A stretch of 37,703 bases of DNA. Origin: Candidatus Hecatellales archaeon B24. Lineage in GTDB: Archaea; Thermoproteota; Bathyarchaeia; Hecatellales; Hecatellaceae. The stretch covers positions 1 through 37,703 of the forward strand of contig LUCC01000004.1 in NCBI GenBank assembly GCA_001593855.1, written 5' to 3'. The translations under genes were made by a program, and so were the position numbers. Below the pieces are notes generated by a model that was given only the letters and a program-made list of their open reading frames with translations, ran no database searches and was not told where the DNA came from. The stretch's first letter is position 1, and the number at the start of each line of letters is the position of its first letter. Positions 1 through 37,703 of this stretch are shown here, one piece after another.

Positions 1-61
1 GGTAAGATTTCTCCCAGAGGAGAGGCGAAACCGGACCTGCGGCTGCCGTCCATATGCAGCC

Positions 62-688
62 TTAAAGACTTCTTAGGTAGGGGTTAACCTGCTTCTCGTA
101 GCCCAGCAGGGTTTCAGGCCCGTGGCCGGGGTAAACCTTTAACCCGTCTGGAAGAGGCATTATCCGATGTCTAAGCGAGTGGATAAGCCTCTGGAAGGAG
201 CCTCCGGGCATGTCAGTCCGCCCTATGCTCCCGGCGAAAAGGGTGTCCCCCGTGAAAATGACGTCGTCGGATAGGAGGCAGATGCTTCCAGGCGTATGGC
301 CGGGAGTATGTAAAACTTTAAGCTTAACTCTTCCGAAGGCTATCTCGTCTCCGTCCTCGAGGGTTCTGTCAGGTCCTGAAGCCCGCAGCTCCGACCAGAA
401 GAACATGGAAAGGTTAAGCTCAGGTTTTTCCAGGGCTTCAGCGTCAAGCCTGTGGATGAGAAGCGGCGCCTTTAAGGCTTTTCTAACCGGGTCGTTGGCT
501 CCTATGTGGTCTATGTGGCCGTGCGTGTTGACCACGTATTTGACTTTTGCCTTTTCTTCCCGGACGGCTTCCAGGATTCTTTCCCCCTCATCTCCCGGGT
601 CTATGACTATGGCTTCCCCTGTTTCCTCGCAGCGGACAATATAGCAGTTGGTGGCAACAGGCCCCACAACCAGCATTCTAACCTTCAA
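62..688 (-). CDS. MBL-fold metallo-hydrolase (glyoxalase II-like)
   Basis: 208-aa ORF with the metallo-beta-lactamase zinc motif HGHIDHIG, plus downstream HTPGHTPGS and a GD..F.GSIGRTD segment. Confidence 0.85.
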   Translation of the reverse strand: MKVRMLVVGPVATNCYIVRCEETGEAIVIDPGDEGERILEAVREEKAKVKYVVNTHGHIDHIGANDPVRKALKAPLLIHRLDAEALEKPELNLSMFFWSELRASGPDRTLEDGDEIAFGRVKLKVLHTPGHTPGSICLLSDDVIFTGDTLFAGSIGRTDMPGGSFQRLIHSLRHRIMPLPDGLKVYPGHGPETLLGYEKQVNPYLRSL

Positions 689-763
689 GTTCTCCCAGCC
701 GCTCCTTTAACCCTTAAAGTTAAGCTGTTTGACTTCTAAGTTTTATTTAGGGTTTCCTCAGCC

Positions 764-1168
764 TTGAAGACTAAAACCTTAGCTGTAGCTCTGCTGGCGT
801 CGCTAGACGAGGTTGTTGCAGTAGTGATTATACTTCTCTGGCTTCCACATCTTGGAATAAAGGTTCCTCCCTCTTACACCATAACGATTTTAGCCGGCCT
901 AGCCTTCCTCTCCTACCTCCTATACCGGATTATAAAGCCGGTGGTGGTTAAACCCCCCATCATAGGGGTTGAAGCCATGATAGGCCTCACAGGTCAAGCC
1001 CTAACCACGCTTAACCCCAGAGGACTTGTAGCGGTTGGAAGCGAAAAATGGAAGGCTGTAGCCTTGGAAGGACCTATACGTGAGGGCGAAAAAGTTTTAG
1101 TGGTGGCCGTGGAAGGCTTAACCTTGAAAGTTAAAAAGGGTCAGCCGGCCTCCTCAGGAATCCTATAG
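764..1168 (+). CDS. NfeD-family membrane protein (short form)
   Basis: Two N-terminal hydrophobic helices followed by an OB-like C-terminus (GLTGQALTTLNPRGLVAVGSEKWKAV..GEKVLVVAVEGLTLKVKK). TTG start. Confidence 0.6.
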   Translation: MKTKTLAVALLASLDEVVAVVIILLWLPHLGIKVPPSYTITILAGLAFLSYLLYRIIKPVVVKPPIIGVEAMIGLTGQALTTLNPRGLVAVGSEKWKAVALEGPIREGEKVLVVAVEGLTLKVKKGQPASSGIL

Positions 1169-1563
1169 TAGTAGTATTTTCCCTCCTTCAGAATCCTGCG
1201 GAGGAAGCCTTTTGCCACAAGCCTCTTAAGGTAGACGGTTACGTTGCTGGGCGAGTCCGGAACTCCGTTGACTTCTAGGGCTTTAGAAACCTCTGAAAGG
1301 CTTCTGGGGGTTTGACCCCAAGCCGTGCTGAAGAGGGCTTGAAGGTTCCCGGTGGTGCTGCGTGAAGGCTTAATGGAAGGATACTCCGCCTCTTCAACCA
1401 CGCCTGCAGCCACCTGAGCCTTAACAGAGAACTTTTCCACAGCCCGCTCTGCAAGACTGTCGAGCTCTGATAGAAGTTTTTCTACGGGTGCTTCGACAAC
1501 GATTTCAAGCCCGTTTCTCCTGACGGTAAGCCTCACGTTAAAGCCTCGCCTTTCAGCTTCCAA
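1141..1563 (-). CDS. hypothetical protein with a C-terminal winged-helix-like domain
   Basis: 140-aa ORF. The C-terminus (SLSEVSKALEVNG..SNVTVYLKRLVAKGFLRRILKEGKYYYYRI) resembles a wHTH. No specific family recognised. Confidence 0.5.
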   Translation of the reverse strand: MEAERRGFNVRLTVRRNGLEIVVEAPVEKLLSELDSLAERAVEKFSVKAQVAAGVVEEAEYPSIKPSRSTTGNLQALFSTAWGQTPRSLSEVSKALEVNGVPDSPSNVTVYLKRLVAKGFLRRILKEGKYYYYRIPEEAG

Positions 1564-1735
1564 AAGCCTGCATCTCCAAGAAACCTATTTTAAGACATTG
1601 CGTTTAAAAGCTGTGAAGAATCTTAAAAATTTTAATACGATTTGAAACGTTTTCAGCTTCTACAGTCGGTAAAAAGAGACCGTTTTCGCTTTCAAATCTT
1701 AACCTTTAAATACTGACCTTTAAAGAATAAAAGGT

Positions 1736-1930
1736 TTGAGCCGGCAAAAACTGGTTAAAGTGAAGATTGAAGGTGAGGGCTTAAGCATAGAAAAAGAGGT
1801 TGACGAGCAGACAGCCAACGTAATTATAGGCTTAATCTTTGGGCTTAGGAAGACGAGAGGCAGACGTCCCGCAGACATCCAAAGCGGAAAGAGAACCCAT
1901 AAAAAGAAGACCGCCGGAATTCAAGGCTGA
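1736..1930 (+). CDS. hypothetical small basic protein
   Basis: 64-aa TTG-start ORF, divergent from the 1141-1563 gene, with a lysine/arginine-rich tail. Coding status uncertain. Confidence 0.3.
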   Translation: MSRQKLVKVKIEGEGLSIEKEVDEQTANVIIGLIFGLRKTRGRRPADIQSGKRTHKKKTAGIQG

Positions 1931-2039
1931 GGAAGCCCTCTAAAATCACCGTAACTCCTTTTCCGGTTAGGGGTTTGGCTTCAAAATTTTCCGCAACTAA
2001 AACTTGTGGAAGTTTACTTGTCAGGTTTCCCTACCAAAT

Positions 2040-2186
2040 TGGTGGGGCCGACCGGATTTGAACCGGCGACCTACGGGTTTCCCCTTCAAGGGCGCTCCAG
2101 CTCTTCTTCATTCCTGCTGGAGGTCTGTTTACCCGTAGTTTTCGGGAGCTGGAGCCCGTCGTCCTGCCTGGCTAGACTACGGCCCC
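2040..2186 (-). tRNA. tRNA-Trp (anticodon CCA) with a 70-nt intron at the canonical 37/38 position, CCA end encoded
   Basis: Minus strand reads GGGGCCG-TA-GTCT-AGCCAGGCA-GGAC-G-ACGGG-CUCCAG / intron / A-CCCGT-AGGTC-GCCGG-TTCAAAT-CCGGT-CGGCCCC-A-CCA. All four stems pair. Exons are 2186-2149 and 2078-2040; the intron is 2148-2079. Confidence 0.85.
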
Positions 2187-2232
2187 TTTACTTCCACTTT
2201 AATCCTTACCTAAGCTGTTTTTAAGCTCTTCG

Positions 2233-2241
2233 TATATTTTA
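2233..2241 (+). promoter_or_regulatory. TATA-like box upstream of the Nudix gene (near-leaderless transcript implied)
   Basis: TATATTTTA lies about 30 nt upstream of the TTG start at 2268. The same AT-rich spacer must also hold the divergent tRNA-Trp promoter (CTTAAAAAC on the minus strand, about 2214-2225). Confidence 0.35.
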
Positions 2242-2267
2242 AGGGTTTAGAAAGCGGTGGAAAAGTC

Positions 2268-2717
2268 TTGGAGTCTGACAGCCGGGAGTATCCTTCCTTC
2301 CCTAAGATTGGTGTTGGAGGTCTTGTCGTAGACAAGGACAGGCTTCTGCTTATTAAGCGTGCTTTCGAGCCTTCCTCCGGCTTATGGTCAATTCCAGGAG
2401 GCATGCTGGAGGTCGGGGAAGAACTTGAAGAGGCTGTTGCCCGAGAGATTGAAGAGGAAACAGGAATAAAAGTGGAAGTTAAAGAGCTGCTGGGCGTGTT
2501 TAACTTCGTCATCAGAGATAAAAATGGAAGGGTGAAGTACCATTACGTTCTCATAGACTTCCTGGCTAAACCTGTGGGAGGAAAGCTTAGGCCAAGCCGT
2601 GAAACCCTGGATGTCCGGTGGATAAGCCTTAAAGACGTTGAAAAATATCCGCTGACAAGAACCACTAGGAGGCTGATAAGCCGAGCTGTGGAAAGGGGGC
2701 TGATAAAGGAGGAGTAA
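2268..2717 (+). CDS. Nudix hydrolase
   Basis: Nudix box GGMLEVGEELEEAVAREIEEETG (GX5EX7REUXEEXGU). Confidence 0.85.
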   Translation: MESDSREYPSFPKIGVGGLVVDKDRLLLIKRAFEPSSGLWSIPGGMLEVGEELEEAVAREIEEETGIKVEVKELLGVFNFVIRDKNGRVKYHYVLIDFLAKPVGGKLRPSRETLDVRWISLKDVEKYPLTRTTRRLISRAVERGLIKEE

Positions 2718-2724
2718 CCCTGTC

Positions 2725-3792
2725 ATGCTTAGCCTCCGAAAATTCCTGAACGGTTTATCCTGCCTCTTCAGCAGGCCTACCCCGCATCCGCTTCACGTCC
2801 AGTGGTTCATAACCTCCAAATGTAATTACAGGTGTAGGTACTGCGGGGTTTGGAGGCAGCCTCCCACCCGTGAACTAGGCTTAGAAGAGGTTAAAAGGGG
2901 CTTAGACATCCTTCGAGAGCTCAAGGTTGTAGAGCTTGTTTTCACCGGTGGAAACCCTCTGCTCCGCTCCGACCTAGCTGAAATCTTGAAGTATGCCTGT
3001 GAAAGATTTCCCTTGGTTTCCGTCTACGATAATGGAAGCTTAGCCTGGAGGAGGGTGAAAGACCTTAAATATGCTGATGTAGTATGCGTAAGCCTTAACA
3101 CGCTTAACCCCAGCCTCCAAGACTGGATGAACGGGGTTCAGGGAGCCTTCCAGTCGGCTGTGAAGTCTATTGAAGCCCTGAAAGCTGAAGGAATAAGCGT
3201 AGCCGTAGATGTAACCGTCAGCAGGCTTAACCTAAACGAAATCCCAAGCATAATAGAGTTCTTCGGCTCCAGAGACGTCTCTGTTATTCTCTCCCTTTAC
3301 ACGGATTTCTCCCAGCCTGAAGGCCTCATCACCATAGGATACCCTGAACCTTCAGCAGCCCTAGAAGACAGGGAAGCCCTCCTATCCCTTCTATCCCAGG
3401 TACGAAGCCTGAAGAAGGCTTACCCCGTACACTTCGACGACGAAGCCTTACAGGTTCTTCAACGTTACTTCGAAGGCTGCCTGAACGGTTGGAGGTGTAA
3501 GGCTTTATCCTCCTTTTTCGTGGTAGACCAGCTTGGAAAGGTTTCAGGCTGCCATCTCACGCCTCCAGTTGCCAGCCTTCAAAGCCTTCCAGAAGCTTGG
3601 AAGTCTGAAGCCTTCAGGAAGCTTAGAGGCAAATATGCTGGCTGTAAGGGCTGCCTTTACCTCTGCTACCTCGCCTACTCGCTTCTCGACAGCCCCGGGA
3701 AGCTGGCAGCCTACAGCCTCCGGTACGAGGCTTACAGGGTTAGAAGGCTTTTCGGCGGGAAGCCTAGAATAACGAATGCTTTTATGGGTTAG
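2725..3792 (+). CDS. radical SAM protein with a Cys-rich C-terminal (SPASM/twitch-like) region
   Basis: CNYRCRYC (CX3CX2C) near the N-terminus, a GGNPLL glycine motif, and C-terminal cysteines (WRCK, GCHL, CKGCLYLC). Confidence 0.8.
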   Translation: MLSLRKFLNGLSCLFSRPTPHPLHVQWFITSKCNYRCRYCGVWRQPPTRELGLEEVKRGLDILRELKVVELVFTGGNPLLRSDLAEILKYACERFPLVSVYDNGSLAWRRVKDLKYADVVCVSLNTLNPSLQDWMNGVQGAFQSAVKSIEALKAEGISVAVDVTVSRLNLNEIPSIIEFFGSRDVSVILSLYTDFSQPEGLITIGYPEPSAALEDREALLSLLSQVRSLKKAYPVHFDDEALQVLQRYFEGCLNGWRCKALSSFFVVDQLGKVSGCHLTPPVASLQSLPEAWKSEAFRKLRGKYAGCKGCLYLCYLAYSLLDSPGKLAAYSLRYEAYRVRRLFGGKPRITNAFMG

Positions 3793-3805
3793 CTTGCATT
3801 ATAGA

Positions 3806-4075
3806 ATGGCGCTCAAGGAGGGTGAAGCCTTGAGCGAGGTTAAAACTTTCAGGGTTAGCGGCTGGGTTTCCCAGGGTTTCAGAGCTTTAAAACTGTTCAA
3901 GGAGGTCAGAGCCTTAACAGTTGAGGAAGCCTTAGAAAAGTTTTACAGCGATGTTGGAAGCAACCATAAGCTTAAACGCTGCCAGATTAAAAACATACTG
4001 GTTGAGGAGATTAAGCCTGAGGAGGCTAAAAGCTTCGTAACCAGCATGCTTGCAGGAGTTGAGGAGGCAAAATAA
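3806..4075 (+). CDS. 50S ribosomal protein eL20 (LX / L18Ae)
   Basis: SEVKTFRVSGW...KEVRALTVEEALEKFYSDVGSNHKLKRCQIKNILVEEI matches the LX family pattern. It sits in the conserved LX-pfdA-ftsY order. The start is ATG 3806 or, after an AAGGAGGGTGA site, TTG 3830. The track ORF from 3776 is over-extended. Confidence 0.75.
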   Translation: MALKEGEALSEVKTFRVSGWVSQGFRALKLFKEVRALTVEEALEKFYSDVGSNHKLKRCQIKNILVEEIKPEEAKSFVTSMLAGVEEAK

Positions 4076-4523
4076 TTTGGGAGAACAGAAGCCCCCTACC
4101 CCTGAAGAGGAGGAACGCAGAGTTCAAAGTTTAACCTACGAGTTCAGGGTGTTGGAGGGCGTTGTAGGAGAGCTGAGGGCAAGAATAGGCGCGATAGACG
4201 CCATCCTCAGAAACCTAACCCTCGCGAAAACCACCCTAGAAAACATGGAAAAGCTTGAAGTTGGAGATGAAATACTCGTTCCCATAGGCGGCGACTCTTT
4301 CCTTAAAGCTAAAGTTCTGGACAAGGACAAGGTTATCATCGGGATTGGGGCAGGGGTAACCGTGGAGAAATCCTTGAAGGACGCTGTTTCACTGGTTGAC
4401 AGCAGGGTTGAAGAGCTTGGAAGAGCTAGGTCGGATGTGGAAAGGCAGCTGGCCCAAGTTATGGAGCGTATGGAATACATCAGAGGGCAGCTTCAGAAGT
4501 TTCTAAGCTCAACCCAGACGTGA
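4050..4523 (+). CDS. pfdA: prefoldin alpha subunit
   Basis: Coiled coil, beta-hairpin core (EILVPIGGDSFLKAKV..DKVIIGIGAGVTVEKS), coiled coil. The more likely start is TTG 4077, preceded by GAGGAGG at 4061-4067. Confidence 0.8.
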   Translation: MQELRRQNNLGEQKPPTPEEEERRVQSLTYEFRVLEGVVGELRARIGAIDAILRNLTLAKTTLENMEKLEVGDEILVPIGGDSFLKAKVLDKDKVIIGIGAGVTVEKSLKDAVSLVDSRVEELGRARSDVERQLAQVMERMEYIRGQLQKFLSSTQT

Positions 4524-4530
4524 GCCTTCA

Positions 4531-5445
4531 ATGTTTGAAAGGCTTAGAAAGGCTTTCGGAAGCCTTCTAGAGAAGGTTTCAACCCAGGAGCTTTCAGGCA
4601 AAAAACTTGAGGAGCTGCTTGAAGATTTTAAGCTGCACCTCGTGGAGAACGATGTGGCCTACGTGGTGGCGGAGCATATCGTGGAGAAGCTTAAAGAAGA
4701 GGTTTCAGGGTTAAGAGTCGGACGGTTTGAAGATAAACGTAAACCTTTAACCGAGGCTTTGAGAAGAGTTCTCCTCGAAATTCTGTCTTCAGGAGGAAGC
4801 CTAAACCTTTTAGCCTTAGCCGGAGAGAAACGTGAAGCCGGAAAGCCTTTAACCATAGTTTTCGTTGGAATAAACGGTACAGGCAAAACCACGACCATAG
4901 CTAAAATCGCCAAATACTTCTCTGACCGCGGCTTCTCCGTGGTGCTGGCTTGCGCCGACACCTACCGGGCTGGAGCTATAGAGCAGCTTGAAGCCCACGC
5001 TAAAAGGTTAGGCTTGAAAATGGTTAAGCACGAGTACGGTTCAGACCCGGCAGCTGTAGCCTACGACGCCGTAGCCCACGCTGAAGCTCGGGGAGTAAAC
5101 GTGGTCCTAGTTGACACTGCTGGAAGAATGGAAACCAACCGTAACCTCATGGAGGAGATGGCTAAAATCGTAAGGGTTTCGGAAGCCGACCTAGTTCTTT
5201 TCGTCGGAGACGCCCTAACCGGTAATGACGCTGTAGCTCAGGCTGAAGAGTTCTCACGGTTCGTCAGGCTTGACGGCTCCATCCTCGCGAAGGTTGACGC
5301 TGACGTTAAAGGCGGAGCCGCCATATCCATAGCCTATATTACCAAGAAGCCTATAATCTTTGTTGGGGTTGGGCAAGGTTATGGAGACCTTGAACCCTTC
5401 AACCCTGAAAGCTTCGTGGAAAAGCTTGTGGGAGGCTCAGACTGA
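4531..5445 (+). CDS. ftsY: signal recognition particle receptor FtsY
   Basis: SRP GTPase motifs GINGTGKTTTIAKIA, DTAGR, and the AKVD/GGAA region. Confidence 0.95.
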   Translation: MFERLRKAFGSLLEKVSTQELSGKKLEELLEDFKLHLVENDVAYVVAEHIVEKLKEEVSGLRVGRFEDKRKPLTEALRRVLLEILSSGGSLNLLALAGEKREAGKPLTIVFVGINGTGKTTTIAKIAKYFSDRGFSVVLACADTYRAGAIEQLEAHAKRLGLKMVKHEYGSDPAAVAYDAVAHAEARGVNVVLVDTAGRMETNRNLMEEMAKIVRVSEADLVLFVGDALTGNDAVAQAEEFSRFVRLDGSILAKVDADVKGGAAISIAYITKKPIIFVGVGQGYGDLEPFNPESFVEKLVGGSD

Positions 5446-6377
5446 TGAAGGAGCTTAAAGGTAGAGACTTCCTGACGTTAAAGGACTTCACAGCTGAGGA
5501 GCTTCAAGCCATCTTAAACCTGTCCTTGAAGCTGGAGAAGTCCAGGTTCCCCCCTAAACCCTTGAAGGGTAAAAGCCTAGTTATGATTTTCCAGAAGCCT
5601 TCAACCCGGACTAGGGTTTCCTTCGAAGTTGCCATACGCCAGCTGGGAGGATGGCCTCTCACGCTGGGCTGGGGTGAAATGCAGCTTGGCAGAGGTGAAA
5701 CCGTTGCGGACACTGCTAGAACCCTTGAAAGATATGCCGACGGCGTCATCGCCAGGGTTTTCAGGCATGGAGACCTTGAAGAGCTGGCGGCCAACGCGGA
5801 GATACCTATCGTCAACGCGCTTTCAGACCTCTACCATCCATGCCAGGCCCTAGCGGACATGCTTACCATCTACAAGCACTTCGGAAAGCTTAAAGGCTTG
5901 AAGCTTGCCTGGGTTGGAGACGGAGACAACGTGTGCCATTCGCTGCTCTTAGCCTGCTCCAAGCTAGGCCTTAACATGAGTGTAGCCTGTCCTGAAGGCT
6001 TCGAGCCTAAAAGGGAGGTTTTAGACGAAGCCTTAACGGAGGCTAAGAAGTCCGGTTCCCTAATTGAAGTTGTAAGGGAGCCTGTTAGAGCTGTCTTCGG
6101 AGCTGACATAATTTATACTGATGTCTTCGTTTCCATGGGTCTCGAAAAGGAAAGGGAGCGTAGAATTAAGGCTTTCCTCCCCAAGTACCAAGTTACCCCC
6201 ACACTTTTCAAGCATGCCAAGTCAACCTGTGTTTTCATGCACTGTCTTCCAGCCCACCGAGGCGAGGAAGTAGTTGACGACGTTATAGACGGCTCCCAGT
6301 CCATAGTCTGGGAGCAGGCTGAAAACAGACTTCACCTCCAGAAGGGCCTTCTAGCAGCCCTCTTCCAGAAGGGCTAA
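5445..6377 (+). CDS. argF: ornithine carbamoyltransferase
   Basis: STRTRVSFE carbamoyl-phosphate motif, HPCQALAD, DVFVSMG and HCLPAHRGEE ornithine-site motifs. Confidence 0.9.
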   Translation: MKELKGRDFLTLKDFTAEELQAILNLSLKLEKSRFPPKPLKGKSLVMIFQKPSTRTRVSFEVAIRQLGGWPLTLGWGEMQLGRGETVADTARTLERYADGVIARVFRHGDLEELAANAEIPIVNALSDLYHPCQALADMLTIYKHFGKLKGLKLAWVGDGDNVCHSLLLACSKLGLNMSVACPEGFEPKREVLDEALTEAKKSGSLIEVVREPVRAVFGADIIYTDVFVSMGLEKERERRIKAFLPKYQVTPTLFKHAKSTCVFMHCLPAHRGEEVVDDVIDGSQSIVWEQAENRLHLQKGLLAALFQKG

Positions 6378-6381
6378 CCCC

Positions 6382-7191
6382 ATGGTTTTCTTAATAGCAG
6401 CCTCCAGAAAAGACCCTGCAGCCCTAAACATCGTGGAAAACCTCCTAAGTCTTCACCCCTTCAAACCCGGAAAGGCGGGAGGAAACATTAAAATCTACGA
6501 AGCTGGAAACGTTAAACTCGCCATTTTAGAAGGTGAAGCCATTAAGGCTGAAAACCTAGACGAAGTTTTCCCGGAGGCTGAAGCCGTAGCCTTCGCTTCA
6601 AGACATGAAAGCGAAAGCCTCCAAGCAACCCTAACAGTCCATGTTCCGGGAAACCTATTTCAGAAGGCTGACCACGGAGGGAAACCCCTGCAGCTCGCCT
6701 ACGCCTGGCCTCAGAGAATGAAGCTTGCCCTAGAGGTTTTAAGCAGGTTGGCCCCTGAAGGCTTCAAGGTTTCCCTTGAGGCAACCCATCACGGCCCCAC
6801 CGGCCTTAAGAAGCCTGTATGGTTCGTTGAGATTGGAAGTAGCCTTGAGCAGTGGACGGACTGGGAGGCTGGAAGGGCTGTAGCTGAAGCCCTATGGGCG
6901 TCCGTAACAGACTCGCCTAAGGGGAAAGCAGCCGTAGGCTTTGGGGGAGGCCATTACGCTCCGAAGCACAGTAAGGTAACCTTGGAAGGCGGATACGTGG
7001 TAGGCCATATTTTCCCCAAGTATGCCTTGTCTTCAGGGCTGGATAGGGAGCTTATAGTTCAGGCTTTCCATAAAACCTATAGGGGCTGCAGTGTGGCTGT
7101 GATAGACTGGAAGGGTCTTCAAGGCGAAGTTAGGAGAAACCTTCTAAGCCTGCTTGAAGGGCTTGGAGTAGAAGAGGTGGTAAGGGTTTAA
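6382..7191 (+). CDS. dtdA: D-aminoacyl-tRNA deacylase, archaeal DTD2 type
   Basis: FASRHESES..LTVHVPGN, EATHHGPT, FVEIGSS, GGGHYAPK, IDWKG blocks, as remembered from Pyrococcus DTD2. Confidence 0.85.
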   Translation: MVFLIAASRKDPAALNIVENLLSLHPFKPGKAGGNIKIYEAGNVKLAILEGEAIKAENLDEVFPEAEAVAFASRHESESLQATLTVHVPGNLFQKADHGGKPLQLAYAWPQRMKLALEVLSRLAPEGFKVSLEATHHGPTGLKKPVWFVEIGSSLEQWTDWEAGRAVAEALWASVTDSPKGKAAVGFGGGHYAPKHSKVTLEGGYVVGHIFPKYALSSGLDRELIVQAFHKTYRGCSVAVIDWKGLQGEVRRNLLSLLEGLGVEEVVRV

Positions 7192-7207
7192 GGCTGGGCA
7201 GAGGCTT

Positions 7208-7813
7208 ATAACCTACATTACAGGTGTCTCCGGAGCAGGTAAGACAAGTCTGGCTAAAGGGCTTGCAGGTAAATTCGGAGGTCTCCACGTTGAGCTTGGA
7301 AAGCTCAGCTTGGAGGAAGGATTAACGCTGGGCTTTGATAAACGGAGAAAATGCCACATAGCAGACCTTGAAGGCCTAGAAAAGTTTCTAGTTGAAAAAT
7401 TCTCGGAGGTAAAGGGCTTCATAGCCTTCGAAGCACCCTTCACTGTTAGGCTTAAAAGGCCGCTTACCCCTAAAGCCATATTTGTTTTAAGATGTGAGCC
7501 GCGGGAGCTTGCCAAGAGGCTCAAGGACAAGGGCTACTCTCCGAGAAAAATCTTGGAAAACGTTTGGGCTGAAATCTTAGACTACCCGCTTCAGGAAGCC
7601 CTCGCCACGTATAACCCGAAAAAAGTTCACGAGCTGAACATGAGCTTTAAAAAAACAGGAAAGGCGGTTGAAGAGGCTGTGGAAATCTTGAAGAAGCGTA
7701 GGCTTCCAAGCCACGGCAGAATAAACTGGCTTAAAGCCTTAGAGGAGGAAGGGCTTCTAGAGAAAATCTCAGCTTCCCCGGCTAGAACAGCCTTGAAACT
7801 CCTGTTAGCCTAA
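7208..7813 (+). CDS. Fap7 / adenylate kinase isoenzyme 6-like P-loop NTPase
   Basis: The Walker A motif ITGVSGAGKTS is encoded at 7217-7249, upstream of the first ATG/GTG/TTG in frame (TTG 7310). The frame is open from 7184. The start is assigned tentatively to ATA 7208. Confidence 0.65.
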   Translation: MTYITGVSGAGKTSLAKGLAGKFGGLHVELGKLSLEEGLTLGFDKRRKCHIADLEGLEKFLVEKFSEVKGFIAFEAPFTVRLKRPLTPKAIFVLRCEPRELAKRLKDKGYSPRKILENVWAEILDYPLQEALATYNPKKVHELNMSFKKTGKAVEEAVEILKKRRLPSHGRINWLKALEEEGLLEKISASPARTALKLLLA

Positions 7814-7831
7814 CCCTTAAAGGCGAAACCT

Positions 7832-8035
7832 ATGGTCTCAAGCAGCCGGAAATACGGGGTTTTCCGCTGTAAGGCCTGTGGAAGGCTGAACCTCGCGAAA
7901 ACAGGGCAGAAATTTAAAACCTGCCCTTACTGCGGCGTTAAGAACAGGCTTTCAGGAAGAGCTTTCCTTGCCTATGCTTCAACGCCAAATGAAGCCTTAA
8001 AGGCGGTTAAAAAGCTTAAGGCTGGAAAAGCTTAA
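7832..8035 (+). CDS. small zinc-ribbon protein (DUF1922-like)
   Basis: CKACG...CPYCG four-Cys ribbon in a 67-aa ORF. Confidence 0.6.
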   Translation: MVSSSRKYGVFRCKACGRLNLAKTGQKFKTCPYCGVKNRLSGRAFLAYASTPNEALKAVKKLKAGKA

Positions 8036-8091
8036 CAGGCAGCATGATATAATATGGCTGGAAAACGCGGATTACGAATGGAGGTAAAAAT

Positions 8092-8517
8092 ATGTCTTCA
8101 GTGGCTGCTAAAAAGTTTTTCGAGGAGTTCGCAGGCCTCCTCCAAAGGCCTGTAACAGCTGTGACGGCTGACGGAAAGCAGTATTCCGGGACGCTTGTAG
8201 GCTTTGACCCCTCAACCCTGAGCGTATGCCTCTCAGACGTGGCGGATGAATCCGGGAAGAAGGCTGCTAAAATGTTCCTTTACGGAAGCAGCCTGTCCAG
8301 GATTTACACTTTGGAGAAGCCTTTCGACCTTAGAAGGCTGGCTGAGAGGCTTGACAGGGTTTTCCCCAGAATGGTTAAACTCTATGAGGAGGCTGGGGTT
8401 ATAACCGTGACGGATAGAATTCGGGTTACAGCTTCAGGAGTTGTTGAGGGAACAGGCCCCATGGCTGAGAGAGTTCAAAAAATCTACGAGGAGTTTGTTA
8501 AGGAGATTTCCGGCTAG
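8092..8517 (+). CDS. Sm-like (LSm) protein with a C-terminal extension (SmAP3-like)
   Basis: Sm1/Sm2-like pattern RPVTAVTADGKQYSGTLVGFDPSTLSVCLSDV...LYGSSLSRIY. GGAGGT lies 8 nt upstream of the ATG. Confidence 0.6.
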   Translation: MSSVAAKKFFEEFAGLLQRPVTAVTADGKQYSGTLVGFDPSTLSVCLSDVADESGKKAAKMFLYGSSLSRIYTLEKPFDLRRLAERLDRVFPRMVKLYEEAGVITVTDRIRVTASGVVEGTGPMAERVQKIYEEFVKEISG

Positions 8518-10045
8518 CTCCCCTTCTATTTTTACCTGCCTCCTGGAGGAGGGCGCTTATACCGCTTAGGAAGGCTTCAACGCTTGCCATCACAATGTCT
8601 CCTCTGGCTCCGCTTGCCGTAATGGTTTTGTTTCCCATTCTAACTCTTACGACAACTTCAACCACGGCGTCGGTTCCACCTGTAATAGACTTAACGTAGT
8701 AGTCTTCCAGCCTTATGTCAGCCACTTCTTTTCCCACCTTCCTTATAGCGTTGATAGCTGCGTCCACCGGCCCTACACCCGTGGCAGACTCAAGGATTTC
8801 CCTGCCGTTCACTTCAAGCCTAACAGAAGCTGTAGGCGTAACATTGTTTCCGGTGATTACCGTTAACTCCTTAAGCTTTATAGGTCTCACCACTGGTACG
8901 CCCATCACGGCTTCAGCTATAGCCCGCAGGTCAGCGTCCGTAACGGTTTTACCCATATCCCCCAGCTGCTTAACCCTGTTGAACACCTCCTTAAGCTGCT
9001 CCTGGCTTAGCTTCAGCCTCCAAGAGCGAAGCAGAGTTTCAATTCCAGCGGTTCCAGCATGTTTTCCAACTACAAACCTGCGTTTAACGCCTACAAGGTC
9101 GGGGGTTAAAGGCTCGTAGGTTGAAGGGCACTTAAGTATTCCGTCAACGTGTATTCCAGACTCATGGGTGAAAGCGTTTTCACCTACCACAGCCTTGTTG
9201 GGCTGAACCGGGATGCCTGTAAGCCTTGAAACAAGCCTTGAAACCTCGTAGATTTTACTGGTTTTAATCGTGGAGCGGACGCCTAGGAGGCATAGGGCTC
9301 CAACAACAACTTCCTCCAGCGGAGCGTTTCCAGCTCTCTCCCCAAGCCCGTTAATCGTAACATGCGCCTGAAGAGCACCAGCCCTCAAAGCTTGAAGCGT
9401 GTTAGCCGTGGCCATACCGAAATCGTTGTGGCAATGGGCGCTGACAGGCACACCCTTAAACTCGCTGCAGATTTCCGAGAAGAATTCGTAAGCCCTATCT
9501 GGGGTTAGAATTCCAACAGTGTCGCAGACGCAGAGGCTGTCCGCTCCTGCCTCCAGTCCTCTCCTGAAGAATTCCTTGAGAAATTTCATGTCACTTCTGG
9601 AGGCGTCTTCCGCTGAAAGTTCAACCAGCAGCCCGTGCTCCTTAGCGTAGTCTACACACCTCTCGGAAACCTCGAGAATTTCCTCCGTCTTCTTTTTAAC
9701 CTTATGCTCTAAGTGGATTGGAGATGTGGGAACTACCAGGTGTATTCCGTCAACATCTGCCTTAGCAGCTAGGTCTATGTCTTCTATCACAGCTCTGCTC
9801 ATACTGTAAATGTTCGCCTTCAAGCCTTCCTTAGCCATAAGTTTTAGAGCTTGAAAGTCTCCTTCCGAAACCCTGGCGAAGCCTCCTTCGATAATGTTTA
9901 CGCCGAGGCTGTCTAATGCTTTCGCTATTCTAAGCTTTCTGTCTGGGGTTAGAGAAACTCCGGGGGTTTGCTCTCCATCCCTTAGCGTAGTGTCGAAAAC
10001 CTTGAATTTCCGGGGTTTTCTGTTAGAAGCTAATAAAGCGACCAC
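8498..10045 (-). CDS. 2-isopropylmalate synthase / (R)-citramalate synthase family
   Basis: FDTTLRDGEQTPGV and HCHNDFGMATANTL HMGL-like motifs, plus a C-terminal LeuA-type regulatory domain. Substrate is not decidable by eye. Confidence 0.9.
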   Translation of the reverse strand: MVALLASNRKPRKFKVFDTTLRDGEQTPGVSLTPDRKLRIAKALDSLGVNIIEGGFARVSEGDFQALKLMAKEGLKANIYSMSRAVIEDIDLAAKADVDGIHLVVPTSPIHLEHKVKKKTEEILEVSERCVDYAKEHGLLVELSAEDASRSDMKFLKEFFRRGLEAGADSLCVCDTVGILTPDRAYEFFSEICSEFKGVPVSAHCHNDFGMATANTLQALRAGALQAHVTINGLGERAGNAPLEEVVVGALCLLGVRSTIKTSKIYEVSRLVSRLTGIPVQPNKAVVGENAFTHESGIHVDGILKCPSTYEPLTPDLVGVKRRFVVGKHAGTAGIETLLRSWRLKLSQEQLKEVFNRVKQLGDMGKTVTDADLRAIAEAVMGVPVVRPIKLKELTVITGNNVTPTASVRLEVNGREILESATGVGPVDAAINAIRKVGKEVADIRLEDYYVKSITGGTDAVVEVVVRVRMGNKTITASGARGDIVMASVEAFLSGISALLQEAGKNRRGASRKSP

Positions 10046-10108
10046 CCATCACATATCCCCTTCCGTCAAGCCTGAACGCTGAAAGCCTTCAAAACTATTC
10101 CATAGTAA

Positions 10109-10116
10109 CATATAAA
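10109..10116 (-). promoter_or_regulatory. TATA-like box for the LeuA/CimA gene
   Basis: The minus strand reads TTTATATG about 65 nt upstream of the start at 10045, immediately downstream of the tbp stop. Confidence 0.3.
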
Positions 10117-10117
10117 C

Positions 10118-10681
10118 TTAGTCCTCATAATGGATTATTTTCTCCTTCTCAAGTTTCACGTGAAGCTTGTTCACAGCCTCGTAGACTTCCTCCTCCTTCT
10201 TGGCTCCGGTGCATACTAGCTTCCCGCTGGAGAAGAGAAGGATTACCACTTTAGGGTTGTCCATCCGGTAAATCAACCCTGGAAACTGCTCAGGCTCATA
10301 CATAGTTTTGCTGAGCATGTAGGTTGCCTTCTCCAAGTCTATTTTTCCCCCCAGGCTTGCTGAAGCCACAATATTCTGAATTTGAATTTTAGGTTTCCCA
10401 ACGATGACTATCCCATGGCTTTTAAGCTCCTTAACCACTTTTTCCACGGCTTTAATGGCTAGGTTTTCAGATTTAGCTCCAGTACAAACCATTTTGCCTG
10501 AGCTAAAAATCAAGGTTGCAGTCTTAGGCTTTTTAAGCCTGAAAACAAGGCCTGGAAACTGTTCAGGCCGGTATTCAGCCATGGGGAAAAGCTTTGTTAT
10601 GGCTTCCAAGTCAACGTTGTGGTTGAGGACGGCGGAAGCAACCACGTTCTCAATATTTACAGTGGGCTTAACCTTAGGCAC
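10118..10681 (-). CDS. tbp: TATA-box binding protein
   Basis: Two direct repeats, each with ..YEPEQFPGL(V/I)(F/Y)R...P K...L(I/L)FSSGK(M/L)VCTGAKS/K.. GTG start preceded by GGTGGAGG. Confidence 0.97.
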
Positions 10682-10736
10682 CTAGGTTTTCCTCCACCTT
10701 AAGTTTATCCTAAGACAAATAAAGTTTCCCAACAAC

Positions 10737-10746
10737 AATATAAAAA
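10737..10746 (-). promoter_or_regulatory. TATA box for tbp
   Basis: The minus strand reads TTTTTATATT about 60 nt upstream of the GTG start. Confidence 0.4.
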
Positions 10747-10759
10747 CTGAACTCTACCC

Positions 10760-11281
10760 TTATTTCTTCCTTCCACGCTCCACTGCTACCCTGGCAAACT
10801 CAACTAGGTTAAGCACGACGAGAATAGCTATAATTATGCTTATAATGGTGAAGCCTAACTCGCTTTTGGCGAACATGAAAAGCCAGCCGAGCAGGGGGAT
10901 ACGGAGAACCACTTTACCCCTAATGTCTTCAGGCTTAACCAAGTAGCTGTCAGGCCCAGGATTATTATCTCCCTTAGTCCGGAAGCCTACAAGCTGATTG
11001 TTTTCGTCGTATACCACCTGGTATATCCGGTGGACCCAAGGGTCTTTACTGTAGGGAGTATCGAAAACTATGATGGGTTTATCTTTAAGGCTGTTGTATT
11101 CCTGAACAAGCTGTTCAGGGGTTACACGCTTAAGGACGATGAGGTCTCCAACCATGAGAGTTGGCTCCATGCTCCTGCTCGGAACATAGTAAACGCTTTT
11201 GGTGTAAGTTAAAGTAAGCCACAGTCCTGAAAGCACCAAAACAATCAGCAGCACGGTTTTGAAGGATTTATCTTCTTTCAT
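10760..11281 (-). CDS. signal peptidase I (archaeal/ER S26B type)
   Basis: N-terminal TM helix, SRSMEPTL catalytic Ser box, GDLIVLK, HR, GDNN box, C-terminal TM helix. Confidence 0.85.
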   Translation of the reverse strand: MKEDKSFKTVLLIVLVLSGLWLTLTYTKSVYYVPSRSMEPTLMVGDLIVLKRVTPEQLVQEYNSLKDKPIIVFDTPYSKDPWVHRIYQVVYDENNQLVGFRTKGDNNPGPDSYLVKPEDIRGKVVLRIPLLGWLFMFAKSELGFTIISIIIAILVVLNLVEFARVAVERGRKK

Positions 11282-11353
11282 CCCCGTTAACCCTTAAACC
11301 CTCGATGCTTCCAGGTTCATCCTACCCCTGTAGAATAGTTATTAAAAGAGTTT

Positions 11354-14251
11354 ATGGTTTTCCCTAGGAGGGGGCTGATGAAGCAGAGGGGCGGAGAAAA
11401 CGTTTTCTCCCTGCTGGTTAAACCCTTAAGGAAAGCCGTAAAGGAGAGAGGCTTCTCCAGTCCAACCCAGCCTCAAAGAGAAGCCATCCCCCCAATCTTG
11501 GAAGGCGAAAACGTCCTGTTAATAGCTCCCACCGGAACGGGGAAAACTGAGGCGGCAATTCTACCCATCCTCAACAATTTCCTTTTAATGCCTGAGAAGC
11601 CTCTGGGAGTGAAAATCCTGTACATCACGCCTTTAAGAGCCTTAAACAGAGACCTTCTGGAAAGGCTTGAATGGTGGTGTAACAAGCTTGACATCAAAGT
11701 GGCTGTCAGACATGGGGACACCGAGGTTGGAGAGCGGAGCAGGCAGGCCAGAAGCCCCCCCGACATGCTTATAACCACTCCTGAAACCCTTCAAGCCATC
11801 CTGCCAGGCAGGGTGATGCGCCGCCACCTCAAAGCCGTGAGATGGGTTATCGTAGACGAGGTTCACGAGCTAGCCTGCGACAAGCGTGGAGCCCAGCTTG
11901 CCCTAGGCCTTGAAAGGCTTAGAAGGATTGTAGGATTCGACTTCCAGCGGGTGGGGCTTTCAGCAACCATAGGCTCCCCTGAAAGGGTTGCCCGTTTCCT
12001 CGTAGGCTCCAACCGCCCCTACAAAATCGTCAAGGTTCCAGTAGCAAGAGACATGAGCCTCCAAGTGCTCTACGTCAAGCCTGAACCTGGAGACGAGGAG
12101 GCAGCTGCTAAACTTTACACGCATCCTGAGGTTGCGGCGAGGCTTAGGGTTATCCGCAGCCTCATAGAGAAGCACGGCTCGGTGCTGCTGTTCACTAACA
12201 CCCGTGCTGTAGCCGAGGTTCTGGCAAGCCGCTTCAAGGTTTGGGACTTAGATTTCCCCGTAAGTATTCACCACGGAAGCCTTGCTAAGCCCTCCCGGAT
12301 AATGGCTGAGCAGGGGCTGAAGTCTGGAAGCCTTAAAGGGCTTGTGTGCACCAGCTCCCTAGAGCTTGGAATAGACGTGGGAAGAGTGGACCTGGTTATC
12401 CAGTATAACTCGCCTAGGCAGGTTACAAGGCTTATCCAGCGGGTTGGAAGAAGCGGCCACAAGATTGGCAGGATATCTAAGGGAGTCGTCATAACGCTGG
12501 ACTCCGACGACACCATGGAGGCCATGGTTATCGCTAGGAGGGCGCTGGCTGAAGAGTTGGAGCCAGTTCAGATACCTGAAAAGCCCTACGACGCCTTATG
12601 CCATCAGCTGGCAGGGCTTCTAACCGAGCGGAACCGCTGGAGGTATCTGGAGGTCTTAGAGGTCTTCGGCAGAGCCTACCCCTACGAGGGCCTCACCTCA
12701 ACGGACCTAGAGAAGGTTTTATCCTACATGCATGACAGGTATCCGAGGCTTGCCTGGGTTGCCTTCGAAGACAAGGTTTTCCTTCGCCCCCAACGCTTGA
12801 AAAGCCTCTACGAATACTACTTTGGAAATCTCTCCATGATCCCCGACGAGAAACAGTATCTGGTAGTAGACCAGACTACGGACACCCCTGTAGGCGTCCT
12901 AGATGAAGCCTTCGTAGCCGAGTACGGTGAGCCTGGAATCAAGTTTATCGTTAGGGGAAGCCCCTGGAAGATAACCGCTGTCTACGGGGACCGCATATAC
13001 GTTAAGCCTGTGAACGACCCCACCGGGGCTATTCCAAGCTGGGTTGGAGAGGAAATCCCTGTCCCCCTAGAGGTCGCCTTAGAGGTTGGAGCCATCCGAA
13101 GGTTCGTGGAAGAGCAGGTTAAAGCCGGGGTAAAGGAGAAAGAAATAGTTAGAGAGCTCTCAGCCAGGTATCCGGCTTCCCCCTCAACGGTGTTCGAAGC
13201 CATCCGGGAGGTTGTCGAGCAGGCTGAGAAAGGATTTCCCATCCCCACAGACAAGCTGATAACAGTTGAAGAGTGGCGGGGCTACCTCATCGTTCAATGC
13301 TGCTTCGGAACCCTTGTAAACCGGACGCTTGCCAGAGTTATAGGCCAAATCCTATCCGAAGAATATGGTGAAGACGTAAGAGTTCAGGAGGACCCCTACC
13401 GGATAGTGGTTGAAAAGGCGGGAGGCCTCACAGGAGAAGCCATGAAAAGCCTCCTCCTAGAGCTTCCAAGCAGAGACGTGAAACGCATAGCCCTAGAGGC
13501 AGCTGCAAAGACAGGCCTCTTTAAGCACAGGCTAATCCACGTTGCAAGAAAGTTTGGAGCCGTCGCCAAGGGTGCAGACTTCACAGACTTCAGCCTCCGC
13601 CAGCTTGTCAGAAGCTTTGAAAACACGGTGGTCTTCGAGGAGGCTCTGAAAGACATGGAAGCCAACGACATGGACCTGCCTGGCCTCCTCCACGTTTTAG
13701 AGCTTATACGTGAAGGCGAAATAAGGGTTGCCACGGTCAAGAAGCGTAGGGTTCCAACCCCCATAGCCAGAATAGGCATTCAGAGGATAAGCAGGAAAAC
13801 CGATATCATTCCGTCTGAGAAGCTTAAGGGAATCCTCGTGGAGTCTGCTAGGGCAAGACTTCTGAACGAAGCCCTAATCCTAACATGTGTAAACTGCTGG
13901 GAGTACGTGGAAAACGTCAGAGTTAAAAATCTTCCCGACCCCATCCAGTGTCCCTGCTGCGGCTCAGCCAGGGTGGGCATGGTTAAAGAGGCCCTAGAAG
14001 ACGTGCGGAGAATCGCCGAGAAGAGGGGTAGAAACCTTAAAGGAAGGGAGCAGCGGATTTTGAACACGGCCCTAGAGGCAGCTGAACTCGTAGAACGCTA
14101 CGGTTTTCCAGCGGCTGTAGCCCTCGCAGGCCACAGGCTGAAGCCTAAAGACGTTGAAAGCATACTTGAAAGAGAGCCTCAGCTTGGAGAACGCTTCTAC
14201 GAGCTGATTATAGAAGCTGAAAGAGAAGCCTTAAAGCGGAGGTTCTGGTAG
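11354..14251 (+). CDS. Lhr-family ATP-dependent DNA helicase
   Basis: APTGTGKTEAA (motif I), VDEVHE (motif II), SAT, and a long DEAD/H-associated C-terminal region with a CVNC...CPCCG zinc ribbon. ATG 11378 (after GGAGGGGG) may be the true start. Confidence 0.9.
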   Translation: MVFPRRGLMKQRGGENVFSLLVKPLRKAVKERGFSSPTQPQREAIPPILEGENVLLIAPTGTGKTEAAILPILNNFLLMPEKPLGVKILYITPLRALNRDLLERLEWWCNKLDIKVAVRHGDTEVGERSRQARSPPDMLITTPETLQAILPGRVMRRHLKAVRWVIVDEVHELACDKRGAQLALGLERLRRIVGFDFQRVGLSATIGSPERVARFLVGSNRPYKIVKVPVARDMSLQVLYVKPEPGDEEAAAKLYTHPEVAARLRVIRSLIEKHGSVLLFTNTRAVAEVLASRFKVWDLDFPVSIHHGSLAKPSRIMAEQGLKSGSLKGLVCTSSLELGIDVGRVDLVIQYNSPRQVTRLIQRVGRSGHKIGRISKGVVITLDSDDTMEAMVIARRALAEELEPVQIPEKPYDALCHQLAGLLTERNRWRYLEVLEVFGRAYPYEGLTSTDLEKVLSYMHDRYPRLAWVAFEDKVFLRPQRLKSLYEYYFGNLSMIPDEKQYLVVDQTTDTPVGVLDEAFVAEYGEPGIKFIVRGSPWKITAVYGDRIYVKPVNDPTGAIPSWVGEEIPVPLEVALEVGAIRRFVEEQVKAGVKEKEIVRELSARYPASPSTVFEAIREVVEQAEKGFPIPTDKLITVEEWRGYLIVQCCFGTLVNRTLARVIGQILSEEYGEDVRVQEDPYRIVVEKAGGLTGEAMKSLLLELPSRDVKRIALEAAAKTGLFKHRLIHVARKFGAVAKGADFTDFSLRQLVRSFENTVVFEEALKDMEANDMDLPGLLHVLELIREGEIRVATVKKRRVPTPIARIGIQRISRKTDIIPSEKLKGILVESARARLLNEALILTCVNCWEYVENVRVKNLPDPIQCPCCGSARVGMVKEALEDVRRIAEKRGRNLKGREQRILNTALEAAELVERYGFPAAVALAGHRLKPKDVESILEREPQLGERFYELIIEAEREALKRRFW

Positions 14252-14255
14252 AGCC

Positions 14256-14891
14256 TTGAAAGCCAGAGGAGTCCTAGTGCTGGCTGGAGGTGAAAGCAGA
14301 AGGCTTAAGGTTCCATGCAAGGCTCTGCTTGACTTCGGAGGCCAGCCTCTCATAGCCCGCGTGGTAAGCCAAGCCTTAAAAGTTTCCAGCCTAATCGTAG
14401 TGTCCCTGGCTAAAAACACCAGCCCAGCAGACTTCCGAAGAGTGCTTCCAGGCGAAGTTGAATTTGTTAAAGACCGGTTTGAAGGTTTAGGCCCCCTAGA
14501 AGGCTTCCGCCATGGAATGAAAAGGCTTGGCGAGCTTGGTGTAGAGTATGCTCTGGCTTTAGCCTGCGACCTCCCATTCCTGAACGTTGAAGCCTTAAGC
14601 TTCATGCTGGAGGAAGCGGAGAAGCTTGGGGTGGAAGCCTTAATTCCACGGTGGCCTAATGGCTTCACTGAGGCCCTTCACAGCGTATACCAGCCTGAAC
14701 CCATGGGTAAAGCTTCAGATGAAGCCTTAAACGCCGGTCAACACCTGATAATGGACGCTGTTAAAAGGCTTAAGCAGGTTTTCTACTTGGATGTGGACAG
14801 GCTTAGAAGATTTGACCCCCAGCTTTCAACTTTAACCAACATAAACACGAGGCAGGACCTGGAAGAGGCTCTGGCAAAGCTTAAAGGCTAA
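14256..14891 (+). CDS. mobA: molybdenum cofactor guanylyltransferase (MobA-like)
   Basis: GVLVLAGGESRRL nucleotide-binding loop, GPLEG, ACDLPFL motif. Confidence 0.75.
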   Translation: MKARGVLVLAGGESRRLKVPCKALLDFGGQPLIARVVSQALKVSSLIVVSLAKNTSPADFRRVLPGEVEFVKDRFEGLGPLEGFRHGMKRLGELGVEYALALACDLPFLNVEALSFMLEEAEKLGVEALIPRWPNGFTEALHSVYQPEPMGKASDEALNAGQHLIMDAVKRLKQVFYLDVDRLRRFDPQLSTLTNINTRQDLEEALAKLKG

Positions 14892-14930
14892 AATGTGGTT
14901 CTCCCAGAGAATAACTTCGGAGGCTTAATC

Positions 14931-16019
14931 ATGGTTAGAGTTGCAGGCGTCGACCCTGGAACAGGAAGCTTCGACGTATGCATTCTCGAAGATGGAAGCT
15001 TCATCCACGGAGAAACACTTCCAACAGGCGAAGTCTTCCGCAGGCCAGAGCTCCTAGTGGAATGCCTGGCCAAGGCCGGTCCCTTAGACCTTATCGCAGG
15101 CCCCTCCGGCCACGGTCTTCCGCTGAAGCCTCTATCGCAGGCGGGCGACAGCGAGCTTAGGCTGGCAGCCTTAGTTAAAAGCCGGAGGGCTGAAAGCACT
15201 CTAGGGCTTCGAAGGGTTCTCGGTAAGCTTAAGTCTTCAGGACTGCCCGTGGTGATGCTGCCTTCAGTTAAATACCTGCCAACGGTTCCAGTCCACCGGA
15301 AAATTAACAGGGTCGACCTTGGAACGGCTGACAAGCTCTGCGTGGCAGCCCTCGGAATAGCCGACCAGGCTGAAAGGCAGGGTGTTTCCTTCAGCAGAAC
15401 CTCTTTCATCCTTGCCGAGCTTGGCTTCGCCTTCACAGCTCTCCTCGCCGTTAGAAAAGGAGCTGTGATAGCAGGCTTAGGCGGAACCGTGGGAAGCCTG
15501 GGCTTTCTTTCTCCTGGAGGCCTAGACGGGGAGGTCGCCTATCTGCTTGGTAGGGTTTCAAAGAAAACCCTTATTGGAGGGGGCGCCTTCCACGCTTCAG
15601 GGCTTCCCCAGCCTGAGCCTGAAAGGCTGGCTTCTGAAGCCTTGAAAGGAGAGCCGCAGTGCAGGGCTGCCTGGGAAGCCTACATGGAAGGCTTAGCTGG
15701 AAACGTAGCCTACCTAACCGCCGCCACAGGAAAACCAAGGGAAATACTTGTCTCCGGAAGGCTTTCAAGGGTTAAGCCGTTCTTTGCGGAGGCTTCTAAA
15801 AGGCTGAAAAGGTTTGCCCCAGTTAGGAGGCTGGAGGGCTTCACTGGGAAGGTTAAGCAGGCTGCTCAGGGTGCCGCCCTTCTAGCCGACGGGCTGGCTG
15901 GGGGAAAATATGAAGGCTTAATAGAGTGTTTAAGGCTGAGGGAGGCTGGAGGAGGCCTCCTAGACTATATCCACCTTGAAGGCTTCAGCAAGGTTAAACG
16001 TAGAATGCTTAGGGGCTAG
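14931..16019 (+). CDS. DUF1464-family ASKHA (actin/sugar-kinase fold) protein
   Basis: The N-terminal phosphate-1-like motif VAGVDPGTGSFDV is typical of the COG2441 predicted-kinase family. GGAGG lies 7 nt upstream of ATG 14931. The track start GTG 14895 is probably over-extended. Confidence 0.6.
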   Translation: MVRVAGVDPGTGSFDVCILEDGSFIHGETLPTGEVFRRPELLVECLAKAGPLDLIAGPSGHGLPLKPLSQAGDSELRLAALVKSRRAESTLGLRRVLGKLKSSGLPVVMLPSVKYLPTVPVHRKINRVDLGTADKLCVAALGIADQAERQGVSFSRTSFILAELGFAFTALLAVRKGAVIAGLGGTVGSLGFLSPGGLDGEVAYLLGRVSKKTLIGGGAFHASGLPQPEPERLASEALKGEPQCRAAWEAYMEGLAGNVAYLTAATGKPREILVSGRLSRVKPFFAEASKRLKRFAPVRRLEGFTGKVKQAAQGAALLADGLAGGKYEGLIECLRLREAGGGLLDYIHLEGFSKVKRRMLRG

Positions 16020-16690
16020 AAGAGCTCCCTGCAAGCCTCCAGTTTGAAGCCGTACCTTGAAAGGATGGAGGCAAGCTTCTCCATGGTCTCTTCAGCTTCT
16101 GAGCCTGGGGCAACCCTGCTTACGAGGCTTCTGTAGCCGGCTATAAGCCTTGCAAGCCTGTCAGCTTCGCCTCTTCTTCCAGCCTTGGAATACGCCAGAA
16201 CTCTCGTAGCGTGGATTATGCTTTCCACAGCCGCAAATCCGGCTCTGCAGTAGGCTTCAGGAAGCCTTGGAAGGGCTTTAACCCTCAGAATTCTGCCCTT
16301 AAACAGCCCCCTACCCTCAAAGGCTTCTCCGCTGGAAATTTCAACTTCAAGCCAGCCGTAGGCATTCCTAAGCCTCGGCGCCTTAACCTTCAAAGCTGGC
16401 AGGAAGATGTCTTCAGGAAGCTCTCCGACCTCTGGCTCACCCTTGAAGGCTGTGGAAAGGAAAAGCTTGGGGCTGCCTGTAAGGTTAACCGTGCACTGCC
16501 TTTGGCTTTCAAGGTTGCGGTAGGTCCAGGTTTCAACGTAGGGCCTGATGACGATGGTATCCCATCCCTCTAGGAGAACCCCCATGGGAGCTGCGTGGGG
16601 CTTCCCCTCAGCGGTATAGCTGGCGACTATAACCTCGACGATTCGGCCTGGCTGAAGTCCAAGCTTTCTCAAGGTTTCAGGAGAAACCAA
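16016..16690 (-). CDS. DUF447-family protein (split-barrel-like, H4MPT-associated family)
   Basis: 224 aa. The N-terminal pattern EVIVASY..EGKPHAAPMGV....IRPY..T.TYRNL is as remembered for DUF447. Family assignment is from memory only. Confidence 0.55.
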   Translation of the reverse strand: MVSPETLRKLGLQPGRIVEVIVASYTAEGKPHAAPMGVLLEGWDTIVIRPYVETWTYRNLESQRQCTVNLTGSPKLFLSTAFKGEPEVGELPEDIFLPALKVKAPRLRNAYGWLEVEISSGEAFEGRGLFKGRILRVKALPRLPEAYCRAGFAAVESIIHATRVLAYSKAGRRGEADRLARLIAGYRSLVSRVAPGSEAEETMEKLASILSRYGFKLEACRELF

Positions 16691-16749
16691 GGTTTCACCC
16701 TAAACTTTTACTTGGCGTAGGGGTTTAGAAGCCTTTAGGTTGCTTAGGC

Positions 16750-17529
16750 TTGAACATGAAGGTTTGGCTTCCCCGCTACAGGCGTATCGCAAACCTGTTA
16801 GGGTTAAGCATGGAAGCCGACTGGAAGGCCACTCTAAGGCTTGCCAGGCTGGCGGAAGGTAAAGCCGTAAAGCCATCAGAGGCAGCGAAGAGAATCTCCG
16901 GTAGAACCGTTTTCATCTTCGGGGCGGGGCCGTCTTTGGAGGCAGACCTTGAAAGGCTTTCCAAGGTAAACCTTCTCGGGCATGGGGTTTCCGTAGCTGC
17001 TGACGGAGCCACTTCAGCTCTCCTAGCCTTCAAAAAGGTTCCAAGCCTAGTGGTTTCCGACCTGGATGGAAGGGTCGGAGACCTTTTAAGGGCGGAAAGG
17101 CTTGGAGCCCTCATGGTTGTGCAAGGGCATGGCGACAACGTTGAAAGGCTTAACAGGCTTCTGCCAAAGTTTAGAAGGTTTCTGGCGACAACCCAGGTTA
17201 AACCTGTGAGAGGGCTTGTATATAATTTCGGAGGCTTCACCGACGGGGACAGAGCGGCTTTCCTAGCTGAAGCCCTGAAAGCCAGGCGGATAGTCCTAGC
17301 CGGAATGGACCTTGGCGAAACCGTTGGAAGGTTTTCCAAGCCCTGGCTTAAGGGTGAAGTTAAAGCCTCCCAGGCGAAAAAGGTTAAACTTGAAATCGCC
17401 CAGGAGCTTTTAGGCTGGCTGGCAGGCTGGGCTAAAGCGGAAATCTTAAACTTCACTCTGAAAGGCGAAGACATACCTGGCGTTAGAAGGATAAGCTTGA
17501 AAGGGCTTAAACGGCTTCTGAAGGCCTAG
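16750..17529 (+). CDS. mptE: 6-hydroxymethyl-7,8-dihydropterin pyrophosphokinase, archaeal MptE type (DUF115)
   Basis: VFIFGAGPSL...VAADGATSALL....PSLVVSDLDG......VVQGHGDN pattern characteristic of MptE/DUF115. Confidence 0.7.
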   Translation: MNMKVWLPRYRRIANLLGLSMEADWKATLRLARLAEGKAVKPSEAAKRISGRTVFIFGAGPSLEADLERLSKVNLLGHGVSVAADGATSALLAFKKVPSLVVSDLDGRVGDLLRAERLGALMVVQGHGDNVERLNRLLPKFRRFLATTQVKPVRGLVYNFGGFTDGDRAAFLAEALKARRIVLAGMDLGETVGRFSKPWLKGEVKASQAKKVKLEIAQELLGWLAGWAKAEILNFTLKGEDIPGVRRISLKGLKRLLKA

Positions 17530-18364
17530 CTTCAACGTCCAGAACTATCTGATACCACCGAGGGCCAACGCTCCTAACAACTCTTCCAAACGCAGCCTTC
17601 AACCTAAAGCCCTCAAGGCTTCTTGGGATAAGCTTAAAGGCTTCGGTTAAAGCTTCCCCGCGGCCGGCTGCCTGAACGAAATCATAGTAATGAATCCATC
17701 CTCCCTGAGGTTTTAGGGCTTGAAGAGCGTAGGGCAGATATTCTCTGGCTTTCGCTGGGAGAGGCATGAGAACTCTGTCTGCCTGGCCTTTAAGCTTTTC
17801 CACCACGGTTTTAGCGTCGCCAAGCACGGGCTTAACAACTCCTATAAGCCTGTTAAGCAGGATGTTTTCCAGCATGTAACGGTATGCTTGAGGGTTCAAG
17901 TCTACAGAGTAAACCTTTGCGGGCTTGGCCTTCCTAGCGATTACTATGCTGAAGCATCCTACCCCCGCGAACATGTTGACAACGGTTTCTCCAGGCTGGA
18001 CGAGCCTGGCTACCCTGATTCTTTCATACTGAAGCCTAGGCGAAAAATAGGTTCGGGCAATGTCTGCTTTAAAAAGGCATCCATGCTCCCTGTGAACGGT
18101 TTCCGTCCGGCTTTCTCCGGCTAGATGCTGCAGCCTCCTAAGCCTGAACTCTCCCTCCACGGGTGAAGCCTGGCTGAAAACTGCTTTAACGTTGCCGTGA
18201 ACCTGCATGATGGCTTCCGCAAGTCTTCCTCCCAAAGGCTTAAGTCCGGGTGGAAGCCTTATGACGGCTAGGTCTCCTATAATTTCAAGGGAAGACTTAA
18301 GTTCGGCTGCTTCGCTCTCGGAGAGCAGGCTTTTAAGCTTCTCCTTTAAGCCTTTCCCACGCAA
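17507..18364 (-). CDS. Trm5/Taw2-family (Met-10+ like) SAM-dependent tRNA-modifying transferase
   Basis: Class I SAM motif VNMFAGVGCFSIVIA, VYSVDLNPQAY, and a Met-10+ style N-terminal region. At 285 aa it could be either short Trm5 or Taw2. Confidence 0.8.
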   Translation of the reverse strand: MRGKGLKEKLKSLLSESEAAELKSSLEIIGDLAVIRLPPGLKPLGGRLAEAIMQVHGNVKAVFSQASPVEGEFRLRRLQHLAGESRTETVHREHGCLFKADIARTYFSPRLQYERIRVARLVQPGETVVNMFAGVGCFSIVIARKAKPAKVYSVDLNPQAYRYMLENILLNRLIGVVKPVLGDAKTVVEKLKGQADRVLMPLPAKAREYLPYALQALKPQGGWIHYYDFVQAAGRGEALTEAFKLIPRSLEGFRLKAAFGRVVRSVGPRWYQIVLDVEARPSEAV

Positions 18365-18459
18365 GCCTTAAGCCCCCGCAGGCTTGGAAAGGTTTATTAG
18401 GCTTATTTGAGCCAGCCTTTAAGCTGGGTTAACCGTCTGGGAACGGGAGGCATGGCAGG

Positions 18460-18627
18460 ATGGCTTCAACCGGTAAAGGTGAAATATCCTATAAATGTGT
18501 CAGGTGCGGTAAAACGGTTTCCTACGAGTCCATTGTTGGAATGCCAGAGTTCAAGTGTCCTCACTGCGGCTACCGCATCCTCCAGAAGGTTAGGCCACCC
18601 ATAGTCAAGCAGATTAAAGCCCGGTAA
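18460..18627 (+). CDS. rpoP: DNA-directed RNA polymerase subunit P (Rpo12/RpoP)
   Basis: Unlisted 55-aa ORF MASTGKGEISYKCVRCGKTVSYESIVGMPEFKCPHCGYRILQKVRPPIVKQIKAR. It has a CxxC...CxxC zinc ribbon with the RpoP-typical YRCxxCG / CPxCGYRI(L)xK pattern. GGGAGG lies 9 nt upstream. Confidence 0.8.
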   Translation: MASTGKGEISYKCVRCGKTVSYESIVGMPEFKCPHCGYRILQKVRPPIVKQIKAR

Positions 18628-20224
18628 GCCTTTCAGCCTTAAGGCTTGCCATCGTCTTCCTAAGGTTTCCCAAGGCTTTCCCGCTCCAAGGGTCAGCTTC
18701 CCAGCCTGTAAGCACAGCCCCAATTTTTCCAGCGTCCTCCTGCCCTAGAAGGCTGGGGTCAGGGTGCAGGACAGCCTTTTCAAAGCCTGAAGTCTTAACA
18801 TATTCAGCCAAATACTCAGCCATGCTTCTAAGCATTCCCTCGCTGTAAGGCTTCGCAGCTTCAAACTGGGAGAAAGGGTAAACCTCGCAGACGCTGGCCG
18901 GGGTTAACCCGAAAACAGGATTGTAGAAGCATACTTCAACGTCCTCTGAAAGCTTAAGTTCCGCCAGCAGCCTAGCAACCTTACCATACCTTTCATCCTG
19001 AGTGTAAGGTTTAACTTCAGGTTCAGGCAGCAGTAGGAGAATCTTCTTCTCACACTTAGAGGCTTCAACCAGCGTTTCCCTAACCCTTTGAACTTCAGGC
19101 CTTCCAAGGCTTAGCTCGTCGAATATCAGCAAACCCCGGCTTTTCCATCTGGGAGTATGCTTCTCCAGGTATTTCCAGTGTTTAGCCAGGATTTTCAGGG
19201 CTTGGAGAAGGGCGGGGTGTCCTCTAGCCCTAACCTCCAAGTGTTCCCAAAGTCTTCCTTCAGCCAGACTCTGCTTAACCTTTTCCACCTCGGAAAAGCA
19301 GGCGTAAAGGTTGTGCTCCATAAGGAAGAAGGTTTTCTCCTTTTCAGGGAGTTCCTTTAAGTCTTCAAGGCTGGTTTTCCTGCAAGCTGGGCAGGGGCAT
19401 GAGAGAAACCTAAGCCTCTCAATTCTGATGGTTCCATGCTCAGTGATGTAGCGGCCGTCCTTGGCGTAAATAGCGTAGGCAGCGGAGTCGAAGAGGTCGC
19501 ATCCCAAGGCCACAGCCAGGGAGAACATGGCTGGATGGCCTGCACCGAAAAGGTGGAAGGGCTTCTCGCAGGGTAAACCGCTCTTAGCCGCTACAATCAT
19601 CTCCACAAGCAGGTCAAACCTGTAGGATTCCATCACGCCTGTCGGGCTTCCAAGCGCGTAAACGTCGAAGGGAAGCTCAGCCATACGTTTAGCGGCTGAG
19701 GCTACAAGGTCTAGGTGGCAGCCTCCCTGAACAGGTCCAACCCATAGAGGCTGCTTACCACCGTAGAGTTCTCTTACGTGCCGGAGGGTTTCTTTCCCTC
19801 TTCTAACGGTTTCCTCAACGGTTTTTTCAGCTTTACGTCTGGAAGCATCCCAGCCTGTTGGCACATCTAAAATTACAGCCACATCCGAGCCTATCTCACA
19901 CTGGTACCGGGCTATTTCAAGGGGGTCAACCTCAACTTCGCCGTACCTGAGAATCTGGTAGGCTCCTGAATCGCCTGAATCGGTTAAGATAACTCCTTTG
20001 AAGCCTAGAAGGCTGTGAACTCCCATTTCAACAGCCTTTCCCCCATAGGTTTTCCAGAGAATGTAAGCGTTAGACGTGAGCCCTTTAAACCCTATCTCCC
20101 AAAGCCTCCCAGGAGGAAACTCTAAGGTTCTAGGGTTCAGGCAGAAGCGCGGGAGTTTCAAGGCTGCCCCTCCTAAGCTTAAGCCTTCCAATCCTTCCAG
20201 CCAAATCTTCAAATTTAACTTCAA
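18614..20224 (-). CDS. tgtA: archaeosine tRNA-guanine(15) transglycosylase
   Basis: TGT catalytic-domain motifs (LTDSG..GAYQ, VAVILDVPT, LFGAGHP, zinc site CPCPAC..) plus a C-terminal accessory domain. No PUA-like C-terminus recognised. Confidence 0.9.
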   Translation of the reverse strand: MKLNLKIWLEGLEGLSLGGAALKLPRFCLNPRTLEFPPGRLWEIGFKGLTSNAYILWKTYGGKAVEMGVHSLLGFKGVILTDSGDSGAYQILRYGEVEVDPLEIARYQCEIGSDVAVILDVPTGWDASRRKAEKTVEETVRRGKETLRHVRELYGGKQPLWVGPVQGGCHLDLVASAAKRMAELPFDVYALGSPTGVMESYRFDLLVEMIVAAKSGLPCEKPFHLFGAGHPAMFSLAVALGCDLFDSAAYAIYAKDGRYITEHGTIRIERLRFLSCPCPACRKTSLEDLKELPEKEKTFFLMEHNLYACFSEVEKVKQSLAEGRLWEHLEVRARGHPALLQALKILAKHWKYLEKHTPRWKSRGLLIFDELSLGRPEVQRVRETLVEASKCEKKILLLLPEPEVKPYTQDERYGKVARLLAELKLSEDVEVCFYNPVFGLTPASVCEVYPFSQFEAAKPYSEGMLRSMAEYLAEYVKTSGFEKAVLHPDPSLLGQEDAGKIGAVLTGWEADPWSGKALGNLRKTMASLKAERLTGL

Positions 20225-20306
20225 AACTCAAGGTTTAATCTTCCCTCTACTAGCTTGAAAAAGGAGGCTTAAGAAAATTTAGGGGATGCCCTTAAAAGGA
20301 TGTTTC

Positions 20307-20639
20307 CTACTTAAGCATGGCCTTCGCGATTTCCTCTTTGATTTCCTCCTTGGTTTTTCCTTCAGTTTCTATGCCTAGGTCTTTAGCTATCTTCTGAAGC
20401 GTTTCTTCCTCTTCTTCCTCGGTTAGCTTTCCTTCCTTAAGCTTCTGCTTCAGCCTTTGCACTTCAGCTTCAGCTTCAGCTTTCCCCTTTTCGAATTCTC
20501 CTGTGGCTTTGCCTATGCTTCTTGCCAGCTCAGGAAGCTTCTTGGCTCCGAAGAGAACTATTACGATTACGACTATGAGGACTATCCATTCCATTCCCTG
20601 AACGGTTGGGATGAAATTCAGCACTGGAAGACTGGACAT
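20307..20639 (-). CDS. tatA: twin-arginine translocase subunit TatA/E
   Basis: TM helix then an amphipathic helix: IVLIVVIVIVLFGAKKLPELARSIGKATGEFEKG. The true start may be the internal Met of MEWIV. Confidence 0.85.
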   Translation of the reverse strand: MSSLPVLNFIPTVQGMEWIVLIVVIVIVLFGAKKLPELARSIGKATGEFEKGKAEAEAEVQRLKQKLKEGKLTEEEEEETLQKIAKDLGIETEGKTKEEIKEEIAKAMLK

Positions 20640-20640
20640 G

Positions 20641-21474
20641 CTACAGCACCGACTTACCTTTATCAGGCGAACCTATTTTAATCTTGTGGCGGGCAGATAT
20701 AAGCCATCCTGCCGCGTAGAGGGCTATCATAGGCCCGGCCACCATGAACATGGTTACTCCGCTTCCATCCGGCGTGATGACCGCCCCGAAAATGCACATG
20801 GCAGCAAAAGCGTAGCTGAAGTTTTCCTTCCAGAAGCTTGCTTCCACCACCTCCAGCGAGGTTAACAGTATCATTATGAGGGGAAGCTCGAAGGCTATTC
20901 CGAAGGCCGCCATGAAGAGAAGGACGAAAGATATGAAGCTGTCTATGGTTAGAAAGGTGATAAGGTTTATGGCTATAGCATACTTGAAGAGGAAGTCTAT
21001 GGTGAAAGGCAGAATCAGCACGTAGGCGAAAAAGGCTCCCACCACGAAGAGGATGGCTGCAGGGCCGCTAAGCTTAACGATAAGCCTTTTCTCATGCGGG
21101 TAAAGCCCTGGAGACACAAACTTCGCGAACTGGTAGACTATCATAGGCATCCCCAGCGTTAACCCCAAGAATATGGAGCAGTAGAACAGAGCTATAAGGG
21201 CGTCCCAGGGAGTTGTCACGATGACCTTAACGTATTCCGGTAGCAAGTCGTGCTGCAGCTTCTGGAGAAGCATGGCTGCCACGTTGTGGAAGGGGTCTGG
21301 ATAAGGATAATACACTGGGTAGCTGTTAATCTCCGTCTGCTTAATGGTGAGGGCGAAGCTTCCAGCAACTATTATGGCAATGGTTAGAATGACCTTGACA
21401 GCTCTATCCCTAAACTCTTGAAGGTGTTCCATCCAGCTCATGCGGGGACCTATGTCTTCGCTGTCCTCAGACAT
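20641..21474 (-). CDS. tatC: twin-arginine translocase subunit TatC
   Basis: MSWMEHLQEFRDR N-terminal signature and a six-TM topology. Its stop is 1 nt upstream of the tatA start. Confidence 0.9.
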   Translation of the reverse strand: MSEDSEDIGPRMSWMEHLQEFRDRAVKVILTIAIIVAGSFALTIKQTEINSYPVYYPYPDPFHNVAAMLLQKLQHDLLPEYVKVIVTTPWDALIALFYCSIFLGLTLGMPMIVYQFAKFVSPGLYPHEKRLIVKLSGPAAILFVVGAFFAYVLILPFTIDFLFKYAIAINLITFLTIDSFISFVLLFMAAFGIAFELPLIMILLTSLEVVEASFWKENFSYAFAAMCIFGAVITPDGSGVTMFMVAGPMIALYAAGWLISARHKIKIGSPDKGKSVL

Positions 21475-21605
21475 GTCTAGGCCTCAAAAATAAAGCGGTA
21501 AACCATTAAATAAAAGCTTTAGAAGCCCTCGTTCCCCTGTTTCAGCCGGAAAGGGTATAGTAAAATTAAAATTTCAGGTGGGAAAAATAAAAGTAATGTT
21601 TGCAG

Positions 21606-21613
21606 TTTATATG
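21606..21613 (+). promoter_or_regulatory. TATA box for the hydrogenase operon
   Basis: TTTATATG about 50 nt upstream of TTG 21661, with GAGGAGGT at 21638-21645 in between. Confidence 0.4.
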
Positions 21614-21660
21614 AGGCAGGGTGCGAAGGGGGGAAATGAGGAGGTTAAAGGTGTAAGCTT

Positions 21661-23580
21661 TTGATAGATGGACTGCTTATAGGTTTAACCGTTGGGTTCC
21701 CTGTGGTTACAGGCCTCTTGGCCCGGGGTCTTCCAGGCGTTTGGTCAAGAAGACTGCTGGTAGTTTTAACCACCATCGTTCTAATCGTCTCCTCGCTTCT
21801 ACTCCTGTGGAGAGGCCCCTACACCTATACTCTCCCAGAGTTTTGGGACGAGGTTATAGTGGTTTTAGACTTCATCCTGCTCTTTTACTTCCTCTATCTG
21901 GGCTTCAGAATCAGGCATCCGCTTGTAGTTGTTTTAACTTTGCTCCAGCTGGTTCCCCTCGCCTACTTTGAGGCTTCTCTCCCGGTTATCCACGTGGAGC
22001 CTACGCTTGCCATAGACTTCCTAGCCATCATCATGTGCCTAATCATATGCGTTATAGGCTCTCTCATCTGCGTTTACGCTTTAAGCTACATGGACGAGCA
22101 TGAGGAGCACCTGCACCTGGCCAAAACCAGGCAGCCCAGATTCTTCCTTTACATGCTGCTTTTCCTCGGAGCCATGAACGGGCTGGTTTTCGCCAACAAC
22201 CTTTACTGGCTCTACTTCTTCTGGGAGGTTACCACGCTGTGCTGCTTCCAGCTTATCAGGCATGATGAAACACCGCAGGCGGAAAAAAATGCTGCCCTGG
22301 CCCTCTGGATGGGCCTCATAGGCGGAGTAGCCTTCGTCGCCAGCCTTTTCATCGGCTACTACCAAGTTGGAAATCTGGGTCTCAACAGTCTGATGTCTGC
22401 TCAGCCTGCCGCTATTATCCTTTTAGCCTTCGCCTGTCTGGCGTTAGCTGCCTTCACCAAGTCTGCTCAAGTACCCTTCCACAGCTGGCTTCTAGGTGCG
22501 ATGGTGGCGCCTACTCCCGTTTCCGCCCTTCTCCACTCCAGCACCATGGTTAAGGCAGGCGTATACTTGGTGCTTAGGATTGCTCCAGCCCTTCAGGGTA
22601 CAGCTTTAACTTCGGCTGTAGCCTTTGTGGGAGGGTTGAGCTTTCTGGTTACCGCGGTTCTCGCCATAAGTCAGAGGGAGTCTAAGCGTATCCTCGCCTA
22701 TTCAACCATTGGAAACCTCGGCCTCATCATTCTCTGCGCCGGAGTTAACACTCCTCTGTCCATGGTTGCCGCCCTGCTTTTACTGGTTTTCCACGCCATG
22801 TCTAAGGGGCTTCTCTTCCTCGGTGCCGGAATAGTTGAGAACAGGGTTTACAGCCGGAATATTGAGGATTGGGAGGGGCTTATCGCAAGGTTTCCCCTGA
22901 TTTCAGCCATCATGCTGGTGGGGATGTTCACCATGTTCCTTCCCCCCTCTGGGATGCTTCTGGCTAAATGGGTAACGCTGGAGGCTGTAGCCTCCTCTCC
23001 AGCCCAGTGGGCTATAACGCTCGTAACAATCCTCGCGGTTGGAAGCGCGGCTACAACCCTCTTCTGGTCGAAGTGGATGGCTCACCTGCTCTTCCACCCG
23101 TCCACAGCTGAAAGGGCTAAACGGGAGAAGCTTCAGCTTCCATACTTGGCTTCAACCATCACCATAACTGCGCTGGACATAGCTGTAAGCGTTATAGCCG
23201 CGGTTCTGGTTGCAGCCTTAGTGATTCCAACGGTTAAGCCCTGGTACGCGGTTAAACTGGCTTTGCCGCTTCTAAACCTCTCAACGGGAATCGGAGCATT
23301 CCCCATATGGCCTCTCTTCCTAGTTATGGCGGTAGCCTTAGCCCTTGCGGTGATGGTTTTCAGGGCTAAAGGTGGAAAGCTGGTTTCACCCTACATGTGC
23401 GGGGAAAACGTTGAAGGCGCTCCAGCCTCCTTCCGCTCCACAGCCGACCTAGAATTCAACTTTGACGCTTCAGGAATGTTCTTCGATAGAGCACTGGGAG
23501 AACCTAAAACCAACAGGTATGTAACCGCGGTTGGAATCCTCCTAACGGTTCTGGTTTTCGCCTTGGCTTTGGTGGTATAA
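21661..23580 (+). CDS. group 4 [NiFe]-hydrogenase membrane subunit, NuoL/MrpD/EchA-like antiporter module
   Basis: 639-aa polytopic protein with the proton-antiporter core (AFTKSAQVPFHSWLLGAMVAPTPVSALLHSSTMVKAGVYL). Confidence 0.85.
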   Translation: MIDGLLIGLTVGFPVVTGLLARGLPGVWSRRLLVVLTTIVLIVSSLLLLWRGPYTYTLPEFWDEVIVVLDFILLFYFLYLGFRIRHPLVVVLTLLQLVPLAYFEASLPVIHVEPTLAIDFLAIIMCLIICVIGSLICVYALSYMDEHEEHLHLAKTRQPRFFLYMLLFLGAMNGLVFANNLYWLYFFWEVTTLCCFQLIRHDETPQAEKNAALALWMGLIGGVAFVASLFIGYYQVGNLGLNSLMSAQPAAIILLAFACLALAAFTKSAQVPFHSWLLGAMVAPTPVSALLHSSTMVKAGVYLVLRIAPALQGTALTSAVAFVGGLSFLVTAVLAISQRESKRILAYSTIGNLGLIILCAGVNTPLSMVAALLLLVFHAMSKGLLFLGAGIVENRVYSRNIEDWEGLIARFPLISAIMLVGMFTMFLPPSGMLLAKWVTLEAVASSPAQWAITLVTILAVGSAATTLFWSKWMAHLLFHPSTAERAKREKLQLPYLASTITITALDIAVSVIAAVLVAALVIPTVKPWYAVKLALPLLNLSTGIGAFPIWPLFLVMAVALALAVMVFRAKGGKLVSPYMCGENVEGAPASFRSTADLEFNFDASGMFFDRALGEPKTNRYVTAVGILLTVLVFALALVV

Positions 23581-23581
23581 A

Positions 23582-24463
23582 ATGGATGGATGGCTTCTCA
23601 GCCTCACGGTTGCCGTCGGACTTGTGGTAGCAGCTCCCTTTATAGGAGGAATCCTAAGCGGGATAGACCGGAAGCTCACGGCGAGAATGCAGAACAGGGT
23701 TGGACCCCCAATTATTCAGCCTTTCTACGACCTGCTGAAGCTTTGGGGGAAGGAAAGCTTTGTGGCAAGCCGCTTCCAAGCTCTGCTGGCTTTCTCCTTC
23801 ATGGTTTTCTCGGTGGTAGCCTTCACCCTGCTTGTCCTAGCCCAAGACCTTCTGCTCATAGTGTTCGTCATTTCGCTGGCCGACGTATGCCTTGTTCTCG
23901 GAAGCTACTGTGGAAGGTCTCCCTACAGCTATCTTGGGGGGAGAAGGGAACTGCTTCAAATGCTCGCCTACGAGCCTATTCTGATACTTGCCGTCGTAAA
24001 CATTTACGCGGCCACAGGAAGCTTCATGGTTGAAGGCGTTTTCAAGCTTGGCTTCCCGCTGGTAATACTGCTGCCAGGAGTTTTCCTAGCCCTCCTCATA
24101 GCCCTGCCCATCGAAGCCAGAAAGTCCCCCTTCGACATCTCAGCCAGCCACCACGCCCACCAGGAAATAGTCCGAGGAGTCTTCACCGAGTTTTCAGGCT
24201 TCTCCCTAGCCCTCATAGAGTTCGGCCACTGGTTCAAGCTAATCTTCTACCTCGCCCTCCTCGCGCTTTTCTGGGTGCCACTCCTATGGCTGGGAGCCGT
24301 TCTCGCCTTCATCTTCTACTTCATAATCATGATTGTAGACAATATCTTCCCTAGGCTCACTTGGACTTTTATGTTGAAGGCTGTCTGGCTGGCAGGCTTC
24401 ACCCTTGCAGTTTCAAACCTTATCGTTTTAGCACTGCTGGGAGTTGGTTTAGCATGGGCGTAA
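23582..24463 (+). CDS. group 4 hydrogenase membrane subunit, NuoH/EchB/HycD-like
   Basis: GIDRKLTARMQNRVGPP..QPFYDLLKL signature of the NuoH/HycD family, 8-TM profile. Confidence 0.9.
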   Translation: MDGWLLSLTVAVGLVVAAPFIGGILSGIDRKLTARMQNRVGPPIIQPFYDLLKLWGKESFVASRFQALLAFSFMVFSVVAFTLLVLAQDLLLIVFVISLADVCLVLGSYCGRSPYSYLGGRRELLQMLAYEPILILAVVNIYAATGSFMVEGVFKLGFPLVILLPGVFLALLIALPIEARKSPFDISASHHAHQEIVRGVFTEFSGFSLALIEFGHWFKLIFYLALLALFWVPLLWLGAVLAFIFYFIIMIVDNIFPRLTWTFMLKAVWLAGFTLAVSNLIVLALLGVGLAWA

Positions 24464-24887
24464 TGGCGAAGTCTAGAGCTAAGTCTCCTTGGATACTGCA
24501 TGTTAACTGTGGAAGGGCTGCGACATAGAAATCCTAGCGTGTTTAACCCCAAGGTTCGATGTGGAGAGGTTTGGAATGCTTCACATGGGAAATCCTAAGC
24601 ACGCTGACATTCTGCTTATAACAGGGCCTGCCAACCGGAGGAATGCTAGGGTGCTTAAAACCCTCTACGAGCAGACTCCTGAGCCGAAGGTTGTAGTGGC
24701 TGTGGGAACCTGCGCCTGCACCGGAGGCATATTCCACAACTGCCCCAACGTGCTGGGAGGAGTTGACAAGGTTATCCCCATAGACGTCTACGTTCCAGGC
24801 TGCGCTGCAAGGCCTGAATCCATCATAGACGGCGTGGTTTTGGCTCTGCAGAAGCTTGCGGAAAAGAGGGTGGAGGAGGAAGCCTGA
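24463..24887 (+). CDS. hydrogenase small subunit, NuoB/EchC-like, interrupted by an apparent 1-nt frameshift near 24514-24518
   Basis: ATG 24463 (overlapping the upstream TAA) encodes MAKSRAKSPWILHVNCGR, then hits TAG at 24526. The shifted frame continues GCDIEILACLTPRFDVERFGM..PKHADILLITGP..GTCACTGG..VYVPGCAARPE (track ORF 24561-24887). Confidence 0.8.
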
Positions 24888-26665
24888 TGGCGTCGCAGGT
24901 TGTCGAAGTACCCGTAAGCAAGGCTGAGCTTTTCACGAAAATCTACGAGCTTGCCGCAGCCAAGGCCAGGTTTATAGCTATAACATGCAAGGACCTAGAA
25001 GACCGCTTCGAAGTCATCTACCACTTCGAGGAAGACCTGAAAGTTGTGAACGTTAAAGTTGAAATCGGGAAGGACGAGGTTTTACCCAGCATAACCAGCA
25101 TATACCCCTGTGCTTTCTTGGCCGAAAACGAGATAAAAGACATGTTCAAGGTGAACTTTGCAGGCTTAAGCCCTGACCTCCAGGGTAGGCTTCTGAAAAC
25201 GGCTGACGCCACTCAGACCACCCTTCTGAAGCCTGCGGTAGGAGTTCAGCCTCCAAAGTTCCGGCTGGAGGCAAGATGCGGCCAGCAGTGTCCAGCCGGA
25301 ATAGACATACCCCGCTATGTTAGGCTTATCGCGGAAGGAAAATACGTGGAATCCTTCCAGACTATTCTTGAGAAGGCTCCTTTCCCCGCCATTCTTGGAA
25401 GAGTATGCTTCGCCCCTTGCGAGGAAGGATGCAGGCAGGCTAAAAACGAGCAGCCCATACCTATAAGGCTGCTTAAACGCTTCGTAGCAGACCAGGTTGG
25501 CGTGAAGAAGCTTAAGGTGGAAAGGCTTAAGTCCACCGGTAAGAAGGTTGCCATCGTCGGGGCGGGGCCGGCAGGCCTTACAGCCGCCTACTACCTCGGC
25601 CTCCTAGGCCATGAGGTAACGGTTTTCGACGAGTTTCCCAGGCCTGGAGGAATGATGCTTTCAGGCATACCTGAGTACAGGCTTCCCAAGAAGCTTATGG
25701 AGGCTGAGATTAAGGCGAGAATGGAAGAGGCTGAAGTTGAGCTTAAACTTGGAAGGAAAATTGAAAGCCTAGACGAGCTTCTGGGCGGAGGCTACGACGC
25801 CGTTTTCATAGCTGTGGGAGCCCATGAAGGCGTGAAGCTTGGTGTTGAAGGAGAAGACCATCCGAAGCTCTTAGACTGCCTCCAGCTTTTAAGGGAGGTT
25901 AATCTTCAAGGTGAAAGGCCTAAGATAGGCCGAAAAGTGGTGGTTATAGGCGGGGGAAACAGCGCCATAGACGCTGCAAGGGTTTCACGGAGGCTTGGAG
26001 CTGAAGACGTAACCATCTTTTACCGGCGGACTAGGAAGGAGATGCCTGCCACCCCAAGAGAGGTGGAAGAAGCTGAAGCTGAAGGCGTTAAACTGGAGTT
26101 CCTTGTAGCTCCAACCAAGGTTCTGCCAGGCGAATCCCCGGCGAAAATGGAGTTCATAAGGATGAAGCTTGGAGCACCCGATGCCTCTGGAAGGCCTAGG
26201 CCTGAACCCGTTCCCGGAAGCGAGTTCACCGTGGAGGCTGACGTTTTCATTAGGGCCATAGGCCAGGTGGTCACCGTTCCCAAGGGATTCAACCTTAAAC
26301 TGGACAGGCGGGGCCGAATAGAAGTTAACCCTGAAACCTTGGAGACAAGCCGCAGCGGGGTTTTCGCTGGGGGAGACGCTGTGACAGGCCCCGCCTCGGT
26401 GGCTGAAGCTATAGGAGCAGGATGGAAGGCTGCCAGCGCCATAGACAGATACCTAGGCGGCCAAGGCCTTAAAGAGCGTGAACTGAAGGAAGAGTTAACG
26501 TTGAGGCCCAGCGTTGAAGACGTTTTAGAGCTTGAGAGCATTCCGGTCGCCATGCTTCCTGTGGAGCAGAGGCTTAAAGGCTTCGACGAGGTGGAGTTAG
26601 GCTACCGGGAGAAGGAGGCTGTTCAGGAGGCTAAACGCTGCTGGAGGTGTGACTGGTATGAGTAA
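24887..26665 (+). CDS. fusion protein: NuoC/EchD-like hydrogenase subunit (about aa 1-105) plus a GltD/NfnB/SudA-type NAD(P)H:FAD iron-sulfur oxidoreductase module
   Basis: N-terminus: FEVIYHF...PSITSIYPCAFLAENEIKDMFKVNFAG (30-kDa subunit pattern). Then CGQQCPAGIDIPRYV...GRVCFAPCEEGC (Fer4_20-like), VAIVGAGPAGLTAAYYL (FAD), VVVIGGGNSAIDAARV...YRR (NADPH), GVFAGGD. The C-terminal tail is FDEVELGY..EAVQEAKRCWRC. Confidence 0.85.
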   Translation: MASQVVEVPVSKAELFTKIYELAAAKARFIAITCKDLEDRFEVIYHFEEDLKVVNVKVEIGKDEVLPSITSIYPCAFLAENEIKDMFKVNFAGLSPDLQGRLLKTADATQTTLLKPAVGVQPPKFRLEARCGQQCPAGIDIPRYVRLIAEGKYVESFQTILEKAPFPAILGRVCFAPCEEGCRQAKNEQPIPIRLLKRFVADQVGVKKLKVERLKSTGKKVAIVGAGPAGLTAAYYLGLLGHEVTVFDEFPRPGGMMLSGIPEYRLPKKLMEAEIKARMEEAEVELKLGRKIESLDELLGGGYDAVFIAVGAHEGVKLGVEGEDHPKLLDCLQLLREVNLQGERPKIGRKVVVIGGGNSAIDAARVSRRLGAEDVTIFYRRTRKEMPATPREVEEAEAEGVKLEFLVAPTKVLPGESPAKMEFIRMKLGAPDASGRPRPEPVPGSEFTVEADVFIRAIGQVVTVPKGFNLKLDRRGRIEVNPETLETSRSGVFAGGDAVTGPASVAEAIGAGWKAASAIDRYLGGQGLKERELKEELTLRPSVEDVLELESIPVAMLPVEQRLKGFDEVELGYREKEAVQEAKRCWRCDWYE

Positions 26666-27785
26666 GGGTGCAGCCACCCGGAAATACACGGTTTTCCCCT
26701 TCGGACCTCAGCATCCTGTTCTGCCCGAGCCCATTCAGCTCAGGTTCACCGTGGACGAGGAAAAAATAGTTGACGTAGGCGTGAACGTGGGCTATATTCA
26801 CCGGGGGGTGGAAAGAGCCTGCGAGCTTAACGACTACCAGCGGAACGTATACCTCTGCGAAAGGGTCTGCGGAATATGCAATGTAATGCATGCCTTATGC
26901 TACTGTATGGCTTTGGAGAAGCTTGTGGACGTGGAGGTTCCTGAAAGAGCCCAGTATTTGAGGGTTATATGGGCAGAGCTTAACAGGCTTGAAAGCCACC
27001 TCCTATGGCTGGGCCTCCTAGCCGACGCCATGGGCTTCGAAAGCCTCTTCATGCAGTTCTGGAGGGACAGGGAAATCGTTATGGACCTCCAGGAGCGTAC
27101 AGGTGGAAACAGGGTTATACCTTCAACCTGCGTGGTTGGAGGGGTTAGAAGGGACATTCTTAAGCCCTTGGCTGAACGTTTCAGGGAAGGCATGATTGAG
27201 CTTAGAAGGCGGGTGGACAAGCTTGCCCCAGTCATTCTTAAGGACCCAGCCTTCAAGAGGAGAACCGTTGGGAAAGGCTTTCTGTCCTATGACGACGCCC
27301 TGATGCTTGGAGCCGTAGGCCCCACAGGCAGGGGAAGCGGCCTAGTGAAAGACATCAGGCTTGAAGGCTACCAGGCCTACAAGCACCTCAAATTTGAGCC
27401 CGTAGTGGAAAAGGACGGCGACGTTTACGCCAGAACCCTTGTAAGGTTCTACGAGGTATACCAGGCCATAGACTTGATTCTCGAAGCCTTAAAAAGCATG
27501 CCTGAAGGGGAAATCAGGGTTAAACCTGAAAAGTGGCCTGAAGGAGAGGCTGTGGCAAGGGTTGAGCAGCCTAGAGGAGAACTTTTCTACTATGTTAAAG
27601 GGAACGGAACTAACAGGCTTGAAAGAGTTAAAATTCGAACTCCAACCCTCGCCAACATTCCGCCTTTGCTTGCCATGCTTCCAGGATACGAGGTAGCAGA
27701 CATACCTGTAATCGTTCTCTCCATAGACCCCTGCATAGCCTGCACTGAAAGGATAACCCATGTTAAGAAGGGAGGGGGAAACTGA
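26658..27785 (+). CDS. [NiFe]-hydrogenase large subunit, group 4 (EchE/NuoD-like)
   Basis: Both Ni-Fe ligand pairs are present: RVCGICNVMH (26862-26891) and DPCIACTER (27727-27753). GGAGGTG lies 8 nt upstream of ATG 26658. The track start GTG 26649 is also possible. Confidence 0.9.
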   Translation: MSKGAATRKYTVFPFGPQHPVLPEPIQLRFTVDEEKIVDVGVNVGYIHRGVERACELNDYQRNVYLCERVCGICNVMHALCYCMALEKLVDVEVPERAQYLRVIWAELNRLESHLLWLGLLADAMGFESLFMQFWRDREIVMDLQERTGGNRVIPSTCVVGGVRRDILKPLAERFREGMIELRRRVDKLAPVILKDPAFKRRTVGKGFLSYDDALMLGAVGPTGRGSGLVKDIRLEGYQAYKHLKFEPVVEKDGDVYARTLVRFYEVYQAIDLILEALKSMPEGEIRVKPEKWPEGEAVARVEQPRGELFYYVKGNGTNRLERVKIRTPTLANIPPLLAMLPGYEVADIPVIVLSIDPCIACTERITHVKKGGGN

Positions 27786-28120
27786 TGGTTCGAATGCTGC
27801 CCAACATCCTGAGAAACCTCTTCTCCAAGCCTGCAACGGTTAAACATCCCTTCGTGAAGAGGGAACCCTTCCCCGGCCACCGTGGAACGATAACCTTCGA
27901 CATGAAGAAATGCGACCTATGCCAGGACTGTGAGAGACTCTGCCCTCCAGTAGCCATAAAAGTTGACCCTGAAGCCAGAACCATAACCTACGACCCCTTC
28001 AAATGCATATACTGCTACCTCTGCGTTACCAACTGCCTTCAAAGAGCCATAAGAGGGCGTCCAGCCTACACCCCGCCAGCCTACCAGAAAGAGATAGTAT
28101 ACTATAAGCCTGAAGAATAA
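27785..28120 (+). CDS. 2x[4Fe-4S] ferredoxin-like hydrogenase subunit (EchF/NuoI-like)
   Basis: CDLCQDCERLCP and CIYCYLCVTNC cluster motifs. The ATG overlaps the upstream TGA. Confidence 0.85.
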   Translation: MVRMLPNILRNLFSKPATVKHPFVKREPFPGHRGTITFDMKKCDLCQDCERLCPPVAIKVDPEARTITYDPFKCIYCYLCVTNCLQRAIRGRPAYTPPAYQKEIVYYKPEE

Positions 28121-28129
28121 GAGGGATAC

Positions 28130-28612
28130 TTAGAAGACCTTCGGGATAAACCTCCACCTAACCCTCCGCGTATACTCCCTGTATTCGCTTCCAAACTTTT
28201 CAAGCAGAAGCCTTTCCTCTCTTAAAGCTGTGAGAACCGTTAGAACGGTGAAAACCGCTGCTGGAATAAGTATCCAGGCTATACCCCACAGGATGGCGAC
28301 GCCGAAATACATGAGGATTAAGCTGAGATAGCAGGGATGCCTAATCTTCGAGTAGATTCCAGCCGTTACAAGCCTGTCAATTCCCTCAACGGCTTCATGG
28401 GCTTTCCTATGGAAGACGTGAGCCTGCCTGTGAATTATCCCCCCAGCAAGAAAGACTGCAGCGCCAGCCATGTTCGTCAGCGGAGAGAACGGTATGGTCG
28501 GGGCTGAAAACAGTGTTCCTACAACTCCAATCACGATAAGTATAGGCCATTCAATAACGCTTCTGATGGAAGGTTTCAGCAGCAAATACCTGTCCAGAAT
28601 TTTCCAGCTCAT
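28130..28612 (-). CDS. isoprenylcysteine carboxyl methyltransferase (ICMT)/PEMT-family membrane methyltransferase
   Basis: Multi-TM protein with [20 protein letters not shown] and [17 protein letters not shown]-terminal motifs. Confidence 0.75.
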
Positions 28613-28634
28613 CCGCTTGCACGTATGTTTTTCA

Positions 28635-29666
28635 TCAAGCGTTTTGTAAAACCTTTTCGGCTATGGCTTCAGCCATCTGGCTTGTGGTAGCTGAGCCTCC
28701 AAGGTCATACGTTTTAACTTTCCCCTCCCTTAAAACCTCGATTACGGATTTTTCAACTTTTTCAGCTGCTCCTGTTTCCCCGAGAAATTCCAGCAGCATT
28801 TTAGCTGCGAGAATGGTGGCCACCGGATTAACCTTGTTTTGGCCTGCATACTTGGGGGCTGAGCCGTGGACAGGCTCGAACATCCCGTATTTTTCGCCTA
28901 GATTGGCTCCTGCGGCAAGTCCTAGGCCTCCAACAAGCCCTGCCGCCTCATCCGACAGGATGTCCCCGAACATGTTGGTGGTTACGATCACGTCGAAGGT
29001 TTGAGGCCGCCTTACAAGCTGCATGGCTGCAGCGTCAACCCTAAGCTCCTCTACCTCCACTTCAGGATATTCCTCTGCCACGTCTAGAACGGCCTGCTTG
29101 AAAATGCTGTCTGTCAGCTTTAAAATGTTAGCCTTGTGCACGTAGGTCAGCTTCTTCTTGCGTTTACGCGCTAGGTTGAAGGCGAATCTTGCCACCCGCT
29201 CCGACGCCCTACGCGTTATAAGCCTCGTTGAAATTCCCACTCCAGGAGCGATCTCGAATTCTCTGGCATAGTAGAAGCCTTCAGTGTTCTCTCTCACGAT
29301 TACCAAGTCTATGTCGGGTCTGAGGCATGGAACGTTTGGAAGGCTTCGAGCAGGCCTAACGTTAGCGTAAAGGTCGAACATGGTTCTAATTTTAACGGCG
29401 ACGCTTACAGGCGAACCTGGCTCCTCTGGAGTGGTTACAGGACCCTTGAAGCAGGCGTGAGACTGCTTAAGCTTTTCAACGGTTTCCTCCGGAAGGTTGG
29501 TTCCATATTTAGGTATAACGGAAACCCCTGCCTCGCACATTAAATATTCAAACCTAACGCTTCCAGCAGCCTCTTGAACAGCGTCTAAAACCTTTAAGGC
29601 TGCTTTCACAACCTCCGGCCCTATGCCCTCTCCGGGAATAACTGCAATCCTATAGGTTCCAGCCAA
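28635..29666 (-). CDS. 3-isopropylmalate / homoisocitrate dehydrogenase family
   Basis: [14 protein letters not shown]-terminus, [28 protein letters not shown] signature. Confidence 0.9.
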
Positions 29667-29717
29667 CCCTAAACCTTCCCGACTTCAGCCTCTTCAAAAA
29701 ATCCCAGCTTTCAATTA

Positions 29718-30962
29718 TTAACTTTTCTGCAGGCCGTTTCCTATTTTCAAGCTTGTAAGCAGGGGCACTTCGACTAGAAGTATCAAGGCGAGGATTATGT
29801 AGGCTGAAACGAAGCCTAAGCCCTCGACGAGAAGGCCTGTCAGGGTTGAAGACAGCGAAGCTGCAGCCATGCTGGCTGTGAAAAGAACGCCGTAGCCTAT
29901 CCCCCAGGCCTCCCTGGGTGTAAGGTCTGTGGCTAAAGCGTCGTGAAGCGTTATAATCGACCACACGGCTATCCCGGCAGCCACCACTAAGGGTATGGGG
30001 TTCTCCCACGGCGCTAAAGCCATAGCTGTGATTAAGCTTGAAGAGGCAACTACCATGGCCAACATGAGCCTTCTACGTTCCACCCTGTCGGCTAGATACC
30101 CTGTTAAAGGCTGAATTATTCCTGCAACGTAGAAAAGCGCGTAATAGTATCCTGTCTGGGCTGCCGCTATCCCATAGATGGAGATTAAGAAGAGAGGCAG
30201 AAAGTTTCCAACCCCCCTAATCGACAGCGTCATCATCATGAACATGGACAGAAGACGCTTAAACCCGTAGACCTGGAAGAGGTTTTTCAAGGATATAGGC
30301 TTCTCCACAGGCCTAACCTCAGGTGTAGCAGCCAGCAGAATGAGGGCTCCCAACGCGAAGCCTAAAACCGAGAAGAGGACCAGCGGAATTCTCCAGCCTA
30401 GAGGAATTAAAGCCGCTACAGCTGCCGGTGTTAAGGTGAACCCAAGCGAAGAGGAGAAGCCATGTATTCCCAGGGCCTTCCCGCGTTGATCCCTCGGGAA
30501 AACATCTGATATGAGGCGGAGCGATAGGGGGTGGTGGGCTGAGCCTCCAAGCCCTGCAAGAGCCTGAAAGGCGAGGATAGCATAGTAGTGGGTGGATGTG
30601 GCTGTTAGAAGCATTCCGGCGGAGGACAGTAGAAGCCCGAAGCCCATAAGCTTGGCAGGGTTAAATCTTCCAGCTAAAACTCCGACGGGAATCTGTCCTA
30701 CCGCGTAGGTGGCAAGGAAAACAGAGAAGATAATTCCAGCCTCCATATAAGTTAACCTGAACTCTTCCAGAATCATGGGTGAAAGAGCTGGAACCAGAAT
30801 CCAGAAGCTATGGTTCATAGCGTGCGATACCGAAATTGAAAGCAGAGCTTGAAGGCTGCGTGGAGAGGTCTCACTCAACCTTTCTTCCCTCCAAGCCTCC
30901 GTGAAAAGCCTGAATTCTCCATGTCCTTGAAAGTCAGCCATCCGCCAACTTATAGTCAGCAA
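29718..30962 (-). CDS. MFS transporter
   Basis: 12-TM profile with MFS loop motifs (GVLAGRFNP, DRVERRR). Confidence 0.85.
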   Translation of the reverse strand: MLTISWRMADFQGHGEFRLFTEAWREERLSETSPRSLQALLSISVSHAMNHSFWILVPALSPMILEEFRLTYMEAGIIFSVFLATYAVGQIPVGVLAGRFNPAKLMGFGLLLSSAGMLLTATSTHYYAILAFQALAGLGGSAHHPLSLRLISDVFPRDQRGKALGIHGFSSSLGFTLTPAAVAALIPLGWRIPLVLFSVLGFALGALILLAATPEVRPVEKPISLKNLFQVYGFKRLLSMFMMMTLSIRGVGNFLPLFLISIYGIAAAQTGYYYALFYVAGIIQPLTGYLADRVERRRLMLAMVVASSSLITAMALAPWENPIPLVVAAGIAVWSIITLHDALATDLTPREAWGIGYGVLFTASMAAASLSSTLTGLLVEGLGFVSAYIILALILLVEVPLLTSLKIGNGLQKS

Positions 30963-31112
30963 GCCGGATATTAGCGGTTTTCGCTTCCACCGGCGGAGTC
31001 TAAAAATCCGTAATGGTTAAATGAAAAAACGATTTTTAAGGGTTAAAAGGGAAGGTTCAAAGGCTTCCTTCATCATGGTATGGGCGGCTGCTTCACGTAA
31101 AAAGGGTCTGCC

Positions 31113-31886
31113 GTGATGAAGCTTTACGTGATTTACGGAGACGAATTCGCAGAGCGTTTCATAGGCAACCTGTTGAACTATTCGGCTTTCTGCGAAGCAT
31201 GTGGGCTGTTCTGTGAGCACTGCAGGACTGCCTACCCGTCTTATGCTTCAGACTTCGAAGGCGTTTTCAGGGTGGAAACCGGGCTTCCCTCCTTCATTGA
31301 GGAGCCGGAAGGCTATCTTCCCTCAAGCATAGGCTCGGCTGAAGTGCTGGTTGCTGTTGGAATCCACGTAGACCTGCTTCTCGCCATCCCTAAACTCGTA
31401 GTCAACAGCAAGGTTAAAGGCGTAATAGTTCCAGTGGAGCACAGCCACTGGTGTCCTCCAGCCGTCAGAAGCCAGCTTAAAAGCGAACTCAGCGAGATGA
31501 ACGTTGAGTCAGCATTTCCAAAGCCCTTCTGCGCCCTTGAGAAGCCTGAAAAAGGAGGAATAATCGACGTCTTCATCGAGAGATATATGATTGGAAGACC
31601 TAAACTCGAGGTTAAAATTGTCCGGGGAGAAATCCGTGGAACCCGTGTTTTAAGAAGTGCCCCCTGCGGTTCAACATGGTATATCGCCCAGCAGATTAAG
31701 GGGCATAGGGTGGAAGGCATAGAAGAGGTTATATCTAAAGCCCACCACTCCTACCCTTGCACGGCCAGCATGGAAGTAGACAGGGAAATAGGCGACACCA
31801 TCCTCCATAAGGCTGGATATATAATAAGAGAGGAAGTGCTGGAAGCCATAGGAAGGGCGCAGTCTGCTGAAACGTTCGAAGGCTGA
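31113..31886 (+). CDS. DUF166-like cysteine-rich protein
   Basis: VIYGDEFAERFIGNL..CEACGLFCEHCR...AVGIHVDLL...VIVPVE...PKPFCALE is as I remember the DUF166 pattern. ATG 31116 is an alternative start. Confidence 0.5.
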   Translation: MMKLYVIYGDEFAERFIGNLLNYSAFCEACGLFCEHCRTAYPSYASDFEGVFRVETGLPSFIEEPEGYLPSSIGSAEVLVAVGIHVDLLLAIPKLVVNSKVKGVIVPVEHSHWCPPAVRSQLKSELSEMNVESAFPKPFCALEKPEKGGIIDVFIERYMIGRPKLEVKIVRGEIRGTRVLRSAPCGSTWYIAQQIKGHRVEGIEEVISKAHHSYPCTASMEVDREIGDTILHKAGYIIREEVLEAIGRAQSAETFEG

Positions 31887-31920
31887 CTTCAAGTGAAGTT
31901 TTAAGCTAAGGCGTGCTCAG

Positions 31921-32283
31921 TTAAGCCTTGGCGAAGACCGTTTCTAAGGCTTTCTTTGCCGTTCGAATTGTCTGCGCCCCACCGCTTACAAAAGCTACTT
32001 TCAAGGCTTCTAAGACTTCCTCGCGGGTTGCTCCAAGGTTTAATGCAGCTCTCATAGACTGAACCACGCAGTCCTCACACATTCTCGCAGCGCCAATACC
32101 CATAACCAGCAACATTTTGTATTTGGCAGGCAGAGCACCGTCACTGAGGATAACCTTGTTGCAGTGCTCGTAGAAGGATGCTGAGGAAGGATCTAACCTT
32201 ACGAAAACCTCCATCGGACCAGGTTCAAACCCTATTCTCCTAGAAACTTTCCTGGAAACTTTTCTACCTGGCAATGTTGACAC
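31921..32283 (-). CDS. carboxymuconolactone decarboxylase (AhpD-like) family protein with CxxC
   Basis: CMD pattern LPAKYKMLLVMGIGAARMCEDCVVQSMRAALNLGATREEVLEAL. Confidence 0.8.
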   Translation of the reverse strand: MSTLPGRKVSRKVSRRIGFEPGPMEVFVRLDPSSASFYEHCNKVILSDGALPAKYKMLLVMGIGAARMCEDCVVQSMRAALNLGATREEVLEALKVAFVSGGAQTIRTAKKALETVFAKA

Positions 32284-32325
32284 CGAGAAAGAACTCTCTC
32301 GGAGGAGGATAAAAAGGTTTCACCG

Positions 32326-32910
32326 CTACCCGAAATGCTTTTTGAAAACTTGGTAGAGGTCTGCTGGCTTCTCCAGTATGAACACGCCTTCCATTCTAGT
32401 CAGCCTTTCAACGTTTTCCACGTCTTCTCTTCTCACCCTCAGCTTTAGGCTGCGGCCGCTGGGAAGCTTTGTAACTATAACGCCTTCCCTGTAATCGGAG
32501 GGCATTACGTAGACGGGGACGAAGGCTTTAAGAGCCATAATCGCCGAATTAGAGAGCAGGCTGTCCGCTATCCCCAGCGAAATCTTCGCAACAGTATTCG
32601 ACGTGGCCGGAGCTATCAGTAAAAAGTCAAACTTTCCCAGTTGCAGCTGGCCGGCTAGAAACGGCGAATTCGCGTCAGTTTCAACCCAAAGCCTGCCGAA
32701 GTTCTTCTCCAAATCGCCGGTAAGCCTGTAATATTTCGCGACTAGGCTTCCAGCCTTAGAAAGGAAAACCTTTATGTCTGCGATGCCCTCGTATTTTCTC
32801 TTTATTTTCTTCATGGTTTCAACGGTTTCAGTCAGTCTGTCCCCGCTGCCTGTGATTCCCCAAGCAACTTTTCCCTTCTTTTCCGCCTTCAAGGCGTGTA
32901 GGCACCTCAC
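32326..32910 (-). CDS. archaeoflavoprotein AfpA-like (HFCD/Dfp-fold flavoprotein)
   Basis: VAWGITGSGD N-terminus and LIAPATSNTVAKISLGIADSLL flavoprotein motif. Confidence 0.75.
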   Translation of the reverse strand: MRCLHALKAEKKGKVAWGITGSGDRLTETVETMKKIKRKYEGIADIKVFLSKAGSLVAKYYRLTGDLEKNFGRLWVETDANSPFLAGQLQLGKFDFLLIAPATSNTVAKISLGIADSLLSNSAIMALKAFVPVYVMPSDYREGVIVTKLPSGRSLKLRVRREDVENVERLTRMEGVFILEKPADLYQVFKKHFG

Positions 32911-33497
32911 TCTTTAACTTCAAGCTTCTCCAGGAATTCAGCAAATCTTTTAACGGTTTTTCTCAGGCTTCTAAATCCCTCCAAGTCTTTCTTGACGTCT
33001 TCCAAGGTGTCTTTAGACCAGAAGGTGGCTCCAAGGTTTGCTCCGAAAGCTCCTCCGCTAACCGGGATAACCCCGTTTAAAATGTAGAAAGTCATGATTT
33101 GCTGTAATGCTAGCTCTTGGCCGCCAGCCCTGTCTCCTCCAACCGCAACAGCCATGCCGATTTTATACTTGAAGATGTTAGGGTTTGACGCGACTAGGGC
33201 TCGGCATCGGTCCATAACAGCCTTCATCTGCCCGCTTACCCCGCCGTTGTAAACGGGGGTGGCGATTATTATTCCTCTGGCTTTCCCGAGTAAAGGGTAA
33301 AGCTCATACATGTCGTCTTTAATCGCGCATTCCTTGTTTTTCAGGCAGTAGTCGCAGTGCTGGCAGGGAGCAATCTTCCTGCCTCTGACGGTGAAAAACT
33401 CCGTTTTAAACCCCTTCTTCTCCAGCATTTTCAGGGCTTCCTTCAGAACATGCTCCGTTGCCTGCCTTCTAGGGCTTCCGCATATGCCCAGTATCAT
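32907..33497 (-). CDS. iron-sulfur flavoprotein (Isf; NADPH-dependent FMN reductase fold)
   Basis: ILGICGSPR flavodoxin-like start and the compact Isf cluster motif CQHCDYCLKNKEC (CX2CX2CX5C). Overlaps the afpA-like gene by 4 nt. Confidence 0.8.
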   Translation of the reverse strand: MILGICGSPRRQATEHVLKEALKMLEKKGFKTEFFTVRGRKIAPCQHCDYCLKNKECAIKDDMYELYPLLGKARGIIIATPVYNGGVSGQMKAVMDRCRALVASNPNIFKYKIGMAVAVGGDRAGGQELALQQIMTFYILNGVIPVSGGAFGANLGATFWSKDTLEDVKKDLEGFRSLRKTVKRFAEFLEKLEVKE

Positions 33498-33598
33498 AGC
33501 TCAGAAACTCTCCGAATTTCAAAATCGTGGAAGTCTCTTTCCTCTTTAGGATAGGGAAGGGGATGAAAATATAAAAAGTTGGAGGGGGTTAGGTAGGA

Positions 33599-33760
33599 CT
33601 ACTTTAAAGGCTCAAACTGTTCTTTGGGAGCCCCGCAAATCGGGCAAATCCAGTCTTCAGGAAGGTTTTCAAACCTGGTTCCCGCCGGAATGTTGTTTTC
33701 AGGGTCTCCCTTTTCCTCGTCGTATATGTACCCGCAGATGGTGCACCTGTACTTTGCCAA
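33599..33760 (-). CDS. rubredoxin
   Basis: Unlisted 53-aa TTG-start ORF (M)[52 protein letters not shown] with both CxxCG knuckles. Confidence 0.85.
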
Positions 33761-33763
33761 GGC

Positions 33764-34120
33764 TTAACCCTCCGCATGGACAGGAGCGGTTTTCGGGGTG
33801 CCTCCCCTCTTCACCAAGCGATAGTAAGCGTAGGTCATAGGTTCTCCACCCGTCAAAACATTGGCGTCCACGATTTCGCCTGCGAAGAGGGTATGGCTGC
33901 CAACGTCAAGCTCCCCTTTAACCTCCACCTCCAACCATGCCAACGTGTTATCCAAAACTATAGGAACACCGGTTCTACCTATTTTAAAGTTGACACCTTC
34001 AAGCTTGTTGATTTCCCTGCCTGACTTGAAGCCGAACCTTCCAATAAAAGACAGCGGAGTGTCCTTTGAAAGAGCTGAAACCGGAGAAATAGAGTGCTTC
34101 GACTGGTGGTTCTGCCACAA
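33764..34120 (-). pseudogene. flavin reductase-like (FMN split-barrel) domain, N-terminally truncated remnant
   Basis: Only the C-terminal half of the domain is present (FGFKSGREINKLEG...LEVEVKGELDVGSHTLFAGEIV). The frame is closed by TAA at 34127-34129, right against the divergent rubrerythrin gene. It is in frame with the rubredoxin gene across a single TAA. Confidence 0.55.
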
Positions 34121-34141
34121 GAAAATTTAAATGGCGTGCTG

Positions 34142-34750
34142 ATGCTGAATGAAGGGGGAATAAATTTGGGTGAAACCATAAAAAACCTGGTAAAAGCTTT
34201 CATCGGAGAAAGTCAGGCGAGAAACCGTTACACCTTCTACGCGAAGGCTGCCAAGCAGGAAGGATACGAGCAGATTGCAGAAATCTTTCTCATCACGGCG
34301 GAAAACGAAAAGGAACATGCAAGCACCCTCTTCAAACTTATCAACGAGCTTAAAAAGCAAAGTGGCGGAAGCCTGGATGAAATTAGCGTGGAGGCGGCAG
34401 CTCCAACCGTGTTCGGCACCACCGCGGAAAACCTGAAGGCGGCAATCGCCGGAGAAAACTACGAGTACACCAAAATGTATCCTGAGTTTGCTGAAGTTGC
34501 GGAGAAGGAGGGCTACCCTGAAATCGCGAAGAGGCTTAGGGCGATTGCAAAGGCTGAGGAACACCACGAGGAAAGATATAGAAAACTGCTGAAAGAAGTG
34601 GAAGCTGGCACGGTTTTCAAGAAGGAGAAGGAAGTCTGGTGGGTGTGCAGGGAATGCGGCTACGTCCACTACGGGAAGGAGCCTCCTGAGAAATGTCCCT
34701 CCTGCGACCACCCCAGAAGCTACTTCCAAATTAAATGCGAAGAATATTAA
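34142..34750 (+). CDS. rbr: rubrerythrin
   Basis: Diiron four-helix motifs ([30 protein letters not shown]) plus a C-terminal rubredoxin-like CRECG...CPSC. TTG 34166 after GAAGGGGGA is an alternative start. The track start 34094 is over-extended. Confidence 0.9.
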
Positions 34751-34763
34751 GGGGGATGAAAAA

Positions 34764-35141
34764 TTGACTGAACTGAAACAGGTTTACAGGTGCAATGTCT
34801 GCGGGAACATAGTTGAGGTTTTACATGCTGGAAAGGGGGAGCTGGTATGCTGCGGCCAGCCTATGGAGCTACTTCAAGAGAAAACAGAGGAAGCTGGGAA
34901 AGAAAAGCATGTGCCCGTGATAGAGAGAACAGAGGCTGAAGTAAAGGTGAAAGTGAGCTCCATTTCTCACCCAATGGAGGAAAACCATTTCATAGAGTGG
35001 GTTGAACTTTTAGCCGACGGCAGAGTGTACAGAAAGTTTCTGAAGCCCGGAGACCTGCCGGAAGCCGAATTTCAGGTGAAAGCTGAAAAGGTGGAGGCAA
35101 GAGAATACTGCAGCGTTCACGGGCTGTGGAAAACCTCCTAA
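34764..35141 (+). CDS. dfx: desulfoferrodoxin (2Fe superoxide reductase)
   Basis: N-terminal desulforedoxin motif CNVCGN...CCGQPM, and centre II residues KHVPVIE...H....EH..W.....C..HG. Confidence 0.9.
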
Positions 35142-35148
35142 CCCCACA

Positions 35149-35153
35149 TTTTT
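35149..35153 (+). terminator. oligo-T archaeal terminator candidate after dfx
   Basis: T5 run 8 nt downstream of the TAA stop. Confidence 0.3.
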
Positions 35154-35253
35154 AAGCTAGGTCATGAAGGGTGCTTGCTAAGAGCTTAAACGTTAAGAAG
35201 CATAGTAGAAAGGTAAGCTGGATTGGCTTGTATGAAGAGGGTGGAAGCTGAAA

Positions 35254-35580
35254 ATGGCTGAACGCGTATGGAAGGGGAAGCCCATACCGGAGTTCAAACT
35301 TTTCCAGGAGAGGTTTCCCAAGCTTTCAGAAGAATTCACCGAGTTGGTCCGTGAAACTTTAGAAGAATCAAAGCTGGAAAGAAAAATACAGGAGCTGGTC
35401 ATAGTTGCCCTTCTCGCAGGCAAGTTTGAAGGAGGCTTCAAGTTCCACCTGAAAGAAGCTATAAGGCACGGGGCGACCAAGGAAGAAGTAGCTGGTGCTA
35501 TTCTTTTAACCCTGCCCTACTGTGATGTGGCTACTTTCCTGAAATCGCTGGCCTGGGCAAGGGAAGAAGGAATACTTTAA
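35254..35580 (+). CDS. carboxymuconolactone decarboxylase (CMD) family protein
   Basis: LERKIQELVIVALLAG......H...A...GATKEEVAGAILLTLPY pattern. Confidence 0.75.
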   Translation: MAERVWKGKPIPEFKLFQERFPKLSEEFTELVRETLEESKLERKIQELVIVALLAGKFEGGFKFHLKEAIRHGATKEEVAGAILLTLPYCDVATFLKSLAWAREEGIL

Positions 35581-35760
35581 CATGAAAACATGGAAATTAT
35601 CGCCCGAAGCGTACCTAATATCATTAAGATGATGTTTGAAACACTGGAGTTGAAGGACTAAATGAGGTAACGGAGGTTTAAGCCCCATCTGTCACGGGTT
35701 CTAGGAAAACTTGATTCGCCAAAATTACTGAACAGGGAAAGACTTTTCGCATAATCCTGC

Positions 35761-36012
35761 TCAAATTTCTTCGGCTATCTTCTTGGCTTCTGGGAGGCGT
35801 TTTGAATTTAGGGCTACATCGAGGCCGTGACGGGTGGGATGAGGTATAAGCCAGCTTTCCTTTATCAGGCGTTTCACGGCTTTCTTGACTTCGCCTCTCA
35901 GGTGTTTGGGGAAGCCCTTTGGGACATTATCGACGGGTGTGTGTTTGGCTCCGGCTGCATGGAGCCTATAAAATTTAGCTATGATTGCTCGGTCGATGTC
36001 GGTCAGGACCAT
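35761..36012 (-). CDS. hypothetical small DNA-binding-like protein
   Basis: 83-aa ATG ORF (..KHTPVDNVPKGFPKHLRGEVKKAVKRLIKESWLIPHP..), divergent from the wHTH gene. Family not recognised. Confidence 0.45.
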   Translation of the reverse strand: MVLTDIDRAIIAKFYRLHAAGAKHTPVDNVPKGFPKHLRGEVKKAVKRLIKESWLIPHPTRHGLDVALNSKRLPEAKKIAEEI

Positions 36013-36111
36013 GTCTTGCCTCCCTTTAGGTTTTGTAGCTTATAAGCATTATGTTCTAAATGAAACATTAGCATATTTTAAAAAACATTTAAATGTTTCT
36101 TAAAAGAAATA

Positions 36112-36118
36112 TTTATAA
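36112..36118 (+). promoter_or_regulatory. TATA box for the 36155 wHTH gene
   Basis: TTTATAA about 40 nt upstream of ATG 36155, with GGAGG at 36143-36147. Confidence 0.4.
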
Positions 36119-36154
36119 GGCTGAAACATGTCCATTTAATTTGGAGGAAAAACT

Positions 36155-36502
36155 ATGCCAAAAACCCGGCAAGCCGAAATAAACCCTCCAGCCCTCCAGC
36201 AACTCTTCGGTCCAACCGCCATGGCTAAGCTTCTAGACTTCTTAACCCTCTACCATAGCCTAGACTATCCGAAGTCTGAGATTGCTGAGAACTCGGGGAT
36301 AGGCTGGAAGACACTACACACCCTCTGGCCCCTCTTGGAACACTATGAACTCGTGAAGCACACCCGCGATGTGGGCAGAGCCAAACTCTACCGAACCAAC
36401 ACGGACAGCCCCATCATAAAAGCCCTACACCAACTGGCCCACCAAATATCAACCCACAACCTTGAGAAACAGGCAAAAAACGGGTACCCGTCCTCGCCAT
36501 AG
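36155..36502 (+). CDS. winged-helix transcriptional regulator
   Basis: KLLDFL.....YPKSEIAENSGIGWKTLHTLWPLLEHYELVKHTRDVGRAKLYRTN is an HTH plus wing pattern. Confidence 0.6.
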   Translation: MPKTRQAEINPPALQQLFGPTAMAKLLDFLTLYHSLDYPKSEIAENSGIGWKTLHTLWPLLEHYELVKHTRDVGRAKLYRTNTDSPIIKALHQLAHQISTHNLEKQAKNGYPSSP

Positions 36503-36559
36503 CCAAAGCTTAAAGGGGATAGCATGGTTCCCACGATGAGCTGAGTCATAAGTCTTCAG

Positions 36560-37074
36560 CTACTTATTTTTAAACCAGTTGGGTCTCATGAGGTGGGCTA
36601 GGTCTCGCCAGGATAGTTTTGCGTATCTTGTGACGGTTTCGATGTGTTTCCAGCCAAACCAGTCTTGGAGTTGCATGAGGCCGAAACTGTATTCGCTGGC
36701 CAGCTGGCATGCGCGCTGTGCTCGGAACCAGTGGTCATAGAGGTGGACGCCTACTTTTCGCCCTATCTCCCCCACGATTTGATGGGCTCTGACGCGGCTG
36801 AGCCTACGGCAAACACTCCAAGAACCTCCTTAAGGATCTTCACAACCTCCTCAAGCAGGACGGCGGCTTCCGTTTGATCTACGAAAACCTCCAAGATACG
36901 CCTATCCTCACGCAAATTCCCCATCGTAAGCCCCATGATCATATTAAACTTGAAAGCGCCAAAGACATCAACCACATTATCTAGGGTTTCAGACTTCAAG
37001 TTTGTTTCAACAGAAAACTCAGCAAACTTTCGATCGGGCGCATAAACGGCAACAGGCAACTCTTTAGGATACAA
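36560..37074 (-). pseudogene. tyrosine recombinase/integrase, frameshifted catalytic-domain remnant
   Basis: The downstream frame carries RLSRVRAHQIVGEIGRKVGV-HLYDHWFRAQRA (HxxR) and GWKHIETVTRY (catalytic Tyr). The upstream 103-aa ORF (TTG 37074, strong GAGGAGGTGG RBS) ends in another frame, and the integrase frame is closed by TAA about 19 codons upstream of GTG 36775. Confidence 0.5.
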
Positions 37075-37209
37075 ATATTTCCACCTCCTCTATTGGAGAG
37101 GAGATACAATCAGCTATAACTGTGTCGTTTTCAAGCCTATAACTAGCTTAAATCCTTTAACGTTGAAGCAGGAGGCCCCTTCCAATAGCATGTGAATTTG
37201 GTTAGTTCA

Positions 37210-37536
37210 TTATCTAATGCGAGTTTCATACTGCTTTTTTAGCCTTTTAATCTCCTTGACAAAGTCAAACCTGCCCTTACGTGAGCTTTTAAGACCTGTT
37301 TCTCTGCAAAGTTTCTCAATAATAATCTTCTCTATGATTGTTGCTCCGGTTCCGAAGAGGCTGGCTAGGGCTGCATGAAACTTCTCGGGGACATATGATA
37401 GGTTTTCTCTGGCTATGTGGAAATCCCTTTCCAGGTAAAAGTATATTACGTGTTTGACGCTTTCACCGAATGAATTAAAAGCTTTATCGGTAGCCTCTTG
37501 CAGAGCCTTCTCGAAACTCTTATCACCTTCACTCAG
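37210..37536 (-). CDS. hypothetical protein; ORF lacks an ATG/GTG/TTG start
   Basis: 108-codon open frame (LSEGDKSFEKALQEATDKAFNSFGESVKHVIYFYLERDFHIARENLSYVPEKFHAALASLFGTGATIIEKII..) preceded by GGGAGGT. The only start-like codon is CTG 37536. Confidence 0.35.
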   Translation of the reverse strand: MSEGDKSFEKALQEATDKAFNSFGESVKHVIYFYLERDFHIARENLSYVPEKFHAALASLFGTGATIIEKIIIEKLCRETGLKSSRKGRFDFVKEIKRLKKQYETRIR

Positions 37537-37549
37537 AAGTCAAACCTCC

Positions 37550-37703
37550 CTAAACAACTGGAATAAGCCTCACTTTTATTCTGTCCTTTAAAAACTCGGT
37601 TTTAAAGCCATAGAAAGGAGTATAACGTTTTGTACTATATGAGAAGGTTATGCCATCCTCATTTATGAGGCGGAAGATGTAATCTGCTATGTCGGAGAGT
37701 TGC
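37550..37703 (-). CDS. hypothetical protein, 3' end only (continues beyond the window)
   Basis: The open frame ..QLSDIADYIFRLINEDGITFSYSTKRYTPFYGFKTEFLKDRIKVRLIPVV ends at TAG 37550-37552, which abuts the RBS of the next ORF. Confidence 0.35.
   Translation of the reverse strand, partial: QLSDIADYIFRLINEDGITFSYSTKRYTPFYGFKTEFLKDRIKVRLIPVV

Follow-up and report, generated by a model that had tools for sequence, protein, structure and literature searches.

An Ech-like hydrogenase operon in Candidatus Hecatellales archaeon B24

We analyzed a stretch of 37,703 nucleotides from Candidatus Hecatellales archaeon B24 ("the window"). Reading the ORFs and their junctions gives an operon in the order echABCDEF, entirely on the + strand (Table 1). 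The EchA-like and EchB-like genes are separated by 1 nt (23580/23582) and the remaining neighbors overlap: the EchB-like stop and the small-subunit ATG (TAATG at 24461-24465), the small-subunit stop and the start of a fusion gene (TGATG at 24885-24889), the fusion gene and the large-subunit gene (ATGAGTAA at 26658-26665), and the large-subunit and NuoI-like genes (TGATG at 27783-27787). An earlier note on this DNA had described six co-directional genes in ech order. The coordinates, strand, and junctions agree with that description, but the NuoB-like gene is frameshifted and not intact. The motifs that the note quoted (RVCGICNVMH, DPCIACTER, VAIVGAGPAGL, and VVVIGGGNSAIDAARV...YRR) are each present at the claimed place, and Pfam domains match the identities that it proposed for the operon's proteins.

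Table 1. Positions of the operon's genes, domains, and deletion site within the window.
Feature	Position	Strand	Evidence
EchA-like antiporter-type membrane subunit, 639 aa	21661..23580	+	Proton_antipo_M 1e-51, Proton_antipo_N
EchB/NuoH-like membrane subunit, 293 aa	23582..24463	+	PF00146 NADHdh 7e-44
5' fragment of EchC/NuoB-like gene, 21 codons (MAKSRAKSPWILHVNCGRAAT) then TAG	24463..24528	+	reading frames, alignment
3' part of EchC/NuoB-like gene (..GCDIEILACLTPRFD...), no proper start codon	24507..24887	+	Oxidored_q6 2e-31, NuoB NCBIfam 7e-41
7-nt deletion site (CTGCAAC in relatives)	between 24515 and 24516	+	alignment to L001 and L002
EchD/NuoC-like domain, residues 1-92	24887..25162	+	Complex1_30kDa 2e-13; folded in AF2 model
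Linker of ~30 residues (95-124)	25169..25258	+	pLDDT <50, no secondary structure
StnC/NfnA-type NADPH:FAD:2x[4Fe-4S] module, residues 125-592	25259..26665	+	structure-chain matches, Foldseek, conservation
C-terminal segment, residues 543-592 (..GFDEVELGYREKEAVQEAKRCWRCDWYE)	26513..26665	+	alignment to stand-alone GltD-like protein
EchE/NuoD-like [NiFe] large subunit, 375 aa from ATG	26658..27785	+	Complex1_49kDa 6e-58, NiFeSe_Hases 8e-12
EchF/NuoI-like 2x[4Fe-4S] subunit, 111 aa	27785..28120	+	Fer4 family, 4Fe-4S dicluster, NuoI-type NCBIfam matches

The EchA-like subunit, whose closest solved chains are MrpA and NuoL, retains the canonical motifs FWEV (TM5 Glu), KSAQVPFHSWL (TM7 Lys), PTPVSALLHSSTMV (TM8 His), and HAMSKGLLF (TM12 Lys). 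The large subunit is closest to MbhL (6cfw_L, 5e-73) and HycE (7z0s_E, 2e-69) among solved chains. Its L1 (RVCGICNVMH, 26862-26891) and L2 (DPCIACTER, 27726-27752) motifs contain both Ni-Fe ligand pairs, and these CxxC motifs are present in 10/10 large subunits that we compared. The NuoI-like subunit has both of its cluster motifs (CDLCQDCERLC and CIYCYLCVTNC). The sequence supports a true Ech-order, group-4-type [NiFe]-hydrogenase operon. As the earlier note reported, there are no hyp or ferredoxin genes nearby (34 flanking ORFs scanned). At two related loci, L087 and L089, either hypA or hypA with a cobW/hypB-like gene adjoins the operon.

A NuoC-like domain fused to an NADPH/FAD module

The fusion gene is a 592-aa ORF (24887-26665) with matches to Complex1_30kDa (2e-13), Fer4_20 (7e-24), and Pyr_redox_2 (5e-31) in one frame. 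An AF2 model has two confident domains with a flexible linker of ~30 residues between them; for residues 1-90 of the NuoC-like domain, the 10-residue block means of pLDDT are 79-93. Outside of fusions of ~593-604 aa, the nearest relatives of the NuoC-like domain are stand-alone EchD-like proteins of 120-155 aa.

A search for the same architecture beside ech-like genes found it in distantly related organisms, both archaeal and bacterial. Nine other loci have this six-gene operon together with the fusion; they are from Bathyarchaeia, from Methanomethylicota-, Korarchaeum-, and Odin-labelled MAGs, and from Dehalococcoidia. The gene order is identical in L001-L003, L084-L087, and L089-L091, and also in L088, apart from an in-frame TGA. 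The best 120 homologues of the fusion are 50-98% identical to it, are nearly all full-length, and all except one are annotated with PF00329, PF14691, and PF07992. The fusion, which recurs with identical gene order in such distant organisms, is real, as the earlier note proposed. An assembly chimera, or two genes with a missed stop, is almost certainly wrong: the ORF is continuous in well over 100 independent assemblies (from NCBI, JGI, ENA, and Logan) and at nine inspected loci, and although L088 is called as two genes (137 and 455 aa), its "split" is an in-frame TGA exactly on the codon for the invariant Cys131 and not a gene boundary. Some bacterial members of the family have an N-terminal receiver domain on this subunit. 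In L086 and L088, a divergently oriented pair of NfnS/NfnL-like genes is found upstream of the operon.

The earlier note described the added part as a GltD/NfnB/SudA-type module. It does have FAD and NADPH Rossmann motifs, but its type is the permuted, Lys-ligated StnC/NfnA (Bfu-type) one. It matches 9bov_A (3e-110), 9n5u_A (5e-109), 8oh5_C (1e-105), and NfnB (4ylf_B, 8e-85), and among solved structures it is most closely related to the NADPH-input domains of StnC/NfnA (~43% identity; TM 0.70-0.72 by Foldseek, with 0.72 for 8oh5_C). Residues 2-50 of a stand-alone GltD-like protein from L089 align to residues 543-589 of the fusion (E = 9e-9), and residues 54-444 align to 131-522. Since its C-terminal segment matches the N-terminus of ordinary GltD/NfnL proteins, the module is a circular permutant, and StnC has the same arrangement of segments.

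The cluster ligands of the module are C131, C135, C174, C178, C182, K197, C585, and C588. Residues 225-230 form the FAD motif (GxGxxG) and residues 355-357 the NADPH motif (GGG), with YRR at 379-381. Across 23 sequences with 50-79% identity, there is no variation in the seven cysteines, Lys197, both Rossmann motifs, or YRR. Judging from these residues, the module is complete for cofactor binding as an NADPH/FAD/2x[4Fe-4S] unit. K197 aligns with K170 of StnC, which, like K165 of T. sibiricus NfnA, is a Lys ligand that marks the non-bifurcating NfnABC-type module; bifurcating NfnL has Glu at that position (PMC10482914, PMC12018979). The FAD of StnC/NfnA is non-bifurcating and passes electrons from NADPH singly into the Fe-S chain (PMC10482914, PMC12018979), so a bifurcating, Nfn-like entry at the flavin site, which the earlier note had offered as an alternative, is less likely.

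In L089, a stand-alone flavoprotein that is 76% identical to the fused module is found in an adjoining Mbx-like cluster, which suggests that complex-I-type cores regularly work with this module.

A frameshift in the small-subunit gene

In this copy of the operon, an essential gene (for the small subunit) is broken by a 7-base deletion. From the ATG at 24463, the reading frame reaches a stop (TAG, 24526-24528) after 21 codons, and the sequence for the rest of the small subunit (GCDIEILACL...) lies in a different frame that is open only from 24507. The deletion, as defined by comparison to L001 (92.9% identical) and L002, destroys the codon for the second Cys of the invariant CGSCNGCDIE motif, which is a cluster ligand. 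All ten relatives (10/10) read C-G-[SG]-C-N-G-C-D-I-E at this site and none of the ten has the deletion.

With its small-subunit gene shifted out of frame, the window's operon may not yield the enzyme at all. This copy is either a very recent, inactive pseudogene or the product of an assembly error. A real deletion that recently inactivated the operon, with no functional hydrogenase from this locus, is a possibility that we hold tentatively. The deletion is present in the sequence, it removes an invariant ligand as well as shifting the frame, and it is in 0/10 relatives. Also, there is no slippery heptamer in the 22 nt where both frames overlap (24507-24528), and a hypothetical -1 shift would still yield a small subunit without the Cys. 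On the other hand, the alignment to L001 (3769 nt) contains no gap besides these 7 nt, and every other gene is intact. Substitutions relative to L001 are overwhelmingly synonymous (85 synonymous to 14 non-synonymous for the fusion gene; 23 to 4 codon differences for the part of the small-subunit gene that follows the shift). Any inactivation would therefore have happened very recently, and it is equally plausible that the MAG contains an assembly or consensus error.

A putative NADPH-linked membrane hydrogenase

We propose that these operons encode a conserved family of six-subunit, Ech-like membrane [NiFe]-hydrogenases in which an NADPH module on the small, peripheral EchD/NuoC-like subunit is the built-in electron donor or acceptor. 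On balance we lean towards this proposal. As the fusion is real and the module has all of the cofactor-binding residues, an NADPH-linked membrane hydrogenase is the most economical reading. NADPH would pass a hydride to the non-bifurcating FAD, and single electrons would then move through the module's two clusters to the two NuoI-like clusters (we assume that the distal cluster of the module delivers them in the predicted complex), to the single NuoB-like cluster, and to the Ni-Fe site, where protons would be reduced. The reverse order is also possible. By analogy with Ech, Mbh, and complex I, ion translocation via the NuoH-like and antiporter-like subunits would be coupled to turnover where NuoD, NuoB, and NuoH meet. 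A preference for NADPH over NADH is suggested by homology and the YRR motif.

The midpoint potentials (E0') are -414 mV for H+/H2 and -320 mV for NADP+/NADPH, and at ~10 Pa H2 with a reduced NADP pool, the sign of the reaction reverses. The earlier note's statement that electron transfer from H2 to NAD(P)+ is exergonic is correct for NADP+ only at standard H2 pressure; the direction reverses at environmental H2. The reaction is near equilibrium, and because its sign flips at low H2, the enzyme is probably reversible. In H2-rich settings it would make NADPH from H2 and increase the ion gradient, and in low-H2 fermenters it would dispose of electrons from NADPH as H2. With so small a driving force (~18 kJ/mol at standard state), translocating one ion per 2 e- would be marginal.

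Ferredoxin may still take part, because the NuoI-like subunit, where it docks in Ech and Mbh, is retained unchanged (it is of normal size and keeps both cluster motifs). Ferredoxin might dock there while the NADPH module serves as a second entry or exit, giving either a membrane-bound enzyme that acts as an Fd:NADP+ oxidoreductase and has a hydrogenase branch, or con-/bifurcation among H2, ferredoxin, and NADPH (for instance, 2 H2 + Fd_ox + NADP+ <-> Fd_red + NADPH). The upstream NfnS/NfnL-like pairs in L086 and L088 tie the locus to Fd/NAD(P)H balancing, and relatives of the module are found in bifurcating complexes. However, bifurcation in the StnC/NfnA systems, whose FAD is non-bifurcating, requires a separate HydBC-like FMN module (PMC10482914, PMC12018979), which is absent from the operon. 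None of the loci that we examined has a ferredoxin gene in or beside the operon, and covalent attachment to a core subunit suggests that the module is a dedicated partner. We consider such a three-site enzyme to be unlikely.

It is more doubtful still, and in our view improbable, that the module reduces polysulfide/S0, a disulfide, or an organic substrate (making an H2:acceptor oxidoreductase) or that it is only a redox sensor. GltD-family modules do serve many reactions (DPD, glutamate synthase, and SudA in vitro), and SudA was once proposed to be a "sulfide dehydrogenase"; also, the receiver domain on some bacterial members is a regulatory elaboration of the subunit. But both Rossmann motifs and YRR are invariant, the nearest relatives (43% identity) bind and oxidise NADPH, and there is no extra catalytic domain, as the protein stops just past the cluster-binding CxxC.

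Comparison with known systems

Ech (EchABCDEF from Methanosarcina barkeri and Thermoanaerobacter kivui; HydDB group 4e) has the same six subunits and gene order, and like the window's operon it has one antiporter-like subunit and the Ni-Fe ligands. According to the account in PMC9356269, Ech has been demonstrated to be ion-translocating and reversible. But EchD is small and stand-alone and the partner of Ech is ferredoxin, whereas here the EchD-like domain carries a 470-aa NADPH/FAD/2x[4Fe-4S] module. Across that whole module, StnC/NfnA of the Bfu-type NfnABC (Stn) enzymes (8oh5_C, 9bov_A, 9n5u_A) is ~43% identical, and shares the permuted topology (its RCxxC segment follows the Rossmann domains), the 3Cys+Lys cluster beside the FAD, and the NADPH motifs. 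In those soluble enzymes, a NuoG/Fdh-like subunit contains the module as an insertion, from which electrons go to a bifurcating FMN module that is HydBC-like; here it is on the NuoC-like domain of a membrane hydrogenase, without NuoE/F/G-like genes.

Thermotoga-type Mbx-like (Ehr) complexes (Degli Esposti 2015, PMC4758237; also L089 1-5562) resemble the window's in combining a complex-I-type core with a GltD-family NAD(P)H flavoprotein. In the L089 cluster, however, the Ni-Fe cysteines are missing from the NuoD homologue, a separate gene without the permutation encodes the flavoprotein, and, in the part of the cluster covered, no gene called in the interval from NuoB to the flavoprotein is NuoI-like. 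The window's complex retains both a Ni-Fe site and a NuoI-like subunit, and its module is fused and permuted. Mbh from Pyrococcus furiosus (group 4d; 6cfw), with the closest solved large subunit (MbhL, 5e-73), has the same peripheral-arm logic, but it has 14 subunits, including an Mrp-type Na+/H+ module, and uses ferredoxin with no flavoprotein. The N-module of complex I (NuoEFG) and FpoF of F420H2 dehydrogenase are similar in concept, as a flavoprotein that oxidises a nucleotide or cofactor is added to a NuoBCDHI-type core and feeds the NuoI-NuoB clusters. The FMN/NuoF flavoprotein of complex I is unrelated to the window's FAD/GltD-type module, and the acceptor is quinone instead of protons. 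Soluble group 3b/3d [NiFe]-hydrogenases (such as P. furiosus SHI) have the same predicted overall chemistry (NADPH <-> H2), but they are cytoplasmic, lack membrane subunits, conserve no energy, and differ in their large and small subunit families and in their diaphorase module.

The earlier note listed ferredoxin, formate, and CO modules as the electron sources of characterised group 4 enzymes and assigned NAD(P)-linked hydrogenases to soluble group 3. In silico work has already predicted complexes in group 4 that are NADPH-linked (for group 4b; PMC13582414), but the module there is different, and the GltD-like flavoprotein of Thermotoga-type Mbx-like operons had been noted previously (PMC4758237). 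In the literature, we found no published description of an Ech-like operon with a NuoC-like/GltD-like fusion. If our proposal is correct, then this broadly conserved design would tie H2 directly to NADPH at the membrane.

An Ech-like operon with a flavoprotein fused to its EchD-like subunit

The operon has the echABCDEF gene order and the single antiporter-like subunit of Ech-type hydrogenases (HydDB group 4e), and this order is common to all of the related loci. NuoH-like and antiporter-like membrane subunits and a NuoI-like 2x[4Fe-4S] subunit are encoded together (Pfam), and the NuoI-like subunit has both CxxCxxCxxxC motifs. Five of the genes are intact and co-directional on the plus strand of our ORF map. 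The stop/start overlaps quoted in an earlier note, which was made from the sequence alone, all hold in the ORF map and the sequence.

Features of the window and of related loci that carry the same operon (L085, L086, L088 and L089)
Locus	Feature	Position	Strand	Evidence or remark
Window	Rfam tRNA match, 144 nt	2043-2186	-	Full model covered, 51 bits
Window	Antiporter-type subunit, 639 aa	21661-23580	+	Pfam Proton_antipo_M 1e-51
Window	NuoH-like subunit, 293 aa	23582-24463	+	Pfam 7e-44
Window	NuoB-like subunit, frameshifted	ATG at 24463, stop at 24526-24528	+	Pfam/NCBIfam 2e-31
Window	NuoC-like/GltD-like fusion, 592 aa	24887-26665	+	Complex1_30kDa 2e-13, Fer4_20 7e-24 and Pyr_redox_2 5e-31 in one ORF
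Window	NuoD-like/[NiFe] large subunit, 375 aa from the ATG overlapping the preceding stop	26658-27785	+	6e-58; NiFeSe_Hases 8e-12
Window	NuoI-like dicluster protein, 111 aa	27785-28120	+	Pfam/NCBIfam
Window	Oxidative-stress/flavin cluster	32326-34750		Flavoprotein (PF02441), NADPH-dependent FMN reductase-like (PF03358) and rubrerythrin genes
Window	Short ORFs only	35141-37703		115 aa or less
L085	Fusion with receiver domain	9001-11172
L086	NfnS/NfnL-like pair	3081-5314		Divergently upstream of operon
L088	NfnS/NfnL-like pair	3-1818, 2007-3356		Divergently upstream of operon
L088	In-frame TGA in fusion gene	7397-7399		RFYGR*REQCPG
L089	Mbx/Ehr-like cluster	1-5562		Directly upstream of fused operon
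L089	Fused operon	5742-12259

The earlier note took the large subunit to be that of a real hydrogenase, and we agree. RVCGICNVMH and DPCIACTER are both present, matching the Ni-Fe-binding motifs L1 (C[GS][ILV]C[AGNS]xxH) and L2 ([DE][PL]Cx[AGST]Cx[DE][RL]) as quoted in PMC7886697, so all four Ni-Fe cysteines of a group 4 [NiFe]-hydrogenase are in place, whereas Mbx/Ehr complexes have a NuoD homologue without them. Both motifs are kept in the large subunits of 10/10 related loci. Among solved structures, the nearest to the large subunit are MbhL and HycE; the antiporter-like subunit is nearest to MrpA/NuoL and retains the conserved Glu/Lys/His/Lys motifs. We also note that six of the 10 large subunits, including the one in the window, have a tail of 6-10 residues after L2 (e.g. 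...CTERITHVKKGGGN), while in those of L084, L085, L089 and L090 (from an archaeal context) ...CTER is the very end. The two groups may differ in how the C terminus is processed during maturation.

The operon is flanked by housekeeping genes only, and there is no hyp or ferredoxin gene in the window, as the earlier note reported. The window belongs to a genome of the Bathyarchaeia (Hecatellales). The window's upstream neighbors (TYW2, archaeosine TGT, TatA, and TatC) are also found in L091, which is 71% identical. In two other related loci (L087 and L089), hypA, or hypA and a cobW/hypB-like gene, adjoins the operon. About 4-6 kb downstream of the operon in the window is a small oxidative-stress/flavin cluster; rubrerythrin is also found at the end of Thermotoga-type Mbx-like operons (PMC4758237). 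ARAGORN predicts no tRNA anywhere in the window; the Rfam tRNA match is presumably an archaeal tRNA with an intron. Neither Rfam matches nor direct repeats occur in the last 2.5 kb of the window.

The fused module resembles StnC and NfnA

The flavoprotein part of the fusion had been described as a GltD/NfnB/SudA-type module. It is indeed a GltD-like FAD/NADPH flavoprotein, with the motifs VAIVGAGPAGL and VVVIGGGNSAIDAARV...YRR, but it is closer to StnC and NfnA, the NADPH-input subunits of Bfu-type NfnABC transhydrogenases. The best PDB sequence matches of fusion residues 130-589 are the large subunits of Bfu-type NfnABC/Stn transhydrogenases (9bov_A, 3e-110; 9n5u_A, 5e-109; 8oh5_C or StnC, 1e-105), ahead of NfnB/NfnL (4ylf_B, 8e-85; 5jca_L, 5e-77) and GltD (6e-56). 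In an AlphaFold2 model of the fusion, built on 23 homologues (mean pLDDT 86.9, pTM 0.76), residues 1-92 form a compact NuoC-like domain, residues 95-124 are a disordered linker, and the flavoprotein domain is modelled with confidence. The same three structures rank at the top in Foldseek (8oh5_C, 9bov_A, and 9n5u_A; TM 0.70-0.72, about 43% identity).

The module is also permuted. When a stand-alone GltD-like protein from L089 is aligned to the fusion, the match is broken in two: residues 54-444 of this protein pair with residues 131-522 of the fusion, and its N terminus (residues 2-50) pairs with residues 543-589 (E = 9e-9). Relative to the ordinary GltD/NfnL fold, the module is thus circularly permuted in the manner of StnC, with the first CxxC segment after the Rossmann domains. 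The C-terminal tail of the fusion (...GFDEVELGYREKEAVQEAKRCWRCDWYE) aligns to StnC 540-566. In StnC, the corresponding flavoprotein domain is an insertion (PMC10482914).

The predicted cofactor set is that of StnC/NfnA: FAD and NADPH Rossmann folds and two [4Fe-4S] clusters, of which the FAD-proximal one would have three Cys ligands and a Lys. C131, C135, C174, C178, C182, K197, C585, and C588 are invariant in 23 members of the family (50-79% identity), as are the FAD GxGxxG motif, the NADPH GGG motif, and YRR 379-381. K197 aligns to K170 of StnC, which, like K165 of T. sibiricus NfnA, is the Lys ligand of the FAD-proximal cluster (PMC12018979). This Lys is common to all NfnABC enzymes and is described as the hallmark of the type, whereas the bifurcating NfnL has Glu (PMC12018979). 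The FAD of StnC and NfnA is non-bifurcating, and electrons from NADPH move singly along the clusters (PMC10482914, PMC12018979). Given the Lys ligand and the precedent of StnC/NfnA, bifurcation at the fused FAD, as in the Nfn-like entry point that the earlier note offered as an alternative, is unlikely. An NfnSL (NfnAB) enzyme would have a proximal cluster with three Cys and a Glu and an NfnS partner; here the Glu is replaced by Lys and no NfnS gene is in the operon. The module is permuted and of the StnC/NfnA type, and its FAD is probably non-bifurcating.

The fusion is conserved in archaea and bacteria

The GltD-like part has nearly 8000 relatives among the 5.8 billion proteins that we searched. 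The best 120 of these are 50-98% identical and nearly all are full-length (about 590-725 aa), and in all but one of the 120, PF00329, PF14691, and PF07992 are annotated together. Their source labels include Hecatellales/Bathyarchaeota, Methanomethylicota/Verstraetearchaeota, Korarchaeum, "Odinarchaeia", "Nitrososphaeria", and Dehalococcoidia. At all 10 loci for which we retrieved gene context, the gene order is identical and the protein lengths are similar (antiporter-like, 626-656 aa; NuoH-like, 285-293; NuoB-like, 141-151; fusion, 590-610 or 723; large subunit, 359-390; NuoI-like, 106-115). This recurrence of one continuous architecture, in homologous proteins and at ten loci, bears out the fusion and refutes a chimeric ORF. 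When species-representative genomes were scanned with aligned sequences of the NuoC-like domain and the junction, the scan settled on generic GltD motifs: almost all of its 80 loci are plain GltD-like, and the sole clear fusion is L004, from Dehalococcoidales.

At the level of 50% clusters, the nearest relatives of the NuoC-like domain are mostly stand-alone EchD-like proteins of 105-157 aa, along with a handful of fused representatives (about 600 aa). This pattern fits a compact fused family that would derive from an Ech-like ancestor.

The best match to the NuoC-like domain, P0121 (137 aa), looked like a two-gene form, but it belongs to a fused gene of the usual kind, interrupted in frame by a TGA at the codon for Cys131; the other short matches are ordinary stand-alone EchD-like proteins. 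This TGA, in L088 (a contig from JGI 3300069122), lies exactly on the codon for the invariant [4Fe-4S] ligand, and the gene was therefore called as 137 + 455 aa. The TGA might encode selenocysteine or might be a point error; the RNA downstream of it is no more stably folded than shuffled sequence (z = 0.31).

Many of the bacterial fusions are 723-724 aa, with a response-regulator receiver domain (PF00072) ahead of the NuoC-like domain (for instance in L085 and P0023-P0060, of which P0030 is labelled Dehalococcoidia). The receiver domain has the DE pair, an Asp that is a candidate phospho-acceptor, and a conserved Lys, which implies that a core subunit of the hydrogenase would be under phosphorelay control. 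Another homologue, P0021 from L086 (a contig from ENA ERZ27256834), is labelled "Patescibacteria group bacterium" by NCBI, yet the contig has TBP and other archaeal-looking genes, so the label is probably wrong.

NfnS/NfnL-like pairs lie near the operon in L086 and L088 only, among the related loci; these two loci are otherwise unrelated. A glutamate dehydrogenase gene is also upstream of the operon in L088. A functional link to the balancing of NAD(P)H and ferredoxin in amino-acid fermenters is possible.

In L089, a bacterial-looking contig, an Mbx/Ehr-like cluster lies directly upstream of the fused operon. It includes a NuoD homologue without the Ni-Fe cysteines and the stand-alone, unpermuted GltD-like gene. 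No NuoI-like gene was called between its NuoB and flavoprotein genes, and the start of the locus falls within the cluster. The stand-alone flavoprotein and the fused module share 76% identity and are nearly free of mismatches over one stretch of about 120 residues, which suggests that duplication or gene conversion took place between the two complexes in the recent past.

A frameshift in the small-subunit gene

The NuoB-like gene, which the earlier note listed among the six genes of the operon, is frameshifted in the window. The ORF from its ATG reads MAKSRAKSPWILHVNCGRAAT and then stops. The rest of the gene (GCDIEILACLTPRFD...) is in another frame that is open only from 24507. Alignment with L001 and L002 shows that 7 nt (CTGCAAC) are missing between 24515 and 24516. 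(L001 is a MAG of Hecatellaceae, and its fusion protein shares 98% identity with that in the window.) At this site relatives have ...HVNCGSCNGCDIE..., and the motif C-G-[SG]-C-N-G-C-D-I-E is kept in 10/10 relatives that we checked. All 10 have an intact small subunit with the four Cys for the proximal [4Fe-4S] cluster. As the deletion is inside this motif, an invariant cluster cysteine is lost along with the frame.

The deletion is the sole indel between the window and L001 across 3769 aligned bases (92.9% identity). Codon differences are mostly synonymous, both in the fusion gene (85 synonymous and 14 non-synonymous) and past the shift in the small-subunit gene (23 and 4), so the lesion is either a very recent mutation or an assembly error. 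Programmed frameshifting is unlikely: there is no slippery site in the 22-nt overlap of the frames, and the product of a -1 shift would still be without the invariant Cys.

A putative NADPH-linked, ion-translocating hydrogenase

Aside from the missed frameshift, the observations in the earlier note were largely right and its interpretation is plausible, sharpened here to a StnC/NfnA-type module. The best-supported reading is that the operon encodes an Ech-like, ion-translocating hydrogenase with NADPH as its built-in partner. Electrons would pass from NADPH to FAD and the two clusters of the module, and then via the two NuoI-like clusters and the NuoB-like cluster to Ni-Fe. This reading draws on the conservation of the cofactor sites and of the operon; the path between subunits, the nucleotide specificity, and the ion coupling are predictions.

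The standard potentials are -414 mV for the H2 couple and -320 mV for the NADP+ couple, and from these we calculate a yield of about 18 kJ/mol for electron transfer from H2 to NADP+. With H2 at about 10 Pa (E about -296 mV) and the NADP pool reduced (about -360 mV), it is instead the reverse transfer that is favorable, by about 12 kJ/mol. Because the yield is small and changes sign, the enzyme should work in either direction, and its capacity to move one ion for each electron pair should be marginal.

The architecture is conserved but uncharacterized. In Ech, EchD is small and stand-alone and ferredoxin is the sole partner, while here the EchD-like domain continues into a flavoprotein module of 470 aa. 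In the Bfu-type NfnABC enzymes, the module sits in a NuoG/Fdh-like subunit with a HydBC-like bifurcating partner; here there is no such arrangement, and we found no NuoE/F/G-like domain on the six operon proteins or in any gene called at the related loci that we inspected. We found no description of a NuoC-GltD fusion in a hydrogenase operon in open-access full text (absence there is not proof). A GltD-like flavoprotein was reported in Thermotoga-type Mbx-like operons (PMC4758237), and NADPH-linked group 4b complexes with SHI beta/gamma-like subunits were predicted in silico (PMC13582414).

The group 4 enzymes of Korarchaeia and Bathyarchaeota BA1 are labelled "4g" in papers, and coupling to ferredoxin is routinely assumed for the group 4g enzymes of these two and of Culexarchaeia. 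One rival to the NADPH-linked reading is an enzyme with three sites, for which ferredoxin would remain a partner at the NuoI-like subunit with its two cluster motifs. Another is that this copy of the operon, with its frameshifted small-subunit gene, is inactive in the source organism. Or, the module might serve an acceptor that is not a nicotinamide; the NADPH motifs are invariant.

To return to the NADPH-linked reading, it is possible, and somewhat short of probable, that the family is a respiratory NADPH:H+ oxidoreductase ("NADPH-dependent Ech"), and the first membrane-bound, ion-translocating hydrogenase to use pyridine nucleotide directly, by an N-module acquired independently of NuoEFG. 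If so, it would serve fermentative or acetogenic archaea (Bathyarchaeia, Korarchaeia, and Methanomethylicia) and Dehalococcoidia, either by energy-conserving venting of NADPH electrons as H2 when H2 is low or by making NADPH from H2, and in some bacteria a phosphorelay would control it directly via the fused receiver domain.

To our knowledge, ferredoxin, formate, or CO is the electron source of every energy-converting (group 4) hydrogenase that has been characterized, and NAD(P)H-linked hydrogenases are soluble and do not conserve energy. A membrane hydrogenase that is wired to NADPH would, if true, be a new coupling site in anaerobic bioenergetics and a candidate for H2-driven regeneration of NADPH. 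It would also be an independent natural case of a complex-I-type core gaining a nucleotide-oxidizing module, which bears on the evolution of complex I. The group 4 enzymes of uncultured Bathyarchaeia, Korarchaeia, Methanomethylicia, and Dehalococcoidia are routinely drawn as ferredoxin-dependent, and if these enzymes belong to the NuoC-GltD fusion family, those reconstructions would need revision.

Follow-up and report, generated by a model that had tools for sequence, protein, structure and literature searches.

The window analysed here, a stretch of 37,703 nucleotides from Candidatus Hecatellales archaeon B24 (contig LUCC01000004.1), carries on its forward strand an operon whose genes resemble those of membrane-bound [NiFe]-hydrogenases. 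In gene order, these encode a NuoL/MbhH-like antiporter-type membrane subunit (21661–23580), a NuoH/MbhM-like membrane subunit (23582–24463), a NuoB/MbhJ-like hydrogenase small subunit (24454–24887), a complete fusion protein of 592 residues plus stop (24887–26665), a NuoD-like [NiFe]-hydrogenase large subunit whose gene begins before the fusion gene has ended (26649–27785), and a NuoI/MbhN-like 2x[4Fe-4S] subunit (27785–28120). The same order, NuoL-NuoH-NuoB-NuoC::GltD-NiFe large subunit-NuoI, is kept in independent archaeal and bacterial contigs.

The large subunit matches both PF00374 and PF00346, shows the N-terminal CxxC and C-terminal DPCxxC nickel-binding motifs as RVCGIC and DPCIAC, and lies nearest to MbhL and HycE, with 6cfw_L as its best PDB match (E 4.9e-73). 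NuoH-, NuoL-, NuoI- and NuoC-like subunits are all recognised by Pfam. The operon has in common with the group 4 membrane-bound [NiFe]-hydrogenases (P. furiosus MBH, 6cfw; E. coli FHL, 7z0s; Ech) the six core subunit types, NuoL-, NuoH-, NuoB-, NuoC-, NuoD- and NuoI-like, as well as the large subunit with its NiFe motifs. A deletion of 7 nt between positions 24515 and 24516 breaks the small-subunit gene; it takes out part of the CGSCNGC motif and shifts the frame, and no intact NuoB-like small subunit with the four proximal-cluster cysteines is found in the window. With this gene broken, the complex encoded in the window may be non-functional, or the assembly may be wrong at this point; in five relatives (L001, L003, L005, L006 and L007) the gene is intact and encodes 140–146 residues.

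The fusion protein begins with a NuoC/MbhK-like domain (residues 27–105; 24965–25201; Pfam Complex1_30kDa, E 2.4e-13), followed by a linker that is predicted to be disordered (residues 103–125; 25193–25261) and by the main part of a GltD-type Fe–S domain (residues 129–204; 25271–25498). FAD- and NADPH-binding Rossmann domains come next (residues 219–512; 25541–26422), matching Pyr_redox_2 (E 4.8e-31) and also NAD_binding_8 (E 7.9e-10). Both nucleotide-binding motifs expected of GltD/NfnL/DPD-type flavoproteins, GxGxxG and GxGxxA, can be read in the sequence as GAGPAG and GGGNSA, the latter fitting the GxGxxA motif proposed in the literature as the NADP(H) type. The chain closes with a segment (residues 563–592; 26573–26662) that reads R..F.EVELG...EA.R-C585-W-R-C588-DWYE-COOH. 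The ten cysteines of the whole protein are at positions 34, 75, 131, 135, 174, 178, 182, 331, 585 and 588; for the tail pair, C585 and C588 correct an earlier numbering. The AF2 model of the fusion has a pLDDT of 87.6, with values of about 90 over residues 11–80 in the NuoC-like domain, below 50 in the linker and above 90 over residues 551–580, so that the tail is confidently placed.

A preliminary description of this DNA had proposed that the tail is the displaced N-terminal part of the Fe–S domain, and had predicted a Fer4_20 match split between residues of about 548–592 and 125–200. The split is indeed there: in the native chain, positions 30–108 of the Fer4_20 profile (Pfam PF14691, length 113) match residues 129–204 with 68.8 bits, and the tail on its own matches positions 2–28 over residues 563–589 (E 9.4e-5, 22.6 bits). 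The Fer4_20 score of the fusion protein, 84.2, is above the cut-off of 25.8. In an artificial construct in which the tail is placed directly before C131, a single unbroken match to positions 2–108 is obtained with 101.4 bits, a gain of about 33 over the native N-terminal part. Rejoining also restores the canonical C-x2-C-x4-C-x3-C-P motif, which is not contiguous in the native protein (C-x3-C-P is found at 131–136 and C-x2-C at 585–588), and the rejoined domain aligns to T. maritima NfnB (4ylf_B, residues 12–123) without a gap at the junction (E 6.8e-21), RCwrCdwyeCgqqCP being set against RCLQCPTHPCVSGCP. The chain terminates exactly four residues past C588, which is the canonical spacing between the second and third cysteines, and the break point thereby falls in the four-residue loop between them. 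These alignments show that, as judged by sequence, the counterparts of the canonical N-terminal first helix and CxxC lie after the flavin domains in the fusion protein.

While the permutation is real, it does not wrap the NuoC-like domain, as had been proposed; it wraps the FAD and NADPH domains of the GltD-like module, and the NuoC-like domain is no more than an upstream fusion partner attached by the linker. It had further been suggested that cluster assembly would be tied to the folding of the whole fusion. In this regard, the predicted disorder of the linker argues against a part for the NuoC-like domain in cluster assembly. Taken together, the fusion protein is probably a NuoC-like subunit joined by a flexible linker to a permuted GltD/NfnL-like NADPH:acceptor oxidoreductase module, in a host complex that would be a six-subunit Mbh/Ech-type membrane [NiFe]-hydrogenase.

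The permutation is conserved in all homologues examined. An end of the form R-C-W-[RK]-C plus four residues is found in 118 of 120 fusion homologues from independent assemblies, so that chance does not explain the tail, and an alignment of 32 sequences shows no variation at R584, C585, W586, C588 or D589. The residues C131, C135-P136, C174, C178, C182 and K197 are invariant in all 120. The seven cysteines occur in the same order in 114/120 fusion homologues and in 135/149 diverse representatives; all 120 of the former and 135/149 of the latter have a lysine at position 197, and the tail cysteine pair is retained in about 141–143 of the 149. The fusion homologues carry the labels Bathyarchaeia, Korarchaeota, Methanomethylicota, Odinarchaeia and Dehalococcoidia.

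The permuted order was taken at first to be undescribed, and this claim does not stand. StnC of Sporomusa ovata (8oh5/8oh9) and the Bfu-type NfnA of Caldicellulosiruptor (9bov/9bp5) and Thermococcus sibiricus (9n5u/9n5v), all of them cryo-EM structures, have the same order, C-x3-C-P followed by the flavin domains and R-C-x2-C, over residues 130–589 at about 40–43% identity. The stretch from C131 to C588 is collinear in a single alignment with 9bov_A (103–567) and with 8oh5_C (71–566), and aligns to 9n5u_A in two pieces; a Foldseek search with the AF2 model likewise ranks these three chains highest, with 470–558 aligned columns against about 431 for canonical NfnL. The full series C-x3-C-P, G-R-V-C-x3-C-x3-C, Lys, flavin domains and R-C-x2-C is present in the fusion protein, which also has in common with these proteins the GxGxxA motif of NADP(H) type and a lysine at the fourth-ligand position of the proximal cluster, K197 aligning to Lys170 of Csac NfnA. 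Moreover, all of the best 150 representative clusters at 50% identity match through the tail, in proteins of 458–1504 residues with many different partners. The permuted order is thus not new: it is the usual arrangement in a large class of proteins for which structures have been solved.

The surroundings of the module, however, differ. In StnC and Bfu-type NfnA it is inserted within a NuoG/Fdh-like subunit, with HxxxC and CxCxxxxxC junction cysteines on either side, and partners a NuoE/F-like bifurcating core. In the fusion protein it is appended to a NuoC-like domain within a membrane hydrogenase operon, without junction cysteines: PPKFRLEAR, just before C131, has neither His nor Cys, and the chain stops four residues after the CxxC of the tail. 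No NuoE/F-like BC core was found in the fusion operon, the neighbours being hydrogenase subunits only. The Stn paper gives the GltD region of StnC as residues 102–565 with two clusters, a range whose end coincides, by alignment to the fusion protein, with the second of the junction-motif cysteines. Split cysteine motifs had already been noted in the literature and were read as a product of GltD integration; our search for 'circular permutation' together with glutamate synthase, NfnB and 4Fe-4S turned up no paper applying the term to GltD/NfnB-type proteins, its single occurrence being in work on a different topic.

Curated family models separate in the same way. The alignments to the NCBIfam models PRK12771, PRK12814 and YgfK (TIGR03315) run through the tail to residues 588–589, and those to the canonical gltA, gltD, AegA and YgfT models stop near residue 525. 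Since the former run through the tail, the families PRK12771, PRK12814 and YgfK contain the same permuted module, although with other N- and C-terminal partners and without a NuoC-like domain. The fusion protein scores below the curated cut-offs of all three: 466.9 bits against 516 for PRK12771 (residues 122–588 to model positions 41–511 of 566), 450.5 against 916 for PRK12814 and 306.7 against 835 for YgfK. PRK12771 is named 'NAD(P)-binding protein' and PRK12814 'putative NADPH-dependent glutamate synthase small subunit'.

The module shares its fold and its cofactors, FAD, NADPH and two [4Fe-4S] clusters, with the canonical proteins, namely GltD, NfnB (NfnL, SudA) and the N-terminal region of DPD (4ylf_B, 5jca_L, 6s6s_G, 1h7x); once rejoined, its Fe–S domain aligns with theirs over the full length, and the cysteines are identically spaced. 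In those proteins, by contrast, all the Fe–S ligands sit in one N-terminal extension; the Fe–S domain of the fusion protein is not wholly upstream of the flavin domains, and native alignments stop near residue 525, leaving out the tail. The non-cysteine ligand, a Glu in NfnL and GltS and a Gln in DPD, is by alignment a Lys in the fusion.

Seven cysteines (C131, C135, C174, C178, C182, C585 and C588) and K197 would supply the seven Cys and one non-Cys ligand of two [4Fe-4S] clusters. Four residues of Csac NfnA, Cys108, Cys147, Cys151 and Lys170, bind its FAD-proximal cluster (A7). They align to C135, C174, C178 and K197 of the fusion protein, which are therefore the putative ligands of the FAD-proximal cluster there. 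The expected partners of the tail CxxC are then C131 and C182 rather than C135, and by elimination C131, C182, C585 and C588 are the putative ligands of the FAD-distal (exit) [4Fe-4S] cluster. Of the proposal that both chain ends supply cysteines to one cluster, the pairing of the tail CxxC with C131 is retained on this basis, and its other partner, C135, gives way to C182. A search of the Stn and NfnABC papers found no list of ligands for the corresponding cluster C6/A6 (Cys562/565, 563/566). Because C131/C182 and C585/C588 would share the distal cluster, both ends of the module would be pinned on it; two ends adjoining at the electron exit would allow the module to be inserted into, or appended to, many hosts, which may account for its wide spread.

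Two alternative origins of the tail have to be considered. The arrangement might have been produced by an assembly error that fused two gltD-like copies. Nothing was found in its favour, and the window has one probable local error or lesion, the 7-nt deletion in the neighbouring gene. Against such a join, the same architecture, 588–601 residues long, recurs in over 100 protein clusters drawn from NCBI, JGI, ENA and Logan assemblies, the operon recurs on contigs of up to 615 kb, and the overlap between the end of the fusion gene and the next start is found in the window and in relatives alike. Mis-assembly is refuted by this conservation in independent assemblies, and we give it a vanishingly small probability. 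Alternatively, the tail could be a non-functional vestige, either of a truncated downstream NuoG-like/ferredoxin domain or of a second gltD copy, that binds no cluster, the distal cluster being absent or otherwise ligated. In line with this notion, Bfu-type relatives extend the CxxC to CxxCxCxxxxxC leading into a NuoG-like domain, of which a short tail could be a truncation product. A vestige, however, is at odds with the invariance of R584 to D589 at the five positions given above, with an end fixed at +4 in nearly all fusion homologues, with the retention of the tail pair in the diverse representatives and with the high pLDDT of the tail; it would, furthermore, leave C131 and C182 with two of four ligands, yet both are invariant. 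It was rejected on conservation and appears very unlikely.

Returning to a functional permuted module, the operon context suggests, from gene content, an NADPH-linked membrane hydrogenase. NADPH would hand electrons to FAD, from which they would travel through the proximal cluster, the distal cluster, the NuoI-like 2x[4Fe-4S] subunit and the small-subunit cluster to the [NiFe] site; flow in the opposite direction is just as possible, and turnover could be coupled to ion movement via the NuoH/NuoL-like subunits. Since electron transfer from NADPH to H2 is uphill under standard conditions, direction and coupling are only guesses. In Mbh/Ech-type enzymes, ferredoxin usually enters at the NuoI-like subunit, and this is one of the points that would favour a real module in a complex other than a simple NADPH-linked hydrogenase, working by ferredoxin bifurcation or confurcation or with another acceptor such as polysulfide. 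GltD-like modules function in bifurcating Nfn complexes, the relative NsoC has been described as part of an NADPH-dependent sulfur oxidoreductase, and polysulfide reduction was once proposed for SudA/Nso-type enzymes. On the other hand, the Lys-type proximal cluster matches that of StnC, in which the ability to bifurcate is lost, the operon has no NuoE/F-like or NfnA/NfnS-like partner, and the NiFe motifs are intact. We consider such a complex unlikely, though clearly less so than either alternative for the tail.

The known group 4 hydrogenases receive electrons from ferredoxin, formate or CO, whereas in the fusion the NuoC-like subunit carries a covalently attached NADPH flavoprotein module. 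Our literature search for a NuoC-GltD fusion or an NADPH-linked group 4 hydrogenase found no paper on the fusion; one survey paper mentions glutamate-synthase-type modules in passing as inputs of group 4b enzymes. Tentatively, the NuoC::GltD fusion could be the signature of a widespread and so far uncharacterised class of six-subunit Ech/Mbh-type [NiFe]-hydrogenases in which a built-in NADPH dehydrogenase module replaces the ferredoxin, formate or CO input; in parallel, the permuted GltD cassette, both ends pinned on the exit cluster, would be a general device for insertion into many hosts. Both together are possible, at somewhat less than an even chance. If true, the fusion would be an alternative, single-polypeptide way to attach a pyridine-nucleotide module to a complex-I-like core.

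The fusion suggests a direct link between the NADP(H) pool and a membrane-bound, possibly ion-translocating hydrogenase in some Bathyarchaeia and other anaerobes, which bears on their energy metabolism and on the recruitment of nucleotide-oxidising modules to complex-I-like enzymes. Neither the fusion nor the permutation overturns current understanding. Once the permuted cassette is recognised, ligands become assignable by sequence alone, and it accounts for the three of eight Fe–S ligands described as 'missing' from StnC in the 2020 literature. Where Fer4_20 is modelled as a single N-terminal block, the permuted class is under-called, the native protein yielding profile positions 30–108 only, and the resulting names include 'FAD-dependent oxidoreductase', 'glutamate synthase beta-like' and 'formate dehydrogenase beta'.

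The NuoC::GltD fusion ORF (24887..26665, + strand; 592 residues) comprises, according to Pfam, a NuoC-like Complex1_30kDa domain (residues 27-105), Fer4_20 (residues 129-204) and Pyr_redox_2 (residues 219-512). The Fer4_20 match covers only profile positions 30-108 of 113 (68.8 bits for the native N-terminal part); when the last 62 residues are searched alone, residues 563-589 match positions 2-28 (E 9.4e-5, 22.6 bits). In an artificial construct, joining the tail directly to C131 yields a single uninterrupted match over positions 2-108 (101.4 bits) and the canonical motif with its canonical spacing, C585-x2-C588-x4-C131-x3-C135-P. The best match of this rejoined domain among PDB sequences is 4ylf_B, the canonical T. 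maritima NfnB (residues 12-123, E 6.8e-21), with no gap at the junction; in that search, the matches to 9bov_A, 9n5u_A and 8oh5_C are each broken in two. Because the split match, the rejoined match, the restored motif and the gap-free alignment agree, the permutation is real: the Fe-S domain is circularly permuted relative to canonical GltD, NfnB and DPD. The preliminary description, which had proposed this reading and predicted the split profile match, was correct in its observation and precise in its prediction.

Chance or an assembly artefact as the source of the split can be ruled out from the homologues. More than 100 clusters from NCBI, JGI, ENA and Logan assemblies share the fusion architecture (mostly 588-617 aa, 50-98% identity), with labels that include Hecatellales (Bathyarchaeia), Korarchaeum, Methanomethylicota, Odinarchaeia and Dehalococcoidia. 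Of 120 fusion homologues, 118 terminate exactly four residues after an R-C-W-[RK]-C motif, the other two being listed as partial, and an alignment of 32 sequences shows C131, C135, P136, C174, C178, C182, K197, R198, R584, C585, W586, C588 and D589 to be invariant.

The same order is found in known proteins. Residues ~130-589 are collinear with 9bov_A (103-567) and 8oh5_C (71-566), and align in two pieces with 9n5u_A; 8oh5_C is StnC, and 9bov_A and 9n5u_A are NfnA subunits of Bfu-type NfnABC. Foldseek, queried with the AF2 model, likewise ranks these StnC/NfnA chains first (470-558 aligned columns; about 431 for canonical NfnL). The paper on Stn assigns StnC residues 102-565 to a GltD region holding two [4Fe-4S] clusters, a range whose last residue, by alignment with the fusion, corresponds to the second junction-motif cysteine. 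Only five of the eight Fe-S ligands of SudA, SfrB and GltD were considered apparently conserved in StnC by a 2020 paper, and the split cysteine motifs have been attributed in the literature to the integration of GltD. Among NCBIfam models, alignments of PRK12771, PRK12814 and YgfK extend through the tail to residues 588-589, and those of gltA, gltD, AegA and YgfT end at residues 518-526.

An exhaustive search with residues 126-592 retrieved 24,305 relatives, and all of the best 150 representatives (50% identity) match through the tail, the module starting anywhere from residue 1 to 644 in proteins of 458-1504 aa. The seven cysteines occur in permuted order in 135 of 149 new representative sequences (HMM alignment), in which the Lys197 position is occupied by Lys (135), Glu (8) or His (5); the contiguous canonical motif appears in only 1 of 269 retrieved sequences, fusion homologues and representatives together. 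The permuted layout characterises an entire class, a large family for which structures have been solved, and so is no novelty of this protein. Our literature search did not find the wording 'circular permutation' for GltD/NfnB-type proteins. What has been little described so far is the NuoC fusion within a group 4 hydrogenase operon.

Regarding cluster ligands, the fusion contains cysteines at 34, 75, 131, 135, 174, 178, 182, 331, 585 and 588. The cluster nearest to FAD in Csac NfnA (A7) is held by Cys108, Cys147, Cys151 and Lys170, whose counterparts in a gap-free alignment are C135, C174, C178 and K197. Since these ligands leave C131 and C182, and since C585 and C588 are the sole remaining conserved cysteines in the module, the sequence comparison suggests that the second cluster is bound by C585/C588 paired with C131 and C182. 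Of the partners initially suggested for the tail, C131 and C135, the former is thus retained and the latter probably replaced by C182. The AF2 model, with pLDDT >90 over residues 551-580 and superimposing on StnC across the whole module, lends indirect support to this assignment.

As to why such a layout exists, we infer that the break would fall in a loop connecting two ligands of one cluster, which would leave the N- and C-termini of the module adjacent at the electron exit. A module with adjacent ends could be inserted within a host protein or added to it, bringing its exit cluster next to the host's own clusters. The variety of partners fits this reading: in the sampled representatives the cassette sits behind or inside very different proteins which, read from their sequences only, resemble HycB-like polyferredoxin, SdhB, PyrD, old yellow enzyme, 2-oxoacid oxidoreductase and NuoG/Fdh. 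A small number of proteins apparently hold little beyond the cassette itself (e.g., P0226, 494 aa).

The fusion takes fourth place in a run of six genes pointing the same way, preceded by NuoL-like, NuoH-like and NuoB-like genes and followed by [NiFe] large-subunit and NuoI-like genes. RVCGIC and DPCIAC motifs are present in the large subunit, whose closest solved relatives are MbhL (6cfw_L) and HycE (7z0s_E). This gene order is also found around homologues of 98%, 76%, 64% and 54% identity and around a receiver-domain form of the fusion. The second Rossmann motif of the fusion, GGGNSA, is of the GxGxxA type, for which NADP(H) binding has been proposed in the literature. The Lys-type proximal cluster and the lack of NuoE/F-like partners in the operon point to a non-bifurcating input module, by analogy with that of StnC. 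On the basis of the operon, the [NiFe] motifs, GxGxxA and such a module, we propose that the complex is a putative NADP(H)-linked membrane hydrogenase.

The large-subunit gene has its start codon (GTG 26649 or ATG 26658) within the final codons of the fusion gene (26649-26665), so that the codons of the tail CxxC (26639-26650) overlap with the beginning of the downstream gene or lie directly beside it; an identical 8-nt overlap occurs in the homologous loci L001 and L007. The receiver-domain form, a Dehalococcoidia-labelled bacterial branch, has an additional receiver domain of the response-regulator type at its N-terminus (PF00072; P0030, L006 1732-3906, and ~25 other clusters, 723-724 aa). 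Its gene still lies between the small- and large-subunit genes, which might mean that a hydrogenase subunit is controlled by phosphorylation.

The NuoB/MbhJ-like small-subunit gene (24454-24887) is split in the window. Between 24515 and 24516, 7 nt are absent (CTGCAAC at the same place in the 98%-identical relative L005), which shifts the frame and deletes some of the CGSCNGC cluster motif; the 5' fragment reaches a stop codon at 24526-24528, and what is listed as an ORF (24561-24887) represents the 3' part only. The subunit is intact in relatives (140-146 aa), and the lesion could be explained by misassembly, by strain variation or by the gene being a pseudogene.

In L003/L004 (54% identity), the neighbours of the hydrogenase operon on either side (1243-3568 and 11470-15779) are the molybdenum-cofactor genes MoeA, MobB, MoaE and FdhD, together with NifU-like genes and an ABC transporter of the molybdate/tungstate type, nothing comparable being found beside the operon in the window. 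In the Methanomethylicota-labelled L007, HypA and ParA/CbiA-type ATPase genes lie just downstream of the operon (10018-11176), consistent with a functional [NiFe] enzyme in that locus.
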